NCBI GenBank assembly: GCA_025999395.1
Contig: AP024682.1
Location: forward strand, 237,638 to 301,637
Reading direction: 5' to 3'
Length of the DNA: 64,000 nt
DNA from: Candidatus Parcubacteria bacterium
GTDB lineage: Bacteria > Patescibacteriota > Minisyncoccia > UBA6257 > JAGOQP01
Positions 1 to 64,000 of the stretch are shown here, piece by piece; position 1 is the stretch's first letter, and each line of letters begins with the position of its first letter. The position numbers and the translations under genes are program-made. The notes under the pieces are model-generated. The model saw only the letters and a list, made by a program, of their open reading frames with translations. It did no database searches and had not been told where the DNA came from.

Positions 1-3000
1 GGGACACAAGATGTTGGAGTAAGTGTAAGCATCAAGAATTTTTCTGTTTCTGGTAGTAGTATCTCATTTACCGCCGAGGGTAATAGTTTTTACAAACTTC
101 ATTATTGTTCATTAACAACTGATGGAACAAAGCCTGTGAGTTTGAATGCGTATATTGATAACATTCTTAGAGCTAGTGTTACGGTTAATCCTCAATCATC
201 TACTGATCCAGATTATTCCTACGATTTTTCAATTTCAGGTATAGCCGAAGGATACCATATCTTAAAGGTCACCGCTAGTTCTAATGGAACAAATGATGAA
301 GCAAATCTTTCTTTTAATATACCAACGACCCCTCCTTCACCTCCCCCAGGGCAAGGAGGAAATCCTTCTCCGGGAACGGCTTATTTTGATCCAACGGCGG
401 TTGTAAATAATCAATCTTATTCTTTTCGTGTAGAAGGGGCACCTGCTAATACCACAGGTGATCTTTATAAGTCTCAGAAAGTTAATGGCGTTTGGCAAAA
501 TTGGCAAGTTAGTAATGATTGGATCGTAACTAATAGTAGTGGAAGTGCTACTAAAGGACCTTGGACATGTACCAGCGCCACAGCCGGTGAATTTAAAGTA
601 AAGATAAAGTGGGATGGTTATAATGATTTGGAAACACCCGAAGCTTATTTTAAATGTACTTACTATCCACCACCGACCGCTTTTGCATCTATTAGCCCAT
701 CGCAGATGGTTGTTGGAGGTGGAAATGTAAATTTTAATTGGGGCGGGGGGCCATTTTGTCAAGCGACTCTGAGTGCGGGAATTGGTATCAATGTTAGCGG
801 AGAGAGATCATTTTCGTTGCCTGTTATTTTTAACAGCGCGACTAACGATCCGGTAGACTATCGGCTTTCTGTTACTTGTCACAATGAAGTCGGTGAGATA
901 GCTCAAAGTAGCGCAAGCTTTAATGGTTTTTGGAGTTATGCTCACTGGTATGCTTTTAAGAAAAATAGCTGTGAAGCTGCTGATAATACAGCCCAAAGGG
1001 AAACAACTTTAGAAGGTAAGAATGGAGTTAGGTTCACTGCTAAAAGAGTTTATTCTGATAACGGGGATATTACCACTTGGCCCGATAGTTATCTAAATGA
1101 TGGTGACGATCGAGTTTGGTCGTATAATAATAATCACCAAGCTACTTACTCTGTTGATAGTGTAACACTAGTTCCTTCCGGTTATAAATACTGCAGTAAT
1201 AGTGGACCTGTGACTTTTTCTGATCCAACAGTGCCTAAAGAAGATACAATTAAATTATATTTCGCACCAAGTGTAGGTGGTGGACAACAATACACTCTCT
1301 CTGTATCTAAATCGGGTACAGGTAGCGGAACAGTTATCTCGAATCCATCAGGAATTAACTGTGGTGCTGATTGCACTGAGAGCTATAACTCTGGCACTCA
1401 AGTTACTCTCATAGCTAACCCTGATTCGGGTTCGAGTTTTATAGGTTGGAGCGGAGATTGTTCAGGAGTAGGAGATTGCATTTTAACGATAAATAACAAC
1501 AAATCAGTAACAGCCACTTTTAATACAAGTAGCATTACTGATCCGCCAAAATCAGCTCCTGATCTTTCCGGAGTAGCTGAGTGTCATATGAATTATCCTA
1601 CTTCATCGGTTCAGTCTTATCTTTCCTGGACAGAGGTGCCGGATGCCACAAGTTATGAGGTTTGGTGGGATAAACTCATTAATCAATTGTTAATAACTAC
1701 TTCCAATTTGTTTTATATCCATCGAGATCTAAATTCCGGTTCTTCATATTCTTATTTTGTTAATGGAAAAAACAGTGTTGGTAGTGGCCCTGATTCTAAT
1801 ACAGTAACCTTAACAATGCCATCTTCTTGTTCTAATCCCCCCCCACCTCCTCCGGGAGCTACTCCAACATTAGTGATTACTCCTAGTTCTCAAACAATTA
1901 GCGTAGGAGATAACGCTTCTTATATTGCCTTGTATGATCCCGATGGTACTCAAGATAGATATGGAGATTTTGATGTAACTCAGTTAGCTAATTGGTCATC
2001 GGATAATTCAACAATTGCTTCTTTACAAGGTAAGGGACTCTTTCGCGGAGAAAAAAGTGGCTCCACTCTTGTCCATGCTACCTATCAAGGGTTAACTGCC
2101 AATGCTTCTATTAGTGTTTTGGCAGAAAATGATTTTTCTCTTTCTATTACTCCAAATTTGAGAGAAGTTCAGAAACCCGGTCAAGCTCAATATACTGTTA
2201 CCGTTTCAAAGATAGGAAATTTCAGTGGGAATGTTACTCTTTCAGCACCAAAGCTTCCAGTGGGAGTAACAGCTAGTTTTTCTCCTCAAGTTGTTTTGGG
2301 AGGAAGTGGAACTTCTACTTTAACTCTTAATGTAAGCAATGATGCTTTAATAGGAAGATCAACTTTTGATGTAAAGGGAGTGAGTGGAAATCTATCTCAT
2401 CTTGCTCAAGCGGATATCAACATTACAGGTACACCTCCGCAGCTTTCCTGTACAGTTATTCCCAATCCGCAAAGTGGTCAAGCACCATTAACAACCACAG
2501 TTTCTGCTACTGGTTCTGGAGGAAGCGGTAATTATCGTTATCGTTTTGATTGGGAAAGTGATGGTACTTATGATACAGGATTTGTTACTTCTCCTAAGCA
2601 GCACACTTACACTAGTAATGGTACTTATCGAATCACCGTTGAGGTAAAAGATTTATCTGACAACAGTACTGCTACTTGCAATACAGGAGTAGCTTCTGGC
2701 TCGTGTCAAGGCTCAAGCTGTGATGTTTGTGTCGGTGATAACTGTGGAGGAAATCAGCCCTCGGTGGATTTGAAAGTTAATGGTAGTGACGGTCCCTTAA
2801 CCTTAGCTTATCTGCCGGGGAGTAACTTTGGAGCAACGATGGATGTAAACTGGCAGGCAAGCAATGTTTCTTCTTGTACTGCTTCAGCTTCTCCTGAGGT
2901 AACTGGCTGGAGCGGGGTTTTGCCTTCTTTGTCAGGGCAAGTTTCTGCTTATGCTTTTGATGTCAATCCCGATCCCAATCAGGGAACTAATTATCAACTT

Positions 3001-3351
3001 CAAATTACTTGTAATCCTACCGATTCGGTTTCGGTAAATGTAGTTAAGTGTGGCCCAGGATCAGAAAGTGTTCCTCAGTGTCAACAATTAGATGCTTGTT
3101 ATTTAACAGCAACTCCTTCCACGATTATTTCGGGCCAGTTTACAACCTTAGAGTGGGGCTGCACTAATCCTCAAGGAAAAACATGCACCATCGAGCAGGG
3201 AATTGGTGATGTTAGTCCAGAAGGAGGCACCAAGAGAGTCAATCCTCGTCAAACTACTACTTATACTCTTTCCTGCACCGGAGTAGATGATTCTTATGTA
3301 ACTGTAAGAGTTAGCTTCTTAAAGAAGATTAGGGAAATAATTCCTTGGTAG
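1..3351 (+). CDS. Giant extracellular multidomain protein, 5'-truncated by the window edge. Contains an InlB B-repeat-like module, an FN3-like module, a Big_2-like Ig module, a PKD-like module and C-terminal Cys-paired beta modules.
   Basis: Frame 1 has no stop from nt 1, so the gene continues upstream of the listed ATG at 136. The motif TLSVSKSGTGSGTVISNPSGINCGADCTESYNSGTQVTLIANPDSGSSFIGWSGDCSG matches the Listeria-Bacteroides InlB B-repeat. YRYRFDWESDGTYDTG...GTYRITVEVKD resembles a PKD domain. TLVITPSSQTISVGDNASY resembles Big_2. SWTEVPDATSYEVWW resembles FN3. The N-terminal part is paralogous to the middle of the 58475..60337 protein. Confidence 0.6.
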   Translation, partial: GTQDVGVSVSIKNFSVSGSSISFTAEGNSFYKLHYCSLTTDGTKPVSLNAYIDNILRASVTVNPQSSTDPDYSYDFSISGIAEGYHILKVTASSNGTNDEANLSFNIPTTPPSPPPGQGGNPSPGTAYFDPTAVVNNQSYSFRVEGAPANTTGDLYKSQKVNGVWQNWQVSNDWIVTNSSGSATKGPWTCTSATAGEFKVKIKWDGYNDLETPEAYFKCTYYPPPTAFASISPSQMVVGGGNVNFNWGGGPFCQATLSAGIGINVSGERSFSLPVIFNSATNDPVDYRLSVTCHNEVGEIAQSSASFNGFWSYAHWYAFKKNSCEAADNTAQRETTLEGKNGVRFTAKRVYSDNGDITTWPDSYLNDGDDRVWSYNNNHQATYSVDSVTLVPSGYKYCSNSGPVTFSDPTVPKEDTIKLYFAPSVGGGQQYTLSVSKSGTGSGTVISNPSGINCGADCTESYNSGTQVTLIANPDSGSSFIGWSGDCSGVGDCILTINNNKSVTATFNTSSITDPPKSAPDLSGVAECHMNYPTSSVQSYLSWTEVPDATSYEVWWDKLINQLLITTSNLFYIHRDLNSGSSYSYFVNGKNSVGSGPDSNTVTLTMPSSCSNPPPPPPGATPTLVITPSSQTISVGDNASYIALYDPDGTQDRYGDFDVTQLANWSSDNSTIASLQGKGLFRGEKSGSTLVHATYQGLTANASISVLAENDFSLSITPNLREVQKPGQAQYTVTVSKIGNFSGNVTLSAPKLPVGVTASFSPQVVLGGSGTSTLTLNVSNDALIGRSTFDVKGVSGNLSHLAQADINITGTPPQLSCTVIPNPQSGQAPLTTTVSATGSGGSGNYRYRFDWESDGTYDTGFVTSPKQHTYTSNGTYRITVEVKDLSDNSTATCNTGVASGSCQGSSCDVCVGDNCGGNQPSVDLKVNGSDGPLTLAYLPGSNFGATMDVNWQASNVSSCTASASPEVTGWSGVLPSLSGQVSAYAFDVNPDPNQGTNYQLQITCNPTDSVSVNVVKCGPGSESVPQCQQLDACYLTATPSTIISGQFTTLEWGCTNPQGKTCTIEQGIGDVSPEGGTKRVNPRQTTTYTLSCTGVDDSYVTVRVSFLKKIREIIPW

Positions 3352-3466
3352 GCAGGAGTAATTTTTTCTAGGTTTTGAGAAGTTTTAGATATCTTATTAG
3401 AATTTTTAATTATAGATTATTTGGCAGATGGCTTAAAAGGCTGGTTTTTCTGTAAACTTTTTAATC

Positions 3467-3495
3467 TTGACAAGAATAATTTGTTTTGGTATTAT
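3467..3495 (+). promoter_or_regulatory. Sigma70-like promoter, TTGACA-17nt-TATTAT, upstream of the 3558 gene.
   Basis: TTGACA at 3467-3472, a 17-nt spacer, TATTAT at 3490-3495. It lies about 60 nt upstream of ATG 3558. Confidence 0.4.
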
Positions 3496-3557
3496 TTCAA
3501 AGTAAAAGGATAATTTAATCAAGGGGTCGTAAAATAAGGGAGACAAATTAATTTTAG

Positions 3558-3857
3558 TTGTACCACCTCTATTTTATGAGAAAAAAATTATTTCTATCAT
3601 TTTTAATGGGCGCAGTTGCTTTTTTGTTGGTGGTAATGGTTTCTGATAACTTTTCTCAAGCCAAAAGAGTAGGGGAAAGGTATGATTGGCGAGATAATTA
3701 TTTTTTGAGAGAGAAAAATAACTTTACGAAGTGTGTTCAGATAGCCACTCCGGCTCTCAATCCAAGAACAGGAGAATGTGTAGTTTTTTCTAATCCTTGC
3801 AATGTCCCTACGGGATGGAAAATTATAAGTGGAAGCTCTTGTTCTTATGTTAAATAA
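3558..3857 (+). CDS. Small hypothetical secreted or membrane-anchored protein with 4 Cys.
   Basis: N-terminal hydrophobic segment LFLSFLMGAVAFLLVVMV, then a Cys-containing soluble part. No recognisable family. Confidence 0.35.
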   Translation: MYHLYFMRKKLFLSFLMGAVAFLLVVMVSDNFSQAKRVGERYDWRDNYFLREKNNFTKCVQIATPALNPRTGECVVFSNPCNVPTGWKIISGSSCSYVK

Positions 3858-3990
3858 AGTGATTATGGCAACTGATATCTTTTGGTATTACTGGCAATCA
3901 AAAATTAAAAGAGAGAAATTAATTTTTCAGGTTGGTTTAGGTTTGTTCTTACTTTTTGCCATTTATTTTTTTAGAAAAATTAATTATTTC

Positions 3991-4031
3991 AAAGCGGCTT
4001 TCTAAATTTAGAAAGCCGCTTTCTTTTTATT
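3991..4031 (+). terminator. Rho-independent terminator: a 15-bp perfect palindrome AAGCGGCTTTCTAAA/TTTAGAAAGCCGCTT plus a T-run.
   Basis: Perfect inverted repeat at 3991-4022 followed by CTTTTTATT. Confidence 0.55.
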
Positions 4032-4057
4032 ATAAGTAATTTAAATAAATAATCCCT

Positions 4058-4354
4058 ATGTCTCATGCTCAGAAAGAAAAGATTGCTCTTGGAAAAGAAA
4101 ATCAAACCTACCAGCTGAAAGTAGGGGACAAAGCAAAGGTAAAGATGCCCGATGGTTCGATAAGGGTTTTTCAAGTGGTCTGGAAAGGAGAAAGTGATCC
4201 TTTGAATGGAATGATCTCCAACGAATCTCCTGTTGGAAGGGCTCTTGTGGGGGCGGTTGCAGGAGAGAAAAGAAGTTATCGGGTTATAAGCAATGGAGAG
4301 GAAAAGATTTTTCAGTTGGAGATTTTAGAGATTTACCCTAAAGAAGAAAAATAA
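4058..4354 (+). CDS. GreA/GreB C-terminal (FKBP-like) domain-only protein, Rnk-like.
   Basis: ISNESPVGRALVGAVAGEKRSYRV...FQLEILEIY aligns with the GreA C-terminal motif ISxxSPIARALIGKxxGDxV...EVxxI. It lacks the N-terminal coiled coil. Confidence 0.6.
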   Translation: MSHAQKEKIALGKENQTYQLKVGDKAKVKMPDGSIRVFQVVWKGESDPLNGMISNESPVGRALVGAVAGEKRSYRVISNGEEKIFQLEILEIYPKEEK

Positions 4355-4357
4355 AAA

Positions 4358-4906
4358 CTAATCTTCTAGTTTTAGTTTAAAAAAGGAGAAAATTTTTTCA
4401 AAAACTTCTTTGAGAATTTCTTGATTTTTAGAGGAGATTTTTTTAAGTACTAATTCTTGAGCTTTCTGCCGGATTCTTTCTTTTTCGGGACGGATGCCAA
4501 TTTTAATTCTCCAAAATTCCTGAGTTTTGAGGCTATCAATTACTGATTGAACCCCTTTATGACCAGCCGAGCGCTGATCAAAAGCAATTTTATAGTTTCC
4601 TAAAAAAATATCCGAATCATCATGAGCTAAAGCAATTTCCTGAGGTTTTAGTTTAAAGTAGGAAAGAGCCTCTTTTACTGCTTCTCCTGACTGATTCATA
4701 AAAACTAATGATTTGATTAAAATCAGTTTTCCTTTTTTGAGATAGCAAAAATTTTTTGAGGCTGGCTTTTTGAAGTTTGGATTTCTTTCTTGAGTTAAAA
4801 AGTCAACCAAGTTTGCGCCTAGATTATGATAAGTCTCTTGAAATTCAAAGGTGGGATTACCTAATCCGATAATGGCTTTAATAGGTAAAGGATTTGCCTT
4901 TTTCAT
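4358..4906 (-). CDS. pth: Peptidyl-tRNA hydrolase.
   Basis: N-terminal IIGLGNP...YHNLGANLVD matches the Pth signature GLGNPGxxYxxTRHNxG. Confidence 0.8.
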   Translation of the reverse strand: MKKANPLPIKAIIGLGNPTFEFQETYHNLGANLVDFLTQERNPNFKKPASKNFCYLKKGKLILIKSLVFMNQSGEAVKEALSYFKLKPQEIALAHDDSDIFLGNYKIAFDQRSAGHKGVQSVIDSLKTQEFWRIKIGIRPEKERIRQKAQELVLKKISSKNQEILKEVFEKIFSFFKLKLED

Positions 4907-4970
4907 ATCTTGCTATATAATAGCACAAACTTGTCATAAGTTTCCAAAATTTTATTTTTTCATTTAGTCT

Positions 4971-5528
4971 ATGCGTAAAGTTTTACTTACTTTTTGGGAG
5001 ATTGGAGAAATCTTCTTGATTGCCTTTGTGGGAGTGGCGGTGATTAAGTATTTTTTTGTCCAGCCATTTATTGTTAATGGTGCCAGTATGGAGCCAAATT
5101 TTTACGATGGTGACTATTTACTGGTGGATGAGATTAGTTATCGATTCGGTCAGCCAGCGCGAGGTGATGTGGTTGTTTTTCGCTCTCCTCAAGATCCCTC
5201 AACTTATTATATTAAAAGGATTATTGGTTTGCCTCATGAAAAAGTGGAGGTAAAGGATAATAAGATTAAAATTTATAACCAAGAGCATCCGGAGGGTTTT
5301 TATATCCAAGAGCCTTACCTTTCTAATTTGCGTAACTCTTGGTCGGGAGAGGCGATTTTTTCTTTAAAAGATAATCAGTATTTTGTTATGGGCGATAATC
5401 GAGCTAATAGTTTGGATTCTCGCTATTGGGGTCCCTTAAACAAGGAAGCGATTGTCGGATTGGTGCGCCTAAGACTTTGGCCTATTACCAATGTTAAACT
5501 TTTTGAAAGGGTTTCTTATAATTTTTAG
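4971..5528 (+). CDS. lepB: Signal peptidase I.
   Basis: N-terminal TM segment, then GASMEPNF (catalytic Ser box), IKRIIGLPHEKV (Lys box) and GDNRANSLDSRYWGPL. Confidence 0.85.
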   Translation: MRKVLLTFWEIGEIFLIAFVGVAVIKYFFVQPFIVNGASMEPNFYDGDYLLVDEISYRFGQPARGDVVVFRSPQDPSTYYIKRIIGLPHEKVEVKDNKIKIYNQEHPEGFYIQEPYLSNLRNSWSGEAIFSLKDNQYFVMGDNRANSLDSRYWGPLNKEAIVGLVRLRLWPITNVKLFERVSYNF

Positions 5529-5580
5529 TTTTTAAACTAACTTCTTTTTATTTTTAAAAGGCTAATAAGTTATTAAATTT

Positions 5581-6915
5581 ATGATCAGAATTCCTCGCGC
5601 CAAAAGAAAACAAAAAGCTCCTCAAAATTCTTTAAGAGGGAAAAAGTTTCCTTTTCAGTCTCCTAAGGGGATGCACGACATCTTGCCTCAAGATTTTCTT
5701 TATTTAGAAAAAATTGAAAAAGCTTTTAAAAAAGTTTCCTGTTTTTTTGATTTTTTAAGATTAGAGCCGCCTCTTTTGGAAGATGTAAGACTTTTTGAGC
5801 GAGGAACGGGGCCCAATTCTGAAATCGTCCAAAAGCAAATGTTTTTTGTAAAATCTCGCTCTCGAAGTGAATCAAGTTTGGTTTTGAGGCCAGAATACAC
5901 TCCCGGAATTTTTCGAGCCTATGTAGAGAATGGTTTAACTCACAGTTTGGTGCCGGCTAAATTTTGTTATTGGGGGCCGGTGTTTCGCTATGAGCAACCC
6001 CAAAGAGGGCGCTTTCGCCAGTTTTATCAAATGGGGTTTGAAATATTAAATACCTTAGATTCGGTTTATGATGCTCAAATAATTTCAGCTGTTTACAAAA
6101 TTTTGGCGGAGCTCCATCTGAAGGGAATAGTGGTAAAAATTAACAGCATTGGTTGCCGTAGTTGCCGAGCTTCTTATGTAAAAAAATTAAGAGATTACTA
6201 TAAAAACAAGTCTTTTAAGCTTTGTAATGACTGTCTAAAAAGACTGAAAGAAAATCCTTTAAGATTGTTGGATTGCAAAGAAGAAAGGTGTCAACCTTAC
6301 AAAGCCAATGCTCCTCAAACTTTGGATTACCTTTGTAATAATTGCAAAACTCACTTTAAGTCGGTATTAGAATATTTGGATGAAGCTAAGATTCCTTATT
6401 TAATTGAGCCAACTTTGGTAAGGGGGCTGGATTATTATTCGAAAACGGTTTTTGAGATTTTTGTGGAAGGCGAAGAAAATGCTCTGGGAGGGGGCGGCAG
6501 ATACGATTACCTTTCGGAAAGCTTGTGGTCAACAAAATTAGGCGCTGCGGGAGCAGCTTTGGGGGTAGAGCGAGTAATGGAGGCAATGAAATCTCAAAAA
6601 ATTGTTCTTTCTCCCAAAAAAGAACACAAGGTTTTTCTAATTTATATGGGGGAAGAAGCCAAGAAAAAAGCTTTTGTTTTGATGGAGAACTTTTTTAAGG
6701 AAGGAATTTTGGTAAAAGAATCTTTTTCAAAAGAATCTTTAAAATCTCAATTACGCCAAGCAGATAAAGAAGGAGCCGAAATTGCTTTAATTTTGGGACA
6801 AAGAGAAGTTTTTGAAGAGGTGGTTATTTTAAGAGATATGAAGAGCGGTAATCAGGAAACGGTTCCCATTGAGAAAATTGTCCCTCAACTAAAGAAAAGA
6901 TTACGCTTTCTTTAA
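5581..6915 (+). CDS. hisS: Histidyl-tRNA synthetase with an 8-Cys insertion.
   Basis: GMHDILPQD and FRYEQPQRGRFRQFYQ (class II motif 2 of HisRS). The insertion CRSCRAS...CNDC...CKEERC...CNNC sits between motifs 2 and 3. Confidence 0.85.
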   Translation: MIRIPRAKRKQKAPQNSLRGKKFPFQSPKGMHDILPQDFLYLEKIEKAFKKVSCFFDFLRLEPPLLEDVRLFERGTGPNSEIVQKQMFFVKSRSRSESSLVLRPEYTPGIFRAYVENGLTHSLVPAKFCYWGPVFRYEQPQRGRFRQFYQMGFEILNTLDSVYDAQIISAVYKILAELHLKGIVVKINSIGCRSCRASYVKKLRDYYKNKSFKLCNDCLKRLKENPLRLLDCKEERCQPYKANAPQTLDYLCNNCKTHFKSVLEYLDEAKIPYLIEPTLVRGLDYYSKTVFEIFVEGEENALGGGGRYDYLSESLWSTKLGAAGAALGVERVMEAMKSQKIVLSPKKEHKVFLIYMGEEAKKKAFVLMENFFKEGILVKESFSKESLKSQLRQADKEGAEIALILGQREVFEEVVILRDMKSGNQETVPIEKIVPQLKKRLRFL

Positions 6916-7006
6916 AAGAAATTTTTGTCAAAGACTTGATTTTTTCTTCGTTTTTTGTTTTCTTTTTTAGGAAAGATTTTTTGCTTTAAAATTAGTTGTA
7001 AGCAAG

Positions 7007-7411
7007 ATGGATTGCATTTTTTGTCAGATAATTAAAAAAGAAAAAGCCGCTCATCTTCTTTATGAAGATGATTTTGCTTTGGCGGTTTTGGATATTTTTC
7101 CTCGAGCCAAAGGGCACACTTTAGTTTTGCCTAAAAAGCATGGAGAAACGATTTTGGATTTTTCCGGTCAGGAATTGGGAAATCTTTTTGAAGCCGTTAA
7201 AAAAGTAACCGCCCTTTTGAAGGAAAAACTAAAGGCTGATGGCTTTACAATTGGTATTAATCACGGTAAAGTGAGTGGGCAAGCAATTGATCATCTTCAC
7301 ATTCACATTTTACCTCGCTTTGAGAATGACAAAGGCGGCTCTATTCACAGCGTTGTTAATCAGCCGCCAGCTGAAAGCTTGGAGGAGATAAGAAAAATTA
7401 TTTTAAGTTGA
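7007..7411 (+). CDS. HIT-family (histidine triad) hydrolase.
   Basis: HLHIHILPR histidine triad. The fold is consistent over 134 aa. Confidence 0.8.
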   Translation: MDCIFCQIIKKEKAAHLLYEDDFALAVLDIFPRAKGHTLVLPKKHGETILDFSGQELGNLFEAVKKVTALLKEKLKADGFTIGINHGKVSGQAIDHLHIHILPRFENDKGGSIHSVVNQPPAESLEEIRKIILS

Positions 7412-7433
7412 TTTTTAAGTAATTAATAAAAAT

Positions 7434-7649
7434 ATGATCGAAGTTAAACGAAAGGAGGGGGAATCGATTAGTTCTTTTCTTTATCGATTCACCAAAAAAA
7501 TTCAGCGCTCCGGTATTTTGAAAGAGGCCAAAAAAAGAAGGTTTTGGGATAGAAAGCCAAACAAGAGAGCGCGAAGGGAATCAGCAATTTATCGAGCTCA
7601 AAAAAAAGCCGAAATAGAAAAATTGAAGAAACTTGGGCGCTTAAGATAG
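7434..7649 (+). CDS. rpsU: 30S ribosomal protein S21.
   Basis: MIEVKRKEGESISSFLYRFTKK...RRFWDRKPNKRARRE is typical S21. Confidence 0.85.
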   Translation: MIEVKRKEGESISSFLYRFTKKIQRSGILKEAKKRRFWDRKPNKRARRESAIYRAQKKAEIEKLKKLGRLR

Positions 7650-7656
7650 CGAAGTT

Positions 7657-8106
7657 ATGATTTTAGAAGAAATTCAAAAAAGAATTAAAGAAGCGCTTTC
7701 TCAAAAGAAAGAATTTGAGCTTTCTGTTTTAAGGATGCTTTTAGCCTCGATTCATAATCGGGAGATAGAAAAAGGCAAAGATAATCCTTTAACCGAAGAA
7801 GAAGTTTTGGAAGTTTTAAGAAAGGAACTAAAAAAAAGAAATGAATCAGTTTTAGCTTATAGTCAAGGGGATCGTCCTCAATTGGCTCAAAAAGAAAAAC
7901 AGGAAGCCGAAATTATCGCTCAGCTTCTCCCCCCCACTCTTTCTTTGGAAGAGGTTGAAAAAGTAGTCGATGAGGTTTTGGGTAATTTTCCGGGCGCCTC
8001 TTTGAAAGATATGGGAGCGATTATTAAAGCGGTAAAAGAAAAAACCAAAGGAGCAGCAGAAGGAGAAGCTATTGCTAAAATTGTTAAAGAGAAACTTTCT
8101 GCCTAA
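7657..8106 (+). CDS. GatB/YqeY-domain protein.
   Basis: YqeY-like pattern LSVLRMLLASIHNREIE...LTEEEVLEVLRKELKKR...AEIIAQLLP. Confidence 0.6.
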   Translation: MILEEIQKRIKEALSQKKEFELSVLRMLLASIHNREIEKGKDNPLTEEEVLEVLRKELKKRNESVLAYSQGDRPQLAQKEKQEAEIIAQLLPPTLSLEEVEKVVDEVLGNFPGASLKDMGAIIKAVKEKTKGAAEGEAIAKIVKEKLSA

Positions 8107-8114
8107 GTGAGAAG

Positions 8115-8546
8115 ATGATTCAGATTAATATTTCTTTTTCCCAAAAAAAGTTTGAAAAGTATTCCGATCTTGTTTTTACCCTTGCTCAAAGGGCTTTGTT
8201 TTTTTTAAAAAAGGATAATTTAATAGTAGATTTTTTTCTGGTTAGTGAGAAAGAAATTCAGAAGATAAATTTTTTAACCCGGGGGAAAAATCAGCCCACC
8301 AATATTTTAAGTTTTTTAGAACCAGAAAATTTTATCCACCCTCCTTTACCTGATAAAAATTTGAAAAGATTAGGAGAAATTTATCTTTGTCCTCCCTTTA
8401 TTGAAAAGAAAAAAGATGATTTTAAGCTTTTAGTAATTCACGGTCTTTTGCATTTGTTTGGTTTTGATCATCAAAACGAAAAAGAAGCGCGATTAATGGA
8501 AAAAAAGGAGAAAAGATTTTTAGATTTTTTGAAGGAGTTAGAGTAA
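8115..8546 (+). CDS. ybeY: rRNA maturation endoribonuclease YbeY.
   Basis: HGLLHLFGFDH zinc-binding motif. Confidence 0.8.
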   Translation: MIQINISFSQKKFEKYSDLVFTLAQRALFFLKKDNLIVDFFLVSEKEIQKINFLTRGKNQPTNILSFLEPENFIHPPLPDKNLKRLGEIYLCPPFIEKKKDDFKLLVIHGLLHLFGFDHQNEKEARLMEKKEKRFLDFLKELE

Positions 8547-8716
8547 TTGAAATTTCTTTATTGAAAAGAAAAATCTCTCTTCTTTTTTAAATTGAGGAGA
8601 GATTTTTTATTTGCGAAAGGAGGTCTTTTTTTCTAAAATGATTTAGTTTCAAAAATAGTTTTTGATTTTTTTATTTTTGGTTTAAAATAGTTAAAGGTTT
8701 TAATTAATTTAAAGAT

Positions 8717-9976
8717 ATGTATCTAACGGCGATTGATTTAGGCTCAGCTCAAATTAAGGCTTTGGTTTCGGAGGTCAAAAAAGATGGCTCATTGGCGATT
8801 TTGAAAGTGGTTAAAAGAAAATCGGCCGGCATTAAAAGGGGCGAGATAGTATCTTGCGAGGAATTAGTTAAAGAGTTAATCGAGGTTTTGGAAGAAATTA
8901 AGCATTTTGATAAAAAGAGTTTAAAAAGCGTAGTTTTTGGAATTTCGGGAACTAAATCGCGGTTTAATGTTTCCCGAGCGGCCGTTTCTATTCCCCGTCC
9001 CAATTTTGAGATTTTACAGGAGGATGTGGATCGGGTGATTAGAGAATCAATGGCAATTAATCTTCCTGCTGGTTGGCAAATTATTCATTCTTTGCCGAGA
9101 GAATTCATTATCGATGATATTGAAGTGGAAGGGATGGATGTGGTGGGACTTTCGGGGAGGAAATTAGAAGCTAATGTAGTTTTAATCTCTGTTTTTTCTT
9201 CGATTTACAATAATTTTTTGAAAACAAAAAATTTAATTTTTGGAAAAAAGAATGATTACGATGGGGGAATTATCTTTTCTCCCTTAGCGGCAGCGCGAGC
9301 AGTTCTTTCTAGTCACCAAAAAGATTTGGGGGTGGCGCTGATCGATATTGGTTGGGGGACAACCTCTTTAAGTGTTTGGCAGGAAGGAAGAATTTTGATG
9401 ACAAAAGTATTACCTGTTGGCTCTGGCAATATCACTAATGATTTAGCCGTTGGTCTTAAGTGTTCTCCTGAAGCAGCCGAAGAAATAAAAGTTTCTTTGG
9501 GGTTTGCTTTGGCGCGAGAAGTTTCTTCGAAAGAAAAGGTTGATTTGGAAATAGGGGAAGAAACAATCGAAGTTTCCAAAAGATACATTGCTGAAATTAT
9601 TGAAGCTCGAATCGTAGAGATTTTTAATTTAGTTGGTCAGGAATTAAAAAATATCGGCCGTTGGGCTAAGCTTCCGGCGGGGGTGGTTTTAAGTGGCGGC
9701 GGAGCTAAGTTGGCTGGAGTTTCAGATTTAGCTAGACAAGAGCTAAAGCTTTCAGCTCAGTTAGGTTTGCCAGCAATGGAGGAATTTGAGATTGCCAATC
9801 AAATCATTGAATCTCAGCTAAATGATCCGGAAATGGCGGTGGCGGCGGGATTACTTTTGGCACGGGTAGATAATTTGTTTAGAAAAGGCTTTAGCTCTTC
9901 TTCAAGGATTGGCTCTCGATTAATAGATGAGCCGTGGTGGAAAAAAATTTTTAAAACCTTTATGATTTCTGATTAA
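8717..9976 (+). CDS. ftsA: Cell division protein FtsA.
   Basis: Actin-fold start AIDLGSAQIKALV and a 419-aa length. It lies immediately upstream of ftsZ. Confidence 0.85.
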   Translation: MYLTAIDLGSAQIKALVSEVKKDGSLAILKVVKRKSAGIKRGEIVSCEELVKELIEVLEEIKHFDKKSLKSVVFGISGTKSRFNVSRAAVSIPRPNFEILQEDVDRVIRESMAINLPAGWQIIHSLPREFIIDDIEVEGMDVVGLSGRKLEANVVLISVFSSIYNNFLKTKNLIFGKKNDYDGGIIFSPLAAARAVLSSHQKDLGVALIDIGWGTTSLSVWQEGRILMTKVLPVGSGNITNDLAVGLKCSPEAAEEIKVSLGFALAREVSSKEKVDLEIGEETIEVSKRYIAEIIEARIVEIFNLVGQELKNIGRWAKLPAGVVLSGGGAKLAGVSDLARQELKLSAQLGLPAMEEFEIANQIIESQLNDPEMAVAAGLLLARVDNLFRKGFSSSSRIGSRLIDEPWWKKIFKTFMISD

Positions 9977-9980
9977 GAGT

Positions 9981-11285
9981 ATGAGAAAAAATAAAAGAGT
10001 AAGAAAAATAAAAAAGAAAGGGAAGATTTTAAAGAAAGAAATTAAACTAAAAAAGGAAACTAAGAAAGAAAAATCCCTTTCCACTCCTTCTTTGATTTTG
10101 AAGAATAAAAAGAAGAATGCTTTTCCTTTAGCTAAAATTAAAGTGGTGGGAGTGGGAGGAGCGGGAGGAAATGTTATCTCCCGAATGTTTGATTATTTTC
10201 CTCGGGGAATAGATTTGGTAGCTATCAATACTGATCTTCAAGATTTGGAAAATTGTTTAGCCAAGAGAAAGGTTTATATCGGCAAGCAAGTAACCAAAGG
10301 ATTAGGAGCGGGGATGAACCCAGAATTAGGACGACAGGCAGCTTACGAAAGCAAAGAGGAGATTGCTAAAATTTTAGAAGGAGCCGATTTAGTTTTTTTA
10401 ACTGCTGGTTTGGGGGGAGGAACGGGTAGCGGAGCTTTGCCGGTAATTGCCGAAATTGCTCAAGAGTTGGGGGTTTTAACAATTGCGGTAGTAACCAAAC
10501 CCTTTGCCTTTGAAGGAGCTCAAAGAAGTCAAATTGCTCAGGAAGCTTTAAGCCATTTAAGAGAAAAGGTAGATGCTTTAATTACTATTGCCAATGATCG
10601 CATCTTTTTGATTATTGATAAAGAAACCTCTCTTCAAAAAGCTTTTGAGGCAATTGATGAAGTTTTAAAAAATGCGGTCTTGGGAATCACCGAGATTATT
10701 GTCTCACCGGGAATAATTAATGTTGATTTTGCTGATGTGAGAACAATTGTAAAAAATTCCGGCTCAGCCATTATTGGAGTAGGGATAGCTTCAGGCAAAG
10801 AAAGAGCGCTGACAGCAGCTAATTTGGCTTTAAATTCTCCTTTGCTGGAAACTTCAATCGATGGAGCGAAGGGAATTCTTTTTTCCGTTTCTGGTCATCG
10901 AGATTTGAAAATGTATGAGATAAATGAAATTGCCAAAGTAATCTCTGAAAGTGTTGATCCTAATGCCAAAATCATCTTTGGAACTTACTACGATAAAAAG
11001 TTAGATAAGGGTCAAATAAAAGTAACCCTCATTGCCACTGGCTTTGGTTCTCTTTTAGGAAGAACCGCTCCTCTTTTCGAGGATTTCTCTTATCGGTCTT
11101 TGGGGAAAAATCCAATTAGCTTTGAAAGTGGTTTGGGTTCTAGTAAAATAGAGAAAGAATCTTTGGTTTCTGATAAAGAAAGCTCTTCTAGTAAAAAAGA
11201 AAAAGAAATAGTTGAACCTCAAGAGGAAAAAGAGGAGGATTTTTGGGAAATTCCGGCTTTTTTAAGAAAGAAGAAAAAGAGATAA
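9981..11285 (+). CDS. ftsZ: Cell division GTPase FtsZ. The annotated start gives a Lys-rich extension of about 60 aa, so the start is uncertain.
   Basis: GVGGAGGNVISRM tubulin signature, GGGTGSG and NTDLQ. There is no internal ATG before the GTPase core. A TTG start near 10075 is an alternative. Confidence 0.85.
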   Translation: MRKNKRVRKIKKKGKILKKEIKLKKETKKEKSLSTPSLILKNKKKNAFPLAKIKVVGVGGAGGNVISRMFDYFPRGIDLVAINTDLQDLENCLAKRKVYIGKQVTKGLGAGMNPELGRQAAYESKEEIAKILEGADLVFLTAGLGGGTGSGALPVIAEIAQELGVLTIAVVTKPFAFEGAQRSQIAQEALSHLREKVDALITIANDRIFLIIDKETSLQKAFEAIDEVLKNAVLGITEIIVSPGIINVDFADVRTIVKNSGSAIIGVGIASGKERALTAANLALNSPLLETSIDGAKGILFSVSGHRDLKMYEINEIAKVISESVDPNAKIIFGTYYDKKLDKGQIKVTLIATGFGSLLGRTAPLFEDFSYRSLGKNPISFESGLGSSKIEKESLVSDKESSSSKKEKEIVEPQEEKEEDFWEIPAFLRKKKKR

Positions 11286-11439
11286 TTTGAGTAGCTGGAG
11301 TTTTTTTGGTTTTGGGTTATAATAGTTCTTAAAAACGATGAGGTTAAGACTTAAAGGATTGATTAAGAAAGGAGGGGAAGAATAAAATTTTTGTTCTTAT
11401 TGATTCTCTGGGGATTAATAAATAATTCTTTTCAAACAT

Positions 11440-14211
11440 ATGGCGCTTAACAAAACCTCAAAAAAATCTCACCCTTCTTTCTCTCACTCTTTTTCTTTAA
11501 CGCGTTTCTTTACTAAAAAAGGCGTTTCTCCATTCGATGAAGTACGCTGGGTGAAAAGAGATGCAAAGGTGGGTAGTTTTGAGCAAAAGGAAGTAGAATT
11601 TCCTGATTTTTGGTCAGAAAATGCTGTGAATATTACTGCCTCTAAATATTTTCGTGGCAAACTAGGCACTCCTCAAAGAGAAACCAGCTTAAAGCAAATG
11701 ATTAGTCGGGTTACCAAAACTCTTCGCAAGTGGGGTAAAGAGTTTGGTTATTTTGAAAATAATTCTCAGGCCCAAATTTTTGAAGATGAGCTAACTTATT
11801 TGATCTTACATCAGATGGGGACCTTTAATAGCCCAGTTTGGTTTAATGTTGGAGTTAAAGAAAAGCCTCAATGCTCAGCTTGTTTTATTCTTTCGGTTGA
11901 AGATGATATGAATTCTATTCTAGATTGGATAAAAACTGAGGGAATGATTTTTAAAGGCGGATCGGGAGCGGGGATTAATCTTTCTCCCTTGCGCTCAAAA
12001 AGGGAACCCTTATCAGGAGGAGGAATGGCTTCCGGCCCGGTTTCCTTTATGAGAGGAGCGGATGCGGTAGCAGGAATGATTAAATCAGGAGGCACTACTC
12101 GCCGGGCAGCCAAGATGGTTATTTTAAACATTGACCATCCCGATATTGTTGAATTTATTCGCTGTAAAGCGGAAGAAGAGAAAAAAATCAGAGCTTTGAT
12201 TGAAGCTGGCTTTGATATGAGCGATTTAAATAACGAAGCCTGGCACTCAATTCAATTTCAAAATGCAAATAATTCTGTAAGAATCCCGGATGAGTTTATG
12301 AAAGCGGTTGAAGAAGATGGTGTCTGGCAAACTCGCTTTCGCACCACTGGAGAGGTGGCTGATACTTACCGAGCTCGCGATCTTTTAAATGAAATTGCTC
12401 AAGCGGCTTGGGAATCAGGAGATCCGGGGGTTCAGTTTGATACTACTATCAATGATTGGCATACTTGCCCTAATTCTGGAAGAATCAACGCTTCTAATCC
12501 TTGCTCGGAATATATGCATTTGGATAATTCAGCTTGTAATTTGGCGTCTTTGAATCTTCTAAAATTTCTGAGAGACGATGGTAGCTTTGATACTAAAGCC
12601 TTTAAGCAAGCAGTTGATATCTTTATTTTAGCTCAAGACATTATTGTTGATGGCTCAAGTTATCCAACTCATAAAATTGCTCAAAACGCTCACAATTTCC
12701 GCCAATTGGGATTAGGATTTTCTAATTTAGGGGCGCTTTTGATGACTAAGGGAATCCCTTACGACTCTGATCAAGGCCGAGCTTGGGCAGCAACGATTGC
12801 TTCTTTGATGTCGGGAGAGGCTTATTACTTTTCTGCGCGGTTGGCAAAAAAATTAGGGCCTTTTGAAGGATTTACCATTAATCGTGAACCGATGCTTAGA
12901 GTGATTGAAAAACACGCTCTTGCTTCTCAACAAATTGACGGTTTATCTTTGGATGATAAAGATCTTTTTAAGGAAGCTCAATTAGTTTGGCAAAAGGCTT
13001 TGGCTTTAGGAAAAGAGGCTGGTTTTCGAAATTCTCAGGTAACAGTAATTGCTCCTACTGGAACCATTTCCTTTATGATGGATTGTGATACTACAGGAAT
13101 AGAGCCAGATTTTTCTTTAGTGAAGATGAAGCAGTTAGTCGGAGGAGGGTGGATGAAAATTGTTAATAGCAGTGTTAAGCGCGCTCTTTTGAATTTAGGA
13201 TATAGTGAGGAGGTAGCGGAAGAAATTATCTCTTGGATTTACGAAAAAGGAACTATCGAAGGAGCACCTCAATTAAAAGAAGAACATTTGCCTGTTTTTG
13301 ATTGTGCTATTCGGCCCTCGGGAGGAACGCGCTCAATTTCTTGGAAGGGTCATGTAAAGATGGTGGCTGCTGTTCAACCTTTTATTTCGGGAGCTATTTC
13401 CAAAACTTTCAATATGCCTTATGAAACTACCAAAGAAGAAATTGCCGAAGCTTATTTGATGGCTTGGAAGATGGGGATTAAAGCTTTTGCGGTTTATCGA
13501 GACGGTTCAAAAGCGGCTCAACCTCTAAGCACGGCTGATAGTAAGAAGGAAAAAAGCAAGGAGAAGATCAATGTTATTCGTCGCCATCTGCCGCCTACTC
13601 GTCAATCAGAAACTCATAAATTTTCAATCGCTGGCCATGAGGGTTATCTTACTTATAGTACTTTTGAAGATGGTTCGCTGGCAGAAATCTTTATTCGTGT
13701 TTCCAAACAAGGAAGCACTTTAGCAGGATTACTAGATGCTTTTGCGATTTCTATCTCGATGGCTTTACAGTACGGGGTTCCTCTTAAAAGTTTGGCTTCT
13801 AAGTTTATCTACAGTCGGTTTGAGCCTTCTGGTTTTACCCAAAATCCCAAAATTCGAATTGCTACTAGTATCATTGACTACATTTTCCGTTATTTAGCCT
13901 TAAGATTTTTGAGCACTGAGGATTTAATTGATTTAGGAATCGCGCCTTTAGCTTTGGAAGAAGGAAACACTTATCAAAACGGAGATCAAAATAATCTTTT
14001 AAAAGCTAAAGAAAATTCGGAGCCGGTGGAAGCCACTGTTTTTTCTTCAAAGGATGGCGCCTCAGAAATGATTTCAAGTGAATCTTCTAAAAAATCGGCA
14101 GAAGGAGTAGTTGGAGAATCTGTTTGCCGCAAATGTGGAGGAATGATGGTGCGTACCGGCACCTGTATGACTTGTCTTCAGTGCGGAACCTCTTCAGGGG
14201 GATGTTCTTAA
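11440..14211 (+). CDS. nrdJ: Class II (adenosylcobalamin-dependent) ribonucleotide reductase NrdJ.
   Basis: NPCSEYMHLDNSACNLASLNL active-site region. The C-terminal Cys cluster CRKCGG...CMTCLQCG is typical of monomeric NrdJ. Length is 923 aa. Confidence 0.8.
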   Translation: MALNKTSKKSHPSFSHSFSLTRFFTKKGVSPFDEVRWVKRDAKVGSFEQKEVEFPDFWSENAVNITASKYFRGKLGTPQRETSLKQMISRVTKTLRKWGKEFGYFENNSQAQIFEDELTYLILHQMGTFNSPVWFNVGVKEKPQCSACFILSVEDDMNSILDWIKTEGMIFKGGSGAGINLSPLRSKREPLSGGGMASGPVSFMRGADAVAGMIKSGGTTRRAAKMVILNIDHPDIVEFIRCKAEEEKKIRALIEAGFDMSDLNNEAWHSIQFQNANNSVRIPDEFMKAVEEDGVWQTRFRTTGEVADTYRARDLLNEIAQAAWESGDPGVQFDTTINDWHTCPNSGRINASNPCSEYMHLDNSACNLASLNLLKFLRDDGSFDTKAFKQAVDIFILAQDIIVDGSSYPTHKIAQNAHNFRQLGLGFSNLGALLMTKGIPYDSDQGRAWAATIASLMSGEAYYFSARLAKKLGPFEGFTINREPMLRVIEKHALASQQIDGLSLDDKDLFKEAQLVWQKALALGKEAGFRNSQVTVIAPTGTISFMMDCDTTGIEPDFSLVKMKQLVGGGWMKIVNSSVKRALLNLGYSEEVAEEIISWIYEKGTIEGAPQLKEEHLPVFDCAIRPSGGTRSISWKGHVKMVAAVQPFISGAISKTFNMPYETTKEEIAEAYLMAWKMGIKAFAVYRDGSKAAQPLSTADSKKEKSKEKINVIRRHLPPTRQSETHKFSIAGHEGYLTYSTFEDGSLAEIFIRVSKQGSTLAGLLDAFAISISMALQYGVPLKSLASKFIYSRFEPSGFTQNPKIRIATSIIDYIFRYLALRFLSTEDLIDLGIAPLALEEGNTYQNGDQNNLLKAKENSEPVEATVFSSKDGASEMISSESSKKSAEGVVGESVCRKCGGMMVRTGTCMTCLQCGTSSGGCS

Positions 14212-14263
14212 AAAGAAGAATTTTCTTCTAATCTTTAGAAATTTAGAAAGCTTTTAAAACAAA

Positions 14264-14767
14264 GTGCTTATGCTGTCCTTTTTTCTTAGAAAGTTCCCTC
14301 TTTTTGTTGCTGGCCTTTCTTTGATTGGTCTTTTAGATTCCTTTTTTATTGTTTTAAAGACTAATCAAGCTAAGTCGACGGGAACAATTTCCTGTGCGGT
14401 CACAGATGGCTGTGGAAATGTTCTTTTCTCTTCTTACTCTAAGTTTTTAGGAATTCCTTTGGGGGTTTGGGGGGCGATTTATTATTTTCTTTTAACTCTT
14501 TTAGCGTTTTTTCTTTTCTTTTATTTGAAAAAAAGTTTAGAAAGCAAAGAAAAAGAACCTTTCTTATCTTTTTTTGCTAAACTTTTTCTTTTGTGGGTGG
14601 GGGGAGGATTTCTTTTTTCTTTGTATCTTTTTTATGTTCAGAAATTTGTTTTAAATTCTCTTTGTTTTTACTGCTTAATTTCTTTTGTTGATATCAGCTT
14701 AATCTTTTTTTTGACTTCCTTCTTTTTTCTAAGAGAAAAAATCTTCTTTTTCAAGGATAATTCTTAA
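14264..14767 (+). CDS. Vitamin K epoxide reductase (VKOR)-family membrane oxidoreductase.
   Basis: Loop Cys pair CAVTDGC, GIPLGVWG, and a CXXC (CFYC) at the start of the last TM. Four or five predicted TM helices. Confidence 0.55.
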   Translation: MLMLSFFLRKFPLFVAGLSLIGLLDSFFIVLKTNQAKSTGTISCAVTDGCGNVLFSSYSKFLGIPLGVWGAIYYFLLTLLAFFLFFYLKKSLESKEKEPFLSFFAKLFLLWVGGGFLFSLYLFYVQKFVLNSLCFYCLISFVDISLIFFLTSFFFLREKIFFFKDNS

Positions 14768-14793
14768 AAGAGTAAGAAGCTCTTGTTTTTTTT
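14768..14793 (+). terminator. Rho-independent terminator after the VKOR gene.
   Basis: AAGAG-taagaag-CTCTT hairpin followed by G and a T8 run. Confidence 0.4.
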
Positions 14794-14819
14794 CTTTTCT
14801 CTTGTTATATTAGATTTCG

Positions 14820-16067
14820 ATGAAAAAGAGAAAAGCTCTTTTTTTATTGATTTTTGTTTTTTTAGCCAGCGTTGTTGGCGCTTTTTTTGTTTATCCTCAA
14901 AATTTAATTTCTCGTCTTTATCAGCTTAGTCCTTGGAAATTGGGATTAGATATTGTAGGAGGGGCTCATCTTACTTATAAAGTAGATACCTCTAATTTGT
15001 CAGAGACCGACATTGATGAAACCATTGCTGGCTTAAGAGATGTTATTGAAAGAAGAATTAATCTTTTTGGAGTGAGAGAACCACAGGTAGCAATTTCCAA
15101 GAGTGGAGGAGAATACTATATTATTGTGGAGCTTTCGGGAGTTTCTGATCTTTCTCAAGCTATTAATGAAATTGGCACCACTCCTTATCTTGATTTTAGG
15201 GAAATTCAAGGAGAGGGAGAAAAGGCTTCTTATGTTCCTACCGGATTAAATGGCCGCCACATTAAATCTGCTCGACTTGACTTTAATCAAACTACTGGTC
15301 AGGCGCAGGTAGCTTTAACTTTAAACAAAGAAGGAGCGGAACTTTTTGAAAAAATTACCGAAAGAAATGTGGGAAAAATTGTAGGGATTTTTCTTGACGG
15401 GTTTCCTATTAGCCAACCTCGGGTTAATGAAAAAATTACTGGTGGACAAGCGGTAATCACCGGCGATTTCACTCTCAAAGAAGCAAAAGCTTTAGTAGAA
15501 AGGTTAAATGCTGGAGCTTTGCCAGCACCAATTACTTTGGTTGATCAGCAAACGATTGGAGCAAGTTTGGGTAAGGATTCTTTGAAAAAATCAATTCTCG
15601 CAGGAATTGTGGGGGCGGCTTTGGTGGTAATTTTTATGATCGGTTATTATCGTTTCTTTGGATTGTTAGCTTCGATAGCGCTTTTAATTTATGTAATTTT
15701 TTCTCTTTCTATTTTTAAAATCTTTGTAACTTTGACTTTGGCTGGGATCGCAGGTTTCTTGCTTTCTATTGGAATGGCGGTGGATGCCAATATTCTTATT
15801 TTTGAAAGGATTAAAGAAGAGTTAAGGAGGGGATTAACTAGAACTTCAGCTATCGCTCAGGGGTTTAAAAGAGCTTGGCCTTCCATTCGTGATTCTAACA
15901 TTAGTACTATTATCACTTGTTTGATTCTTTTTAATACCACCTCTGGATTTGTAAAGGGATTAGCCTTAACTTTGCTTTTGGGTGTTTTGGTAAGTATGTT
16001 TACTGCTATTACTGTGACGCGAAGCCTTTTGACGGTATTTGTAAGGGAAGAAAGAAAAGAGGCTTAA
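14820..16067 (+). CDS. secD: Protein translocase subunit SecD.
   Basis: N-terminal TM, periplasmic domain, C-terminal 6-TM bundle. LDIVGGAHLTYKVD start is typical, and the gene is followed by secF. Confidence 0.85.
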   Translation: MKKRKALFLLIFVFLASVVGAFFVYPQNLISRLYQLSPWKLGLDIVGGAHLTYKVDTSNLSETDIDETIAGLRDVIERRINLFGVREPQVAISKSGGEYYIIVELSGVSDLSQAINEIGTTPYLDFREIQGEGEKASYVPTGLNGRHIKSARLDFNQTTGQAQVALTLNKEGAELFEKITERNVGKIVGIFLDGFPISQPRVNEKITGGQAVITGDFTLKEAKALVERLNAGALPAPITLVDQQTIGASLGKDSLKKSILAGIVGAALVVIFMIGYYRFFGLLASIALLIYVIFSLSIFKIFVTLTLAGIAGFLLSIGMAVDANILIFERIKEELRRGLTRTSAIAQGFKRAWPSIRDSNISTIITCLILFNTTSGFVKGLALTLLLGVLVSMFTAITVTRSLLTVFVREERKEA

Positions 16068-16083
16068 AGTAATTTTTAAAAAT

Positions 16084-16986
16084 ATGTTAAACATTATCTC
16101 TAAAAAATATCTATTTCTTTCTTTTTCTGGGATTCTGATTTTAACCTCGCTGGTGGGGATTTTGCTTTTTGGTTTTAAATTGGCTATTGATTTTACCGGG
16201 GGAACTGCTTGGCAAATTAAGTTGGAAAATAAAGATGTCAGCGCTTCTCAATTAAAAGATTTTTTTGCTTCTCAATTAAAGGTGGAGAATCCTTTGGTTT
16301 TAGAAGAAATTTCTTCTCGTTCTTTCATTGTTCGATTGCCTCATCTTTCAGAGCAGCAACACCAAGAGTATCTTTCGGCTTTGACTGAAAAATTTGGTAA
16401 GGTAGAAGAATTGCGATTTGGTTCGATTGGACCAGTGATTGGAAAACAGCTTAGAGAAAAATCAATTATTGCTACTCTTCTAGTTCTTTTGGGAATTTCT
16501 CTTTATATTGCTTTTTCTTTTCGACAAGTTTCTTTTCCGGTTCGTTCTTGGAAGTACGGGGTGATTACTTTAGTTACTCTTTTTCATGATGTTCTGATTC
16601 CTAGCGGAGTGGTTGCTTATTTAGGCCACTTTAAGGGAGTGGAGTTGGATGTAAATTTTGTTATTGCTCTTTTGGTGATTATGGGTTTTTCGGTTCATGA
16701 TACAATCGTAGTTTTTGATAGAATTAGAGAAAATCTTCTTTTGAAAAAAGGTACAAAAGCTTTTGATGAAATTGTTAACGATAGCGTTAATCAAACTTTA
16801 GCTCGTTCAATAAACACTTCTTTGACCTTAATTTTAGTACTGGTAGCGATGCTATTGGCAGGACCCGCTTCTCTCAAGCTGTTTGTCTTAATTATTTTAA
16901 TTGGAACAGTGGTAGGAACTTATTCTTCTATCTTTGTTGCTAGTCCCTTATTGACTATTTGGCAAAGATTTGGTAAAAATAAGTAG
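16084..16986 (+). CDS. secF: Protein translocase subunit SecF.
   Basis: DFTGGTAWQI and HDVLIPSGV...VVFDRIREN are SecF signatures. Confidence 0.85.
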   Translation: MLNIISKKYLFLSFSGILILTSLVGILLFGFKLAIDFTGGTAWQIKLENKDVSASQLKDFFASQLKVENPLVLEEISSRSFIVRLPHLSEQQHQEYLSALTEKFGKVEELRFGSIGPVIGKQLREKSIIATLLVLLGISLYIAFSFRQVSFPVRSWKYGVITLVTLFHDVLIPSGVVAYLGHFKGVELDVNFVIALLVIMGFSVHDTIVVFDRIRENLLLKKGTKAFDEIVNDSVNQTLARSINTSLTLILVLVAMLLAGPASLKLFVLIILIGTVVGTYSSIFVASPLLTIWQRFGKNK

Positions 16987-17061
16987 TCTTTTTGAAAGAA
17001 AGAAGGAGATTTTTGAAAAAATAGTTGAAAAAGCCTGAATTAATTATTAAAACAAGTTTTT

Positions 17062-18111
17062 TTGTTACTTTTATTTGCTGAAATTATGAAGTTAACAGAA
17101 TCTTTAAACCGCCTAATCAAAGAATTAAATGAGCGTCAAAGAGAAGTAATTGTCCACCGATTTGGGATCGAAACAGCTCCTAAAACTCTGGCTCAATTAG
17201 GAAAAAAATACAAAGTTACTCGAGAAAGAGTGCGTCAGATAGAAGCGATGGGGCTGAAGTCTTTAAGAAAAAAAGCTCAGGGAGACGACTCTTTGAAAAA
17301 ACATTTTGAAGTGTTGGTTAATTATTTGGAAGAGTTAGGGGGGGTGCGACGAGTTGACTTGTTAGCTAGCGATGCTCAATTGATCTTTAAAGATCCTAAA
17401 ATCTCTTCTTCTTATTTAGAGCTTCTTTTTGTTATTTTTGAAAAACCTCATCTTTTTTCTGAAAACAAGGATTTTTACTCTTTTTGGTACCTCTCTCCCA
17501 AACACTTAAAAAACAATCTTGATTTTGTTAAAAAACTTCTCAAGTTTTTAAAGGACAAAAAAGAAGAGGTTTTAGAGAAAAGGTTATTTGATTATCTTTT
17601 TTCCCAAGTGGTTAAAGAGCATTCTTTAAGCGATTTTGTGGCTTTGAATTTTATTCAAAATTCCAAGAGATTTGCTACTAATCCCTTTGGAGATTTTGGT
17701 TTGGCCGAATGGAGAGAAATTCTTCCCAAAACAGTGCGTGATAAGTCTTATTTAATTCTTAAGAAGAGAAAAACCCCCATGCACTTTAGAGAAATTGCTC
17801 AGGAGATTAACAAAATCGGGTTTGATCACCGTCGGGCTCATCCTCAAACAGTTCATAACGAACTAATCAAAGATCCGCGGTTTGTTCTGGTAGGAAGGGG
17901 GCTTTACTCTTTAAGGGAATTTGGAATTATTCCGGGAACCACCCGGGAGATTTTAAAGAAAATTTTAAAGACTCATGGTCCTTTGCCTTTGGAAAAAATT
18001 ATTGAATTAGTTTCTCAGCAAAGAGTAATCAAACACAATACAATTTTGCTTAACTTAGCTAATCGAAAGCATTTTAAGAAAACGGAAGACGGTTTATATC
18101 GAGTGGCTTAA
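17062..18111 (+). CDS. DNA-binding protein with an N-terminal sigma70 region-4-like HTH and a C-terminal HARE-HTH-like winged helix. The likely true start is ATG 17086.
   Basis: The N-terminus RQREVIVHRFGIETAPKTLAQLGKKYKVTRERVRQIEAMGLKSLRK closely matches sigma70 region 4.2. The C-terminus PMHFREIAQEINKIGFDHRRAHPQTVHNELIKDPRFVLVGRGLYSLREFG matches the HARE-HTH pattern (PMhxkEIaeeIlexg...tVsaaLskD.RFxrvgrGvYaLre). Confidence 0.5.
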   Translation: MLLLFAEIMKLTESLNRLIKELNERQREVIVHRFGIETAPKTLAQLGKKYKVTRERVRQIEAMGLKSLRKKAQGDDSLKKHFEVLVNYLEELGGVRRVDLLASDAQLIFKDPKISSSYLELLFVIFEKPHLFSENKDFYSFWYLSPKHLKNNLDFVKKLLKFLKDKKEEVLEKRLFDYLFSQVVKEHSLSDFVALNFIQNSKRFATNPFGDFGLAEWREILPKTVRDKSYLILKKRKTPMHFREIAQEINKIGFDHRRAHPQTVHNELIKDPRFVLVGRGLYSLREFGIIPGTTREILKKILKTHGPLPLEKIIELVSQQRVIKHNTILLNLANRKHFKKTEDGLYRVA

Positions 18112-18129
18112 AATTTGATATTGAGATAG

Positions 18130-18163
18130 AGAAGCCGCTTTTTTAAAGCGGCTCTTTTTATTT
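18130..18163 (+). terminator. Rho-independent terminator after the HTH gene.
   Basis: AGCCGCTTTTTTAAAGCGGCT hairpin followed by CTTTTTATTT. Confidence 0.5.
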
Positions 18164-18187
18164 AGCGCTTTTCATCTCTCGATTTTT

Positions 18188-19831
18188 GTGGTATTCTTTT
18201 TTAAATCAAAAAGAACTTTTATGAGCGAAAATTCAAAAGATATTATTTATCTAGCCAAAACCAATTTTCGCAATCAAGAGCGAATTTTTGGAATTAGGCG
18301 TCAAGATCGACGTCAGCACGTTTATATTATTGGAAAAACTGGAACCGGAAAGTCAGTTTTGCTGTCTAATATGATTTTACAAGATATTGCTAACGGGGAG
18401 GGAGTTTGTGTAATTGATCCTCATGGAGAGTTGGTGGAAGGAGTACTAAGAAATATTCCAAAATCTCGCAAAGAAGATGTTATTTATTTTAATCCCGCCG
18501 ACACTCAGTATCACATTGGTTTTAATGTTTTAGAAATTCCCGATCCTACTTATAAACATTTAGTAGCTTCGGGGCTGATGGGAATTTTTACTAAAATTTG
18601 GTCCAATGTTTGGTCAGCGCGAATGGAGTATATTTTAAATAATACTATTTTAGCTCTTTTGGATACGCCCGGCTCAACAATGTTAGGAATCAATCGAATT
18701 TTGGTTGACAGCGCTTATCGCCAACGAGTAATTGCCAATATCAAAGATCCAGTAGTAAAAGCTTTTTGGATCTATGAATTTGAGCAGTGGTCTAATCAAT
18801 TTCGTAACGAAGCTATTGCTCCAATTCAAAATAAGGTAGGGCAATTTCTTTCTACTTCAATTATTCGCAACATTGTGGGACAGTCAAAAAGTACGATTGA
18901 TTTTTTCAAGATTATGAATGAAGGAAAGATTCTTTTGGTGGATGTTTCTAAAGGAAAAATCGGAGAAGATAACTCGGCTCTTTTGGGGGCGATGATTATT
19001 ACCAAGCTTCAGCTTTCAGCGATGGAGAGAGTTAGAATTCCGGAGGAGAAAAGAAGAGATTTTTATCTTTATGTTGATGAATTTCAAAACTTTGCCACTG
19101 ATTCTTTTGCTAACATTCTTTCAGAAGCTAGAAAATACCGTCTCAATTTAACGGTGGCTCATCAGTATATTGGTCAATTAGTGGGTCCTTCCAATAACAC
19201 TAAAGTAAGAGACGCTGTTTTTGGTAATGTGGGGACGATGATTGTTTTTCGAATTGGAGCGGCGGATGCTGATTTTCTTAAGGAGGAAATGGCTCCGGAA
19301 TTTAGTCCTCAGGATATGGTCAATCTTCCTAATTATCACATTTATCTAAAACTGATGGTTCAAGGTGTGACTTCACGACCGTTTTCCGCAATTACTCTTC
19401 CGCCTTTGATTTTGAGGGAAGAAAAAGCCGAAGTAGAAGAAATTATTGAGGAGTCGCGTTTGCGCTATGCTCGTCCTCGGCAAGAGGTGGAAAAAGAAAT
19501 CGATGCTTGGAGTCAAGCAACCCTAGGCTTTTCTTTTCTTAAGCCTTCTTTAGAGGAATCTACTTCTATCACCGGCTTAAAAAGAAAAGAATGTGCTCTC
19601 TGTCAGAAAACGGTTTTGGTACCCGAGGACTTTTCTGAAAAAGATCCTTTTTACTGCCAAGAGTGCCTTGAAAGATTGAATTCAAAAAAGTCAGAAGAAA
19701 TATCGATTTCAGAGTTACCTGCATCTCAAAAAAGCGAAAGCCCTCCCTTAGCAGAAGCTGAAAAGAAAAAGAAAAAAAAGATAGATGTTGAGGGATTAAG
19801 GGAAGCTTTGCGGAAAGCTCTTTCTTCTTGA
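18188..19831 (+). CDS. HerA/TraG(VirD4)/FtsK-superfamily P-loop ATPase with a C-terminal CxxC...CxxC zinc ribbon. The likely true start is ATG 18221. No TM segment.
   Basis: Walker A IIGKTGTGKS. VIDPHGEL (the DPHGEY-type motif of DUF87/HerA). Walker B LYVDEFQNF. RKYRLNLTVAHQYIGQL (the Q...QL motif of coupling proteins). C-terminal CALCQ...CQEC. Confidence 0.55.
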   Translation: MVFFFKSKRTFMSENSKDIIYLAKTNFRNQERIFGIRRQDRRQHVYIIGKTGTGKSVLLSNMILQDIANGEGVCVIDPHGELVEGVLRNIPKSRKEDVIYFNPADTQYHIGFNVLEIPDPTYKHLVASGLMGIFTKIWSNVWSARMEYILNNTILALLDTPGSTMLGINRILVDSAYRQRVIANIKDPVVKAFWIYEFEQWSNQFRNEAIAPIQNKVGQFLSTSIIRNIVGQSKSTIDFFKIMNEGKILLVDVSKGKIGEDNSALLGAMIITKLQLSAMERVRIPEEKRRDFYLYVDEFQNFATDSFANILSEARKYRLNLTVAHQYIGQLVGPSNNTKVRDAVFGNVGTMIVFRIGAADADFLKEEMAPEFSPQDMVNLPNYHIYLKLMVQGVTSRPFSAITLPPLILREEKAEVEEIIEESRLRYARPRQEVEKEIDAWSQATLGFSFLKPSLEESTSITGLKRKECALCQKTVLVPEDFSEKDPFYCQECLERLNSKKSEEISISELPASQKSESPPLAEAEKKKKKKIDVEGLREALRKALSS

Positions 19832-19866
19832 TTTTAATTAACAAACAGGAAAATAATTAGATAATT

Positions 19867-21162
19867 ATGATTATATTAGAGGCTGGGCAATTAATTCTTA
19901 ATGGGTTGGAGTCTTTATGGTGGTTATTGGCATTAATAATTTTGGTACCTTTAGCTCACGAAAGCTGGCTGGCTTGGCGTCAAGAAATTTATAAATCAGC
20001 TGTTAAATATATCTTGCTTGAGATTCGAATCCCTCCTCAAGTGAAAAAAAGTCCCAAAGCAATGGAGCAGATTTTGGCTCAAATTCATTCTTTGGGAAAT
20101 TATCCGGGAAATCTTAAATCTTATAATTTAGAGGGGGAAGTAACTCTTTGGTTTTCTTTGGATGTAGTTAGTTTTGGAGGAGAGATTCATTTTTATTTAC
20201 GCCTTCCTCAAAAACATCAGGAAATTGTAGAAACCGCTTTCTTTTCTTATTATCCAGATTTGGAAATAGTGCCGGTGAAAGATTATTTGGAAGATCTTCC
20301 TCAAACCCTATTTGAAACTTATCAAAGAAACTTCGATTTTTGGGGAACTGAATTTGTTTTAGGAAAAGAAGATATCTACCCTTTGAAAACTTATCAAGAT
20401 TTTGAAGGAGGAACAGAAAAAGAATTTGATCCTATTTCTGTTTTGTTAGAAGTTTTAGCTAAAGTAAAGAAAAATGAGTTTGTAGCTCTTCAGTTTATCT
20501 GTCTTCCTTCGCCAGCAAAAGATTGGAAGGAAAGAGGGGAAAGGGTTATTCAAGAGCTAAAGGAAAAAAGCTCTCCGGCTCCAAAAGAATCTTTGGAAGG
20601 TCAGACTTCTCAAGTTAGCCCTCCGTCTAATTCCAAAGATTTAGAATTAGCTAAATTGATTGAAAAAAATATAGAGAAACCAGCTTTTAAGGTTTTAATT
20701 CGAGCTGGTTATTTTGGTTCGCGTGAGAATTTTAGCGAGGGTTTTGTAAAGAATGGGTTAAAAGGCGCTCTTAATCAATACAGTGGCCCGGAGATGAATT
20801 TTTTTAATAGTAATGGTCAAGTAGAAACTAAACCTCAACTCACCGGCTGGCCTTATCTTTTTCCTCGATTAAGAGTTTCTTGGCGCAAGCAAAGAATGCT
20901 TTTTAACTTTTCTAGATTTCTTATTCCTCCTCAAACCTTTATTGGAAAATTAGCTACCTCTCATCTTTTAAATAGCAATTTTAACTCTCAGATGTTTTAC
21001 TTAAACACTCAGGTTTTAGCTACTCTTTTTCATCCCCCCTTACATTTTGTCATCACTTCCCCCCACATTAAAGAGCTTCCTAGCCGAAAATTAGGAGCGC
21101 CTGCTGGCTTACCAATTTTTGGGGAAGAGGAAGAGAGATTAAAAAAATTTGAGATTAAGTAG
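19867..21162 (+). CDS. Hypothetical membrane-anchored protein (N-terminal TM), downstream partner of the ATPase.
   Basis: One N-terminal hydrophobic helix (LWWLLALIILVPLA). No recognisable domain. The intergenic gap is 35 nt. Confidence 0.4.
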   Translation: MIILEAGQLILNGLESLWWLLALIILVPLAHESWLAWRQEIYKSAVKYILLEIRIPPQVKKSPKAMEQILAQIHSLGNYPGNLKSYNLEGEVTLWFSLDVVSFGGEIHFYLRLPQKHQEIVETAFFSYYPDLEIVPVKDYLEDLPQTLFETYQRNFDFWGTEFVLGKEDIYPLKTYQDFEGGTEKEFDPISVLLEVLAKVKKNEFVALQFICLPSPAKDWKERGERVIQELKEKSSPAPKESLEGQTSQVSPPSNSKDLELAKLIEKNIEKPAFKVLIRAGYFGSRENFSEGFVKNGLKGALNQYSGPEMNFFNSNGQVETKPQLTGWPYLFPRLRVSWRKQRMLFNFSRFLIPPQTFIGKLATSHLLNSNFNSQMFYLNTQVLATLFHPPLHFVITSPHIKELPSRKLGAPAGLPIFGEEEERLKKFEIK

Positions 21163-21178
21163 TGAATAAGAAAAAAAT

Positions 21179-21691
21179 ATGGAAAATCTTTTCGGACCTT
21201 TTACTAAAATCTTTGAGGTAATTAAGATAGTAGTCATCGGTTTGGATGTTTTTCTACTTTTAATTTTTCTTTATGCTTTAAGAGGCTTAAGAAATTTTCG
21301 ACCTCATTTTTTTGATTGGGAGAAAAAATTTCAATCCTTGGAGACGGCTTTTAATAAAAATAATCCAACTCTTTCTTTTTCGGAAGAATGGCAAAAGGTT
21401 TTATTTCTTTTTCGAAAAGAGAAACCGGAAGCTTGGCGGCTGGCTTTATTGGCCGCTCATTCTTTAGGTGAGAGGGCTTTAGCTCAATTAGGATTAGCTA
21501 AAGAGAACTTTAAGCAATCACTTCTTTTTTTGGAAGAAAGGGGGTTAGAAAGTTTAAAGGAGGTGGAGAGGGCTTATAAGCTTTACAAGCAATTGTTGAC
21601 TTTGCCCTATTTTTCTCTTTCTCTAGAAGAAACAAAAGAAGCTCTTTTAGCTTATCATCTTTTTCTTAAAGAATTAGGCGTCTTAAAATAG
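21179..21691 (+). CDS. Hypothetical small membrane protein, third gene of the ATPase module.
   Basis: N-terminal TM (VIKIVVIGLDVFLLLIFLYAL) and a helical soluble part. A 16-nt gap separates it from the previous gene. Confidence 0.35.
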   Translation: MENLFGPFTKIFEVIKIVVIGLDVFLLLIFLYALRGLRNFRPHFFDWEKKFQSLETAFNKNNPTLSFSEEWQKVLFLFRKEKPEAWRLALLAAHSLGERALAQLGLAKENFKQSLLFLEERGLESLKEVERAYKLYKQLLTLPYFSLSLEETKEALLAYHLFLKELGVLK

Positions 21692-21704
21692 AGATTTGTT
21701 TTTC

Positions 21705-21734
21705 TTGATTTTTGGTGATTTTTTGGCATATAAT
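21705..21734 (+). promoter_or_regulatory. Sigma70-like promoter TTGATT-18-TATAAT upstream of efp.
   Basis: TTGATT at 21705-21710, TATAAT at 21729-21734. Confidence 0.4.
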
Positions 21735-21776
21735 GAGCCTGGTTTCTTTGTTATTAGAAAATAAATTTTTTCTTCT

Positions 21777-22346
21777 ATGATTGATTACAACGAATTAAGA
21801 CCGGGACAATTTATAGAATATGAAGGCTCGGTTTTTCAAATTTTGGAAGCGAGTTTTTTGCGAATGCAACAAAGAAAGCCGGTAATGAGAGTAAAAATGA
21901 AAGATTTAATTTCTGGTAAAATAAAGGAGGTTTCTTTTCAACAAAGCGATCGTTTAGAAGAAGCTAATTTGGAAAAAATAAAGGCGGTTTTTATCTATGA
22001 AAATAAGGGGCAATATTGGTTTCATGAAGTAGGAAATCCCAAAAATCGCTTTTTCTTCGAGGCGGATTTTTTAGGCGCCAGCGCTCAATTTTTGAAACCA
22101 AGTCTAGAGGTTACGGTGTTAAAGTTTAAAGATAAGTTTGTGAGTGTAGAATTGCCTATTAAAGTGGATTATAAGGTTAAAGAAGCTCCTCCCTCTGTCA
22201 AAGGAGATACAGCTTCCGGTGGTTCTAAACAAGTTATTTTAGAAACCGGTGCTAAAGTAACCGTACCCTTTTTTATCAATCAAGGGGATATCATTCGGAT
22301 TAATACTCAAACAGGAGAGTATGTCGAGCGAGTAGAAAAAGGTTAA
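21777..22346 (+). CDS. efp: Elongation factor P.
   Basis: 189 aa with the C-terminal GDIIRINTQTGEYVERV and KPG-like loop region. Confidence 0.85.
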   Translation: MIDYNELRPGQFIEYEGSVFQILEASFLRMQQRKPVMRVKMKDLISGKIKEVSFQQSDRLEEANLEKIKAVFIYENKGQYWFHEVGNPKNRFFFEADFLGASAQFLKPSLEVTVLKFKDKFVSVELPIKVDYKVKEAPPSVKGDTASGGSKQVILETGAKVTVPFFINQGDIIRINTQTGEYVERVEKG

Positions 22347-22420
22347 TTTTTGAAAAGATTTTTACTTACTACTTTTCTTTTGCTAAGAAGCTTTCAAACC
22401 TTCTTGGAGATTTTTAGTGA

Positions 22421-23746
22421 GTGAGGTTTTTAATTATTCACTATTTCGTGTCAAGAGATTTTTTAAAATCAGCAAAAAATATTTTTTGTATTGGTATTGG
22501 AGGGATTGGGGTTTCTGCTTTAGCAAGAATGTTTTTGCTTGAAGGGAAAAGGGTTAGCGGCTCCGATATTAGCCCTTCTTTTGTAACCGAGGAGTTAAAA
22601 AAGAAAGGAGCAAAGATTTTTATTGGTCACAAGGAAGAAAATTTAAAGAACGATACTGATCTGGTTATTTATACGAAAGCCATTAAGAAAGATAACCCCG
22701 AGCTAAAGAAAGCTAAAAGATTAAAGATAAAAACTCTTTCTTATTCTCAAGCGCTGGGAGAAATTTCTTCGGGTAAATACACGGTTGCTATCTCTGGTTC
22801 TCATGGCAAAACCACCACTACCGGAATGATTGCTTGGGGACTTTTGAAGGCTAGAAAACAGCCAACGGTTGTTGTGGGTAGTTTTTTAAAAGGTTTAAAG
22901 AGTAATTTTGTTGCTGGTAGGGGAAAATACTTTGTGGTAGAGGCTTGCGAATACCAAGAATCGTTTTTAGATTTAAATCCCCAAATAATTGTTGTTACTA
23001 ACATTGATAACGATCATTTAGATTACTATAAAAACTTATCCAATTTAAAGAAAGCTTTTTTAAAGTTTATTCAAAAACTGCCTTCAGGTGGTTATTTGGT
23101 TTGCGATTTGAGTGATCGGAAAATCAGTGATCTTGTTAGGAGGATAAAGAAAAAGAGATTTGAAGTTATTGATTTTTCCAAATCTAAAATAGATTTTCCC
23201 TTAAGATTAATTGGGGAACATAATCTGAAAAACGCTCAAGCGGCAGCCAGTGTTCTTCGCTTGTTGAAAGTTGAGGATAAGATTATTAAAAGCGCTCTTT
23301 CTTCTTTTTCTGGAACATTAAGAAGATTTGAATATAAGGGGAAAAAAGAGGGAGTTTTAGTTTATGATGATTATGCTCATCATCCCACCGAAATTAAAAA
23401 AACTTTAAAAGCCGCCAAAGAATTTTTTAAAAATCAAAAAATTACCGTTGTTTTTCAACCCCATCTTTATTCACGCACCAAAATTCTTTTTAACGATTTC
23501 TTAAAGAGCTTTCAAGATGCTGACTCAATAATTTTTCTTCCTATTTACGCAGCTCGGGAAAAGTTTGATAAATCTATTTCCTCAAAGAAACTTTTTTCTC
23601 AACTAAAGCATAAAAATAAGTTTTATTTCGATTCCTTTAAAGAAACGACTGATTTCTTAAAATCTTATCTGAAAAAGGGCGACATTCTCTTAACTATGGG
23701 AGCAGGAGATGTTTATAAAATTGCCGAAGCTTACCTGAAGAAATAA
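22421..23746 (+). CDS. murC: UDP-N-acetylmuramate--L-alanine ligase.
   Basis: GIGGIGVSALARMFLLEGKRVSGSD Rossmann start, GSHGKTTTTGM P-loop, DDYAHHPTE. Confidence 0.85.
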   Translation: MRFLIIHYFVSRDFLKSAKNIFCIGIGGIGVSALARMFLLEGKRVSGSDISPSFVTEELKKKGAKIFIGHKEENLKNDTDLVIYTKAIKKDNPELKKAKRLKIKTLSYSQALGEISSGKYTVAISGSHGKTTTTGMIAWGLLKARKQPTVVVGSFLKGLKSNFVAGRGKYFVVEACEYQESFLDLNPQIIVVTNIDNDHLDYYKNLSNLKKAFLKFIQKLPSGGYLVCDLSDRKISDLVRRIKKKRFEVIDFSKSKIDFPLRLIGEHNLKNAQAAASVLRLLKVEDKIIKSALSSFSGTLRRFEYKGKKEGVLVYDDYAHHPTEIKKTLKAAKEFFKNQKITVVFQPHLYSRTKILFNDFLKSFQDADSIIFLPIYAAREKFDKSISSKKLFSQLKHKNKFYFDSFKETTDFLKSYLKKGDILLTMGAGDVYKIAEAYLKK

Positions 23747-23808
23747 CTTCTCTTTCTTTATTATCCTCCCTTTACTTTTTTAAATTATCGGTTTTAAATT
23801 TTAAAGCC

Positions 23809-24894
23809 ATGTTTTTCTTAAATAAAAAACATCAAAAAGTTTTTGTAGCTCTTTCAGGGGGAGTGGATTCCTCAGTGGCGGCTTTGTTACTTAAAAGAGC
23901 GGGTTATCAAGTTTTTGGAGGGTTTATTCGGGGCTATAATCTTGACGGCTGTCAAGACAAAGAAGCTTACGATGCGCGCTTAGTAGCAGAAAAACTAGGC
24001 ATTCCTTTTTATGTTTTTGATTTTGAAAAAGAGTATAAGGAAAGAGTGGTTAATTATATTTTAGAAGGTTATCGCAAAGGAATTACTCCCAATCCTGATG
24101 TGGTTTGTAATAGTCAGATCAAATTCGGGCTTTTTTATAATCAAGCTAAAGCAATGGGGGCAGATTTTGTTGCCAGCGGTCACTATGCCATCTTGAAAAG
24201 AAATTTTTTTACTCGGAAAGTTTCTCTTTTTCAAGCCAAAGATAAAAATAAAGATCAAACTTATTTTTTGTGGCAAGTTCCTTATGAAAGGTTTAAACAG
24301 CTTATTTTTCCGATCGGTTCTTTTAAAAAAGAAGAGGTCCGTCGCCTAGCTAAGAAGTTTGATTTGCCAACCGCCGAAAAAAAGGATTCGCAGGGGATTT
24401 GTTTTTTGGGAAAATTTAAGTTTTCTGATTTTTTGAAGCAACACTTAGGAGAAAAAGAAGGAGAAATTATAGATGTTTATGGAAAAAAAGTGGGAGTTCA
24501 TCGAGGGGTTTGGTTTTATACTTTAGGTCAAAAACACGGTTTTATTAATACAGCCGGCAGGGAGTTTTATGTAATAGACAAAGATCTTCAAAACAATGTT
24601 TTAATTGTAGCCTACAAAGAGAATAAAGAGGTTTATTGTCAGAGTTTTAAGGTAACTGATTTGAATTTTTTGGATGATGAAATATCCAAAGCTTTTAAAA
24701 ACAAGAAAGAAATAAAGGTTTGGGTGCGCGTCCGTTATCGCCAGCCTTTATTAGAGGCAAAAATTTCTCCTCTGGATTTTTCTTTGGCTTTGGTAACCAC
24801 AAAAGAACCTCAAATGCTTTTTCCAGCCTCAGGCCAATCAGCAGTTTTTTATAGCAAAAAGGGACAGGTTTTGGGGGGAGGGGTGATAGTTTAA
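23809..24894 (+). CDS. mnmA: tRNA-specific 2-thiouridylase MnmA.
   Basis: VALSGGVDSSVAALLL PP-loop and CQDKEAYDARLVAEKLGIP. Confidence 0.85.
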   Translation: MFFLNKKHQKVFVALSGGVDSSVAALLLKRAGYQVFGGFIRGYNLDGCQDKEAYDARLVAEKLGIPFYVFDFEKEYKERVVNYILEGYRKGITPNPDVVCNSQIKFGLFYNQAKAMGADFVASGHYAILKRNFFTRKVSLFQAKDKNKDQTYFLWQVPYERFKQLIFPIGSFKKEEVRRLAKKFDLPTAEKKDSQGICFLGKFKFSDFLKQHLGEKEGEIIDVYGKKVGVHRGVWFYTLGQKHGFINTAGREFYVIDKDLQNNVLIVAYKENKEVYCQSFKVTDLNFLDDEISKAFKNKKEIKVWVRVRYRQPLLEAKISPLDFSLALVTTKEPQMLFPASGQSAVFYSKKGQVLGGGVIV

Positions 24895-24932
24895 AGAGCA
24901 AATTCTCCCACATAATAGTACAATAAATCTTC

Positions 24933-24960
24933 TTGATTCTTTTGGTTTTTTTGCTATGAT
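24933..24960 (+). promoter_or_regulatory. Sigma70-like promoter TTGATT-16-TATGAT. A GC hairpin plus T-run (25000-25027) follows it, ahead of the probable cobO start.
   Basis: TTGATT at 24933-24938, TATGAT at 24955-24960. CCCCCCGAAAGGGGGG followed by ATTTTTTTATTT at 25000-25027. Confidence 0.3.
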
Positions 24961-25048
24961 TTATCTGCCTCCTTTCCTTTCCTTCTCTTTGCCCTCCTTC
25001 CCCCCGAAAGGGGGGATTTTTTTATTTGGGTTTGATATAATCGATATA

Positions 25049-25579
25049 ATGATTGTTGTTTTTACAGGAAATGGAAAGGGGAAAACTACTGCTTGTTTGG
25101 GACAAATGATTCGAGCGCTAGGGCAGGGGAAAAGAGCGGCGATGTTTCAATTTATCAAAGGCCCCTGGATTTCAGGGGAACACAAATTTGTCGATCTTCT
25201 TTCTTCTTCATTGAAAAAAAATTTTTTAATCTATCGAGGAGGAAAGGGTTTTGTTGGAATTTTAGGTGATAAACTTCCTTTTCGGGTTCATCAAAGAGCC
25301 GCTCTTTTAACTTTAAAAAAGGTTCAGCAGGCAATTCAATCAAAAAAATGGGATTTGGTAGTTTTGGATGAAGTAAATGTAGCGGTTTCTTTGAAACTTT
25401 TGAAAGCAAGGGATGTTTTAAGAGTAATTTCTCAAGCTTCTCCTCAAAAAGTCATTATTCTTTCAGGAAGAAACGCTCCTTTAAGTTTTATTAGAAGGGC
25501 AGATTTGGTAACAGAAATGAAGGAAATAAAACATCCTTATCAAAAAGGAAAAAAGGCGCAGGTTGGTTTTGAATTTTAG
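25049..25579 (+). CDS. cobO: Cob(I)alamin/cob(I)yrinic acid a,c-diamide adenosyltransferase (CobO/BtuR type). The ORF track extends the frame back to 24956, but the conserved core begins at ATG 25049.
   Basis: IVVFTGNGKGKTTACLGQ P-loop and AAMFQFIKG match the CobA/CobO family. The upstream 31 codons of the listed ORF are Pro/Phe-rich with no homology and overlap a terminator-like hairpin. Confidence 0.65.
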   Translation: MIVVFTGNGKGKTTACLGQMIRALGQGKRAAMFQFIKGPWISGEHKFVDLLSSSLKKNFLIYRGGKGFVGILGDKLPFRVHQRAALLTLKKVQQAIQSKKWDLVVLDEVNVAVSLKLLKARDVLRVISQASPQKVIILSGRNAPLSFIRRADLVTEMKEIKHPYQKGKKAQVGFEF

Positions 25580-25626
25580 GCTTAAAAACTTTAATGAGTT
25601 TTATTCTTTGAACTTTTGAAAAATTT

Positions 25627-27081
25627 TTGGCTATGAGCTTGGAAAAAAGAGCTTTTTTCTTTTTTCTCTTCTTTTTAGTAGGTCTTTTTTTATCTTCTTT
25701 AAATTTAAAAACTTTTTATTTGATAGGAGGAGAGCTTTTTTTCTTTTTGGTGCTTTTGTTTTGGGGTGTTTTAAAATCAGATAAGTTTTTTCTTTCTTTG
25801 GCCTTTCTTTCTCTTTTTCTTTTAATGGGTTGGGGATGGGGGAAAGTTTTTAATTTCTTTTATTTTTCTCAGTCATCTTTGGAGTACAACAAAGTCACTC
25901 TTTTGGAAGGGAAAATTTCTTCTTATCCTAAGGTCAATCAGGGTTCGATTAACTTTCTTTTAAAAACCTCTCAAAAGGAGGTGGTTTTTGTTTCCTTGCC
26001 ACCTTTTTATTCTTTTGGTTGGGGGGATTTTCTTAAGATAAGAGGTAAAATTCAAAGATTAGAGGAAAACAATCGTTTTTTAATGAAGGATAAGGTCAAA
26101 GGGGTAGTTTTTTCTCCTGAAGTTTTAGAGCATAAAAGAAACCCTCTTTTTTCCTTAAAAAGGGAGCTTTTTTATTTGAGAGAAAAGTTGTCTGAGGTTT
26201 TTAGAAAAGTTTTTCCTCAAGATGAAGCGGCTTTGGCAACGGGTTTGCTTTTAGGTCAAGAAAGTGCTGGCTTTTCTTCTTCTTTTAAGGAATTTTTAAG
26301 AAAAAGTGGTACCAGTCATTTAGTTGCTTTATCGGGCTACAATGTTTTGATTTTAATTAATGCTATGCATTTGTTTTTAGGTTTCTTTTTTAAAAGAAAA
26401 ACTAATTTTTTCTTGTCTCTTTTTGTTATTTTTCTTTTTGTTTTAATGACGGGCGCAGAAGCTTCGCTGGTGAGAGCATCTTTAATGGGGGGATTGATTC
26501 TTCTAGCTGAAAATTTAAGCCGAATTCCCAATTTTTTAAATTTAACTCTTTTTTCTGCTTGGATAATGGCTCTTTTTAACCCGAAGATATTTTTTGATGT
26601 TGGTTTTCTCCTTTCTTTTTTGGCTTTTTTGGGAATTAGTTATGGAGGTTCTTCTTTAGATATTTTATTTTCTTTTAAAAGCTCTTTTTGGGATCGAGTC
26701 AAGAAAATATTTTTTGAAACTTTTTCTGCTCAAGTTGCTGTTTTACCGATTTTAGTAATTTACTTTGGAAATTTTTCTTGGATGGGTTTTGTTTCTAATA
26801 TTTTTCTTCTCCCACTTATTCCTTTAACAATGTTTCTTAGTTTTTTGGTGGGAGGGGGAGGAATTATTTCTCTGGCTTTAGCTAAAATGATTTCTCTTTT
26901 GCTTTGGCCTTTAATTAGGTTAGAAGTTGATTTAATAAAATTTTTTGGCTCCTTTACAACTTTTTCTTTTTCAGCTAAAGGGTGGGTGTTTTTTGTTTAT
27001 TATTTAATTCTTTTTTGCTTGGGAAGATGGATTTTTAAAAAGGCTAATGAAGAAAAATTAAAACTCGGCTTAATTTTATGA
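25627..27081 (+). CDS. comEC: ComEC/Rec2 DNA-uptake channel, membrane competence domain.
   Basis: LATGLLLGQESAGFSSSFKEFLRKSGTSHLVALSGYNVLIL competence-domain signature. About 10 TM helices. Confidence 0.75.
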   Translation: MAMSLEKRAFFFFLFFLVGLFLSSLNLKTFYLIGGELFFFLVLLFWGVLKSDKFFLSLAFLSLFLLMGWGWGKVFNFFYFSQSSLEYNKVTLLEGKISSYPKVNQGSINFLLKTSQKEVVFVSLPPFYSFGWGDFLKIRGKIQRLEENNRFLMKDKVKGVVFSPEVLEHKRNPLFSLKRELFYLREKLSEVFRKVFPQDEAALATGLLLGQESAGFSSSFKEFLRKSGTSHLVALSGYNVLILINAMHLFLGFFFKRKTNFFLSLFVIFLFVLMTGAEASLVRASLMGGLILLAENLSRIPNFLNLTLFSAWIMALFNPKIFFDVGFLLSFLAFLGISYGGSSLDILFSFKSSFWDRVKKIFFETFSAQVAVLPILVIYFGNFSWMGFVSNIFLLPLIPLTMFLSFLVGGGGIISLALAKMISLLLWPLIRLEVDLIKFFGSFTTFSFSAKGWVFFVYYLILFCLGRWIFKKANEEKLKLGLIL

Positions 27082-27929
27082 AAAAGAAATTTTTTATTTT
27101 TGGTTTAGGAGCTCTTCTTTTCTTTAATATCTTAGCTTGGCGGCTGGTTTTTGAAGGTAATAAAAATGAGGTAGCCGCTTACTTTCTTGATGTTGGTCAA
27201 GGAGATAGCCAGTTAATTAAGATTAATCAAGCTAATTTTTTAATTGATGCTGGAAGAAACGATTTGGTTTTAAAGAATCTTGAAAGAATTCTCCCTTTTT
27301 ACCAAAAGAGAATTGATGTTCTTTTTATTTCTCATCCTCAAGAGGATCATGTTAAAGGCATTTTTTCTTTGGTAAGGAATTATGAAATTGGAGCAGTTAT
27401 TTTTAATGGACAGGAAATAAGTTTCTGGCCAAAGTTAGCTTCACTTTTTAAGGCTAACAATATTCCTTTTTTTGCTTTAACAAAGGGTGATGAGGTTGTT
27501 TTTGGAAAAAATTACTTTCAGATTCTTTGGCCAGAGACTAATTTTGGAGGTAAGCTTGATGAAAATGACGCTTCTTTAGTAGTAGCCTTTAGAAGTAATT
27601 ATTTTTCTGCTCTTTTTTTAGGAGATATTTCATCTAAGGTGGAAAAGATTCTTCTAAACTCGTTTGATTTTTCCAAAATCAAAGTTGATGTTTTAAAGGT
27701 AGCTCATCATGGATCGAAATATTCCTCGGATTTTAATTTTTTGAAAGCGGTGTCTCCTAAAGTAGCGGTAATAGAGGTAGGAAAAAATTCTTACGGCCAT
27801 CCCACTTCTGAGGTTTTAGAAAGACTAGCTAATTTAAAGATAGAAGTTTTTAGAACCGATAAGGATGGAATAGTTAAAATTTTTAGTGAGAATAATCTAT
27901 TGAAAGTAGCAAAATCTCTCTCAAATTGA
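27078..27929 (+). CDS. comEC: ComEC C-terminal metallo-beta-lactamase domain as a separate ORF. It overlaps the previous ORF by ATGA.
   Basis: FLDVGQGDSQLIKI, ISHPQEDHVKG (HxHxDH-like) and VAHHGS. It has an N-terminal TM of its own. Confidence 0.7.
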   Translation: MKKKFFIFGLGALLFFNILAWRLVFEGNKNEVAAYFLDVGQGDSQLIKINQANFLIDAGRNDLVLKNLERILPFYQKRIDVLFISHPQEDHVKGIFSLVRNYEIGAVIFNGQEISFWPKLASLFKANNIPFFALTKGDEVVFGKNYFQILWPETNFGGKLDENDASLVVAFRSNYFSALFLGDISSKVEKILLNSFDFSKIKVDVLKVAHHGSKYSSDFNFLKAVSPKVAVIEVGKNSYGHPTSEVLERLANLKIEVFRTDKDGIVKIFSENNLLKVAKSLSN

Positions 27930-27975
27930 TTTTTAAAAATTTTGATTTTTTCTGCTTTTTTGATATTCTAAGCTT

Positions 27976-29409
27976 ATGTTGAAAATGTGGATAAAAGAAG
28001 TTACTCAAAAGGTTGGAGAGGAAGTGGAGTTACTAGGATGGGTGGCTAATCGTCGCGATCACGGAAAATTGGTTTTTATTGATTTACGTGACAGAAGCGC
28101 AATTTGTCAGGTGGTTTTTTCTCCTGCCTCGGGAGAAAGGGTTTATCAAGAAGCTCAAAGATTAAGGGGCGAGTGGGTGATTAAGGTTAAAGGAATAGTT
28201 AAAGAAAGGCCAGCGGGAATGATCAACGAAAAAATTCCTACCGGCAAGGTGGAAATTGAGGCACAGGATTTGGAAATTATTAATCAAGCCCAAACCCTTC
28301 CTTTTGATGTTGGCGGGGATGGTTATGAAATTGGAGAAGAAATTAGAATGAGATATCGCTATCTTGATTTAAGAAGACCTCGTCTCCAAAAAAATCTTCT
28401 TCAAAGAAATAAGATTATTAAGTTTTTTAGAGATTTTTTGGAGAAGAAAGATTTTATTGAAGTAGAAACTCCTATTATTACCAAATCAACTCCTGAAGGA
28501 GCCAGAGATTATTTAGTTCCCTCCCGTCTTTATCCGGGAAAGTTTTATGCTTTACCTCAATCACCTCAGCAATACAAACAGCTTTTAATGGTGGCCGGAG
28601 TTGAAAGATATTTTCAGATTGCTCGCTGTTTTCGAGACGAGGACACTCGCGGCGACAGACAACCAGAATTTACTCAGTTAGATCTAGAAATGAGTTTTGT
28701 AGAAGAAGAAGATGTTTTGTCTTTGATTGAGGAGCTTTATTTGGAAATGATTAAAGCTCTTTATCCTCAAAAAAAAGTTAATTTAGATGAAAACGGCAGA
28801 ATTCCTCGAATGTCTTATCAGGAAGCGATGGAGAAATACAATTCTGATAAGCCTGATTTAAGAAAAGACAAAAACGATCCTGACGAGTTAGCTTTTCTTT
28901 TTATAGTTGATTTCCCAATGTTTGAATGGAGCGAAACTGAAAAAAGATGGGATGCGGTTCATCATCCTTTTACTGCTCCTAAACTTCCCAATGGTTCCTT
29001 AGAAAAGGAAAAGATTCTTGAGTTTTTAAGAAACGATCCAGGAAAGCTTTTGGCTCGTCAATACGATTTTGTTTTAAATGGCTATGAAATTGGCGGCGGC
29101 TCGATCAGGACTCATGATCCGGAAATTTTGGAAGCGGTTTTTGAAACAATGGGTAATAAGCCCGAGGAAATAAAAGAAAAATTTGGTCATATGCTTGAAG
29201 CTTTTTCTTATGGAGTTCCTCCTCACGGGGGAATTGCTCCCGGGATTGATAGATTGGTAATGATTTTAGAAAACGAACCCAATATTCGAGAGGTGATTGC
29301 TTTTCCTAAAACGGGAGATGGGAGGGATTTGATGATGAATTCTCCCAGTGAAGTTAGAGAAGAACAACTTAAGGAATTGGGAATTGAGATTTCTAAAAAA
29401 GAAAAGTAA
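27976..29409 (+). CDS. aspS: Aspartyl-tRNA synthetase, a short 477-aa form lacking the GAD insertion.
   Basis: N-terminal OB fold FIDLRDRSAICQVVF, motif 2 FQIARCFRDED, motif 3 GGIAPGIDRLVM. Confidence 0.85.
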   Translation: MLKMWIKEVTQKVGEEVELLGWVANRRDHGKLVFIDLRDRSAICQVVFSPASGERVYQEAQRLRGEWVIKVKGIVKERPAGMINEKIPTGKVEIEAQDLEIINQAQTLPFDVGGDGYEIGEEIRMRYRYLDLRRPRLQKNLLQRNKIIKFFRDFLEKKDFIEVETPIITKSTPEGARDYLVPSRLYPGKFYALPQSPQQYKQLLMVAGVERYFQIARCFRDEDTRGDRQPEFTQLDLEMSFVEEEDVLSLIEELYLEMIKALYPQKKVNLDENGRIPRMSYQEAMEKYNSDKPDLRKDKNDPDELAFLFIVDFPMFEWSETEKRWDAVHHPFTAPKLPNGSLEKEKILEFLRNDPGKLLARQYDFVLNGYEIGGGSIRTHDPEILEAVFETMGNKPEEIKEKFGHMLEAFSYGVPPHGGIAPGIDRLVMILENEPNIREVIAFPKTGDGRDLMMNSPSEVREEQLKELGIEISKKEK

Positions 29410-29438
29410 TTAGAAATTAAAATTAATTATTTTCTAAT

Positions 29439-30035
29439 ATGTTGTGGAAAGAAAGAACCTTGGTGCTTCTTAAACCCGATGCCGTCCAAAGGAATTTGAT
29501 CGGTGAAATTATTACTCGTTTTGAAAGGGTAGGACTAAAAATTATTGCTATGAAGTTTCTTATTCCCACCAAAGAACAAGCTTATAAACACTATGTTAAA
29601 AATGAGGAGGAAATTGAGGCTTTGGGTAAGCGATCAATTGAGGGGAAGAAAAAATCCGGGATCGAAACCAACGAAGATCCCAAAGAATTAGGACAAAAAA
29701 TTATTGATCGATTAGTAAGATTTCTTTCCTCAGGGCCGATTGTGGCAATGGTTTTGGAGGGTAATCAGGCAGTAGCAATTGTAAGAAAGTTGGTGGGTTC
29801 AACCGAGCCCCTTCAGTCAGATGTAGGAACAATTAGAGGAGATTTTACTTTGGATTCCTATGCAATTGCTGATAATGATAATCGAGCGGTGAGAAACTTA
29901 GTCCATGCTTCTTCTTCGGTTGCGGAAGCTGAGTATGAAATTAAGGTTTGGTTTGATGAAAAAGAAATTTTTAGTTACAATAGCGTTAGAGACAGAGTTC
30001 TTTATGATGTTAATTTAGATAACATCAACGAATAA
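29439..30035 (+). CDS. ndk: Nucleoside diphosphate kinase with an insertion of about 40 aa.
   Basis: LVLLKPDAVQRNLIG, SGPIVAMVLEG, GTIRGDF, and the active-site His in NLVHASSS. Confidence 0.8.
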   Translation: MLWKERTLVLLKPDAVQRNLIGEIITRFERVGLKIIAMKFLIPTKEQAYKHYVKNEEEIEALGKRSIEGKKKSGIETNEDPKELGQKIIDRLVRFLSSGPIVAMVLEGNQAVAIVRKLVGSTEPLQSDVGTIRGDFTLDSYAIADNDNRAVRNLVHASSSVAEAEYEIKVWFDEKEIFSYNSVRDRVLYDVNLDNINE

Positions 30036-30054
30036 TAATTAAAAAAAACAATTT

Positions 30055-30465
30055 ATGAAAAAAGAAAACTTTCCTCCTTTGGGAGAAAACAACCAAGAAG
30101 AAAAACCTCAAGAACCTTTAGATTTAGATGAATTTATGATTCCTACCGTTTTGAGAAATCAGGGTCAAGAGATTCCTCATTTTAAAATTGAGGAAGGAGC
30201 CGAAGAAAATCCTGATAATTTATTAGTTCCTACTCTTTTACGGCAAGCTTTGAGGGGAGAAAGAGGGGTTAAATTAACAAAAGATTTGGCTAAAAAAGCG
30301 GTGGAAATGGCAGTTGAAGCAATTGCCGCTGGTAACAATGATTTCAAAGATTTGTTGAATGCCATTTTAAAACTTAACTCGGGTGAATCGTTGAACGAAG
30401 AAGAAGCAGAGATGATAATCGATTTGATAGCTCAAGCCAGAAAGAGAGAGAAAGAAAATCTCTAA
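30055..30465 (+). CDS. Hypothetical acidic protein.
   Basis: 136 aa with good coding-like periodicity and no recognisable motif. Confidence 0.35.
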   Translation: MKKENFPPLGENNQEEKPQEPLDLDEFMIPTVLRNQGQEIPHFKIEEGAEENPDNLLVPTLLRQALRGERGVKLTKDLAKKAVEMAVEAIAAGNNDFKDLLNAILKLNSGESLNEEEAEMIIDLIAQARKREKENL

Positions 30466-30483
30466 TTTTTTTCAAAAAGAATT

Positions 30484-30512
30484 TGACTTTTTGGGATGGT
30501 ATTTGATAATGT
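30484..30512 (+). promoter_or_regulatory. Promoter-like TTGACT...TGATAAT placing a transcription start near 30517.
   Basis: TTGACT at 30484-30489 and GATAAT at 30505-30510 (a 15-nt spacer, preceded by TG). Weak to moderate. Confidence 0.3.
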
Positions 30513-30516
30513 AAGT

Positions 30517-30641
30517 GAGCCCTGCCGAAAAGATTCTCGGATTAGCCGTTTTTAAAGGGAGGGCAACAGCATTCTAACCCGTGGGTTAGAATTGAGCCCA
30601 CCCACCTGGCTTTAGAGCTGGGAAATCTTTAGGCGGGGCTC
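30517..30641 (+). ncRNA. Candidate structured RNA of about 125 nt whose 5' and 3' ends pair. It is either a small ncRNA or the 5' leader of rpmB. Family unassigned.
   Basis: GAGCCCUGCC (30517-30526) pairs with GGCGGGGCUC (30632-30641) over 10 bp including one G-U. There is an internal perfect 8-bp hairpin UUCUAACC-cgug-GGUUAGAA (30572-30591). The region has no ORF on either strand, is GC-richer than its surroundings, and sits directly after the promoter-like element. Confidence 0.25.
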
Positions 30642-30691
30642 TTAGCGTATAGAAAATGCTTTTAAGTTTTAATTAAATGTTTTGAAAATTT

Positions 30692-30886
30692 ATGAGAGAA
30701 TGTGAAATTTGCAAAAAAGGTTCTATAGTAGCTCGAAGACGTCATAAATTAAGAGGGAAATATAATCCTACTCCTCAATCTCGCCGATATCCTAATCTTC
30801 AAAAGGTAAGGCTTCCTAATGGAAAAAGGGTTTTAGCCTGCACTCAATGTATTAAAACACTAGCTAAAAAGGTTTCTGTAAAATAG
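30692..30886 (+). CDS. rpmB: 50S ribosomal protein L28.
   Basis: CEICKKG...RRYPNLQKVRL...RVLACTQCIK matches the L28 pattern. Confidence 0.8.
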   Translation: MRECEICKKGSIVARRRHKLRGKYNPTPQSRRYPNLQKVRLPNGKRVLACTQCIKTLAKKVSVK

Positions 30887-30917
30887 TTAGTTGTTTTTTG
30901 CTAGTGAAAAAATTAAG

Positions 30918-30988
30918 CGGGCTGTAGTACAACGGTAGTATACACCCTTGGGGTGGGTGCGACCCGGGTTCAACTCCCGGCAGCCCGA
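30918..30988 (+). tRNA. tRNA-Pro, anticodon GGG.
   Basis: Manual cloverleaf fold. Acceptor CGGGCUG/CAGCCCG. D-arm GUAC/GUAU. Anticodon stem CACCC/GGGUG with loop UUGGGGU (GGG at 34-36, G37). T-arm CCGGG-UUCAACU-CCCGG. Discriminator A. CCA is not encoded. Confidence 0.75.
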
Positions 30989-31124
30989 CTAAAATTAAAC
31001 TATCTTTATTTTTTTAAAAAGCGGTTTTTTGGCTTATATTGTAGAAAAAAATTATTTTTCTTGACATCAAGGTTGGGTTATTTTATTTTTGATCAAGAAC
31101 TCAAGAAAGGAAAGGAGGAGAGAA

Positions 31125-31397
31125 ATGAGAATAAAGCTCGCGCCTATTGTTGTTCCATGTCCCAAGTGTAATATGGCAATAACCATTATTGCCCCGCCTC
31201 TCTTTGGGTATTATTATGAAAACAAAGAGGTTAGGGTAGTAATGGTAGTGGTTGGCTGGTGTGAGTATTGCGAATTACAGGTGACAACAGAATTTTCCTT
31301 AAGGGATACTGTAAAGATTTTCAGGGAGATTGAGAAATTAGCTCAAAATGATATAGGGGAAATCGTTTCCTTCTCAAAGGCAAAAACAACAAACTAG
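31125..31397 (+). CDS. Small zinc-ribbon protein (CPKC...CEYC) with a strong Shine-Dalgarno sequence.
   Basis: AAGGAGGAGAGAAATG: a GGAGG sits 6 nt before ATG 31125. Cys pairs CPKC and CEYC. The listed ORF from 31089 probably starts too early. Confidence 0.4.
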   Translation: MRIKLAPIVVPCPKCNMAITIIAPPLFGYYYENKEVRVVMVVVGWCEYCELQVTTEFSLRDTVKIFREIEKLAQNDIGEIVSFSKAKTTN

Positions 31398-31419
31398 CCC
31401 GACTCTGATCTCATTGTCA

Positions 31420-31447
31420 GCAAGCGCTAAGGCGCTTGCTTTTTTTA
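31420..31447. terminator. Bidirectional rho-independent terminator between convergent genes.
   Basis: GCAAGCGC-taag-GCGCTTGC perfect hairpin flanked by A-rich sequence upstream and T8 downstream. It lies between the 3' ends of the + gene (31397) and the - gene (31458). Confidence 0.6.
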
Positions 31448-31457
31448 TTAAATTTAA

Positions 31458-32495
31458 TTAAGGCTGAAAAATCCATTCAGGCAAAAAATAAACTTTTTTA
31501 ACTTGAGAGAATTGTTTGGCAGTAGCTTCAATCTGAGAGCGGAGAATATTTACCCGGCAAGCACCACCGGAGGTTTTATTGAAACTATCTTCAAACTCTA
31601 AAATTAAAGTGCCATCTGCTTTAAGGTTAATGCTTTTTAGTTTAAGTCCTTCCAAGGGGTACTCTGTGGTTATTCCTTGAGCAATTTCTTCAGGCTTGAG
31701 ATTTTCTCTTCCTTTTAATAAGAGATTTATTGTCTCCTGAATAGGGGTTTTGCTTAAGAAAATTTCTCTTTCAATTGGAGTTAGTCCCGCTGATGAACAC
31801 TTTATATTTCCAAGCTCATCTTTATCTTTTTGGGGGTTGTAGTAGTAAAGCAGCACCTTTCTTCGAGGTATTTCTTTAAATTGAACGGGGATCTCAAAAA
31901 TTTTTTGGTTTTCGGATAATCCCGAAGGGTTGGCGCTTAAAAATTTAAGACTTCCCGAGGAGGTGAGGGGGGGAGTAAAACTTAAAATTCCCTGAAAAGG
32001 AACAAAGCCCTCAGTCATCCAATCTTTTTGAGCAGTTAAGGTTGCTTTTCCTAATAAGTTGTTGGAGGCATCATAAAGCTCTGCTTCGAATTCAGCCTCA
32101 AAAAACCAATTACCTCTTGCTTCTCCGGAAATTAAAAGCGGGCTTTCGATTGGTTTGTAAGCTGGAGGTGAAAAAATTTTGATGTCAGAGGAAGTATCTT
32201 TATTTTGAGAATTAAAATTTATAATTTGGTTTTTGGGAAAAATTAAATTTGGCAAAACAGCAGTGCTTACAAAAACAAAAAGAGCTATGCCTAAAATTAT
32301 AAAGACTTCGATTTTTTTCTTTAAAAAGATCAACCATAAAAGGCAAGCAAAGATAATTGCTAAAGAAAACATTGCTCTAATTCGACTCGATAAGCTCTCG
32401 TTTTTTCCATAGTCAGAAATAAAAAGATTTAATTCTAAAAAAGTAAAAACAAGCCCTATAATAATTGCTAATGTGATTTTCATCGTTTTCCTCAT
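31458..32495 (-). CDS. Membrane-anchored Gmad2/GerMN-like domain protein.
   Basis: N-terminal TM helices. PLLISGEARGNWFFEAEFEAELYDASNNLLGKATLTA resembles the Gmad2 Ig-like domain. The C-terminal part is GerMN-like. Confidence 0.4.
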   Translation of the reverse strand: MRKTMKITLAIIIGLVFTFLELNLFISDYGKNESLSSRIRAMFSLAIIFACLLWLIFLKKKIEVFIILGIALFVFVSTAVLPNLIFPKNQIINFNSQNKDTSSDIKIFSPPAYKPIESPLLISGEARGNWFFEAEFEAELYDASNNLLGKATLTAQKDWMTEGFVPFQGILSFTPPLTSSGSLKFLSANPSGLSENQKIFEIPVQFKEIPRRKVLLYYYNPQKDKDELGNIKCSSAGLTPIEREIFLSKTPIQETINLLLKGRENLKPEEIAQGITTEYPLEGLKLKSINLKADGTLILEFEDSFNKTSGGACRVNILRSQIEATAKQFSQVKKVYFLPEWIFQP

Positions 32496-32577
32496 TTTTT
32501 AATGATAGCCTTTTTTAAAGAAAAAAGCATTTTAAGTTCTAAAGTGGTTCTGATAGAATAAGGGAGCAAAAATTGAC

Positions 32578-34251
32578 TTGTTTAAAGTTAGAAAAATAAA
32601 AAATTGGAATATGGAGGAGATACTTTTTGAAAAACCGATCTTAAGTGAAGAAGAAAGATATTTAATTGAACCTTTTTTTACTAATCTTGATAGATCTGTT
32701 TATGGAGTAACCTTTTTACCCCCGGAAATTGTGGGAGCACTAAGTTCAAGGGCGAGTCGAACCAAAGATGATTTAAGAGTGGTTTTTTTAAATGAATTTA
32801 TTAAGCCTTTTCTTGAAACAGATTATGGAAATTCTTTTCAAGAATTTGCTCACTTTTTGCATCAAAACTCCTTTGAAAAGATTTTCGCCAACCCCAAAGC
32901 TAGAGAATTTTATTTTAAATGGCTTTCGGAGTATGGCGATGACTCAATTGCTCAAATGGCGGGAACTCATCTGGTTTTTTCTTCCCTTTCTCAGTTAGCG
33001 ATAAAACATTTTGAAAACCAAAGAATTGGATTGGCGCCGATTGAAAAATCAACCAGATATGTTGATTTTTCAAGAAAAATTAATAATTCTTATCGCTATT
33101 TTACTCCTCCGGAAATTGAAAAATTTGGCCTCAAACAAGATTATAAAAAAACCTTAGATTTTCTTTTTGAAACTTATTCTTTTCTTTCTCAAAGTTATTT
33201 AGATTTTTTAAAAAATAAGTTTCCTAATGAAAAGGAATTGGTTTTAAAGACAAAAGCTTTTGATGTGGCAAGACTTATTTTACCGGTGGCCACTCTTGGT
33301 CAAGTAGCTTTTTTTGGTAATGGCCAAGCTTTTGAATATCTCATTAGTCGCTCTTTGGAAAGTAACTTAGAAGAAGTGAGATGGGCCGCTCAAAGAGCCT
33401 ACGAGGAACTTTTTAAGGTTATTCCGGCTTTTTTGAGACGACTGGATAAAGAAGAAAGCAAGAGCTACAGAAAATATTTGGGAGAAAGAAAAAGCAGAGT
33501 CAAAGAGGTTTTCAAAGAAATACCTTTTCCTTCAGAAGAAAAAATTTTCCAAGAGGATTCGAAGGTGAGATTACTTGAATATGATCCTTTGGGAGAAGAT
33601 AAAGTAATTGCCGGAATTCTTTATTCTGAAAGCGGGATGAATTTTTCTCAACTTTTAGAAAAAGTAAAGAAACTAACTCTTGAGCAAAAGGAAAGAGTTT
33701 TGGCAAAGATTCTTTCTGACAGAAAATTTCGTTGGTATAAAGTTCCTCGAGCTTTTGAAAATGTTTATTTGCGTTTTGAAATAGAGACAAATATTGGCGC
33801 TTGGCGAGATTTACAAAGGCATCGAATGCAAACTCAACAACACCAAAGGTTTACTATTTCTAATGGTTTTGATGTCCCTCAAGAACTTCGAGAGGCAAGA
33901 TTAGAAAATTCTTTTTTGGAAGCAATAAAAGAAGCGGAAAATCTTTTTGAAAAAGTAAGAAAAATTGATGAAGAAGTGGCTCAATACGTGGTTAGCTTTG
34001 CTCACCGAGTAAGATTTATTCAATATCAAAACTTAAGGCAGTTTTTCTGGGAAACAGAGTTGCGAACCACTCCTCAGGGCCATCCAGATTATAGAAAGGT
34101 TGAGCAAGAGAAGGTAAAACTTGTTCAAAAAATTTATCCTTTAATTTCTAAATATCTTTTGGTTTCTTTTGAAGATTACGATCTTCCTCGTCGCCAAACA
34201 CCAGAAGAAATTCTTAAGCGAGAAAAAGAGTTGAAAGAGGGGAGTGCTTAA
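32578..34251 (+). CDS. thyX: Probable long-form flavin-dependent thymidylate synthase ThyX.
   Basis: RHRMQTQQHQRF aligns with the ThyX signature RHR(x)nSQQSQRY. The catalytic-type domain is in the C-terminal half, as in the 500+ aa ThyX forms. Confidence 0.45.
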   Translation: MFKVRKIKNWNMEEILFEKPILSEEERYLIEPFFTNLDRSVYGVTFLPPEIVGALSSRASRTKDDLRVVFLNEFIKPFLETDYGNSFQEFAHFLHQNSFEKIFANPKAREFYFKWLSEYGDDSIAQMAGTHLVFSSLSQLAIKHFENQRIGLAPIEKSTRYVDFSRKINNSYRYFTPPEIEKFGLKQDYKKTLDFLFETYSFLSQSYLDFLKNKFPNEKELVLKTKAFDVARLILPVATLGQVAFFGNGQAFEYLISRSLESNLEEVRWAAQRAYEELFKVIPAFLRRLDKEESKSYRKYLGERKSRVKEVFKEIPFPSEEKIFQEDSKVRLLEYDPLGEDKVIAGILYSESGMNFSQLLEKVKKLTLEQKERVLAKILSDRKFRWYKVPRAFENVYLRFEIETNIGAWRDLQRHRMQTQQHQRFTISNGFDVPQELREARLENSFLEAIKEAENLFEKVRKIDEEVAQYVVSFAHRVRFIQYQNLRQFFWETELRTTPQGHPDYRKVEQEKVKLVQKIYPLISKYLLVSFEDYDLPRRQTPEEILKREKELKEGSA

Positions 34252-34312
34252 TTTTTCTTTAAACAAAGTTTCTTAAATTTCTGAGGGTTAAAGAAGTTTA
34301 TTTCTTATTTTT

Positions 34313-35578
34313 GTGGTAAAATTTTCTTATATGGAGCAAGAAAAAAGTCTTTCCCAACTTATTAAGGAAAGAATTGAAGCCGGCGAATCGCGAGAAAAGA
34401 TTATAAGCAATCTTATTTTAGAAGGTTATCGGTTTCAGGAAATTCAAGCAGCCTTAGAAGCAATGAAGGAAAGAAATGAATTACCGGCTGATTTTTGGCT
34501 TGAAGGTCAGAAAAAAAAGAAATGGGCTACTTTTCGTCCTTGGGGGAAATATAAGAAAATTGAAGAAAAATTAGAGGAAGATAATCTTTATCCTTTAGAA
34601 AAAAAGCCAGCAAGTCTTTTTTCGAAAAGATGGTTTTGGATTACTTTTTTATCGCTTTTGGGAGTAGGGGCGGCTTTAATTGGGGTATGGTATTTTTTCT
34701 TTTGGCAGTCGCCTCTGGCAATTCTTCAAAGAAGTTTGGTTAGTCTTTCTAGGGTTAACTCTTTAGGTTTTCAATCTTCTTTTCTTTTCAAGATTTCAGA
34801 TTTTAATCTTAATCAAGATGAGTATTTAAAAAATCTTTTTAAAGACTTTAATCAAGAAAGTGGAATAAGAGTTAATCTTGAGGGTTCGCTTAATGCTTTT
34901 GAAGCTTCTTCTCTTAAAAGAGCTTTTTGGATAAAGTTTTTTGATAATCAAGGAAAAAACATTTGGAGTGCTGATTTTATCCAAATTAATCCGAATGAAT
35001 TTTATTTATTAACTAATTTTTATTTAGACAACCAAAAAGAAAAAATTTCTTCTTTTCCTCAAAGTCATTGGTTGAATTTGGCAGAAAGCGGCTCTTCCTC
35101 AGCTTTTCAGCAATTTCTTCCCGTAGATATTTTTAGAAATAGCCTTTCTTTCTATTCTTTCAATAATTCCGATACTCTTCTTCATCTGAAAGAAAGATTA
35201 ATGAATTTGTCTTTGTCTAAGGAGGATTTTCAGGTTTTAGAAAAAGTTTCTTCGGCTGGTTCTTTTTATCAAATTCGAATCCACCCCCAACCGGACTTGA
35301 ATCGTCGGATTTTCTCAATTTTGGAAAATCTTATTTCTTTTGGGGGTTGGTTTAAAGAAAATCAGTTAATTCAGGCCAGCTGGGAATTATGGATAGGGAA
35401 AAATGATTTATTGCCTTATCAAATCAATGTTTTTCTTGATCAAACAAATCAACCCGCTATTCAGATAAAATTAGAGAAATTTAACTATCCTTTTGATATT
35501 AGCCGTCCTTCTTCCTTGCTTTTGCCCGAAGAAATGCTGGAAATCATTCAAGATAGTTTAGAAGAAAGTAATAATTAA
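34313..35578 (+). CDS. Hypothetical single-pass membrane protein.
   Basis: One TM (WFWITFLSLLGVGAALIGVWYFFFW). No recognisable domain. Confidence 0.35.
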   Translation: MVKFSYMEQEKSLSQLIKERIEAGESREKIISNLILEGYRFQEIQAALEAMKERNELPADFWLEGQKKKKWATFRPWGKYKKIEEKLEEDNLYPLEKKPASLFSKRWFWITFLSLLGVGAALIGVWYFFFWQSPLAILQRSLVSLSRVNSLGFQSSFLFKISDFNLNQDEYLKNLFKDFNQESGIRVNLEGSLNAFEASSLKRAFWIKFFDNQGKNIWSADFIQINPNEFYLLTNFYLDNQKEKISSFPQSHWLNLAESGSSSAFQQFLPVDIFRNSLSFYSFNNSDTLLHLKERLMNLSLSKEDFQVLEKVSSAGSFYQIRIHPQPDLNRRIFSILENLISFGGWFKENQLIQASWELWIGKNDLLPYQINVFLDQTNQPAIQIKLEKFNYPFDISRPSSLLLPEEMLEIIQDSLEESNN

Positions 35579-35598
35579 AAAATAATAAGATAACGATT

Positions 35599-36204
35599 AT
35601 GGATATTTTTCTCATTTTTTATTTGGTAATTCTTCTTTTTTCAGTGATTGTTCACGAGGTAGCTCACGGGTTGGCGGCCTTAAGTTTAGGAGATACCACC
35701 GCCAAAGACGCTGGTCGTCTAACTCTTAATCCTTTAAAGCACTTAGATTTTTTTGGCTCTTTTCTTCTACCTTTTTCTTTGTATTTTCTTTCAGCGGGGA
35801 CTTTTGTTTTTGGTTGGGCTAAGCCGGTACCTTTTAATCCTTTGAATTTAAAAAATCCTAAAAAAGGAGCTGGGCTAATTGCTTTGGCTGGGCCCTTGAG
35901 TAATTTTGTTTTAGCGTTAGTGGCAGCTTTAATTTTGAGATTAGGAAATGTTTTTAATTTAGGATTAAGAGCAGATTTTTTGGAATTAGCTTTAGTAGTC
36001 AATCTTTCTTTGATGGTAGTTAATCTTTTTCCTATTCCTCCTTTAGATGGTTCAAAAATTCTTTTTGCTCTTTTGCCTCAAAAATGGGAGCATTTTTATC
36101 AGGAATTAGAAAGATTTAGTTTATTTCTTATTCTTATTTTTCTTTTCGTAGGTTTTCGAATAGTTGGTTTTTTGGTTAGTCTCTTAATTCGTTTATTGAC
36201 ATAA
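35599..36204 (+). CDS. Site-2 protease family (peptidase M50) small membrane metalloprotease.
   Basis: HEVAHG HExxH motif within TM1 and a polytopic membrane topology. [21 protein letters not shown] is a typical M50 motif. Confidence 0.6.
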
Positions 36205-36266
36205 GCCCTTGTTTTTTGCTATGCTGTGCCTGTCTCTCAAGAAGGAGATTTTTTATTGCTTGTTTT

Positions 36267-36674
36267 ATGCCTACTATTACTCAATTGATTAAAAAAGGAA
36301 GAAAGAAAGCGACCAAAAAATCTAAGTCGCCAGCTTTGAGTTTTTATTTTAATACTTTAAAAAATAAACCTGTCTTTTCTCTCTCTCCTTTTAAAAGAGG
36401 AGTTTGTATAAAAGTTTTTACCACTACTCCCAAAAAACCAAACTCAGCTTTAAGAAAGGTAGCCAGAGTTCGCTTAACCAATGGAGCGGAAGTAACAGCT
36501 TATATTCCGGGCGAAGGACACAATCTTCAAGAGCACTCAGTAGTGATGATTAGAGGAGGAAGGGTAAAAGACTTGCCGGGAGTTCGCTATCATATTGTTC
36601 GCGGACGCTTTGATGCGGCAGGGGTAGAAAATAGAAAGCAAGAAAGATCTAAATACGGAGTAAAAAAAGAGTAG
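36267..36674 (+). CDS. rpsL: 30S ribosomal protein S12 with an insertion of about 11 aa near the N-terminus.
   Basis: [13 protein letters not shown]...KRGVC...[22 protein letters not shown]...[29 protein letters not shown]. The start is ATG 36267, and the ORF-track start at 36216 is a TTG artefact. Confidence 0.9.
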
Positions 36675-36698
36675 TAAATAAAGTTTTAGTTAAAGTCT

Positions 36699-37167
36699 AT
36701 GAGAAAAAAGAAAGCTAAAAGAAGAGAGGTAAAATTAGAAAACAGGTTCTCTAATCCTGCTCTTTCCCGATTCATTAATTATTTAATGAAAGACGGAAAA
36801 AAATTAGTGGCTCAAAAAATTGGCTTATCAAGCCTTGGAAAATATCGAAAAGAAGCTGAAAACTAACCCACTGGATGTTTTTGAAAAAGCAATTGAAAAT
36901 GCCTCTCCTATTTTTGAAGTGGTTTCTAAAAGAATTGGTGGAGCTAACTATCAGGTTCCTCGAGAAGTACGTCCTCAGCGAAGATTCTTTTTGGCTTGCA
37001 AGTGGATTATCGAAGGAGCGCGTTCAGTAAAAGGAAAACCGATGGCAGAAAAATTAGCTGATGAAATTATTGCTGCTTTCAACAACGAAGGATTTGCTAT
37101 TAAGAAGAAGCAGAATGTTCATAAGATGGCTGAGGCTAATCGCGCCTTTGCTCATTTTGCTAAGTAA
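36699..37167 (+). CDS. rpsG: 30S ribosomal protein S7, interrupted by an apparent +1 frameshift at about 36822.
   Basis: The N-terminal 41 aa MRKKKAKRREVKLENRFSNPALSRFINYLMKDGKKLVAQKI are in one frame. The S7 continuation AYQALENIEKK...IGGANYQVPREVRPQRR...HKMAEANRAFAHF is in the +1 frame (listed ORF 36820..37167). The junction is at AAA-ATT-G-GCT, and removing one G restores a canonical S7. Confidence 0.8.
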
Positions 37168-37209
37168 TTAAGTTTCTAAAAAGACTATTTTGGTTTAGTT
37201 TTATTTTTT

Positions 37210-39347
37210 ATGAGATATCCTTTAGAAAAATATAGAAATATAGGAATCATTGCTCATATCGATGCTGGAAAAACCACCGTTTCAGAACGGATTCTTTTTT
37301 ATACTGGTATTTCTCACAAAATCGGGGAGGTGCATGAGGGGCAGGCAATTATGGACTGGATGGAGCAGGAAAGAGAAAGGGGGATTACTATTACCTCAGC
37401 TGCCACTACTTGTTTTTGGACACCAATCCGCGAAGTTTTGAAAGTTTCCAGTGACGAAGAAAAAACTAAATTAAGAAAGGAAAGGGAACATCGAATTAAT
37501 ATTATTGATACTCCGGGCCACGTAGATTTTACAGTTGAAGTGGAGCGTTCTCTTAGAGTGTTAGATGGAGGAGTGGTGGTTTTTGATGGGGTGGCGGGAG
37601 TTGAACCTCAATCGGAAACAGTTTGGCGTCAGGCGGATAAGTATAAGGTGCCTCGCATTTGTTTTATTAACAAAATGGACAGAATGGGAGCCAGTTTTGA
37701 AAATTCCTTTAGATCAATTTTGGAAAGATTAACTCCTCACGCTGTAGCGGTTCAACTTCCTATTGGAGCGGAAGAAAATTTTGAAGGAGTGGTTGATCTT
37801 TTGGAAAAGAAAGCTTTTATCTTTAAAGGAGAACACGGAGAAATAATTGAAGAAATTCCCATTCCTCAATCGATGATAGATGAAGTAGAAGAAAAAAGAG
37901 CCTTTTTAATTGAAAAAATTGTTGAAAAAGATGAAGAATTGATGAATCGTTACTTAGAAGGTCAGGAAATTAAAGTTGAAGAATTAAGAAGAGTTTTAAG
38001 AAAGGCAACGATTGAAAGTGAATTAGTGCCTGTTTTCTGTGGTTCAGCTTTAAGAAATAAGGGGGTTCAGTTTCTTTTGGATGGAGTGATTGATTATCTT
38101 CCTTCTCCTTTGGATATTAATCATCTCAAACCAATTAAAGGAACTCATCCTAAAACTGGAGAAGAAATTGTTCGTCAACCTACGGATAATGAACCTTTAA
38201 CTGCTTTGGCTTTTAAAATTGCTTCCGATCCGTTTGTGGGAAACCTTACTTACTTTAGAATTTATAGCGGTGTTCTTAAAAAAGGTACTTACATTCTCAA
38301 CTCTACCAAGAATTTTCAAGAAAGAGTCGGAAGGATCGTTCGAATGCACGCTAATCATCGAGAAGATGTTGAAGAAATGTATGCAGGGGATTGGGAGCAA
38401 TTGTGGGGCTAAAAGGAACTACTACCGGTGACACTCTTTGTGATCCTCAAAATCCGATTGTTCTTGAGGGAATTACTTTCCGAGAACCAGTGATTAATCT
38501 TAAAATCGAGCCCAAAACCAAAGCTGATCAAGAAAAACTAGGCTTGGCTTTAAGACGCTTAGCAGATGAGGATCCCACCTTTCGGGTTACTGGTGATCCG
38601 GAAACTGGGGAAACGATTATTTGGGGAATGGGAGAGTTACATTTAGAAATTTTAGTTGATCGAATGAGGAGAGAATTTGGAGTGGAAGCTAATGTTGGTC
38701 GCCCCCGTGTTTCTTATAAGGAAACAATTCGCTCGACCGCTGAAGCTGAGGGGAAATATATTCGCCAGTCTGGAGGTCGAGGTCAGTATGGTCATGTAAA
38801 GATTAAAATTAGGCCTCTAGAAAGAGGGAAAGGTTTTGTTTTTATCGATCAAATTAAGGGAGGAATTATTCCTCAGGAATTTATTCCGGCAGTAGAGAAG
38901 GGAGTAAGAGAAGCAATGGACAAAGGAATCATTGCCGGCTATCCTGTTACCGATGTTGAAGTAACTCTCTTTGATGGTTCTTATCACGAAGTCGATTCTT
39001 CGGAAGCAGCTTTTAAAATTGCTGGCTCGATCGCTTTTCAGGAAGCGGCTAAACAGGCTGATCCAGTGATTTTGGAGCCAATCATGAAGGTTCAGGTAAT
39101 CGTTCCTCAGGAATTTGTAGGAGATGTGACGGGTGATTTGAGCGCTAAAAGAGGCAGAATCGAAGCTTTATCTGATCGGGCAATGATGAAGGTAGTTGAT
39201 GCTAAGGTTCCCTTGTCAGAAATGTTTGGATATGTTACTAATTTAAGATCGATGACTCAAGGAAGAGGAACTTTTACCATGGAGTTTTCTCACTATGAAG
39301 AAGTTCCTAAAAATATTGAGCAATTGATTATTGAAGGGAAAAAATAA
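37210..39347 (+). CDS. fusA: Elongation factor G, split by an apparent -1 frameshift at about 38391 into ORFs 37210..38412 and 38391..39347.
   Basis: G domain [13 protein letters not shown]. The join EEMYAGD|[18 protein letters not shown] matches the EF-G consensus YAGDIAAAIGLKDTxTGDTLCD only if one T is added (GATTGGG to GATTTGGG). Confidence 0.8.
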
Positions 39348-39368
39348 TTTAAGTAATTAATTTTTTCT

Positions 39369-39713
39369 ATGGCGGATTATATTATAGATTGTAAAGGAAA
39401 AAGATTTGGAAGAGTAGCAAGTGAAATTGCTACTATTTTGCAAGGGAAGAAAAATCCTTCTTGGAATCCTCGCTTGGCTGGAAATGATCGAGTAATTGTT
39501 AAAAACGTTGATCAACTTTCTTTCAGTGGCAAAAAGTTGGAGCAAAAAGTTTATTACTCCCACACTACTCAAATTGGTCATCTGAAAGAAAGAAAGGTAA
39601 AGGATGTTTTGGCCAAGAAAGGAGCGGCTTATGTTTTGAAAAAAGCGGTTTTTAACATGCTTCCTAAAAATAAACTTCGGGCTAAAAGAATGAAAAGATT
39701 AATTTTTGAATAA
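39369..39713 (+). CDS. rplM: 50S ribosomal protein L13.
   Basis: 114 aa with an L13-like pattern (GRVASEIATIL, KVYYSHT...GHLKE, MLPKN). It is followed by rpsI, as in the conserved operon. Confidence 0.8.
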   Translation: MADYIIDCKGKRFGRVASEIATILQGKKNPSWNPRLAGNDRVIVKNVDQLSFSGKKLEQKVYYSHTTQIGHLKERKVKDVLAKKGAAYVLKKAVFNMLPKNKLRAKRMKRLIFE

Positions 39714-39734
39714 GTTTTAATTATTTACAAGTTT

Positions 39735-40208
39735 ATGGTTACTAAAAGCAAAAAATCTCAGTCAGAAAATATTTCTTTGGAAGAAAGAACAAAGGTAGTT
39801 TTGCCTAAAGCTAACTATGTTGAAGCGGTGGGTCGCAGAAAAACCTCAACTGCTCGAGTGAGGATTTATCAAAATTCTAAGGAAAATCAGGGCAAAATTG
39901 TGGTTAATAATAAGGCGTTGGAGGATTATTTTCCAATGGCTGCTTATCGCCTAGAAGCGATTGCTCCTTTAGAGAAAATGGGAATGTTGGGTAATTTTTT
40001 TGTTAGTGTTCAGGTAAAAGGAGGAGGAATTTCTTCTCAGGCAGGAGCCATTGCTCATGGGATTGCGCGAGCTTTGATTGAAATTGATCCTTCTCTAAGG
40101 AAAAAGTTGAGAAGTTTGGGCTTTATTACCAGAGATCCAAGAATGGTAGAAAGAAAGAAATATGGTCTCAAAAAATCTCGCCGGGCCCCTCAATGGTCCA
40201 AGAGATAA
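39735..40208 (+). CDS. rpsI: 30S ribosomal protein S9.
   Basis: VGRRKTSTARVRI...GGGISSQAGAIAHGIARAL...RDPRMVERKKYGLKKSRRAPQWSKR. Confidence 0.85.
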   Translation: MVTKSKKSQSENISLEERTKVVLPKANYVEAVGRRKTSTARVRIYQNSKENQGKIVVNNKALEDYFPMAAYRLEAIAPLEKMGMLGNFFVSVQVKGGGISSQAGAIAHGIARALIEIDPSLRKKLRSLGFITRDPRMVERKKYGLKKSRRAPQWSKR

Positions 40209-40220
40209 TCGGCCTAGATT

Positions 40221-40266
40221 TAAAGAATTATGTTAGTTTCTTTAAGAACGGTTCTTATTTTTTTTA
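40221..40266 (+). terminator. Probable terminator after rpsI.
   Basis: TTAAAGAA-N10-TTCTTTAA perfect 8-bp hairpin, then a small AAGAA/TTCTT hairpin and a T8 run. Confidence 0.35.
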
Positions 40267-40314
40267 GCTTTTATTGCTCTTATTTATTTTCCTACTGTAA
40301 TTGAAAAGTGGTAT

Positions 40315-40632
40315 TTGGACTATCCTTGGGTGGATATTCCTCTTCACTTTTTAGGAGGGGGGTGGGGAGCACTTTTATTTTTCTTCTTTTTTGGAAGTCT
40401 TTTTTCTGAGGAAAGGGGAGCCAATCATCCCTGGGAAAGGGTGAGAATTTTAATTTTGGCTATAGCTTTTGCTTCTTTTGTGGGAGTTTTCTGGGAGTTT
40501 GGAGAATTCATTCTTAATCAATATTTTTCTGTCGGTATGGAACAAAGTATTCCCGATACGATGGGCGATCTTTTTCTTGATATCTTAGGAGCTTTAACTT
40601 TTGGTCTCTTTTTAATAAGGAGAAAAATTTAA
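40315..40632 (+). CDS. Hypothetical small membrane protein.
   Basis: 3 hydrophobic helices. No motif. Confidence 0.3.
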   Translation: MDYPWVDIPLHFLGGGWGALLFFFFFGSLFSEERGANHPWERVRILILAIAFASFVGVFWEFGEFILNQYFSVGMEQSIPDTMGDLFLDILGALTFGLFLIRRKI

Positions 40633-41895
40633 ATCTACTCTCTTAAGAGAAGTATCTTCTAAAAGATAAATTTTATTTTCTGCTAAAAGGTAGGCGGCCT
40701 CTCCTTTTTTGTTGGTGATAAGAAACTGATTATTGGGTTCCAGCTTGGTTATTTCGGCTATTTGGATTTGGTGAGGATATTCTAAAAGAAGGTGAAAAGA
40801 GTCTTTGTAAAAGTAAATTTTTTCTATCTTTGAGGCATCGGCTACTTGAATTCTTAAATAGCTTTCTTTGGGTGCTTCTAAAGAAACAATCTCATCACTT
40901 AAAAGGTAAACAAAAATTTTTCCGTCTTTATCCTGGAAGACTATCTTGCTTTTATCAGGAGAAAAAGAAAATTGTTTGGCCTTAAAGGCAATTTGCCGAA
41001 AACTTTTTTCATCGGGAGAATAAATTCCTAAAGCTCCGTTTTCTAAAAGGAAAGCTAAAAGACCATTTCCTACTTTCAAATCGATAACTTTTTCTTGAGG
41101 ATTAAAGAAACTAAATTCTTCTTGAAAAACCTCTTTATTGAGGGTTAAGTCGTAAATAATAATTTTTTTGCTTGTAATTTCGTTTTTCTTACTTCTTTCT
41201 ACTTTTAAGGCGTAAAGATTCTTCTCGGTGGCGAAAAAATTTTCAAATTCTCCCTCTAATAAGAGAGAAGTTTTTTGTTGATCTAAATTCAAAAGGTAAA
41301 TCCCCTTAACGGTTTGAGCTAAAAAAGCGTTTTCTTCTTGAGGAGAAAATTTTAGATTAATTATTTTGGATTTAAAAAAGGAAGCAATTCGAGAGCTGAG
41401 GTTAAAATTTGTTTCTTTTTTTAGGGAAGTTAAGTAGTAGGTATTATTTTTATCTTGAGTGAGGACATTTTGAAAATTATCGATATCTATTAGTTTTTCT
41501 CCTTTAAGGTTTTGAGCAATCGTTTCTTTTTTTAAAGTTTGAGGGATAAGAAGAGCATTGAGAATGCGAGTTACTTGAGAGGGGAAGACCTCGATATTTT
41601 TTTGATACTCATGGAAACCCTCTTTTTTTAAAATCAAGCGGTATTTTTTAGGAAGAATATTGGTAATTAAGGTTCCTTTTTGAAGAATACTTGATTTATT
41701 GGAAAATTCCTTGCCATTGATAAAAATAAGAGCATCTCGAGGAAGGCTTTCGATATAAATGGCGCCAGTCTTTTTAATAGAAAATGAGGCCAAATCAATT
41801 CTAAAACCTTGAGAATAGTAAATTATTCCTGTTCCCACAATTAGAAAAAAGAGAACAAAGGAAAGAAAGAGTTTTCTTCTGAAATTAATGGACAT
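40612..41895 (-). CDS. Hypothetical membrane-anchored extracytoplasmic protein, probably beta-rich.
   Basis: N-terminal TM (LFLSFVLFFLIVGTGIIYY). A long soluble domain with alternating beta-like periodicity. No family assignable. Confidence 0.35.
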   Translation of the reverse strand: MSINFRRKLFLSFVLFFLIVGTGIIYYSQGFRIDLASFSIKKTGAIYIESLPRDALIFINGKEFSNKSSILQKGTLITNILPKKYRLILKKEGFHEYQKNIEVFPSQVTRILNALLIPQTLKKETIAQNLKGEKLIDIDNFQNVLTQDKNNTYYLTSLKKETNFNLSSRIASFFKSKIINLKFSPQEENAFLAQTVKGIYLLNLDQQKTSLLLEGEFENFFATEKNLYALKVERSKKNEITSKKIIIYDLTLNKEVFQEEFSFFNPQEKVIDLKVGNGLLAFLLENGALGIYSPDEKSFRQIAFKAKQFSFSPDKSKIVFQDKDGKIFVYLLSDEIVSLEAPKESYLRIQVADASKIEKIYFYKDSFHLLLEYPHQIQIAEITKLEPNNQFLITNKKGEAAYLLAENKIYLLEDTSLKRVDLNFSPY

Positions 41896-42053
41896 GAGAT
41901 TTTTATCAGTTTTTGGATTTTATTTATTATAATCTTAAGTGAAGAATAAATAAACAAGACTTTTTTTACCTTTGATTTCTGAAATTTTTTAGGGTATTCT
42001 GAATTTGAAAAATCTTGGCTAAGAGGATTTAAAAACTTAGGGAAATCTTTAAA

Positions 42054-43316
42054 ATGGCTAAATTTTTAATAAAAGGAGAAAGGGAATTAAAGGGAGAAGT
42101 AAGGGTTAAAGGAGCAAAAAACGCTGCCTTAAAAATAATTGCTGCCTCGTTACTAGCCGAGTCTCCTTGTTTGATAAAAAACGTTCCCCGGATCAGTGAT
42201 ATTGAAACACTTTTGGAAATTTTGAAAGGGATTGGAGTCAAGTTTGAGTTTAAAGAAAATACTCTTTGGATAGACGCTTCCTCGATTCATTCTACTAGTC
42301 TCGATGATGCCGGGATGAAAAAATTAAGAGGCTCGATTGTTTTAGCTGGTCCGCTTTTAGCTCGCTTTGGGAAAGTAAGTTTTAGTCAGCCGGGAGGATG
42401 CTTAATTGGAAGTCGCCCAATCGATGATCATTTAGATGTTTTTGAGCAAATGAAGGTTAAGATTGAGTATGAAGATGAGAAATTTTTTCTCTCTGGTAAA
42501 CCCCAAGCAGCCCATATAGTTTTGGAAAAAATGAGTGTTACTGCTACCGAAAATGCGATGATGGCGGCGGTTCTTACTTCTGGAACAACTATAATTCATG
42601 TGGCAGCCGCAGAGCCGGAGATTAAAGATTTAGCCGATTTTCTCAATAAAATGGGAGCCAAAATTAAGGGAGCAGGGACTCACGAAATAGAAATTGAGGG
42701 AGTGGAAAAATTAAAAGGAGTAGAGCATCAAGTTTTACCAGACAGAATTGAAGCCGGCACCTATATTATCGCTGGAATTTTAACTAATTCAGAAATTGTT
42801 GTTGGTCCAATTATTCCTTGTCATTCTGATCTTTTTTTAAAAAAGCTTAAAAAAGCCAAAGCTAATTTTAGAATAGAGGAAAAAGAGGGGCAAAGTTATT
42901 TAAGAACTCTTAAAAGAGGAAAATTACTTGCCCAAAACATTGATGCTCGCCCTTATCCGGGATTTCCCACTGATCTTCAGCCTCAATATGCAGTTTTAAT
43001 GACTCAAGCCGAAGGGAGATCGGAGATATTTGACACTATGTTTGATGGGCGGTTTCGATATCTTGAAGAATTAAAGATAATGAAAGCAGATGTAGAAATT
43101 CTTAATCCTAATCGATTCATTGTTAATGGCCCCTCCCAGCTAAAAGGAGCGGAGGTTTCAAGCCTTGATATTCGGGGAGGAGCAGCGGTGGTTTTGGCGG
43201 CTTTGGCGGCGCGGGGAGAAACTTTAATCCATAATGTTGAGTTTATCGATCGGGGTTACGAAGCTATTGATCTACGCTTGAAAGAATTAGGAGCAGCAAT
43301 TGAAAGGATTGGTTAG
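42054..43316 (+). CDS. murA: UDP-N-acetylglucosamine 1-carboxyvinyltransferase.
   Basis: MAKFLIKGERELKGEVRVKGAKNAALKIIAASLLA. Active-site Cys context CLIGSRPID. Confidence 0.9.
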   Translation: MAKFLIKGERELKGEVRVKGAKNAALKIIAASLLAESPCLIKNVPRISDIETLLEILKGIGVKFEFKENTLWIDASSIHSTSLDDAGMKKLRGSIVLAGPLLARFGKVSFSQPGGCLIGSRPIDDHLDVFEQMKVKIEYEDEKFFLSGKPQAAHIVLEKMSVTATENAMMAAVLTSGTTIIHVAAAEPEIKDLADFLNKMGAKIKGAGTHEIEIEGVEKLKGVEHQVLPDRIEAGTYIIAGILTNSEIVVGPIIPCHSDLFLKKLKKAKANFRIEEKEGQSYLRTLKRGKLLAQNIDARPYPGFPTDLQPQYAVLMTQAEGRSEIFDTMFDGRFRYLEELKIMKADVEILNPNRFIVNGPSQLKGAEVSSLDIRGGAAVVLAALAARGETLIHNVEFIDRGYEAIDLRLKELGAAIERIG

Positions 43317-43325
43317 TAAAAAGAA

Positions 43326-43354
43326 TTGATTTCTCCCTTTTTTGGTTGTATGAT
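43326..43354 (+). promoter_or_regulatory. Sigma70-like promoter TTGATT-17-TATGAT upstream of mreB.
   Basis: TTGATT at 43326-43331, TATGAT at 43349-43354. Confidence 0.4.
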
Positions 43355-43438
43355 AGCCACAAAGTAAAGGTTTAAAATGGTAGTTTAGCTTAACTGTTAT
43401 TGTTTTGAAAAAGTTTTAAAAGAGTTGTCTTAAGTCTT

Positions 43439-44452
43439 ATGTTAACTACTAAAATTGGAATTGATTTGGGAACGGTTAATACGGTAGTTTTTGTTCCTAA
43501 AAAGGGATTTGTTATAAACGAGCCAACGATGGTGGCTTTGGGGCTACCGGAAAACAAAGTTATTGCTGTAGGAAAAGAAGCTAAAGAGATGCTTGGAAAA
43601 ACCCCTTCTGATATTGTTTCCTATAAACCTCTTAAGGATGGAGTAATTGCTGATTATTATATTACTAAAGCTCTTTTAAAATATTTTATCCAAAAAGCGG
43701 TTGGCTCTTTTAATCTTTTGATTAAGCCAGATGTAGTTATTTCGGTTCCAGCAGGCATTACTCAAACTGAAAGAAGAGCAGTTATTAATGCAGCTGTGGA
43801 GGCAGGAGCCAAGAATGCTTATGTGGTTAAAGAGCCGATTTTGGCAGCTTTGGGGGCGGGTATCCCTATCAATTCTCATTCGGGTAATATGATAATCAAC
43901 ATTGGCGGAGGAACTTTTGAGGCGGCGGTGGTTTCTTTGGGAGGAATTGTTTCTTGGGCTAGCTTAAGGATCGCCGGGAATCGTTTTGATCAGGCAATTG
44001 TTGATTATGTGAGAAAAAAATACAGTCTTTATATTGGGGAGCAAACTGCTGAAAAGGTAAAAATTGCTATTAGTTCGGCTATTCCTACTCGCTCTAAAAA
44101 AGAGTACCAAGTAAGAGGTCGGGATATGGCTACTGGGCTTCCCAAAGATATTGTTATCAACTCTAATGAGATTGCCGAAGCTTTAGCTCCCTATCTCTCC
44201 GAAATTGCTTCGGCGGTTAGAGAGGTTTTTAATCAAACTCCACCGGAATTAGTAGCGGATATTATGGAAAAAGGAATAATTCTTTCTGGTGGAGGAGCTC
44301 AAATAGAAAATCTCCCCGCTTTCTTTAAAAAAACTTTGGGGGTTAATGCTTATGTTGCTCAAGATCCGCTCTTTTGCGTAGCCAAGGGAACGGGCTTAAT
44401 TTTAAGTCATTTGGATATTTATAAAAGAACCTTGTTAAACAAGAGTAATTAA
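43439..44452 (+). CDS. mreB: Rod-shape actin homologue MreB (copy 1).
   Basis: IGIDLGTVNTVVFV, INIGGGTFE, ILSGGGAQI. Confidence 0.85.
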   Translation: MLTTKIGIDLGTVNTVVFVPKKGFVINEPTMVALGLPENKVIAVGKEAKEMLGKTPSDIVSYKPLKDGVIADYYITKALLKYFIQKAVGSFNLLIKPDVVISVPAGITQTERRAVINAAVEAGAKNAYVVKEPILAALGAGIPINSHSGNMIINIGGGTFEAAVVSLGGIVSWASLRIAGNRFDQAIVDYVRKKYSLYIGEQTAEKVKIAISSAIPTRSKKEYQVRGRDMATGLPKDIVINSNEIAEALAPYLSEIASAVREVFNQTPPELVADIMEKGIILSGGGAQIENLPAFFKKTLGVNAYVAQDPLFCVAKGTGLILSHLDIYKRTLLNKSN

Positions 44453-44467
44453 AAGGATTTAGTTTTT

Positions 44468-45358
44468 ATGATTTTTGGCTACGATTCTTTGGTAGCGGAG
44501 TTTAAACGCTTAGCGGCAGATAACTCTTTAGCTCAAACTTATCTTTTTTTTGGAGACAGGGGAGTGGGAAAATTTCTTTTTGCCAAAAGTTTGGCTAATT
44601 ATTTAGAAAATGGGATTTTTGAGGAACCTAAGGGTGATTTGAGAGAATCTTTAATCGTTGATTTTAGTCAAACTAAAGAAAACACTCTTGAGGGCAATTT
44701 AGAAAGTGTTGGAATCGAAACTATTCGCCAAATAGAAAGTTTTTTATTTCAGAAACCCGTTGCTTCTCGTTATCGAGTGGCGATCATTAGAGATGCCGAA
44801 TGGCTTACTTTGCCAGCTCAAAACGCTCTTTTAAAGATAGTGGAAGAGCCGCCTTCTTCTGCTCTTATTATCGCAATTGTTCAGGATTTCTCTGTTTTTC
44901 TACCTACTTTAGCCTCCCGATTTCTCAAGGTTTACTTCCCCCGCCTTTCTTTAGAATCTACTCTTGACTTTTTATCAAAATATTGTATAATTGAGAAGCT
45001 TTCAGAAAATGAGAGGAAAAAACTTGCAGAAAGAGCTTCGGGAAGAATTGGGTATCTTTTGAAAATCCTCGAAGAGAAAAAAGAAAAAAAAGAAAGTAAA
45101 GATTTGGTTAATCTTGTTCTTTCTAAAAAAAATACAGCTAACCTTTCTGATTTGGTAGAAAAGATTATAACCTTGAGCGAAAAGAATCCCTTAGAATTTG
45201 ATCTGTTTTTTGAAGAATTGATTTGGAGATTAAGAGAAAAATTACCTTTTTCCTGGGCGGCTTTAGCGGAGGTTAATCAAACTTTTTGGCTTTTGAAAAA
45301 TTTAACTGTTAATAAAAGAATTCAAATAAAGAAAATGTTGTTGAATATTAATTTTTAG
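44468..45358 (+). CDS. holB: DNA polymerase III delta-prime subunit.
   Basis: AAA+-like N-terminus YLFFGDRGVGKFLFAKSLANYL and the sensor region AQNALLKIVEEPP. Confidence 0.6.
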   Translation: MIFGYDSLVAEFKRLAADNSLAQTYLFFGDRGVGKFLFAKSLANYLENGIFEEPKGDLRESLIVDFSQTKENTLEGNLESVGIETIRQIESFLFQKPVASRYRVAIIRDAEWLTLPAQNALLKIVEEPPSSALIIAIVQDFSVFLPTLASRFLKVYFPRLSLESTLDFLSKYCIIEKLSENERKKLAERASGRIGYLLKILEEKKEKKESKDLVNLVLSKKNTANLSDLVEKIITLSEKNPLEFDLFFEELIWRLREKLPFSWAALAEVNQTFWLLKNLTVNKRIQIKKMLLNINF

Positions 45359-45373
45359 AAGATAAACAAAAAT

Positions 45374-46423
45374 ATGGAAAAATTTACTTTTTTTCTTTTA
45401 GTTTTAATGGGATTGTTAGGAGTTTTTTGGGGATTGGGAGGATTTAATCAGTCAACTCCCTTGCCTTCTTCGGGGCTTTTTGCTTCTGCTTTAGCAATGG
45501 TGGAAACCGATTGGAATAGTGGCTGGGGGAGTTTTTTGATTTCTTTTGATAACTTTAATAACTTCCATCAAGTTACTTTAGAGAAGGAAGAAGCTGTTAA
45601 GGTTTTTGATGTCTGGGGAAAGGATAAAAGCAATTTAATTTATCTAGCTACCGATAAAGGAATTTTCTTCAGCCAAGATGGAGGTTTGACCTGGAATCGC
45701 TTTGTTTCTTCTAATAATGAAATTAATGAGCATTCTGTAGTATTTAGAATTCTTCCCGCTAGCCAAAACGAAGAAGATTATTTTGTTTCTGTTTATGATG
45801 GCCAAAAAGGGAAGGTTTATCGAACTTATGACTACTTCTTCAACTTGGAAAAGTTAGTAGATTTCGACAAGGAAGCTGTTTATGATTTTTATCGTTTGGG
45901 CGATTATCTTTATTTAGCTCTTTCCAATGGCCAATTAATTCGCTTTAATTTAAAAACTCAGGAAGCTAAATTGGTTAACTCCTTTGCCTCGCCGATCTTA
46001 AGAATCTTTCGCTCTCCTAATGGTTATTTTTATCTTCTTTTTAAATCGGGCAATTTGGGCCGAGGAGTAAATTTGGAAAAAGAATTTCAAAAAATTGAAT
46101 TGCCTTCAGGAAACTTTTTGTTTGCTCAAGGAGGAGTTAAAAAGATGGCTTTGGATGAATGGGGAACTCTTTATCTCTTAAGTAAAGATGGACTTTATTT
46201 GAGCTTTGATGATGGTCTTTCCTTTAAACTTCTTAAGTCTCTTCCTTTAAAAGGAACTATCGATGCCTTTGGAGTTAAAGAGGGAAAGATCTATGTAGTA
46301 GTTAAGAATAAGCTTTATATCAGTCAGGATGGCGGAAACAATTGGAAAATCAAAGAGGTGGCTGGTGATTTTCCAATTCGTTCATTGTTTTTTGTTAATC
46401 AAAGAGTGATTTTGAGTCGCTAA
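45374..46423 (+). CDS. Secreted BNR/Ycf48-like beta-propeller protein.
   Basis: Signal peptide. Repeated SxDGGxTW motifs (FFSQDGGLTWNRF, YISQDGGNNWKI). Confidence 0.45.
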   Translation: MEKFTFFLLVLMGLLGVFWGLGGFNQSTPLPSSGLFASALAMVETDWNSGWGSFLISFDNFNNFHQVTLEKEEAVKVFDVWGKDKSNLIYLATDKGIFFSQDGGLTWNRFVSSNNEINEHSVVFRILPASQNEEDYFVSVYDGQKGKVYRTYDYFFNLEKLVDFDKEAVYDFYRLGDYLYLALSNGQLIRFNLKTQEAKLVNSFASPILRIFRSPNGYFYLLFKSGNLGRGVNLEKEFQKIELPSGNFLFAQGGVKKMALDEWGTLYLLSKDGLYLSFDDGLSFKLLKSLPLKGTIDAFGVKEGKIYVVVKNKLYISQDGGNNWKIKEVAGDFPIRSLFFVNQRVILSR

Positions 46424-46450
46424 TCAGAGAGAATATTTTTTTCTTTTTCA

Positions 46451-46478
46451 AAAGCCTCCTTGCGAGGCTTTTTGATTA
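46451..46478 (+). terminator. Rho-independent terminator.
   Basis: AAGCCTC-cttgc-GAGGCTT followed by TTTGATT. Confidence 0.4.
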
Positions 46479-46555
46479 TTAAGTATTTGTCTTCTTATTT
46501 TTTTTGAGTTATATTTAATACACTTAAAAGGTGTTTTGGTTTTTTCTAGGTTTTT

Positions 46556-47107
46556 ATGGAGACTGAGATTGAAAAAAAATTCAAGGATTCTTTAGCTCAA
46601 ATCGAAAAAGCTTTCAGAGAAGAAATTGCTTCGGTGCGAGGAAGCCGGCCCACCCCTGCTTTAGTGGAAGATGTTTTGGTTGATTATTATGGTCAGAAAG
46701 TTCCTTTAAAGCAGTTGGCTTCTATTAGTGTTATTCCTCCTCGTGAGATTCAGATTTCGGCGTGGGATAAAATGGCGGTTTCGGGAATAATTAAAGCTGT
46801 TTCTTCGGCTTTAAATCTTCAGGCGGTTTCTGATGGGAGTGTTATTCACATTAATTTTCCTTCTTTAACTCAGGAAAGAAGACAGGAATTAATTAGATTA
46901 GTTAAAGAAAAAACTGAAGAATTTAAGGTAAGATCTCGTCTTTTAAGAGATGAAGTAAAGAAGGAAATTAGCGAAAAGGAGAAAAATAAAGAAATTACCG
47001 AAGATGACAAGTTCCAATTAAACGAAAGAATTCAGAAGATTTTAGATGAATTTAATGAAAGGGTGGAAGATTATTTAAAGAAAAAAATTGATGAAATTAA
47101 TGAGTAA
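46556..47107 (+). CDS. frr: Ribosome recycling factor.
   Basis: 183 aa with SVRGSRPTPALVEDVLVDYYG. Confidence 0.9.
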   Translation: METEIEKKFKDSLAQIEKAFREEIASVRGSRPTPALVEDVLVDYYGQKVPLKQLASISVIPPREIQISAWDKMAVSGIIKAVSSALNLQAVSDGSVIHINFPSLTQERRQELIRLVKEKTEEFKVRSRLLRDEVKKEISEKEKNKEITEDDKFQLNERIQKILDEFNERVEDYLKKKIDEINE

Positions 47108-47121
47108 TTTTATTTCAACTT

Positions 47122-48177
47122 ATGATTTTTGATTTACTTGTTTTTATTTTAGTGCTGGCGATTCTGGTAATTGTTCATGAATTGGGCCACTTTTTGGCTG
47201 CCAAGAAGATGGGAATGTATGTAGAGGAATTTGGTTTCGGTTTTCCGCCTCGAATTTTTTCTTGGAAGAAGAAAGAAACTCGCTGGAGTCTTAATCTTAT
47301 CCCTTTAGGAGGGTTTGTAAAAATTGCCGGTGAAGAAGGAGAAAGAAGTAATCAACAGGAAGAAGAAAGCGAAGAAGAAAAAACTATTCCCTCAGAAAGA
47401 CTTTTTTCTGCTAAGCCTATCTGGCAAAGGTTGATTGTGCTAATAAGCGGAGTGCTGATGAATTTTTTATTAGGCTGGCTTTTGCTTTCTTTGGTTTTTC
47501 TTTTTGGAGAAGAAAAATCTCTTCTGATTTCGGCAATAGAAGCTAATTCTCCGGCAGAAGTCGTTGGCTTAAAAGCAGGGGATAAAATTTTGGGTTTTCA
47601 AGAGCCTGAAAACTTTGTTAACTTTATTAATCAGCATAAAGGCAAAGAAGTTACTCTTCAAATTGAAAGAGGAGGAGAGAAAAAAGAAATTAAAGTTGTT
47701 CCTCGCTCTCAAGTAAATGCAGGACAAGGGGCGCTGGGGGTTTCTTTGGTGGCTGGAGGAGTTGAAAAACTTCCCTGGTATCGATCTTTTTGGGAAGGAT
47801 TTATTTCGGCGGTAAAAATTTTTGCTTTTGTTTTTATAATGCTTTTTAAATTGATTATTGGTTTTTTTACGGGAGCTAATCTCTTAAATTATCTTTCCGG
47901 ACCGGTAGGAATTTATCAGGTAACTACTCAAGCAGCGGGATTGGGATTAATTTATTTGATTAATTTAGTGGCCTTGATCTCTCTTAATTTGGCTGCTTTA
48001 AATATCTTTCCTTTTCCGGCTTTGGATGGAGGAAGAATTATTTTTTTGATAATTGAAAAAATAAAAGGTGCGCCGGTAAGTGTAAGAACTCAGCAAATTG
48101 TTAATGCCATTGGTTTTTCTTTGCTGATTTTATTGGTTATTATTGTAAGTATTAAAGATATTGCTAAGTTAATTTAG
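47122..48177 (+). CDS. rseP: RIP metalloprotease RseP (M50 with PDZ).
   Basis: HELGHFLAAK HExxH in TM1, a PDZ region, and LNIFPFPALDGGRI. Confidence 0.8.
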   Translation: MIFDLLVFILVLAILVIVHELGHFLAAKKMGMYVEEFGFGFPPRIFSWKKKETRWSLNLIPLGGFVKIAGEEGERSNQQEEESEEEKTIPSERLFSAKPIWQRLIVLISGVLMNFLLGWLLLSLVFLFGEEKSLLISAIEANSPAEVVGLKAGDKILGFQEPENFVNFINQHKGKEVTLQIERGGEKKEIKVVPRSQVNAGQGALGVSLVAGGVEKLPWYRSFWEGFISAVKIFAFVFIMLFKLIIGFFTGANLLNYLSGPVGIYQVTTQAAGLGLIYLINLVALISLNLAALNIFPFPALDGGRIIFLIIEKIKGAPVSVRTQQIVNAIGFSLLILLVIIVSIKDIAKLI

Positions 48178-48181
48178 TTTT

Positions 48182-49438
48182 ATGTATCAGTCTCGGCTCC
48201 CCAATTTTATCAAGAAAGAGTTTCCTAAGGATGAGGAATCTTATAACGCCAAAATTCTTGTAAGGGCAGGTTTTGTTGATAAATTAATGGCTGGTGTTTA
48301 CACTTATCTACCTTTAGGGTTAAGGGTTTTGGAAAAGATAACAAATCTGGTAAGGGAAGAAATTAATGCTTTGGGGGCTCAAGAAATTAGAATGCCAGCT
48401 CTTTCTCCTAAAGAAAACTGGCAAAGAACTGGCCGCTGGGAAAGTTTTGATGCCTTGTTTAAATTAATTGGAAGAGACAAGAAAGAATACGCTTTGGGAC
48501 CAACTCATGAAGAAATTGTTGTTCCTCTTTCTCAAAAGGCTATTTTTTCTTACAAGGATTTACCTTTAGCTTTATATCAAATTCAAACTAAGTTTCGAGA
48601 TGAAGCTCGAGCCAAAGCTGGACTTTTAAGAGGAAAAGAATTTTTAATGAAGGATCTTTATTCTTTTCATGCTGATCAAAAAGATTTAGATAGTTTTTAT
48701 GAAAAAGTGAGTTTTGCTTATAAAAGAATTTTTCAAAGATTGGGTTTAAAGGCCTTGAAAGTAGAGGCTTCGGGAGGAACTTTTTCCAAATATTCTCACG
48801 AGTTTCAGGTTTTTTTGGAAAACGGGGAGGATGAAATTGTTTATTGTTCTCACTGCTCTTTTGCTCAAAACAAAGAAATTTTTGAAGAGAATAAAGGTTA
48901 TTGTCCTCTTTGTCGAAGTTTTTCTTTAAAAATTGGTCGGGCTAGTGAAGTGGGAAACATCTTTAAGCTAGGAACAAATTATTCTCATCCCTTTTCTTTA
49001 AAATACAAAGATAAAGAAGGAAAAGAAAATTTAGTTTTAATGGGATGTTACGGGATTGGGATTTCTCGCTTAATGGGAGTTTTAGCTGAGGTTTTTCATG
49101 ATCAAGATGGCTTAATTTGGCCTGCTAATGTTGCTCCTTTTAAGGTTCATTTATTGGCTCTTTTTGGTTCTAACAAAAAGGAAAATAGAAAAATTTTAGA
49201 AAGAGCTCGCCAAATTTATAAGAAACTTACCGCTCTTAAGATAGAAGTGCTTTTTGATGAGAGATTAGATAAAAGCGCGGGCGAAAAGTTAGTAGAAAGT
49301 GATTTAATAGGAATTCCTTTAAGATTAGTTGTTAGTCAAAAAACTAAGGATAAAATTGAGTTTAAAGAAAGAAAAAAGAAAAAAGCTCAGCTTTTGGGTT
49401 TATCATCGATCTTATCTAAGATTAATTCTTTAAAATAA
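48182..49438 (+). CDS. proS: Prolyl-tRNA synthetase, a minimal form without the INS editing domain and with a CxxC...CxxC insert.
   Basis: VYTYLPLGLRVLEKI, LGPTHEEIVV, QIQTKFRDEAR...KEFLMKDLYSFH all match ProRS closely. The insert is CSHCSF...CPLC. Confidence 0.85.
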   Translation: MYQSRLPNFIKKEFPKDEESYNAKILVRAGFVDKLMAGVYTYLPLGLRVLEKITNLVREEINALGAQEIRMPALSPKENWQRTGRWESFDALFKLIGRDKKEYALGPTHEEIVVPLSQKAIFSYKDLPLALYQIQTKFRDEARAKAGLLRGKEFLMKDLYSFHADQKDLDSFYEKVSFAYKRIFQRLGLKALKVEASGGTFSKYSHEFQVFLENGEDEIVYCSHCSFAQNKEIFEENKGYCPLCRSFSLKIGRASEVGNIFKLGTNYSHPFSLKYKDKEGKENLVLMGCYGIGISRLMGVLAEVFHDQDGLIWPANVAPFKVHLLALFGSNKKENRKILERARQIYKKLTALKIEVLFDERLDKSAGEKLVESDLIGIPLRLVVSQKTKDKIEFKERKKKKAQLLGLSSILSKINSLK

Positions 49439-49459
49439 ACATTAATTTTTCTATTAGCT

Positions 49460-50500
49460 ATGAGTATTTGGGACAAATTTAAAACTGATGTGGGAATAGA
49501 TTTAGGAACTGCTAATACCTTGGTTTATTTGAAAGGAAGAGGGATTGTTTTTAATGAGCCAACGGTAATTGCGATAAATAATAAAACTGGCCAAATTGTT
49601 GCCATTGGCTTAGAAGCTCAAAAAATGATGGGACGTACTCCTTCTCATATTTCAGTAATTCGGCCCTTAGTGGGAGGAGTGATTTCTGATTTTTATATGG
49701 CTCAAGAAATACTCCGCTATTTTCTTAAAAAAATAAAAAAAGATTCTTTTTTAAACTACATTCGAGCAGTAGTGGCGATTCCGGCTAATTTAACAGAAGT
49801 AGAAAGAAAATCTACGGAAGATGCAGTAATTCTTTCAGGAGCCTCGAGTGTTTATCTTTTAGAAGAGCCGATTGCGGCGGTTTTGGGAGCTGGTCTTCCC
49901 ATTGATCAACCGCAAGCTAGTATGGTGGTAGATATTGGAGGTGGGACTTCAGAAATTGCTGTTATTTCTTTAGGAGGAGTGGTGGTTTCTCAAAGTCTTA
50001 AAGTGGCGGGCGATAAATTTAATGAAGATATCATTCGTTTTGCTCGAGACAACTTTAAAATTGCTATTGGAGAGCCAACAGCCGAAAGAATTAAAAAAGA
50101 GATTGGTTCAGTTTTGCCGGAGGAAGATAGATTAGAAATTGTTGTAGGGGGACGAGATCTTTCCTCAGGACTTCCTAAAGAAGTTACTATCAAGGGTTCT
50201 CAAGTGAGAAATGCTCTTGCTTCTTCAGTGAAGCAAATTTTGGAGGCAATAAAAAATACTATTGAGCAAACTCCACCAGAACTCACTGGCGATCTTCTTC
50301 AAAACGGCATTTATTTATCGGGAGGAGGAAGCCTGCTTAGAGGGTTTGATGAATTAATTACCAAAGAATTATCTATTAAGACTACTCGAGTGGATGATCC
50401 ACTTACCTGTGTGATTCGAGGGGTAGGAGTGGTGGTGGAAGATATAAAGAAATATCAGCCTCTCTTTTCTTTAACAGTAAAGCCGATAAGTGTTGAGTAA
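49460..50500 (+). CDS. mreB: MreB (copy 2), at the head of the mreBCD-pbp2 cluster.
   Basis: VGIDLGTANTLVYL, VDIGGGTSE, YLSGGGSLL. Confidence 0.85.
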   Translation: MSIWDKFKTDVGIDLGTANTLVYLKGRGIVFNEPTVIAINNKTGQIVAIGLEAQKMMGRTPSHISVIRPLVGGVISDFYMAQEILRYFLKKIKKDSFLNYIRAVVAIPANLTEVERKSTEDAVILSGASSVYLLEEPIAAVLGAGLPIDQPQASMVVDIGGGTSEIAVISLGGVVVSQSLKVAGDKFNEDIIRFARDNFKIAIGEPTAERIKKEIGSVLPEEDRLEIVVGGRDLSSGLPKEVTIKGSQVRNALASSVKQILEAIKNTIEQTPPELTGDLLQNGIYLSGGGSLLRGFDELITKELSIKTTRVDDPLTCVIRGVGVVVEDIKKYQPLFSLTVKPISVE

Positions 50501-50526
50501 TTTTTGGAGGGTGTTTATTATGAATT

Positions 50527-51213
50527 ATGAAAAGGAAATGGCTTAAGATTTTTCTTTTTTTGGCGTTGATTTTCCTTGCTTTTTCTCAGGTTTTTTTACC
50601 TCTTGATTTAAGAATTGAAAATTTTTTAAAAAACATTTTCCGCGTTTCTTCTTTAGTGGAAGAAAATAATTATCTTCGCAAAATCAATCTTGACTTGGAA
50701 AACAAATTATCTCAACTTTCTTCTCAGAAAGAATTAGTTTCTCAAAACGGCTATTTGCCGGCCAAAGTTTTTTCTCTTTATCCTTATAATCTTAAAAGCC
50801 GTCTTTATTTAGATGTGGGCGAAAAAGATGGAGTAAGGGTTGGTAGTCCCGTTTTATTTTCGGAAACGGTTCTGGTGGGGGTGATAAGTAATGTTTGGAA
50901 AACAAGAAGTGAGGTGATGACTGTTTTTGATCCCAATTTTTCTTTGGCAGTAAGAATTGGAGAGGAAGAAATTGATGGTTTATTGGAAGGCGGTTTAAAT
51001 CCCAAGGTGGGCTTAATTAGTAAAAATAAAGTTGTTTCTTCAGGAGAAAGAGTTGTTTCTGCCTCCAAAGATTTTCCTTACGGCCTTTTGGTTGGTAAGG
51101 TAAAAAGTATTAAAGAAGATACCTCCGGAGCTTTTTGGGAAGCTTTTTTGGAGTTGCCATATACTTTAAGTGATTTAAGAGAGGTTTTGATAAAAGTTGG
51201 AGAAAATAACTGA
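50527..51213 (+). CDS. mreC: Rod shape-determining protein MreC.
   Basis: N-terminal TM, a coiled coil, and C-terminal beta domains (GSPVLFSETVLVGVISNV). The position after mreB supports the call. Confidence 0.65.
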   Translation: MKRKWLKIFLFLALIFLAFSQVFLPLDLRIENFLKNIFRVSSLVEENNYLRKINLDLENKLSQLSSQKELVSQNGYLPAKVFSLYPYNLKSRLYLDVGEKDGVRVGSPVLFSETVLVGVISNVWKTRSEVMTVFDPNFSLAVRIGEEEIDGLLEGGLNPKVGLISKNKVVSSGERVVSASKDFPYGLLVGKVKSIKEDTSGAFWEAFLELPYTLSDLREVLIKVGENN

Positions 51214-51236
51214 AAATAAGCAGGTCTATTTATTTC

Positions 51237-51716
51237 ATGTTTTTTTTGGAAAATGATTTTTTAAAAAAAGAAGATTTTTGGACGGGGGCTTTCTTTTTGT
51301 TTTGGTTCTTTTTATTAAGGTTTTTTTTATCTTTATTTGGATTGGTTTTTCCTAATCTGGCTTTAGTTTTTATTTTAGCGCTTTCTTTTTTTATTAATCG
51401 GTTTTGGTCCTTTCTATTCTTTTTGGGGGTTTCTTTAATTATGAGCAAGTTTTTACCCTTTTTTCTTTGGGAACATCTTTTTCTTTTAGTAAGTGGAATT
51501 GCCTCTTTTATTTTCTTTAAATTTTTTCTTTCTTCTAAAAATGTTTTGGTTTTTCTTTTTAGTTTAATCTTTTGGCAGTTAATTTTTTATTTGACTTTTG
51601 CCAATGATTGGAAAGCTTTTTTTTCTTTAATTTTTTTGAAAGAATTTATTTATAATGCTCTTTTGGGCTCATTGATGTTTGCTTTAGGTTTATGGCTAAA
51701 AAAGAAATTTATTTAG
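51237..51716 (+). CDS. mreD: MreD-like polytopic membrane protein.
   Basis: 5 TM helices. Called on its position between mreC and the PBP2 gene. Confidence 0.45.
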   Translation: MFFLENDFLKKEDFWTGAFFLFWFFLLRFFLSLFGLVFPNLALVFILALSFFINRFWSFLFFLGVSLIMSKFLPFFLWEHLFLLVSGIASFIFFKFFLSSKNVLVFLFSLIFWQLIFYLTFANDWKAFFSLIFLKEFIYNALLGSLMFALGLWLKKKFI

Positions 51717-53608
51717 AAGAAGCTGTTTTAGATGATTTGTCTCAAGGGTTAGAAATAGTAGAGAAGCCTTTGAGTGAGAAATTATTTAAGGTAATGGGAG
51801 GGGTGACTTTATTTTTGGTTTTTGTTTTCTTCTTGAGGTTAGGTTATTTAGTCATTTATCAAGGAAAAGAGTATCAACTAAGAGCTTTTGCTAATTCGGG
51901 GCAACAAGTAGTTGTTAGAGCACCGCGAGGAATTATCTATGATCGCTTCGGAAAAATTTTGGTTACTAATCAGCCCAGTTTTGATATTGTTTTAAATCTT
52001 TCTCAAATTCTTAAAGACGAAGGGACTCTTAAACAAGTATTGGAAGAAGTTTCTCAAGTTGTTCCTTTGGAGGTTGAGGAGATCAAAAATTTGATTGCCT
52101 CTATTGATTTAGAAAAGCAAGCTTATTTTCTGTTAAAGAAAAATGTTTCTTTGGAACAAATAATTGAATTGAAAAAGAAAAAAATTCCTTCTCTTATTAT
52201 AGAAAACAACTTTAGTCGTCATTATTTTGAAGGAGAAGTTTTTGCTCATCTTTTGGGTTATGTGGGATTGGTGGATAAGACCGATTTAGCAAAAAACAAA
52301 AAATTAGGTCTCAATGATGAAATTGGCAAAAGCGGCCTTGAACTTTACTACGATGAATTTTTAAGAGGTCAGGATGGAGTTTCTTTGGTTTACAAAGATG
52401 CCGTTAGTAATGTTTTAGAGGAAAAGATGATTAATCCGCCTTTGGCAGGCAAAAATTTAGAAACTACAATTGATGCGGATCTTCAGCAATTTTTCTTTGA
52501 AGCTTTGAAGAATCAAATTCAGTCGCTTCAAGCAGCAGCCGGGGGAGGACTAGTAATGGATCCTGCTTCAGGGCAAATTTTAGCTTTGGTTAGTTTCCCC
52601 AGTTTTGATAATAATAATCTTAAAAAAGAATTTTTCATTGATAAAAGTCGTCCTTTGTTTAATCGAATAGTTTCGGGAGTTTATAGCCCCGGCTCTACCA
52701 TCAAGCCTTTAGTAGCTTTTGCGGCTTTAGAAGAAGGGATTGTTGATCCTTTCTTTTCTATTTTTTCAGCGGGGTTTATAGAAATTCCCAATCCTTATTT
52801 TCCTAATCAACCTTCTCGCTTTCTTGACTGGAAGCCTCACGGTTGGGTGAATCTTTACTCAGCTTTAGCGCGTTCAAGTAACATTTATTTCTATCAAGTG
52901 GGAGGTGGTTTTGGTTCTTTTAAGGGTTTGGGAATTGAAAGGTTAAGAGAATACTGGGAAAAGTTCCTTTTAAACAAAAAAACGGGGATTGATTTGCCTT
53001 CTGAAAAGAGTGGTCTTCTGCCTGATCCTCAGCAAAAAGAAAAAAACACTGGCCAAATTTGGAGAATTGGAGATACTTACAATGTAGCTATTGGACAGGG
53101 TGATTTGATGATTACTCCTCTAGAGCTTTTAAGATATATTGCAGGCATTTCTCAAAGAGGAAAATTTCCTGTTCCTTTTATTGTGAAATCTTTAAAGAAT
53201 TCTTCGCAGGAAATAATCTTTTCGAGAGATCCAAAATTTGAAGAAATTTCTTACAAAAATCAGAAAAACTTTGAAGAGGTAGAAAAAGGAATGATTGATG
53301 CGGTCGAAAAAGATTATGGCACTGCTCATTTGCTTGCTGATCTGCCCTTAAAAATTGCTGCTAAAACAGGAAGTGCTCAGATTGAAAATAATAAAAAAGT
53401 GAATGCTTTCTTTGTTGGCTACAATCTTCCTTTTTCTGAAAGAGAATGCCTTAATACTCCTAATCAAATCGCGGTTTTGGTTTTAATTGAAGATGCTCGT
53501 GAGGGAAGCTTAAATGCGGTCCCAGTAGCCAAAAAAGTTTTTCAGTGGTACTATGATAATAGATTAAGTCAGGATTCTTTTTGTCCCCAGAAATCTGAAA
53601 AAAATTAG
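51692..53608 (+). CDS. mrdA: Penicillin-binding protein 2 (elongasome transpeptidase).
   Basis: N-terminal TM, a dimerisation domain, SxxK (SPGSTIKP), SxN, KTGSA. Confidence 0.8.
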   Translation: MAKKEIYLEEAVLDDLSQGLEIVEKPLSEKLFKVMGGVTLFLVFVFFLRLGYLVIYQGKEYQLRAFANSGQQVVVRAPRGIIYDRFGKILVTNQPSFDIVLNLSQILKDEGTLKQVLEEVSQVVPLEVEEIKNLIASIDLEKQAYFLLKKNVSLEQIIELKKKKIPSLIIENNFSRHYFEGEVFAHLLGYVGLVDKTDLAKNKKLGLNDEIGKSGLELYYDEFLRGQDGVSLVYKDAVSNVLEEKMINPPLAGKNLETTIDADLQQFFFEALKNQIQSLQAAAGGGLVMDPASGQILALVSFPSFDNNNLKKEFFIDKSRPLFNRIVSGVYSPGSTIKPLVAFAALEEGIVDPFFSIFSAGFIEIPNPYFPNQPSRFLDWKPHGWVNLYSALARSSNIYFYQVGGGFGSFKGLGIERLREYWEKFLLNKKTGIDLPSEKSGLLPDPQQKEKNTGQIWRIGDTYNVAIGQGDLMITPLELLRYIAGISQRGKFPVPFIVKSLKNSSQEIIFSRDPKFEEISYKNQKNFEEVEKGMIDAVEKDYGTAHLLADLPLKIAAKTGSAQIENNKKVNAFFVGYNLPFSERECLNTPNQIAVLVLIEDAREGSLNAVPVAKKVFQWYYDNRLSQDSFCPQKSEKN

Positions 53609-53620
53609 TAATTAAAAAAA

Positions 53621-54634
53621 ATGAATTCGGAACTTCGTTATCATCAAACATTGGGAGAATGGGTGTTGATTGCCCCTCGGCGTCAGGATGGCAAAAAAAA
53701 GCCCAATGAGTTTAAAAAATATCTTTCAATTGAAAGAAAACCTTCTCCTTTAAAAACTTGTCCTTTCGAAGATGAAAATTTAAAGAGAAGTGGGAATTTT
53801 CCTCCTTATTTTTGGTTTCCGGAAACTAAGCCGTTGGAAAAATGGAGCCTTCAGGTCCTTCCTAACAAATTTCCGGCACTTGAAAAAATTTCTGACTGTC
53901 GGATCGAAAAAAGAGGAATTTATTTTGTTGCTCGGGGAGTAGGTTCTCATGATTTAGTTATTACTCGCAATCACTTTCATTCTTTTGGGGATCTAAAAAA
54001 TCAGGAAGCGGAAGAAGTTTTTTTGGCTTTTCAGAAAAGGTTTCGACAGCTGGCCTTAAATAAAAAGATTGCTTACATTTCTATTTTTTGTAATTGGGGA
54101 CCTCAGGCCGGCGCCAGCATTTTTCATCCTCATTATCAAATAATTGGTTTGCCAGTCATTCCTCATTCTGTTAGTCGGTCTCTTTTGATTTCTAAAGATT
54201 ATTTTAGAAAAAACAAAAGGTGTATTCACTGCGATGTTTTAAAAGAGGAAATGAAAGAAAAAAAGAGAATTGTTTATGAAAATAAGAATTATTTAGCTTT
54301 TGTTCCCTTTGCCTCTAAAGAGCCGTTTTGGGTAAGCGTTTTTCCTAAAAAACATCAGCCCTTTTTTGAAGATTTATCTCAAAAAGATTTGAAAGAAGCA
54401 GCTCTTGTTGTAAAAAAAATACTGGCTTTGATTAAAAGGAAATTAAATGATCCTGATTACAATTTCTTCATTCATACTGCTCCCTTAATTGAGAAGAAAA
54501 AGCATACTCATTATCATTGGCATTTAGAAATAGTTCCTAAATCAAATATTTCAGCCGGATTTGAATTAGGAACAGGAATTGAAATTAATCCCGTTTTTCC
54601 TGAAGAAGCGGCTCGCTTTTTGAAGAGTAAGTAA
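53621..54634 (+). CDS. Galactose-1-phosphate uridylyltransferase-family (GalT/HIT-like) nucleotidyltransferase.
   Basis: CPFEDEN and CIHCD zinc-site-like Cys pairs. HPHYQIIG matches the GalT HxHxQ active-site motif. Confidence 0.55.
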   Translation: MNSELRYHQTLGEWVLIAPRRQDGKKKPNEFKKYLSIERKPSPLKTCPFEDENLKRSGNFPPYFWFPETKPLEKWSLQVLPNKFPALEKISDCRIEKRGIYFVARGVGSHDLVITRNHFHSFGDLKNQEAEEVFLAFQKRFRQLALNKKIAYISIFCNWGPQAGASIFHPHYQIIGLPVIPHSVSRSLLISKDYFRKNKRCIHCDVLKEEMKEKKRIVYENKNYLAFVPFASKEPFWVSVFPKKHQPFFEDLSQKDLKEAALVVKKILALIKRKLNDPDYNFFIHTAPLIEKKKHTHYHWHLEIVPKSNISAGFELGTGIEINPVFPEEAARFLKSK

Positions 54635-54688
54635 TTTTTCTTGATTTTCTAAGAGGAATTGTTATTCTTTTTCTGTTATTTTTAGTTT

Positions 54689-55339
54689 TTGATTTTCTTG
54701 ATGTTGGAAAATATTTTAAATTGGTTAGCGAGAGAAATTATTAGTCTCATTAACTCTTTGGGATACGGGGGAGTATTTCTTTTGATGGCTTTGGAAAGCG
54801 CCAACATTATTATCCCTTCAGAAATTATTATGCCTTTCAGCGGCTTTTTAGTGGCACGGGGCAATTTTTCTTTTTGGGGGGTTGTTTTTTGGGGAGCGGC
54901 AGGAAATTTAGTTGGTTCAATTTTTTCTTATAAATTAGCCTCAGTGATTATTTCTCTTAGAGAAAAATCAAAAATAGTTAATTTTCTTATTCCTCAATCT
55001 TTATTAGAAAAATCTCAGCGCTGGTTTTTTCGCTGGGGAGAGGCCACTACTTTTTTTTCTCGTCTTTTGCCAATTATAAGAACTTTTATTTCTTTTCCGG
55101 CAGGGTTAGGAAAAATGAATTTTTGGCGATTTTGTCTGTATACTTTTTTGGGGTCCTTTCTTTGGTCAACTCTTTTAACTTACTTGGGACTGGTTTTAGG
55201 GGAAAATTGGCCAACTCTTAGAACTTATTTTGAAAAATTTGATTATTTAGTTGCAGCTTTAATTGTAGGAAGTGTTGTTCTCTGGTTAATAAAACACCTG
55301 AATGGTTCAAGAAATAAAAATCAGCCTAAAAATTTTTAG
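54689..55339 (+). CDS. DedA-family membrane protein.
   Basis: GYGGVFLLMALESANIIIPSEIIMPFSGFL is the DedA/SNARE-associated signature. Confidence 0.7.
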   Translation: MIFLMLENILNWLAREIISLINSLGYGGVFLLMALESANIIIPSEIIMPFSGFLVARGNFSFWGVVFWGAAGNLVGSIFSYKLASVIISLREKSKIVNFLIPQSLLEKSQRWFFRWGEATTFFSRLLPIIRTFISFPAGLGKMNFWRFCLYTFLGSFLWSTLLTYLGLVLGENWPTLRTYFEKFDYLVAALIVGSVVLWLIKHLNGSRNKNQPKNF

Positions 55340-55374
55340 TTCTTTAAATAAGTTTTTTGTGCTATTATTAAGCT

Positions 55375-56136
55375 ATGAAAAAGCTAGTGGTTTTTAACTG
55401 GAAAATGAATCCTTCTTCTTTTCAAAAAGCGAAAAAACTTTTTGATTTTTCTTTAAAACAATCCCGAAAGTTATCTGCTCATCTTTCGGTTGTAATTGCT
55501 CCTCCCTTTGTTTATTTGGAGCATTTTTTTTATTTGCTAAATTCAAAATTCAAAAAAGAGAAGGGGATTTCTTTGGCTGCTCAAAATGTTTCTTTTAAAA
55601 ATGAAGGGAGTTTTACCGGCGAGATTTCAGCTAAGATGCTGAAAGATATTGGAGTTTCTTATGTAATTGTTGGACATTCAGAAAGACGTTATCTTTTTGG
55701 AGAAAACGATTCTTTGATTGCTGAAAAAATTAAAAGGGCTTGGGAAAATAAAATTACTCCTATTCTTTGTGTGGGAGAGAAGAAAAGATCCTCTTTCTCT
55801 TCCGCTTGGTCTTTTGTAAGAAAGCAGATCGAAAAAGATTTAGTTTTTTTAAAAAAAAGGGAAAAAAATTTAGTTATTGCCTATGAACCCGTTTGGTCAA
55901 TTGGAGGCAATAAACCAGTGGATTCATTGCGCGCCTCTTTGATGATAGAAAAAATCAAGTCTTTTTTAAAAGAGCGATTTCATCTTCTTTTGCCAGTACT
56001 TTATGGAGGAAGCGTTGATTGCCAAAAAATTGATGATTTTTTAAAATATTCTCAGATTGATGGTTTTTTGGTCGGCTCAGCCAGTCTTTCTTTAAGGGAA
56101 ATTAAATGCTTATTAACAAAGGTTGATAATTTTTAA
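55375..56136 (+). CDS. tpiA: Triosephosphate isomerase.
   Basis: FNWKMN, IVGHSERR, AYEPVWSIGGNK. Confidence 0.85.
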   Translation: MKKLVVFNWKMNPSSFQKAKKLFDFSLKQSRKLSAHLSVVIAPPFVYLEHFFYLLNSKFKKEKGISLAAQNVSFKNEGSFTGEISAKMLKDIGVSYVIVGHSERRYLFGENDSLIAEKIKRAWENKITPILCVGEKKRSSFSSAWSFVRKQIEKDLVFLKKREKNLVIAYEPVWSIGGNKPVDSLRASLMIEKIKSFLKERFHLLLPVLYGGSVDCQKIDDFLKYSQIDGFLVGSASLSLREIKCLLTKVDNF

Positions 56137-56947
56137 TTTATTGTTAAGTCTTAAAATTAAGAGTAAAATAAAAAATATGAATTTTTTCAGCAAAGAATTT
56201 CTTTTTGGAACTTTAAGTTTTCTAGTTTTAGCAATGGCGGTTCTTTTGATTTACTCTGTTTTTTGGGGACCAATTGCTAATTACTCCAGCTCTCTTTTGC
56301 CAGCTCGGACTTTATCGGTTTCGGCTTCCGATAAAGTAACGGTAAAGCCGGATGTTGCTTTTCTTTCTTTTTCGGTAGTGAAAGAAGGTTCAAAAATTGA
56401 AAAAATAATAGAAGAAGGCAACCAAACAGTTAATCAAGCAATTGAATTTCTAAAATCATCAGGAATAGAAGAAAAAGATATTAAAACAACTGAGTATAAT
56501 CTTTCTCCAGTTTATTCTTCTCCTTCTAAATGGGGAGAAGAATTTATTCCTCGAATTGTTAAATATTCCTTTACTCAAACAGTAAGCGTTAAAGTAAGAG
56601 ATTTTAAGAAAATTTCTTCCATCTTGGAAAAACTTCCTCAATTGGGAATTAATCGGATAGGGGACTTGTCTTTTGGAATTGATGAGCCAGAAGTTTTTCT
56701 TTCTCAAGCTAGAGAAAAAGCTTTTCAGAAAGCTAAAGAAAAGGCAGAAAAAATTGCTTCTCAAAACGGATTAAAATTAGGAAGAATTATTTCTCTTTCT
56801 GATTATTCTGGAAATTACTATCCGGTACCGATGGGGCGGGGCGGAGCTGATAAATTGGAAAGCGCCGCTCTTTCTGTGGCTCCTTCGATTGAACCCGGAA
56901 GTCAGGAGGTAAGCGTCAATGTCAGTGTCATTTATGAGATTAAATAA
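56123..56947 (+). CDS. SIMPL/DUF541-domain secreted protein.
   Basis: N-terminal TM or signal. A YggE-like layout with a C-terminal SVNVSVIYEI. Confidence 0.55.
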   Translation: MIIFNLLLSLKIKSKIKNMNFFSKEFLFGTLSFLVLAMAVLLIYSVFWGPIANYSSSLLPARTLSVSASDKVTVKPDVAFLSFSVVKEGSKIEKIIEEGNQTVNQAIEFLKSSGIEEKDIKTTEYNLSPVYSSPSKWGEEFIPRIVKYSFTQTVSVKVRDFKKISSILEKLPQLGINRIGDLSFGIDEPEVFLSQAREKAFQKAKEKAEKIASQNGLKLGRIISLSDYSGNYYPVPMGRGGADKLESAALSVAPSIEPGSQEVSVNVSVIYEIK

Positions 56948-57722
56948 GAAATTTCTTCGCTCTTTTGTGGTGATTGTAATTGCTTTTGTGACTCTCTTGG
57001 GGCTTTCTGACTTGATCTTTGTTTTGAGTGGAGTTTTTGATAAAATTAATAAAAATCCTTCAGAAAAGATAATGGAAAAAGTAAGTTTAAAAACAGAAGA
57101 TGGAAGAGTTTTAGCGGCTAATTATTTTGAGGTTACTAATCCAGAGGGCTGGGTGCTTTATTTGCATATGATGCCAGCCACTAAAGAATCTTTTAATGAT
57201 TTAGCTCAAAAATTAGCGCAAAAAAGGTTTGCTGGTTTAGCTTTGGATTTGAGGGGTCATGGCGAATCAGAAGGAGGGCCTCAAGGTTATCTTTCTTTTT
57301 CTGACAAAGAGCATCAGGATTCTTACTTTGATGTTTTGGCGGGTATTGACTTCTTGAAATCTCGAGGAGCCACAGAAGAAAAGATTTATTTAGTGGGAGC
57401 TTCTATTGGAGCTAATTTGGCTTTAAAATATCTTGCTCAACATCCTCAGGCTCGGGGAGGAGTTTTGCTTTCGCCGGGAATTAATTATCGAGGAATTACC
57501 ACCAGAGATTTGGTGGTACACTTATCGACTTCAAGCAGGGTTATTTTTCTAGCTAGTCGAGATGATGGCGACAACGCTTCGGAAGTTGAAGAATTATTTG
57601 CTTTGGTTCCAGAGGGAGTAAAAAAGGAAAAAATTATTTTAGAAAACGCGGGTCACGGAACAAAAATTTTAGAAAACGAGGCGTGGGTGACGGAGAGAAT
57701 TATTGATTTTCTTACTCAATAA
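56919..57722 (+). CDS. Alpha/beta-hydrolase-fold protein.
   Basis: GASIGANLAL nucleophile elbow (GxSxG) and HG near the C-terminus. N-terminal TM. Confidence 0.6.
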   Translation: MSVSFMRLNKKFLRSFVVIVIAFVTLLGLSDLIFVLSGVFDKINKNPSEKIMEKVSLKTEDGRVLAANYFEVTNPEGWVLYLHMMPATKESFNDLAQKLAQKRFAGLALDLRGHGESEGGPQGYLSFSDKEHQDSYFDVLAGIDFLKSRGATEEKIYLVGASIGANLALKYLAQHPQARGGVLLSPGINYRGITTRDLVVHLSTSSRVIFLASRDDGDNASEVEELFALVPEGVKKEKIILENAGHGTKILENEAWVTERIIDFLTQ

Positions 57723-58335
57723 AATGGCTACTCGAAAAGATTTTTTGTTGGTTTTTATTATCGGAGTTTTTTTTGGAGTTTTTTCTTTGCCAATTATTAA
57801 AAATGTTGCCAGTAGTTTTTCTTTTTCTTGGGTACTAGCAACGGGGTTTGTTTTTTTCTTAGGGATGGTAGCGGTTTTTTTTCTCTGGTTGGCTTCTTTG
57901 ATTTCTTTAAAAATTCCAATAGTTTTTCAATTAGCTAAGTTTGCAGCGGTGGGTTCTTTTAATACTTTTTTAGACTGGGGGATAGTTAATTTACTGATTT
58001 TTTTAACAGGAATTGTGAGTGGTTTGGGGTTTAGTCTTTTTAAGGCAATTTCTTTCTTAATAGCAAATATCGGAAGTTATTTTTGGAATAAGTACTGGAC
58101 TTTTATTGATAAAGATAAAGCCAACATTCAGGAGTTTGGAAAATTTTTTGTTGTTAGTGTTATTGGGATGGTGTTGAATGTAGTGGTTGCTTCTTTAATT
58201 GTTAACTACATTGCTTATCCTTCTTCTTTAAGCCCTCGGCAGTGGGCTAATGTTGCACTTTTGGTAGCTACTTTAGTTTCTTTGGTTTGGAACTTTGTGG
58301 GTTATAAGTTTTTTGTTTTTGAGAAGAAAAACTAA
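57703..58335 (+). CDS. GtrA-family membrane protein.
   Basis: 4 TM helices. FAAVGSFNTFLDWGIVNLL and YFWNKYWTF are typical of GtrA. Confidence 0.6.
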   Translation: MIFLLNKMATRKDFLLVFIIGVFFGVFSLPIIKNVASSFSFSWVLATGFVFFLGMVAVFFLWLASLISLKIPIVFQLAKFAAVGSFNTFLDWGIVNLLIFLTGIVSGLGFSLFKAISFLIANIGSYFWNKYWTFIDKDKANIQEFGKFFVVSVIGMVLNVVVASLIVNYIAYPSSLSPRQWANVALLVATLVSLVWNFVGYKFFVFEKKN

Positions 58336-58474
58336 CTTTTGTAAGAAAACCAAGTTTTATTTTTAAATTACCATTAAATCATCTATTAATATATAAGTAT
58401 TTTCTTGTTAAAATTATAAAAATCACTTACCTTTTGTTTTATTATAATTAATACATTTTATTAATTTTGATTGT

Positions 58475-60337
58475 ATGCAAAAAACAAAAAACAAGGGAAT
58501 TTTTTTATCGAGTACTTCTATTACTACCTTTATTTTTTTAATTGCGCTTTTCAATGTTATTAATTTTGCAACCAATCTGGCTTTAGCGGTTCAAGAAGAT
58601 GGAGGTTGCGAATACACTGGTAATGGTTATCTTTGCGGAGGTGAGTGGTATGAAGGAGGAAGCAGTGGAGGAGGAGAAGGAGGTGGAGGAACTGGCGGGG
58701 GATTAGCTTCTGCTATTGGTAAAGTGGCGGCCACAGCTGATGAAGCTATTCAGCTTAGAAGAACAGTTAAAGATTATGCTTATGGAGCTTGTGCTACTAT
58801 TCCAAATCCTTTTAAGATAGCTGCTTTGCCAGGAAAGATTCTTGAATTGAAATTAAAAGTGGCTGAATTACAAGCACGAATCTTACAAGACGGTCCGCTT
58901 TCGTTAACTTCGAAGTTTGATGATTTAGTTAAGAAAACAGATGAATTTACTTTCTATGCTCTTCAAACTACTTTACCAGGAGGATGTCATAAAAGCAAAA
59001 TTGATAGTACTTCTAAGGATTTGAATGATTTACTTGTTTTTATAAGAGATGAAGCGGCCAAGGATTTTCTTTCTTCTAAACTACCTCAAGTTATTACTTT
59101 AGCCGCCAACAATATTTCAAGTGTTTCAGCGACTTTGAGGGGTTCGGTAAGTCCGCCAGCTCAAAACAGCGCCGTCTACTGGTTTGAGTGGGGCGAAAAT
59201 CAAAGTGATCTTTCTAAAAAAACAACAGAAAAAACAACAGGCATTGTTTCCTCTTTAAGTGTTTCTGAAAACATTTCCGGATTAACAGTGGGAAAAACCT
59301 ACTATTTTAGAGTAGCGGCTCGAACGGAGGGAAAAAGTAAAGTAGCCTACGGTCAGATTTTAAGTTTTGTTGCTCAATCAACTAGTTCTCAACAATTCAC
59401 TCTCACTGTTTCCAAATCAGGAACAGGAAGTGGAACTGTTACCTCAACTCCCACAGGAATTAATTGTGGTACTGATTGTAGTGAATCTTATGCTTCTGGT
59501 ACTTCTGTTACTCTTCGGGCTACTGCAAGTGCAGGCTCAGTTTTTGCTGGCTGGAGTGGGGATTGTTCGGGAACAGGAACTTGTACAGTAGCATTAGATA
59601 GTAATAAAACAGTAACTGCTACTTTCAATTCTTCAAGTGGTGGCAGCGGAGGAACCCTTTCTTATAGTCAGGAGCATAGTTATTATGGCGATACTTATTA
59701 TTTAACGGTTTCTAATGGGCCGGCTTCTTTAAGTGGCACTCTTTATAAACGAACCAAAAATACTGTTGATGATAACTGGGGTAATTGGGTAACAAGTTCT
59801 AATTGGATTCAAACAGATAATCAAGGAAACGCAAGAAAACCAGCTGGAAGTGGTACTTGGACTTGTTTAGAAGCAGATCCAGATGTTGCCGAAATTTATA
59901 TAAAGTGGTCAAATGGACTTGAAACAAACCGCGCCGTTCATTACTGTACAGTAAGAGAAAATAACTCTCAACAATTCACTCTCACTGTTTCCAAATCAGG
60001 AACAGGAAGTGGAACTGTTACCTCAACTCCCACAGGAATTAATTGTGGTACTGATTGTAGTGAATCTTATGCTTCTGGTACTTCTGTTACTCTTCGGGCT
60101 ACTGCAAGTGCAGGCTCAGTTTTTGCTGGCTGGAGTGGGGATTGTTCGGGAACAGGAACTTGTACAGTAGCATTAGATAGTAATAAAACAGTAACTGCTA
60201 CTTTTAATCACATGTCTGTGAGTAGTGGAGATCCTTCGGTTAATGGTGAAAATCAACCAGGTCCGTCTGGTACCTACACTCTTTCTCTGAAACTAGGGCA
60301 TTTTCAAGGAGGTTCATCCTTTGTTGAGGATCGGTAA
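58475..60337 (+). CDS. Secreted multidomain surface protein, paralogue of the 1..3351 protein, with two identical InlB-B-repeat modules.
   Basis: Signal/TM at the N-terminus. A Gly-rich linker and an FN3-like module. The module QQFTLTVSKSGTGSGTVTSTPTGINCGTDCSESYASGTSVTLRATASAGSVFAGWSGDCSGTGTCTVALDSNKTVTATFN occurs twice. The segment between the two copies is homologous to the N-terminal region of the 1..3351 protein. Confidence 0.55.
   Translation: MQKTKNKGIFLSSTSITTFIFLIALFNVINFATNLALAVQEDGGCEYTGNGYLCGGEWYEGGSSGGGEGGGGTGGGLASAIGKVAATADEAIQLRRTVKDYAYGACATIPNPFKIAALPGKILELKLKVAELQARILQDGPLSLTSKFDDLVKKTDEFTFYALQTTLPGGCHKSKIDSTSKDLNDLLVFIRDEAAKDFLSSKLPQVITLAANNISSVSATLRGSVSPPAQNSAVYWFEWGENQSDLSKKTTEKTTGIVSSLSVSENISGLTVGKTYYFRVAARTEGKSKVAYGQILSFVAQSTSSQQFTLTVSKSGTGSGTVTSTPTGINCGTDCSESYASGTSVTLRATASAGSVFAGWSGDCSGTGTCTVALDSNKTVTATFNSSSGGSGGTLSYSQEHSYYGDTYYLTVSNGPASLSGTLYKRTKNTVDDNWGNWVTSSNWIQTDNQGNARKPAGSGTWTCLEADPDVAEIYIKWSNGLETNRAVHYCTVRENNSQQFTLTVSKSGTGSGTVTSTPTGINCGTDCSESYASGTSVTLRATASAGSVFAGWSGDCSGTGTCTVALDSNKTVTATFNHMSVSSGDPSVNGENQPGPSGTYTLSLKLGHFQGGSSFVEDR
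59387..59629 (+). repeat. Direct repeat copy 1 (243 bp), one mismatch versus copy 2.
   Basis: Nucleotide-identical to 59966..60208 apart from a C/T at the last codon (59626 vs 60205). The offset is 579 bp, which is 193 codons. Confidence 0.9.
59966..60208 (+). repeat. Direct repeat copy 2 (243 bp).
   Basis: See copy 1. Confidence 0.9.
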
Positions 60338-60367
60338 CTAACCAACACCGAAAAATCTCAACTCAAG

Positions 60368-62419
60368 GTGGAAATTTGGACTCAGTCTACAGGAATTTAT
60401 AGCAGTGGTACAAAAGTTGCCGAAGGCAGTCTTGATTCTCCTATCTCTTTAAGTCCCGGGACTTATCAGGCGGTTTTGAAAGGTTCTTTACCCTCACCTT
60501 ATAATGCTACCAAGCAAGTTCCCTTAAATTGTGTTTTCTTCTCAATTTCTTCTTCTCAGTCAACCGGAGTAACCTGCACTCTTGAGGCTTACAACAAAAA
60601 CGATACTAGCAATTATAATCTTCCCTCATCAGAAAGACCCTCCGGTGCCCCACCAATGGTAGAAGTTGATTCGTCTCTAGGTTCCTATCAGTTTGTTAAA
60701 AATGTGGTGGATATAAGCGAAGATGGTCCTAGTAGTAGTATTACTTCTATTAAGTTTGCTACCTTATACGGCAAAAAAGTAATGTTAATTGGGACAAGAA
60801 AGTACTTAGATTCAAGTAGAAGATATGAATATAAGCTTTCGATTTATGATATAGCCAATCCGTTTAATCCTCAATTACTTAAGGAAAATACTTTTTCGGA
60901 TGATTCTGCTGAGGTAAAGAGTATTTTACTTGGCGCTGCTGATTTCTCACAGCTAACGATTCTCGATAATCATCCGGTGATTTATGGGCGTCCCAATTAT
61001 GCTGCAACTGGTGCTGTTCATGTTTTTGTCAAAATTAACCCCGACTGGAGTTTAGGCGATATTCAAGATTTTGATGTTAAAGAAAGTGGAGGCAGTATTA
61101 GTAATAAGTATGTTCCTACCACTTTATTCCGCGGCTTAGATGGGAAACCGTATGCTTTAGCATACGATACTTCAGAGGGCTATGGTTGCAACAACATTAA
61201 AATTTTAGATGTCTCGTCTTCTACTGCTTCTATTATTGGCGAGATAAAAGAATCAGAACTGAATATAGGTTATTGCGAGTCGGGAATAGATTATAATAAT
61301 TCAAAATCTATCAGATGGTTTGCTGCTCAGCCAGTGCGTGCTTCAAGCGGAAAATTATATCTGGTTATTCCAACCGACGATGCAGTTGCTCGTCTTCATA
61401 CCTCAGAACGAGCTTGGATTTCTGTTTTTGATGTTAGCAACCCTTCTAATCCTCAGTTTGTTGGTAAATGGCAAATGAGCGGATTAAATGGTCAGCTTCA
61501 TTTTCCTGATGCGTCGGAATCTGAAAAAGCCAAAATTTATGCTGATGCTGGCTTAATAGAAGTTGATCCAGTAACCGGCTATGTCTACGATATTTTTCCC
61601 CATATGTATGACTTTCAAAACGGAGCTTATATGACAAGTGGAGAAGCAGTTAACGCCTTCAACAAAATCTCCGGTCCTTGGCGTTATCGCAACGGCATTA
61701 TTATCAGAAAACTGAACAACTCCGGTAATTTTGATTTTGTTTATCGAGCTACTTTGTGTGAAACTGAGGGGAGCAGACCAAGCGGTAGTCAGTCTGGTAG
61801 CTTTCACCGGGTAGAATGTGGCGACCAAGCCGAATGGTGGGGCAACAAAACTTTTGATGAAGCTTTTTATGGCATTGGAGGTTATATAACAATACTACCA
61901 TTGCCTGGAACTCACGCTTATAATGGTTTGGTTTTATTGAGGGATCTTACTAAATCCTCTATTGAAGAAAGTGGGCTAAGATTGGGTGGCAAAAAAATTA
62001 AAATGATTGCTGGTTCCCCAGTGGTTGTTGGCTTAATGACTTCTGATAATAAATTCAAAATTATCCCTGATTCTTCAGATGAATTTCTTAAATTCTCGGG
62101 TTCGCTTGCAAAAATTATTAGCACCGGTCAATACACAAATTATGGCAAATATCTCTTTGATGCCCATCTTCAACAAGTCGATAATAAAACCTTTGCTATC
62201 TTCCAGATTCATCCCACCTCAATTGATGTGGTTAAACTCACTTTAACTCAACCTCGTCCTCTTCCTTCAAGTAGCCCCTCTTTTACTCCTCAGGCTACTA
62301 CAATGACTCTTACTACTGCTTCTGCTACACCCTCAACAGGAACCTCCTCTTCCATTCAAGGAACTCTCTATTCTATTAGAAGTATTCTTAATAATTTAAG
62401 AAGAATTCTAAGTAGATAA
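60368..62419 (+). CDS. LVIVD-repeat beta-propeller protein with a Ser/Thr/Pro-rich C-terminal tail. It is in the same frame as the upstream surface-protein gene, separated only by a TAA.
   Basis: YKLSIYDIANPFNPQLL and WISVFDVSNPSNPQFVGKW are LVIVD-repeat signatures. GTG start. No signal peptide and no convincing RBS. Confidence 0.5.
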   Translation: MEIWTQSTGIYSSGTKVAEGSLDSPISLSPGTYQAVLKGSLPSPYNATKQVPLNCVFFSISSSQSTGVTCTLEAYNKNDTSNYNLPSSERPSGAPPMVEVDSSLGSYQFVKNVVDISEDGPSSSITSIKFATLYGKKVMLIGTRKYLDSSRRYEYKLSIYDIANPFNPQLLKENTFSDDSAEVKSILLGAADFSQLTILDNHPVIYGRPNYAATGAVHVFVKINPDWSLGDIQDFDVKESGGSISNKYVPTTLFRGLDGKPYALAYDTSEGYGCNNIKILDVSSSTASIIGEIKESELNIGYCESGIDYNNSKSIRWFAAQPVRASSGKLYLVIPTDDAVARLHTSERAWISVFDVSNPSNPQFVGKWQMSGLNGQLHFPDASESEKAKIYADAGLIEVDPVTGYVYDIFPHMYDFQNGAYMTSGEAVNAFNKISGPWRYRNGIIIRKLNNSGNFDFVYRATLCETEGSRPSGSQSGSFHRVECGDQAEWWGNKTFDEAFYGIGGYITILPLPGTHAYNGLVLLRDLTKSSIEESGLRLGGKKIKMIAGSPVVVGLMTSDNKFKIIPDSSDEFLKFSGSLAKIISTGQYTNYGKYLFDAHLQQVDNKTFAIFQIHPTSIDVVKLTLTQPRPLPSSSPSFTPQATTMTLTTASATPSTGTSSSIQGTLYSIRSILNNLRRILSR

Positions 62420-62676
62420 TACTGGAAGCATTATATTTTCTTAGCTTTCTCTTTTTAGAGCAGAATTTTCTTGTTGAGTAAACAGTAAGAACAAATGCGA
62501 GGCAGCGGGTGAGCTTAATCTTGTTTCTTACATGTTTGCTGATTTTTTAGGGGTGGTGAGGCAATTTTTGTGTTTTTATTTTTCAAAACTTAGTGTAAAA
62601 TAAAAATGGTGGCGGAAAATGCTCACTCAAGTAAGAAAAAAAACAGGAGCCTACCTTTCCGCCACCATTTTTATTA

Positions 62677-63681
62677 ATGGTGAAAAAAGAAGTAAAATCA
62701 AAAAATTTCTTTTCTGCCCTTATTAGCGGAGGTCTGAAAAGAAATGTTTCATTAAAAAATTACAGTCATCTAAAAATTGGAGGCAGAGCCAGTTATTTTT
62801 TTAAGGCTTCGAAAATCGGTGATTTAATTTTAACTTTAACCTGGTGGCTTAATTCTTTTCCTCAAAAACCAATTTTTGTTTTGGGCGAGGGGACAAATGT
62901 TTTATTTAAGGGTGACTTTTTTGATGGCTTGGTGATTAAGATGGATTTAAAGAAATTGGATTATTTAGGGAAAGGCTTGGTTTTTGCGGAAGCGGGAGTT
63001 TCGATGAGGAAGTTAGTTAATTTTTGTTTTCAGAAAAAGTTGGCAGGATTAGAGTGGGCAGCGGGATTACCAGGAACAGTGGGGGGAGCGGTTTATGGAA
63101 ATGCTGGTTGTTTTGGGAGGGAAATCAGAGATGTAGTTGAAGGGGTTCTTACTTTGGAAAGAAGGGGGAAAGAGCTTTCTCTTTCTTTAAGAAAAAACAA
63201 AGAATGTTTGTTTAAATATCGGTCCAGTATTTTTAAGAAAAACCAAAAGAAAGGAGAGCTTCTCTTAATTGTTGGAGTTCTTTTAAAATTACAGCCAGTA
63301 AAAGATATAAAACCTTTTAGAGAAAAAGCCTCTTTTATTCTTCGTTATCGTCGTCAAAAACATCCTCTGGATTTTCCAACTCTTGGCAGTACCTTTAAAA
63401 ATATTTCTCTTTCTCGCCTGCCTTCTTCTTTAAGGAATAAATTTCAGGAGAAAATAAAAAATGATCCCTTTTTAGTTCTCCCGGTTGCGGTTCTTTTGGA
63501 AAAAGCAGGCTTAAAGGGAAAAAAGAAAGGGGGAGCGCAGTTTTCTTTGAAGCATCCAAACTTTATTGTTAATCTCGGGAAAGCTACCGCTAAAGATGTT
63601 TTGCAACTTATTGCTTTGGCAAAGAAAAAAGTTTGGAAAAAGTTTCAAGTAAAGATTGAGGAAGAAATTGAAATTGTGTAA
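62677..63681 (+). CDS. murB: UDP-N-acetylenolpyruvoylglucosamine reductase.
   Basis: LKIGGRASYFF, GEGTNVLF, GLEWAAGLPGTVGGAVYGNAGCFGREI. Confidence 0.85.
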   Translation: MVKKEVKSKNFFSALISGGLKRNVSLKNYSHLKIGGRASYFFKASKIGDLILTLTWWLNSFPQKPIFVLGEGTNVLFKGDFFDGLVIKMDLKKLDYLGKGLVFAEAGVSMRKLVNFCFQKKLAGLEWAAGLPGTVGGAVYGNAGCFGREIRDVVEGVLTLERRGKELSLSLRKNKECLFKYRSSIFKKNQKKGELLLIVGVLLKLQPVKDIKPFREKASFILRYRRQKHPLDFPTLGSTFKNISLSRLPSSLRNKFQEKIKNDPFLVLPVAVLLEKAGLKGKKKGGAQFSLKHPNFIVNLGKATAKDVLQLIALAKKKVWKKFQVKIEEEIEIV

Positions 63682-63910
63682 AGCTTTAATTTTTTTTAAA
63701 TTAGAACTTTAGAGAAAGAATAAATTTTTTTTAAAAATTTTTGAATGAAAAATTTTTACTTATCCACAGATTTTTGTTTTTCTTTTTTTAAAAATGTATT
63801 ATAATTAAGTTGATAAAAAATTTTTTAGCGTAATTGGGTGGTCGGCAATTACGCTAAATAAGTGAAATTAATTTTCTTTCTGTTAACAAAAAGCAGAAAG
63901 AAAGAAAATA

Positions 63911-63991
63911 ATGGCTATGAAAAAAAAGGCAGCCAAAAAAACCAAAAAAGCTGCCAAAAAATCAAGCAAAAAATCAAGCAAGAGAAGATAA
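63911..63991 (+). CDS. Possible 26-aa Lys-rich micro-ORF (MAMKKKAAKKTKKAAKKSSKKSSKRR).
   Basis: ATG preceded by an A/G-rich stretch (AAAGAAAGAAAATAATG). Very short, so it could be non-coding. Confidence 0.15.
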   Translation: MAMKKKAAKKTKKAAKKSSKKSSKRR

Positions 63992-64000
63992 AACTTCTTG

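Follow-up and report, generated by a model that had tools for sequence, protein, structure and literature searches.

The ultra-small Patescibacteria (CPR) represent much of the diversity of bacteria and live in dependence on host cells. The window analyzed here, a 64-kb stretch of a Parcubacteria/Paceibacteria MAG, holds a block of four genes (g1 to g4), all on the + strand and flanked by secDF and efp, in which a soluble ATPase was originally predicted to work with separate membrane proteins. Which known family does this ATPase belong to, who are its partners, and what would it move? We addressed these questions through the domain identities, folds, topology, synteny and fusion of the module.

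Organization of the four-gene locus

The four ORFs re-derived from the sequence have the coordinates given in the original prediction, with gaps of 35 nt between g2 and g3 and 16 nt between g3 and g4, and its placement of the block was also confirmed, secD/secF lying 5′ and efp 3′ of it (Table 1). The database protein matching g2 (P0001) has 536 aa, in line with the probable start of this gene. Between g1 and g2, a putative terminator was identified with a 9-bp stem containing five GC pairs and followed by a T-run. Because this strong terminator-like hairpin separates the two genes, g1 is probably transcribed apart from g2–g4 in this window.

Table 1 Features of the four-gene locus (positions in the window).
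Feature	Position (nt)	Residues (aa)	Strand	Remark
g1	17062-18111	349	+	probable start ATG 17086
g1 Sigma-70 region 4 HTH	17116-17271		+	Pfam, NCBIfam
g1 HARE-HTH	17731-17922		+	Pfam, NCBIfam; further conserved C-terminal segment after
Terminator-like hairpin and T-run, g1/g2 intergenic	18133..18163 (hairpin 18133-18153)		+	consensus scan, pattern match
g2	18188-19831	547	+	probable start ATG 18221
g2 Walker A GKTGTGKS	18332-18355	49-56	+	motif reading
g2 DPHGE	18416-18430	77-81	+	motif reading
g2 Walker B YLYVDEFQNF	19064-19093	293-302	+	motif reading
g2 SEARKY	19121-19138		+	motif reading
g2 AHQYIGQL	19157-19180	324-331	+	motif reading
g2 C-terminal treble-clef zinc ribbon CxxC-x17-CxxC	19592..19666	469-493	+	motif reading, homologue alignment
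g2 low-complexity Lys-rich linker after zinc ribbon, KKKKKK	19763-19780		+	
g2 conserved terminal helix	19787-19828		+	
g3	19867-21162	431	+	
g3 TM helix, N-terminal, single	19915-19959		+	hydropathy
g4	21179-21691	170	+	
g4 TM helix, N-terminal, single	21221-21280		+	hydropathy; cytoplasmic helical domain after

A predicted soluble coupling-type ATPase and its candidate membrane anchor

Pfam searches with g2, a check proposed in the original prediction, matched TrwB_AAD_bind (7e-15, aa 39–357), T4SS-DNA_transf, DUF87 and TraG-D_C, and all the motifs named there (GKTGTGKS, DPHGE, DEFQNF and Q...QL) were located. The Walker A and B motifs are intact in a RecA-like nucleotide-binding domain of the FtsK-HerA superfamily, into which an all-alpha domain is inserted as in coupling proteins; in the AF2 model this helical insert spans residues 109–272, between Walker A and Walker B. 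No TM or hydrophobic segment was found in g2 by the hydropathy scan (maximum KD19 = 1.21), as predicted, and an N-terminal TM anchor is absent from the g2 polypeptide itself, the anchor being on the separate gene g3. The predicted C-terminal zinc ribbon is present, but its CxxC pairs are separated by 17 residues and not by 19. Its four Cys are invariant in the homologue alignment, and g2 homologues carry PF23477 (zf_Tbcl_2). Pfam and structure matches thus bear out the soluble TraG/VirD4/HerA-superfamily motor with a zinc ribbon.

Judged from its sequence, g2 belongs to the VirD4/VirB4 clade of P-loop ATPases as a soluble member of the hexameric-motor "ATPase-A" type, and is assigned to the type IV coupling protein (T4CP) lineage of monoderm conjugative elements. 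Its HMM profile is nearer to T4CPs than to VirB4, and its scores stay far below the curated NCBIfam cut-offs (SXT_TraD, 59 vs 366 bits; CD1115, 38 vs 250). Homologues form more than 8000 clusters at 63–72% identity, and the median identity of 67% is above that of SecD and EF-P. FtsK/SpoIIIE was rejected as an identity of g2, which lacks the combination of FtsK alpha, beta and gamma domains with a 4-TM N-terminus. Membership in VirB4 (CagE/TrbE/TraC) was likewise rejected: there is no sequence-level match to VirB4 models (TIGR00929, 16 bits vs a cut-off of 643).

The two genes after the ATPase were originally described as N-terminally anchored membrane proteins with no known domains. One N-terminal TM helix was indeed found in each of g3 and g4, but g3 is not domain-free. 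It is bitopic, with a cytoplasmic domain of ~385 aa whose fold is that of the VirB4/TrwK N-terminal domain and which has no P-loop. Homologues of g3, including the 97%-identical P0121, carry Pfam PF26449 (DUF8128); the assignment to g3 comes from precomputed labels of P0121, of 120/120 homologues listed and of the g3 orthologue in L091, a locus nearly identical to this one. With the DUF8128 profile, 2584 representative clusters were matched; like the many g2 homologues, they show that the genes are real. No mention of DUF8128 was found in the literature searched. The structure matches of g3 and g2 fall on one and the same chain, 7o42_A, g3 on the VirB4 N-terminal domain and g2 on the C-terminal domain. 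In TrwK, residues 15–400 mediate the pairing of VirB4 subunits at their dimer interface and are contacted by VirB3 and by the VirB8 tails (PMC9259494). We predict that g3 is the N-terminal domain of the T4CP lineage, split off as a gene of its own.

Conservation of the gene cluster across CPR

Gene order was compared in 80 species-representative genomes, with counts given per locus scorable. g1 lies before g3 in 69/73 loci, directly 5′ of DUF8128, and g4 after g3 in 77/79 with a median gap of 3 nt; a paralogous ATPase (ATPase-B), not found in this window, follows 3′ of g4 in 65/71. The window has g2 and then g3, the two parts on adjacent genes. More distant CPR lineages have the order secDF–g1–DUF8128–ATPase, with DUF8128 and the ATPase −4 to +4 nt apart in five of these distant loci, and g4 is absent from the distant DUF8128 loci. 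The neighborhood check proposed in the original prediction therefore came out in its favor: the block is co-conserved in related and distant CPR loci and is not a set of unrelated housekeeping genes. This conservation is not due to chance, and throughout a whole class the cluster keeps one fixed position in the core genome.

Experimental phenotypes for such genes come from Southlakia epibionticum alone. Its g1 orthologue, SEML1_0294 (349 aa, Sigma70_r4 and HARE-HTH), is essential by Tn-seq (Wang et al. 2023) and has four ECOD domain assignments, one tri-helical and three winged. Directly after it lies SEML1_0293, a 921-aa T4CP-like ATPase whose 360-aa N-terminal region is presumably the fused g3 equivalent. 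Both proteins are in core, Patescibacteria-enriched families, and downstream of the pair are a GNAT acetyltransferase and no annotated g4-like protein. SEML1_0293 is non-essential, with Tn-seq reads falling about four-fold, and a second T4CP-like gene, SEML1_0142, is essential. The T4SS genes of S. epibionticum are essential as well, and their locus has no coupling protein (PMC10633639).

An ATPase of a known family with VirB genes elsewhere would count against the original prediction. The latter has to be revised in part, since the ATPases are orphan T4CP homologues that were already counted (PMC12102498). That survey reported 5,713 T4CP homologues in 2,918 of 3,035 CPR genomes, about two "orphan" homologues in almost every genome and only 148 near virB4, and placed CPR VirB4 within the monoderm MPF-FATA class (PMC12102498).

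A conserved neighbor with sigma region 4 and HARE-HTH

The predicted sigma70-r4/HARE-HTH architecture of g1 was reproduced with Pfam (Sigma70_r4, E 3e-14; HARE-HTH, E 1e-11). By its domains g1 would be a cytoplasmic protein of the DNA-binding type, and it has no TM segment. Region 4 alone is present: sigma region 2 was not found with Pfam, NCBIfam or the PDB search, and the PDB matches are confined to region 4. With region 2 missing and all NCBIfam sigma models far below their cut-offs, g1 was rejected as a sigma-70 family sigma factor; it was also rejected as the RNA polymerase delta subunit (RpoE) of low-GC Gram-positives (TIGR04567, 35.1 bits vs a cut-off of 42).

We consider it about an even chance that g1 stands outside the machine, as an essential CPR-specific transcription or RNA-polymerase-associated factor that is merely an old neighbor of secDF and DUF8128 in gene order. 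The terminator-like hairpin and the median gap of 73 nt between g1 and g3, against 3 nt between g3 and g4, point in this direction, as do the essentiality of SEML1_0294 next to a non-essential downstream SEML1_0293 and the conservation of the secF–g1 adjacency, which equals that of g1–g3. Sigma region 4 and HARE-HTH are, moreover, both known modules of RNA-polymerase-associated proteins. However, the adjacency of g1 to DUF8128 or the ATPase persists from Paceibacteria to distant lineages and Saccharimonadia while the downstream genes vary, and at some junctions the genes overlap or are spaced by 3 to 11 nt. Collectively, g1 is probably a separately transcribed neighbor with an essential role of its own.

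Fused relatives and comparison with known systems

In the Bacillus sp. F19 plasmid CP085711.1 (USK36540.1, 869 aa) and in an ORF of Priestia megaterium pFDU301A, a g3-type domain is followed by a g2-type ATPase in one polypeptide (DUF8128 HMM, E 3.5e-15 and 9e-26; g2-type ATPase, E 2e-31), fused and not split as in g3/g2. Walker A, DPHGD and Walker B motifs are present in the Bacillaceae ATPase, which unlike g2 has no zinc ribbon; no hydrophobic N-terminal segment was seen by eye in the F19 protein. These genes are plasmid-borne, beside PriCT primase, Replic_Relax (relaxase-like) and TcpC, and no g1 or g4 homologue was found among their neighbors by annotation or Pfam. The combination of a DUF8128 domain with this ATPase subfamily, which marks the fused monoderm T4CP, is present in g3 and g2 in split form.

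Among plasmid records, the closest non-CPR relative in a T4SS locus is the T4CP of Embleya sp. (812 aa; 33% identity to g2, E 7e-60), encoded in the order PrgI–VirB4–T4CP–Replic_Relax–NlpC/P60. This protein and that of Haladaptatus (1193 aa), both monoderm/archaeal T4CPs of the MPF-FATA type, share T4SS-DNA_transf, TrwB_AAD_bind and TraG-D_C with g2. They differ in being single polypeptides next to a VirB4-like gene, with PrgI, Replic_Relax and a cell-wall hydrolase added in Embleya; the ATPase comes after ~400 residues, and a TM helix stands at the start of the Embleya protein. TrwB carries its own anchor in the form of two N-terminal TM helices. Compared with TrwB, VirD4 and DotL of diderm T4SSs, g2 has no TM helices of its own, its anchor is a separate protein and it adds the zinc ribbon.

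A precedent for a g3-like split is TrsD, which in CPR is a stand-alone protein, encoded beside an ATPase and remotely homologous to the N-terminal part of VirB4 (PMC12102498). The TrsD–VirB4 pair differs in location: the module lies beside secDF and not in a T4SS cluster, which is near dnaA and dnaN in most CPR classes (PMC12102498). Matches to EccE+EccC (type VII), HerA-NurA, DptH and the archaeal Ced ATPases are much weaker or limited to the P-loop core, and the partners that define these systems (EccB/C/D, NurA, Dnd proteins and CedA) are all absent.

A split T4CP as the tentative reading

Since the Bacillaceae plasmid proteins fuse DUF8128 and this ATPase beside relaxase-like and TcpC genes, we tentatively read g3 and g2, at slightly below even odds, as a split T4CP of the monoderm conjugative-element kind that became fixed in the core chromosome of Patescibacteria and may be linked to the CPR T4SS. 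The original proposal that g3 and g4 are partners of the ATPase is supported, and we infer a physical g3–g2 complex, its substrate and its tie to a T4SS encoded elsewhere. g3 would serve as the membrane anchor through its one TM helix and VirB4 N-terminal-domain fold, oligomerize on the cytoplasmic side of the membrane and dock a hexamer of g2, the soluble RecA-like motor with all-alpha insert and zinc-ribbon tail. The hexamer would spend ATP to engage a polymer and push it towards a membrane conduit encoded elsewhere. The polymer would most likely be DNA or nucleoprotein, because the ancestry of the family is conjugative, and the most likely conduit would be the patescibacterial VirB4-type T4SS, whose own locus lacks a coupling protein. 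g4 may be a class-specific accessory subunit, and g1 an ancient neighbor that binds DNA or RNA polymerase.

For the orphan T4CPs of Patescibacteria, the analysis defines a place in the genome and a set of partners: a DUF8128 anchor, a small bitopic protein and a sigma-r4/HARE-HTH neighbor with an essential orthologue in the only relative that is genetically tractable. The fusions found on plasmids connect the module to monoderm conjugation machinery and suggest a way for a soluble coupling ATPase to dock, either at the membrane or onto a T4SS. In Saccharibacteria, Tn-seq already distinguishes the two ATPase paralogues by phenotype.

Some observations count against the split T4CP or its T4SS link. 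No virB4, virB6, pilin or relaxase gene lies within the 64-kb window, and the 148 homologues near virB4 are few among 5,713. The T4SS genes of S. epibionticum are essential and SEML1_0293 is not. DUF8128 similarity is marginal in the N-terminal region of the actinobacterial T4CP (22.7 bits) and absent in the haloarchaeal one. The g2 model is of low confidence at residues 317–387, and the window lacks ATPase-B and an intact g4 motif.

It is possible, though rather less probable, that the split T4CP, g4, the second ATPase and the treble-clef zinc-finger proteins of relatives were exapted as a T4SS-independent, membrane-associated translocase or remodeling motor for a CPR-specific core process. 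Exaptation was raised by the authors of the survey, in which the homologues are rarely near virB4 and occur in 96% of genomes, vs 80% for VirB4 (PMC12102498); the very strong conservation of g2, the fixed core position beside secDF and an essentiality of SEML1_0293 unlike that of T4SS genes fit as well. The 96% and 80%, however, would be expected from two gene copies vs one in incomplete MAGs, and the closest non-CPR relatives reside in conjugative T4SS loci. With just one TM helix in g3 and one in g4, and hardly any extracellular portion in either, the module encodes no obvious conduit. We regard as unlikely a bolder form, in which a minimal translocation machine found CPR-wide works autonomously, without the VirB4 T4SS, and preserves an architecture intermediate between VirB4 and VirD4. 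In it, the motor of the split T4CP would have been duplicated into two active ATPases in Paceibacteria and coupled to the essential sigma-r4/HARE-HTH protein, serving a core, possibly essential episymbiotic step such as DNA or protein transfer between symbiont and host.

A DNA-uptake motor that pulls incoming DNA through ComEC, like ComFA in Firmicutes competence, is improbable. Descent from DNA translocases, the zinc ribbon and the Lys-rich tail would suit it, and in nine listed loci, eight of them independent, comEC is located downstream of ATPase-A at a distance of 0.6–3.3 kb; in the window it is 5.8 kb downstream of g2. Since the interval holds the housekeeping genes trmD, efp, mnmA and murC, this proximity appears to reflect the conserved gene order of a compact genome; furthermore, comEC insertions in S. 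epibionticum cause no read loss, in contrast to the phenotypes of SEML1_0293 and SEML1_0142.

The originally suggested anti-phage module of the HerA, MADS or DptH type is very improbable: the proposed comparison with defence-system HMMs (PADLOC) gave generic P-loop core or sigma-r4 similarity alone, no nuclease, Sir2, DUF4297, methyltransferase or Dnd partner was present in the loci examined, so that a HerA-NurA or HerA-type system was rejected, the same locus lies between housekeeping genes in 80 species representatives, where inheritance looks vertical, the GC content of the window is uniform, and the high identity of g2 is unlike that of fast-turnover defence genes. Equally remote is export of the giant surface proteins of the window, also suggested originally, or a remnant of an integrated conjugative element; despite the conjugative ancestry and the large PKD and InlB-repeat genes (136-3351, 58475-60337 and 60368-62419), the latter lie unlinked 14 kb and 37 kb from the module, related loci have no large repeat proteins beside it among Pfam-annotated genes save one PKD-like gene (L003), the cluster in the window has neither an integrase or relaxase gene nor a flanking tRNA or a shift in composition, and the position is fixed across the whole class.

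A degenerate family motif in g4

The g4 family carries a near-invariant motif, WRAHRxRNxLVHTPGF (Rx4H), and four g4 orthologues gave no Pfam match. The motif may correspond to the Rx4-6H of the four-helix HEPN domain; the PDB profile search with g4 returned a marginal RPB5 match alone (E 0.04). By eye, RNxxxH within the motif is kept in most of 79 orthologues; the window copy is degenerate (ERAYKLYKQLLTLPYF, nt 21566-21613) and reads YKQLLT instead. With ATPase-B missing and the g4 family motif lost, the module may be reduced in this lineage.

Genomic setting and protein domains of the cluster

ORF calling recovered the four forward-strand genes, g1 to g4, exactly where the original prediction had placed them, with the same gaps of 35 nt (g2-g3) and 16 nt (g3-g4); the likely start codons are ATG 17086 for g1 and ATG 18221 for g2. 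The flanks on both sides consist of housekeeping genes, as had been claimed: pth, lepB, hisS, ybeY, ftsA, ftsZ, class II RNR, VKOR, secD and secF upstream, efp, murC, mnmA, a CobA-like gene, comEC and a metallo-beta-lactamase (MBL) gene downstream, and a class II aminoacyl-tRNA synthetase (D/K/N type) and ndk further downstream. The GC content is low throughout the window (about 0.30-0.42), a terminator-like hairpin with a T-run was found between g1 and g2 by pattern matching, and an Rfam scan of the window returned tRNA-Pro alone.

The g1 protein combines sigma-70 region 4 (E 3e-14) with a HARE-HTH domain (E 1e-11) in Pfam, and its two HTH regions are strongly conserved across 71 orthologues. 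Sigma region 2 was absent in Pfam, NCBIfam and PDB searches, and g1 is therefore not a sigma factor. No paper in the literature searched pairs HARE-HTH with Patescibacteria.

The g2 ATPase matches TrwB_AAD_bind, T4SS-DNA_transf, DUF87 and TraG-D_C in Pfam. Its Walker A and B motifs are intact and a TM segment is absent, as anticipated; the expected zinc ribbon is also present, with a spacing of 17 residues rather than 19. The AF2 model (mean pLDDT 72) is mostly confident at about residues 40-310 and poor at 317-387, and contains a helical insert at residues 109-272. A role for g2 as an FtsK replacement was rejected, since Southlakia epibionticum has a true FtsK (SEML1_0096) that is essential by Tn-seq (PMC10633639) and the structural similarity to FtsK is low. 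The literature searched contained no paper on DUF87 in the 'Candidate Phyla Radiation' (CPR, the Patescibacteria).

Both membrane proteins had been described as lacking known domains, which fails for g3. This protein has no match in the Pfam (local copy), NCBIfam or PADLOC libraries, and its homologues carry PF26449 (DUF8128), a family without mention in the literature searched. The confident AF2 model of g3 (pLDDT 84, pTM 0.81) consists of one long N-terminal helix holding the TM segment, followed by an alpha/beta domain. TrwK chains make up all top 11 Foldseek matches of this model, and a sequence-profile search of g3 against the PDB gave nothing significant. The corresponding domain of R388 TrwK (residues 15-400) forms the VirB4 dimer interface and binds VirB3 as well as the tails of VirB8 (PMC9259494). 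In g4, a TM helix is combined with a helical domain, and the soluble domains of g3 and g4 are both predicted to be cytoplasmic by the positive-inside rule.

A word-indexed homologue search with g4 found one protein only, 96% identical, and a marginal PDB profile match to the RPB5 N-terminus (E 0.04) was not trusted. In an alignment (A2) of the window copy and 79 other orthologues, the block WRAHRxRNxLVHTPGF is near-invariant and, judged by eye, appears to fit the HEPN Rx4H pattern. The motif has been lost from the window copy and from a few of the remaining 79. A link between this loss and the absence of the paralogous ATPase-B was considered and dropped, the strict motif being present in five of six loci without ATPase-B and RNxxxH in the sixth.

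Coordinates of features in the window and in compared loci
Feature	Location	Remark
g1	17062-18111 (+)	Sigma70_r4, HARE-HTH
g2	18188-19831 (+)	ATPase-A
g3	19867-21162 (+)	DUF8128
g4	21179-21691 (+)
g4 motif region	21566-21613	motif lost
CobA/BtuR homologue	24956-25579	E 1e-50
ComEC	25627-27081	Competence/DUF4131 membrane protein
MBL gene	27078-27929	overlaps ComEC gene
ThyX (Thy1) ORF	32578-34251	557 aa; domain at residues 344-521
EF-G part 1	37210-38412	GTPase domain, domain 2
EF-G part 2	38391-39347	domains III, IV, C
Putative large surface proteins	136-3351; 58475-60337; 40612-41895 (-)
Surface-type ORF	60368-62419	683 aa; no family match
Rod-shape genes	43439-44452; 49460-50500; 50527-51213; 51692-53608
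Tandem ~560-600-aa proteins	L001 9529-13407; L003 1-5957; L006 13265-15010; L068 14185-21308; L004 9398-11170	relatives
ECF-type sigma factor	L097 12533-13228	Priestia megaterium pFDU301A
Stand-alone g2 homologue	L098 8001-9188	Sulfitobacter mediterraneus NZ_CP081110.1

Conservation of the cluster across Patescibacteria

Scanning the g3 alignment against one genome per species yielded 80 loci, all from Patescibacteria, in which gene order was established by ORF calling and phmmer; counts refer to loci with room for the gene concerned. The genes are co-conserved in the usual order secD-secF-g1-g3-g4-ATPase-B: g1 lies upstream of g3 in 69 of 73 loci (median gap 73 nt), g4 follows g3 in 77 of 79 (3 nt), ATPase-B follows g4 in 65 of 71 (10 nt), and secF is found upstream in 56 of 68. 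The order of the window, with ATPase-A between g1 and g3, recurs only in L006 and in L091 and L092, two near-identical relatives.

ATPase-A, the g2 orthologue, has about 600 aa and the zinc ribbon, and in relatives is usually encoded further downstream or at another place in the genome. ATPase-B is a paralogue of about 480 aa, about 46% identical to g2 and without the zinc ribbon; a search within the window did not find it. Both retain the full set of catalytic motifs. In the same genomes, the median identity of ATPase-A (67%) exceeds that of SecD (55%), EF-P (54.5%) and SecF (53%).

The DUF8128 profile matched 2,584 representative clusters. Among more distant members, the order (secDF-)g1-DUF8128-ATPase occurs in five of six loci, with DUF8128-ATPase junctions of -4 to +4 nt and without g4, and the ATPase has a zinc ribbon in the loci whose contig reaches its C-terminus (L087, L094). 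Conservation therefore extends deepest for the unit of g1 with DUF8128 and a zinc-ribbon ATPase, the set present in the window; g4 and ATPase-B were apparently added in Paceibacteria.

In relatives, ATPase-B or comEC has one to five paralogous proteins in tandem beside it. Their matches to the treble-clef zinc-finger families zf_Tbcl and zf_Tbcl_2 are weak and below the gathering cut-off, zf_Tbcl_2 being the domain family at the C-terminus of ATPase-A homologues, and they might serve the ATPases as adaptors or be their substrates. No such protein, including the treble-clef zinc-finger proteins of about 580 aa adjacent to ATPase-B, was found within the window.

Relationship to conjugative coupling proteins

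When g3 was searched against plasmids by tblastn, two Bacillaceae records matched. In Priestia megaterium pFDU301A, a single ORF combines DUF8128 (96 bits, E 9e-26) with the beginning of the ATPase, and the fused form was found in 18 Bacillaceae plasmids, in contrast to the split into g3 and g2 in the window. On pFDU301A, the decayed fused gene is followed at a distance of about 1 kb by an ECF-type sigma factor gene (Sigma70_r2 and r4_2), which may echo the sigma-r4 neighbour in CPR or be a coincidence.

Streptomyces, Bacillus, Staphylococcus, Clostridium, haloarchaea and Sulfolobus account for most of the 312 plasmid matches of g2. The homologue in Embleya (33% identity, E 7e-60) is the type IV coupling protein (T4CP) of a PrgI-VirB4-T4CP-Replic_Relax-NlpC/P60 locus; unlike g2, it has a TM helix and some 400 residues ahead of the ATPase in the same polypeptide. 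Comparison of DUF8128 with single Embleya and Haladaptatus proteins by hhalign gave low probabilities, and with a broader HMM the DUF8128 similarity of the Embleya T4CP was marginal only. Slightly more similar to g2 (39% identity, E 5e-92) is a stand-alone, soluble 395-aa homologue of its core on an alphaproteobacterial plasmid, that of Sulfitobacter mediterraneus; its neighbours are a DUF3768 gene and transposases, and genes for DUF8128 or a T4SS are absent from the vicinity. Taken together, g3 and g2 represent a monoderm-type T4CP divided between two genes.

Possible function of the module

The present data establish which domains the proteins contain, their folds and topology, the deep synteny and the gene fusion. 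Beyond these, g3 would tether the soluble motor at the cytoplasmic face of the membrane, and the motor may act on a polymer, probably DNA or nucleoprotein, most likely in the service of a CPR T4SS encoded elsewhere; we favour this reading tentatively, at somewhat under even odds. Quinonero-Coronel et al. (2025) reported that 2,918 of 3,035 Patescibacteria genomes together carry 5,713 T4CP homologues, of which only 148 are near virB4, and assigned the VirB4 of CPR to the monoderm MPF-FATA class (PMC12102498). The essential T4SS locus of S. epibionticum described by Wang et al. (2023) has no recognisable coupling protein (PMC10633639). Exaptation of the CPR homologues was kept possible by the former authors (PMC12102498), and the main rival, an exapted machine independent of any T4SS, is in our judgement rather unlikely.

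Tn-seq results from S. epibionticum (PMC10633639) bear on the individual genes. SEML1_0294, the g1 orthologue (349 aa, Sigma70_r4 and HARE-HTH), is essential; the 921-aa T4CP-like gene directly downstream, SEML1_0293 (P-loop domain from residue 361), is non-essential, with reads declining from 5817 through 2940 to 1372. Another T4CP-like gene, SEML1_0142 (1019 aa), is essential. The chances are roughly balanced that g1 is an independent essential factor merely sharing an old gene order, which is compatible with the other readings.

A DNA-uptake motor linked to ComEC seems improbable. The recurrent presence of comEC near the module speaks for it; trmD, efp and mnmA intervene, and the proximity was therefore downgraded to conserved gene order. 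The comEC gene of S. epibionticum, SEML1_0777, is dispensable without read loss (PMC10633639). In the window, ComEC and a metallo-beta-lactamase are encoded by separate, overlapping genes, an arrangement common to L004 and L091.

Two functions suggested in the original prediction are very unlikely: for a defence module, the PADLOC matches (mad8, HerA, MzaA) were judged to reflect generic domain similarity, and for export of surface proteins, the surface genes are unlinked to the module in related loci with annotated genes. A mobile-element remnant is likewise very unlikely.

Other features of the window

The putative large surface proteins carry InlB B-repeat, PKD or PEGA domains. Elongation factor G is encoded by two overlapping ORFs, and a one-T deletion within a T-run was read around 38385-38395; the split of this essential gene probably reflects a frameshift error of assembly or sequencing. 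The ThyX domain is preceded by about 340 N-terminal residues without a family match. A homologue of CobA/BtuR (ATP:corrinoid adenosyltransferase) lies amid translation and competence genes and is unexpected with minimal metabolism. Two MreB paralogues, MreC and a PBP2-type transpeptidase amount to a complete rod-shape set, encoded by a very small genome.

Follow-up and report, generated by a model that had tools for sequence, protein, structure and literature searches.

The question raised by this locus is whether two adjacent open reading frames, annotated in GenBank as two separate coding sequences for hypothetical proteins, are two genes or the two pieces of one. They lie within what is referred to here as the window, i.e., the whole 64,000-nucleotide stretch of DNA analysed, which derives from the circular MAG KatS3mg098 (Paceibacteria), a hot-spring genome; the Katase PacBio HiFi dataset behind AP024682 is described in PMC9671151. 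All features given below are on the forward (+) strand. The upstream frame (KatS3mg098_269; P0010) occupies 58475..60337, with an ATG start and 620 amino acids, and the downstream frame (KatS3mg098_270; P0001) occupies 60368..62419, with a GTG start and 683 amino acids. With a probability of roughly 0.75, the two are considered to be a single 1,314-codon gene interrupted by a very recent nonsense allele, CAA to TAA.

One-frame translation of 58400-62500 bore out the geometry given in a preliminary description of this DNA: both reading frames are in the same phase with the TAA at 60335-60337 as the sole stop between them, and the 30 nt separating them are otherwise open, running from the stop through LTNTEKSQLK to the valine encoded by the GTG. 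The restored protein would be 1,314 amino acids in length, correcting the earlier estimate of approximately 1,300. Four other adjacent pairs of same-frame ORFs with a single stop between them are found in the window; the same-frame geometry alone is within reach of chance, and it is homology that gives the locus its significance. The earlier remark that the GTG lacks a plausible Shine-Dalgarno sequence is accurate in that no SD-like match precedes it, but it is uninformative: an SD match of at least 5 nt was found for only 4 of the 56 window genes, and because the remaining 52 are without one, its absence at the GTG carries no weight. A search of the junction for promoters and terminators returned nothing above shuffle expectation, the single strong −35/−10 match in the promoter scan being at 60476-60505, downstream of the GTG. 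The downstream part was also said to lack a signal peptide and none was detected, its maximum Kyte-Doolittle 15-residue mean being 0.61 versus 2.0-2.8 in the upstream ORF and the paralogues.

Whether relatives carry the two parts fused, a point raised in the preliminary description, was answered by L007, which holds a single uninterrupted gene of 1,330 amino acids (P0158) at the syntenic slot, in the same gene order as the window (GalT/HIT-VTT-TIM-SIMPL-hydrolase-GtrA-[gene]-MurB). P0158 aligns to 58475-62416 of the window in one tblastn HSP, in one frame and across the TAA, with 78.6% identity over its residues 1-1330, and P0002 and P0003 likewise span the junction. The premature stop (codon 621, 60335..60337) is a CAA (Gln) codon in L001, in L002/L008, and in L007, which make up all three distinct orthologous sequences. 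The annotated start of KatS3mg098_270 (GTG, 60368..60370) corresponds to Val codon 632 of the intact gene, through which the orthologues run without interruption (...KSQLKVEIWTQ...). Over 279 nt (60244-60522), the T/C at 60335 is the sole difference from L001, which belongs to the same species. In the population of Great Boiling Spring (Nevada; GBS60, IMG 3300020153), codon 68 of this gene carries an independent nonsense change, GAA to TAA (position 505 of L002), and the sequence on both sides matches L007 exactly; such nonsense alleles, therefore, do arise in this gene. The family is small and confined to Patescibacteria, with 10 relatives at E<=1e-30. A family-alignment scan of metagenome and genome contigs recovered just the known JGI contig and the distant relative L004, with no further copies of the junction, a profile search of the word-indexed protein database returned nothing new for the family, and a sequence search of the PDB returned no relative of it. 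P0013 and P0012 on L005 were considered as a third split family member and rejected, as a 10-N scaffold gap lies there instead.

Read as one gene, the locus would encode a secreted multi-domain surface protein comprising, in order, a signal peptide, an FN3-like region, two InlB-type B-repeats, a prealbumin-like beta-sandwich, an LVIVD-like propeller, a P/S/T linker, and a C-terminal amphipathic helix. The 5′ part (codons 1-620, 58475..60334) aligns to residues 1-623 of P0158, and its fuller order is signal peptide, Gly-rich linker, helical region, FN3-like region, B-repeat 1, insert module, B-repeat 2, and strands 1-2 of the domain at the junction. The Sec-type signal peptide (residues 1-38, 58475..58588) has a hydrophobic core (maximum KD15 of 2.29) behind a basic n-region, with cleavage likely after A-L-A and before VQ, a site placed by eye rather than by a dedicated predictor. 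The B-repeats reported earlier were confirmed as InlB-type (Flg_new_2), with PF18998 matching in two stretches (E 1.8e-19, 69.9 bits versus a cut-off of 23.6) and TIGR02543 matching the B-repeat region at 29.5 versus a cut-off of 20.95. The two copies, at 59380..59629 and 59959..60208, form a 250-nt direct repeat and were found by direct-repeat search to be 98% identical and 579 nt apart; the two-B-repeat architecture is also present in the intact orthologue P0158. The FN3 label given earlier is weak, the fn3 model scoring 11.8 versus 25 bits (E 0.29) and related beta-sandwich models being sub-threshold as well. In NCBI naming, the N2Z68 fragment is an FN3 domain protein.

The premature stop is held by the junction domain (residues ~598-705, 60266..60589), a beta-sandwich distantly resembling prealbumin/SpaA, the family profile of which reaches SpaA_4 repeat proteins, and it falls approximately 23 residues into that domain. 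Family-invariant residues are found on both sides of the stop, with G599, G608, and F616 upstream of it. The AF2 model of the orthologue P0002 places strands at 98-110 and 114-119 before Q120, and a helix at 123-128 and strands at 130-205 after it, with pLDDT of 70-85. The paralogues, every one of which has a signal peptide, begin the junction domain directly after it.

The 3′ part (codons 622-1314 and the natural TAA, 60338..62419), delineated by translation, homology, and an AF2 model, begins with the remainder of the junction domain, continues through a beta-propeller whose blades are LVIVD-like and a C-terminal beta region, and ends in a P/S/T linker followed by a basic amphipathic helix. 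The propeller region (residues ~730-1258, 60662..62248) is hyperdivergent and was recognised via Foldseek and distant profile matches. The naming of this region as an LVIVD propeller is weak: a propeller fold is predicted (AF2 model with mean pLDDT of 62.8; best Foldseek matches beta-propellers) and profile matches exist, but PF08309 itself reaches only 12.3 versus 20.2 bits (E 0.11) in one stretch. The family profile does find true LVIVD proteins, which have 5-13 LVIVD repeats, with E values of 1e-9 to 1e-5, the matches running through just two blades; two blades carry the motif ..[IV]x[IV][FY]D[IV]SNPxxPxxL, and most blades are without it. Downstream, the P/S/T-rich linker and the extreme C-terminal amphipathic basic helix (62249..62416; ..TLYSIRSILNNLRRILSR) are kept across paralogues and distant family members, the helix being predicted at residues 799-810 of P0002 with low pLDDT (AF2). 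Nucleotide identity to L001 is 63-81% in the propeller versus 95-100% in the flanking segments (codons 511-720 and 1261-1313), the contiguous downstream block 62021-64000 being 97.9% identical. In one orthologue, the propeller is made up of segments that match different paralogues, with amino-acid identities of 96% versus 36-59%, a pattern that marks the propeller part as a recombination mosaic among paralogues.

Both halves evolved under purifying selection, dN/dS being 0.15 in the upstream half and 0.24 in the downstream half versus 0.05-0.13 in neighbouring genes, and one-frame translation of the 693 downstream codons showed no further stop or frameshift. Given selection on both halves and the absence of downstream decay, the loss is likely to be recent. 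The core proposal of the preliminary description, a single surface protein of some 1,300 residues cut by a nonsense codon, is thus corroborated by single-ORF relatives with CAA at the site and by the position of the stop inside a conserved domain.

Among the four options left side by side in the preliminary description, recent pseudogenisation or truncation fits best, chance is excluded, programmed read-through lacks support, and a sequencing or consensus error is a minority possibility. That KatS3mg098_269 and KatS3mg098_270 are two genuine, separate genes, neighbouring and in frame by chance, would accord with their annotation as two CDSs and with the four similar pairs elsewhere in the window; it is nevertheless scarcely credible when the stop splits a conserved domain, the orthologues are single ORFs, relatives read the GTG as an internal Val codon, and the downstream ORF is without the signal peptide present in every paralogue. 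More deserving of consideration, if still unlikely, is that an error in sequencing or consensus calling produced the TAA, or that low coverage let a minority variant into the consensus, the gene in the dominant genome being intact and carrying CAA. The MAG was assembled from PacBio HiFi reads (>Q20) with metaFlye 2.8.3 at a coverage of only 6.8x, and both the otherwise complete identity to L001 over the 279 nt around the site and the undecayed downstream frame are equally expected of an artefact. Substitution errors are uncommon in a HiFi consensus: HiFi reads err mostly by homopolymer indels, and several reads must agree before a substituted base enters the consensus. The stop site is outside any homopolymer, no further broken gene was found among the neighbouring genes when compared with L007 or L001, and the Nevada allele indicates that real nonsense alleles occur in this gene.

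A further alternative, that ribosomes read through or recode the TAA, whether by programme or by leakage, to give a regulated low level of full-length protein, draws on the open and conserved downstream frame, on the second in-frame TAA in the same gene of another population, and on the C that follows the stop, TAA-C being the rarest TAA context among the window terminators (3/39). In bacteria, termination is generally weak where a C follows the stop; UAA, on the other hand, is the least leaky stop, being read by both RF1 and RF2. The C here, however, was already present in the ancestral CAA-CTA, the sites of the two TAAs are unrelated and their contexts different, and the stop is not conserved at all, each of the three distinct orthologous sequences having CAA. 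Reassignment of TAA was ruled out, as it is the most frequent terminator in the window, ending 39 of the 59 ORFs, the others ending in TAG (15) or TGA (5). The 121 nt from 60330-60450 fold no better than shuffled sequence (MFE −22.2 kcal/mol versus a shuffle mean of −22.35, z = 0.05). In the window, the search for a suppressor tRNA yielded tRNA-Pro as the sole tRNA, and an Rfam search matched tRNA only. With the stop unconserved, TAA a common terminator, and no RNA structure present, there is no support for recoding or programmed read-through, the probability of which is regarded as very low. Established examples of recoding include the Q-beta A1 protein made via UGA read-through, selenocysteine at UGA, and code 25, in which UGA is read as Gly (Gracilibacteria, Absconditabacteria). 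The present locus resembles programmed read-through and recoding in having an in-frame stop beyond which a long frame stays open and conserved; it differs in that the stop is unconserved, UAA ends most window genes, and no downstream RNA element is present. It is best read as a young truncation allele of an ordinary kind rather than as a signal for recoding, and it leaves knowledge of the genetic code and of termination unchanged.

If the locus is a single gene with a recent nonsense allele, a single C-to-T transition would have turned codon 621 from CAA (Gln) into TAA, and residue 620, within the beta-sandwich domain, would be the last to be translated, to give a putative exported fragment without the propeller or the conserved C-terminal tail. 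The downstream 683 codons would then not constitute an independent gene; re-initiation at the GTG at 60368 would yield a fragment that stays in the cytoplasm, lacks a signal peptide, and is broken in its first domain. At least two intact paralogues (KatS3mg098_079 and KatS3mg098_509) are left in the genome, which probably makes the gene dispensable. That either of these could mend the stop through gene conversion was considered unlikely, amino-acid identity around the site being only 36-50%.

The closest parallel is found in the natural premature-stop-codon (PMSC) alleles of inlA in Listeria monocytogenes (PMC12427964, PMC9698914). The two cases share a large B-repeat-type surface protein truncated by natural single-nucleotide nonsense mutations, with independent alleles at different codons and in different populations, and with loss of the C-terminal region. 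They differ in that the organism here is a member of the Patescibacteria and not a Firmicute, and in that only two alleles are known here, both from sequence. The region lost from inlA holds the cell-wall anchor, whereas the protein described here has no LPXTG anchor and ends instead in an uncharacterised amphipathic helix.

The recurrence of premature stops, at codon 621 in Japan and codon 68 in Nevada, could also be taken to suggest selected “off” alleles and not just decay, although this is judged improbable. If true, a recombining adhesin-like family of probably host-attached Patescibacteria would have one surface protein switched off under, e.g., phage or host pressure, with function restorable later by recombination with other strains; in a more exotic variant, low-level read-through of the UAA may titrate the full-length protein. 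Slipped-strand phase variation found no footing, with no simple-sequence repeat at 60335 and both nonsense alleles being substitutions.

Segmental gene conversion among paralogues diversifies Borrelia vlsE, Neisseria pilE/pilS, and the variable lipoproteins of Mycoplasma, and the mosaic propeller segments between flanks of 95-100% identity are reminiscent of these systems. In contrast to them, the present family shows no sign of a switching mechanism, silent cassettes, or within-population switching, and the pattern is one between assemblies only. With respect to LVIVD (PF08309) surface proteins, the likeness consists of the predicted beta-propeller and the motif in two blades, while the N-terminal prealbumin-like domain and the conserved C-terminal helix are specific to this small Patescibacteria family. 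The locus thus documents a Patescibacteria-specific family of large surface proteins in which the propeller is reshuffled between paralogues and strains and natural loss-of-function alleles are tolerated, a tolerance in keeping with a function at an interface, cell-surface or host, that is variable. The main value of the single-gene reading lies in annotation, in that KatS3mg098_269 and KatS3mg098_270 should become one interrupted gene. The GTG-start downstream “protein” (P0001), unfit to represent the family, is already in use as a cluster representative.

The gene under study is annotated as two open reading frames, one of 620 aa with an ATG start (window 58475..60337) and one of 683 aa with a GTG start (window 60368..62419), both identical to KatS3mg098_269 and KatS3mg098_270 of 'Candidatus Parcubacteria bacterium'. 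One-frame translation of 58400-62500 revealed a single stop between them, the TAA at 60335-60337, after which come LTNTEKSQLK and the GTG codon; together with the ORF list, this confirms the coordinates and arrangement reported in the preliminary description. Such geometry is not special by itself, because four other adjacent ORF pairs in the window share a frame with a single stop between them, and the one-gene question needs homology. The source MAG, circular and 561,860 bp long, originates from sediment of the Katase hot spring, was assembled by metaFlye from PacBio HiFi reads at a coverage of 6.8x, and is placed by GTDB in Paceibacteria, o__UBA6257, g__GWA1-42-9 (PMC9671151).

When the junction region was used as a protein query, two relatives spanning it were returned, the partial P0002 (812 aa) and P0003 (1,054 aa), both reading ...FVEDRQLTNTEKSQLKVEIWTQ... 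with Gln at the position of the window stop, and a cluster look-up added P0158, an uninterrupted protein of 1,330 aa. Residues 1-1330 of P0158 align with window 58475-62416 in a single tblastn HSP, in one frame, at 78.6% identity and across the TAA. The locus encoding it, L007 (GCA_900175145.1), carries a single ORF, not two genes, and its gene order agrees with that of the window: GalT/HIT, VTT, TIM, SIMPL, alpha/beta-hydrolase, GtrA, the gene in question, and MurB. In the DNA comparison, the codon at the stop site (codon 621) is CAA in L007, in the Nevada contigs L002/L008, and in L001, a contig of the same species as the window that is 97.9% identical over 62021-64000, a contiguous downstream block taking in the end of the interrupted gene. 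Across 60244-60522, the T/C at 60335 is the sole difference between the window and L001, which points to one very recent C-to-T transition. The earlier proposal that one surface-protein gene has been cut by a nonsense codon is thus borne out by the HSP running across the TAA and by the CAA of the orthologues, and both the original observation and its main interpretation hold: one surface-protein gene of 1,314 codons has most probably been split by a nonsense mutation that is ordinary and very young. The annotation of KatS3mg098_269/_270 is to be corrected accordingly.

The stop also breaks a domain. In the paralogues P0005 (KatS3mg098_079) and P0006 (KatS3mg098_509) of the same genome, and in P0004 and P0007-P0009 from elsewhere, an N-terminal signal peptide is directly followed by 'GTF.HYVKLGHWQGSTFVEDE...KVEVWTQ', the domain which straddles the stop in the window. 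Because the family-invariant residues G599, G608, and F616 are encoded 5' of the TAA and the remaining ones 3' of it, because, in the AlphaFold model of P0002 (mean pLDDT 62.8; 70-85 within the junction domain), Q120 has strands 98-110 and 114-119 on its N-terminal side and helix 123-128 with strands 130-205 on its C-terminal side, and because the family profile matched SpaA_4/prealbumin-like repeats through this domain, the stop is predicted to lie about 23 residues inside a beta-sandwich some 110 residues long. The downstream ORF starts at a GTG that in every relative is a Val codon within the gene. Its want of a signal peptide, put forward earlier as an argument, is a valid one, the KD15 maximum of its N-terminus being 0.61 vs 2.0-2.8 in the upstream ORF and the paralogues. 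The accompanying argument from a missing Shine-Dalgarno sequence is invalid, since, in the 22 nt preceding each of the 56 forward-strand ORF starts of the window, only four genes have a match of at least 5 nt to the anti-SD complement; such motifs are nearly absent across the window, and the upstream regions are just AT-rich.

As for the other domains assigned beforehand, the B-repeats are well supported (two Flg_new_2 stretches, E 1.8e-19), and their coding DNA is a direct repeat of 250 nt whose copies are 98% identical; the FN3 call is sub-threshold at 11.8 bits. The C-terminal half is a predicted beta-propeller by Foldseek, as had been proposed, but its assignment to LVIVD fell short (12.3 bits vs a cut-off of 20.2). 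True LVIVD proteins were reached by the family profile at E 1e-9 to 1e-5 via two blades, and 'LVIVD-like propeller' is acceptable as a descriptive label, membership itself not being demonstrated. A search of 1.84 billion representatives with the same profile gave just 10 relatives at E<=1e-30, and sequence search returned no PDB relative.

The gene was functional as a whole until very recently, given that comparison of the window with its orthologues yields a dN/dS of 0.07-0.39 by segment, well below 1 on either side of the stop (0.15 upstream and 0.24 downstream against L007; 0.05-0.13 in neighbouring housekeeping genes), and that the 693 codons past the stop are free of any further stop or frameshift. 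In the Gly-rich linker, codon 68 is likewise a TAA in the orthologues of L002, a contig from the Great Boiling Spring 60 °C metagenome (IMG 3300020153 = GBS60; PMC6624737), and of L008, an ENA contig; the two are 100% identical, possibly from the same data, and were counted as one observation. This TAA (L002 505-507, L008 554-556, corresponding to window 58676-58678) is GAA in the window and L007, has flanks identical to L007, and leaves the Nevada gene as two ORFs, one of 67 aa and one of 1,054 aa. With its other site, G-to-T change, and other continent, it is independent of the window allele, and it demonstrates the natural occurrence of loss-of-function alleles in this gene. Such alleles fit dispensability, because at least two intact paralogues are present in the same genome, and could hint at selection against expression. 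The closest analogue is provided by the natural premature-stop alleles of Listeria inlA (PMC12427964, PMC9698914), likewise a B-repeat-bearing surface protein truncated by independent nonsense mutations.

We put the probability that the TAA at codon 621 is a real allele at about 75-80%. HiFi errors are mostly homopolymer indels and the stop site is outside any homopolymer, which favours a real allele, as do the neighbouring genes, all intact against L001 and L007. That the TAA is instead a consensus error or a minority variant is the less likely alternative, though one to be reckoned with: coverage is only 6.8x, and an artefact and a very young mutation look alike in an assembly, the downstream frame being intact and the flanks identical in both cases. 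Far less probable is programmed or functionally relevant read-through, also raised in the preliminary description. The TAA-C context looks weak, but was simply inherited from an ancestral CAA-CTA; the TAA is not conserved in any orthologue; TAA is the main terminator among 59 window ORFs (TAA 39, TAG 15, TGA 5); the 121-nt stretch running on from the stop folds no more stably than its shuffled versions (z = 0.05); and tRNA-Pro is the only tRNA in the window. Tests for the features that define recoding classes were negative, and the split gene thus belongs to none of them. Reassignment of TAA is ruled out, since it ends 39 of the 59 ORFs. Promoter and terminator scans at the junction yielded nothing beyond chance.

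The propeller-coding part is a recombination mosaic. Identity between window and L001 is 95-100% in the gene segments on either side (codons 511-720 and 1261-1313) and drops to 63-81% nt, with saturated dS, between about 60523 and 62240 (L001 about 550-2260). Within the mosaic, which involves proteins P0002-P0006, segments of P0002 match P0004 at 96% aa identity and segments of P0003/P0158 match P0005 (P0003/P0005 up to 88%); dS is about 1.05 vs 0.05-0.19 in neighbouring genes, with dN/dS of 0.24. Nearby, the GalT/HIT gene is 100% nt identical between the Japanese window (53621-54631) and GCA_900175145.1 (L007 146-1156), and MurB between the window (62677-63678) and L001 (2698-3699). Taken with the low dS of neighbouring genes, this patchy identity suggests that hot-spring populations far apart geographically have recombined recently. 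The locus draws attention to a surface-protein family of Paceibacteria that recombines and tolerates loss.

A P/S/T-rich linker followed by a conserved basic amphipathic motif, roughly F-S-F-x-x-L-L-N-I-F-[KR]-R-I-x-x-[KR] (window 62249-62416), forms the extreme C-terminus of all family members, distant ones included. This element may serve to sort or anchor surface proteins in Patescibacteria, and the motif would be missing from the truncated product. Another large ORF, of 1,071 aa at window 136-3351 and probably continuing beyond the start of the window, has in common with the interrupted gene a B-repeat and the module 'G.LYK...W.NW..SN.WI.T..SG.A.K..WTC', which lies between the two B-repeats of the latter and is N-terminal in the distant family member P0014. 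One 579-nt unit (B-repeat plus insert module), present in the window (59380-60208) and L007, is missing from L002/L008, either through short-read repeat collapse or breakage or through genuine deletion between the two direct repeats of 250 nt; the L001 contig end falls inside the repeat. The split between P0013 and P0012 (219 aa and 290 aa) in L005 (GCA_046313515.1, JBKBYN010000087.1) is caused only by a 10-N scaffold run at 753-764, and illustrates how fragments of this family become separate protein-database entries.

Follow-up and report, generated by a model that had tools for sequence, protein, structure and literature searches.

Recombination between identical in-frame repeats of the alpha C and Rib proteins deletes whole units and leaves shorter natural variants of these surface proteins; the DNA-identical intragenic repeats of the alpha C protein of group B Streptococcus were reportedly described by Madoff et al. 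in 1996. Concerted evolution by gene conversion is characteristic of duplicated bacterial genes such as tuf and the rRNA operons. In yeast, the intragenic repeats of the FLO genes are said to have been the subject of work by Verstrepen et al. in 2005. These adhesin genes carry intragenic repeats and undergo ectopic recombination between paralogues, as described previously (PMC3512402). Here, we compare with these systems a gene of Paceibacteria (Patescibacteria) located in a DNA stretch of 64,000 nucleotides, hereafter referred to as the window. Its product appears to be a secreted or surface multidomain protein, to judge from a signal-peptide-like N-terminus (recognised by eye only) and from domains of extracellular types (FN3-like, B-repeat and propeller-like). 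Within this gene, a 243-nt module encoding a divergent InlB B-repeat occurs twice, as copies R_A and R_B, around an unrelated domain S.

The locus resembles alpha C and Rib in that its long in-frame repeats are nearly identical at the nucleotide level and in that loss of a unit shortens the protein, as in the single-repeat allele of a Nevada population (L001) discussed below. However, alpha C and Rib repeats are tandem and numerous, whereas here two copies surround the unique S and the lost unit comprises R plus S; furthermore, those repeats reside in group B Streptococcus, whereas the present gene belongs to uncultured Paceibacteria. Similarly to FLO genes, the repeats drive length change, and exchange with paralogues gives rise to chimeric alleles, for which the mosaic of the C-terminal module with paralogues P0123 and P0124 may be compared. 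FLO genes, in contrast, are eukaryotic, contain short tandem repeats and have a known adhesion phenotype. With respect to B-repeat proteins, both copies are bona fide members of PF18998 / List_Bact_rpt (TIGR02543), many homologues of which carry arrays of the domain (e.g. P0002); yet in typical B-repeat arrays the copies are 40-60% identical in protein, whereas here they share 99.6% DNA identity and are non-adjacent. The parallel with tuf and rRNA operons consists in within-genome copies that are closer to each other than to their orthologues, in private substitutions present in both copies and in clear tract edges, although whole genes are converted there and 243-nt domain modules inside one gene here.

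Repeat search and pairwise alignment located the two copies as direct repeats at positions 59387-59629 (R_A) and 59966-60208 (R_B) of the window, on the + strand as all features described here. Their sole mismatch is a C at 59626 in R_A versus a T at 60205 in R_B, which is synonymous (TTC/TTT, both Phe). The repeat search reported this one long direct repeat in window 58000-64000, and the edges are sharp, as identity stops abruptly on both sides and the flanks are unrelated. A pair of this kind is expected by chance at ~1e-135 per pair, over 2e9 pairs in 64 kb, and therefore did not arise by chance. The near-identical 243-bp duplication of the original prediction was thus borne out by alignment in its coordinates, its single C/T difference and its spacing of 579 nt from start to start (193 codons). 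That this spacing is in frame is likewise true, but it does not count as a separate observation, because copies that share a reading frame within a single ORF are necessarily separated by a multiple of three. Both copies lie inside ORF 58475-60337, and each encodes one divergent InlB B-repeat domain of 81 aa; Pfam PF18998 (Flg_new_2, divergent InlB B-repeat domain) matched the 620-aa protein in two stretches with 69.9 bits against a cut-off of 23.6. For the orthologue P0154 of the related genome L004, the values were 69.2 bits for PF18998 and 24.4 for TIGR02543 (cut-off 20.95).

The copies do not form a head-to-tail tandem array. They are just two and are interspersed with 336 nt of unique sequence, consisting of a Gly/Ser linker SSSGGSGG (59630-59653), which sequence comparison also finds after the first copy in L004, and of domain S (59654-59965), so that a tandem reading of the repeats had to be dropped. 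Domain S has ~104 aa with two Cys, belongs to no Pfam family and is unique within the gene; a homologue with 40% aa identity is encoded at window 415-660 in the gene at 1..3351. Only 12 matches to S were found in 1.84 billion representative proteins, and the eight relatives that we read were all large multidomain proteins, most of them with a signal-peptide-like N-terminus. An alignment search with the S domain gave no match, but it missed the query's own protein as well and is therefore uninformative. In the PDB, sequence comparison returned nothing beyond marginal matches of Ig/FN3-like type. The same 1..3351 gene contains, at 1285-1524, the only other B-repeat in the window. Its identity to R was measured at 70% in nucleotides and 69% in amino acids, rather than the ~60% in protein that had been claimed, and judging from this divergence it is too distant to be a recent donor for R. 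A recent donor of S or R elsewhere in the window was rejected altogether, as the other copies reach only 40% aa (S') and 70% nt (R'). Scanning viral contigs with a 38-nt stretch of R (positions 64-101) yielded no match, and neither scans of genome contigs nor look-ups of the exact window protein among contigs found anything.

The reading frame that holds the repeats is the front part of a longer gene. ORF 58475-60337 (620 codons, in the ORF list) corresponds to KatS3mg098_269, to which its 620-aa product is 100% identical, and matches P0001 at 100%. By inspection, an N-terminus resembling a signal peptide and a stretch rich in Cys and Gly are followed by a helical region, an FN3-like domain (based on weak fn3 / Pur_ac_phosph_N matches at residues 227-290 of the orthologue P0154), R_A, S and R_B, and then by the initial 42 residues of a domain X. 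The linker HMSVSS and this beginning of X occupy 60209-60334, a stretch homologous to the beginning of P0123 and P0124, two paralogues, in their mature form. It extends to an in-frame TAA (60335-60337), which alone parts this ORF from the next one in the same frame, 60368-62419 (KatS3mg098_270). Beyond the TAA, the frame (60338-62419) continues through what is left of domain X into a beta-propeller-like module and closes with a basic C-terminal tail, which is conserved. The TAA is specific to the window genome: three relatives have CAA (Gln) at this position and an uninterrupted frame (P0003 in L001, P0122 in L002 and P0154 in L004), and both P0123 and P0124 have homologous sequence across it. 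Comparison with these alleles thus indicates that the window allele is a 1314-codon gene, cut after codon 620 by a derived nonsense mutation and annotated as two hypothetical proteins, and not, as had been assumed for the "58475 gene", a whole gene. Consequently, the window repeats probably sit in a disabled or shortened allele. Recoding or readthrough of TAA was considered and dismissed as implausible, since TAA is the usual stop in the window, where it terminates 34 of the 52 long ORFs. Different nonsense mutations were seen in two of four populations, namely the TAA of the window and one at codon 68 in L001.

From N- to C-terminus, the complete product would consist of the signal-peptide-like N-terminus, the helical region, the FN3-like domain, R_A, the Gly/Ser linker, S, R_B, X, the beta-propeller-like module and the basic tail. 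An AlphaFold2 model of the C-terminal module had a pLDDT of 56 and a pTM of 0.59, and all of its top Foldseek matches in the PDB were beta-propellers; with a model of such low confidence (pLDDT 56), the predicted likeness to a beta-propeller is a general resemblance only. Between genomes with flanks of 97-98% identity, this propeller module reaches only 43-75%, and blocks of it show 75-97% aa identity to paralogues, in P0122 to P0123 and in P0003 to P0124 (KatS3mg098_079).

Key relatives were taken from the 90% cluster of P0001. Genome L004 (GCA_900175145.1) aligns collinearly with the window over 10 kb, with 97% identity, and contains an intact orthologue of 1330 aa (P0154), in which the first copy (R1), the linker, S and the second copy (R2) follow each other at the same 579-nt spacing. 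The junctions between the upstream segment A and R, from R through the linker to S, and between S and R are the same in L004 and the window. Because layout and junctions are common to both lineages, the R-S-R duplication is older than their split; the background divergence between them, taken over A and S, is 5.1%. A third genome, N2Z68 (GCA_026419535.1), is represented by two contigs that break off within R, with L005 reaching 141 nt into R_A and L002 setting in at nt 12 of R_B, which fits a one- or a two-copy state. It nevertheless confirms the junction from R_B through HMSVSS to X, and the R1-type 3' block of R_B. Finally, L001 (IMG 3300020153), from the GBS60 sediment sampled at 60 °C in Great Boiling Spring, Nevada, has one R and no S. 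Its ENA twin L006, a SPAdes contig with a k-mer coverage of 4.2, is 100% identical to it over 4435 nt. The L004 and L001 alleles are 99.9% identical despite flanks that are 82-96% identical.

The single repeat of L001 is a chimera of the two copies of L004. The latter differ at 18 sites, which are positions 56, 66 and 67 plus 15 sites in 198-240, and at none in 68-197. L001 combines R1 states at 56, 66 and 67 and the R1 upstream flank with R2 states at 198-240 and the R2 linker SSGGGGRPPG, its gene has 1137 codons, i.e. 1330 minus 193, and besides this deletion it differs from that of L004 by only 2 nt, one of which is L001's own nonsense mutation. In sequence terms, this corresponds exactly to the product expected from an R1 x R2 crossover within the identical 130-nt core. 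Natural alleles accordingly differ by a whole unit, L001/L006 being 579 nt short of the L004 allele and the crossover falling within repeat positions 68 to 197, on the evidence of one low-coverage short-read population. An earlier reading, in which the linker of L001 was that of R_A and the deletion an indel rather than an R x R product, was abandoned, since P0154 shows this linker to be the one that follows R2 in the lineage concerned.

We regard the one-cassette deletion allele as likely to be real, with the caveat that it comes from a single population and that a de Bruijn collapse across the shared 130 nt would produce an identical chimera. In the case of such a collapse, conversion would still homogenise the copies, but their number would be fixed at two and L001/L006 would be a short-read artefact. 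The low k-mer coverage of the SPAdes contig L006 fits this reading, as does the identity of L001 and L006, which probably derive from the same reads; a graph collapse and a true crossover yield one and the same chimera. Nevertheless, if the loop existed, the assembler would have had to join A through the core to X without read-pair support. Furthermore, no S-containing fragment of the GBS60 sample was present among the close protein-search matches, and the L001 allele, with its own nonsense mutation in diverged flanks, marks a distinct population. We therefore consider a collapse unlikely. The contig ends of N2Z68 inside R are compatible with either state, real loss or fixed two. A scan of metagenome contigs returned the L001 contig only, and the two S-domain patterns used in it do not match S of the L004 type, so that an S contig in GBS60 could have escaped it. 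Of the in-frame change in cassette number that had been predicted from recombination, loss is thus supported by the chimeric R of L001, 193 codons shorter, while gain is not: of the variants anticipated with one, two or three cassettes, one (L001/L006) and two (window, L004) were found, and a 3-cassette allele was not encountered among the relatives examined.

Returning to the two-copy alleles, their similarity had been put down to a duplication either very recent or kept by gene conversion. The former would mean that R was duplicated in the window lineage without any conversion and that the copies are alike only through youth, a reading to which the single mismatch in 243 nt lends itself. However, L004, diverged by ~5%, has the same R-S-R layout and junctions although its copies differ at 18 sites, and a tandem duplication cannot yield a unique S between the copies. 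Moreover, R_A and R_B of the window differ at 1 site, whereas window R_B and L004 R2 differ at 19; for copies evolving independently, at least 12.5 differences are expected from the 5.1% divergence, against the 1 observed (P ~5e-5). The distribution of substitutions points in the same direction. Those at positions 39 and 106 occur in both copies of N2Z68 only and that at 174 in both copies of the window only, while positions 131 and 144 set both copies of the window + N2Z68 lineage apart from both copies of L004; in total, five substitutions are restricted to a single genome or lineage and yet found in both its copies. Private substitutions in both copies of N2Z68 (39, 106) and of the window (174) are at odds with mere youth, and we judge a recent duplication very improbable. 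In L004, on the other hand, the copies form a mosaic, with a difference-free block of 130 nt (68-197) between diverged ends (P ~1.5e-5, 200,000 permutations). Within-genome likeness, private substitutions in both copies and a mosaic tract, the three marks of concerted evolution, are hence all present at this locus. Because private substitutions recur in the two copies of one genome, these sequence patterns resolve the alternative in favour of copies homogenised repeatedly by intragenic gene conversion and not duplicated recently; the shared R-S-R layout argues for the same.

Some details of the second copy go beyond the conversion just described. The linker that follows R_B is unrelated between lineages (HMSVSS in the window, SSGGGGRPPG in L004), which a simple R1-to-R2 conversion does not explain, and exactly at the end of R_B the divergence between window and L004 leaps from 3-8% to 38%. 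The sole mismatch in the window occurs at a site that also separates R1 and R2 in L004, but with opposite polarity, and R_B of N2Z68 retains one R2-type base, at position 198.

An assembly artefact, the alternative voiced in the original prediction, would consist in a false duplication of R in the window or in a consensus that falsely homogenised two different copies. The source genome, KatS3mg098 (AP024682) of a Candidatus Parcubacteria bacterium, is a circular finished genome of 561,860 bp with 35.3% GC and 6.8x coverage, assigned to GTDB genus GWA1-42-9, class Paceibacteria (PMC9671151, supplementary table). It originates from the KatS3 sample, a 52 °C sediment of Katase hot spring, Japan, and was assembled by metaFlye from PacBio HiFi reads size-selected to 5-30 kb, with an N50 of 10.5 kb (PMC9671151). 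Because reads of this N50 are longer than the 822-nt feature, a collapse or expansion of the short-read kind is very unlikely, and the whole 822-nt region is spanned many times over. Although the HiFi coverage of 6.8x is low, which makes single-base calls in the window less certain than its structure, independent assemblies confirm architecture and junctions: L004 has the R-S-R layout with its 579-nt spacing, and N2Z68 the sequences A-R_A and R_B-HMSVSS-X including the R1-type 3' block in R_B. An artefact is hence scarcely credible.

Diversity-generating retroelements are common in candidate-phyla-radiation genomes, and two almost identical repeats within a surface-protein gene of Patescibacteria might be mistaken for their template/variable repeat pair. 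This practically negligible option is ruled out by the mismatch spectrum (C/T in the window; 18 differences in L004 that are not adenine-specific, with A in R1 at 5 of the sites and in R2 at 3) and by the collinear annotated locus, where the 8 kb to each side contain no reverse transcriptase. Moreover, each copy is a coding, complete domain, and a single ORF holds both.

Taking the repeat itself, the common architecture, the chimeric single-repeat allele and the both-copy substitutions as observed, we propose the following model. The layout with the B-repeat placed twice around the unrelated S predates the split of the window and L004 lineages, and repeated intragenic gene conversion has since kept the copies near-identical in DNA, a case of concerted evolution. 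The converted tract covers the whole 243 nt in the window lineage and only the central 130 nt in L004; in the lineage of window and N2Z68, the 3' block of R_B has been replaced by R1-type sequence as far as the domain boundary. Given the length and identity of the copies and their common orientation and frame, homologous recombination, presumably of the RecA type, would excise one cassette of R plus S (579 nt, 193 codons), leaving a chimeric R in register, and any selective value of the resulting length variation would likewise be conjectural. As a whole, this explanation, comprising a surface-protein gene with R-S-R layout, gene conversion, cassette loss by recombination and a truncated allele in the window, appears to us highly probable.

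More broadly, the sequence comparisons suggest a recombination-prone, fast-evolving family of surface proteins. Four types of change are apparent at this one gene: conversion together with cassette loss, mosaic exchange of propeller segments with a remote paralogue, strain-to-strain transfer of an almost identical allele, and independent nonsense knock-outs (two of four). Since all four occur among four sampled hot-spring populations, including Japan and Nevada, the gene might be a fast-evolving, contingency-type locus of host or phage interaction in episymbiotic Paceibacteria, engaged in an ongoing arms race at the cell surface, a possibility that we raise tentatively and as a speculation. 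A practical consequence concerns metagenomics, as short-read MAGs are interrupted at such repeats (R is where both N2Z68 contigs break off), and annotation divides the nonsense-interrupted gene into two "hypothetical proteins". Our literature search on the InlB B-repeat in combination with Patescibacteria, and on the accessions, found nothing. The mechanism is textbook, and the value of the locus is that of a well-documented case and not of a new principle. Little is known on how ultra-small bacteria of the candidate phyla radiation vary their large, presumably host-attaching surface proteins, and the locus provides a concrete case from Paceibacteria, in which concerted evolution of a module, recombinational loss of a cassette and mosaicism with paralogues meet in one gene, with alleles from springs that include those of Japan and Nevada.

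Divergence from the two-cassette orthologue of GCA_900175145.1 (L004) rises from 3-8% to 38% immediately 3' of R_B (window 60209-60365), the second of the two near-identical 243-nt B-repeat copies (R) of the putative surface-protein gene. The step falls exactly at the repeat end, and the linker that follows it (HMSVSS in the window, SSGGGGRPPG in L004) bears no relation between the two. R_B seems to mark a boundary set by recombination, with the N-terminal half of the gene conserved and the C-terminal half variable. The propeller-like module (window 60740-61640, and 60175-60700) is hypervariable, having 43-75% nucleotide identity to L004 and to contig L002 of MAG GCA_026419535.1 between flanks of 97-98%. 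Because blocks of this module match the paralogues P0123 and P0124 (KatS3mg098_079) at 75-97% amino acid identity, the sequence suggests mosaic exchange with paralogues.

In GCA_026419535.1, a 184-kb contig (L005:3913-4053) and a 112-kb contig (L002:1-232) each terminate within repeat R, where they overlap by 130 identical nucleotides. These ends look like an assembly break induced by the repeat; domain S, the spacer between both repeat copies, is absent from this MAG. Domain S (window 59654-59965, and 415-660 in the 1..3351 gene) comprises about 100 residues with two cysteines, lacks a Pfam family, and is very rare, with 12 matches at E<=1e-3 in a search of 1.84 billion representative proteins. 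The eight homologues inspected were all large and multidomain, and the N-terminus of most of them resembles a signal peptide. In P0142-P0144, domain S lies immediately N-terminal of a long C-terminal region with LVIVD-like motifs, which is similar to the propeller-like module of the KatS3mg098_269/_270 gene. Furthermore, a conserved short basic tail, which may serve in sorting or anchoring, ends both window proteins (62350-62416, ...LNNLRRILSR; 3310-3348, ...FLKKIREIIPW, 1..3351 gene) and several S-domain homologues, e.g. P0142, P0144, P0146, P0147, and P0149.

Across the window (1-64000), the + strand carries almost every long ORF, GC skew is positive throughout, and cumulative skew climbs monotonically; the entire window therefore lies within one replichore, its genes co-oriented with replication.

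KatS3mg098_269 and KatS3mg098_270 are parts of a single 1314-codon gene cut by an in-frame TAA at window 60335-60337, where all three relatives carry CAA; the downstream ORF (KatS3mg098_270) has neither a signal peptide nor an evident ribosome-binding site. Independently, the one-cassette Great Boiling Spring orthologue has acquired a stop at codon 68, where GAA has become TAA (L001:505-507, identical in its ENA twin L006). Two of the four sampled populations carry an interrupted gene, each at a different site. The gene itself is 99.9% identical, a 579-nt deletion aside, between L004 (8001-11993) and L001 (304-3717) or L006, whereas its flanks reach only 82-96% on both sides, which suggests that the allele moved recently between diverged strains.
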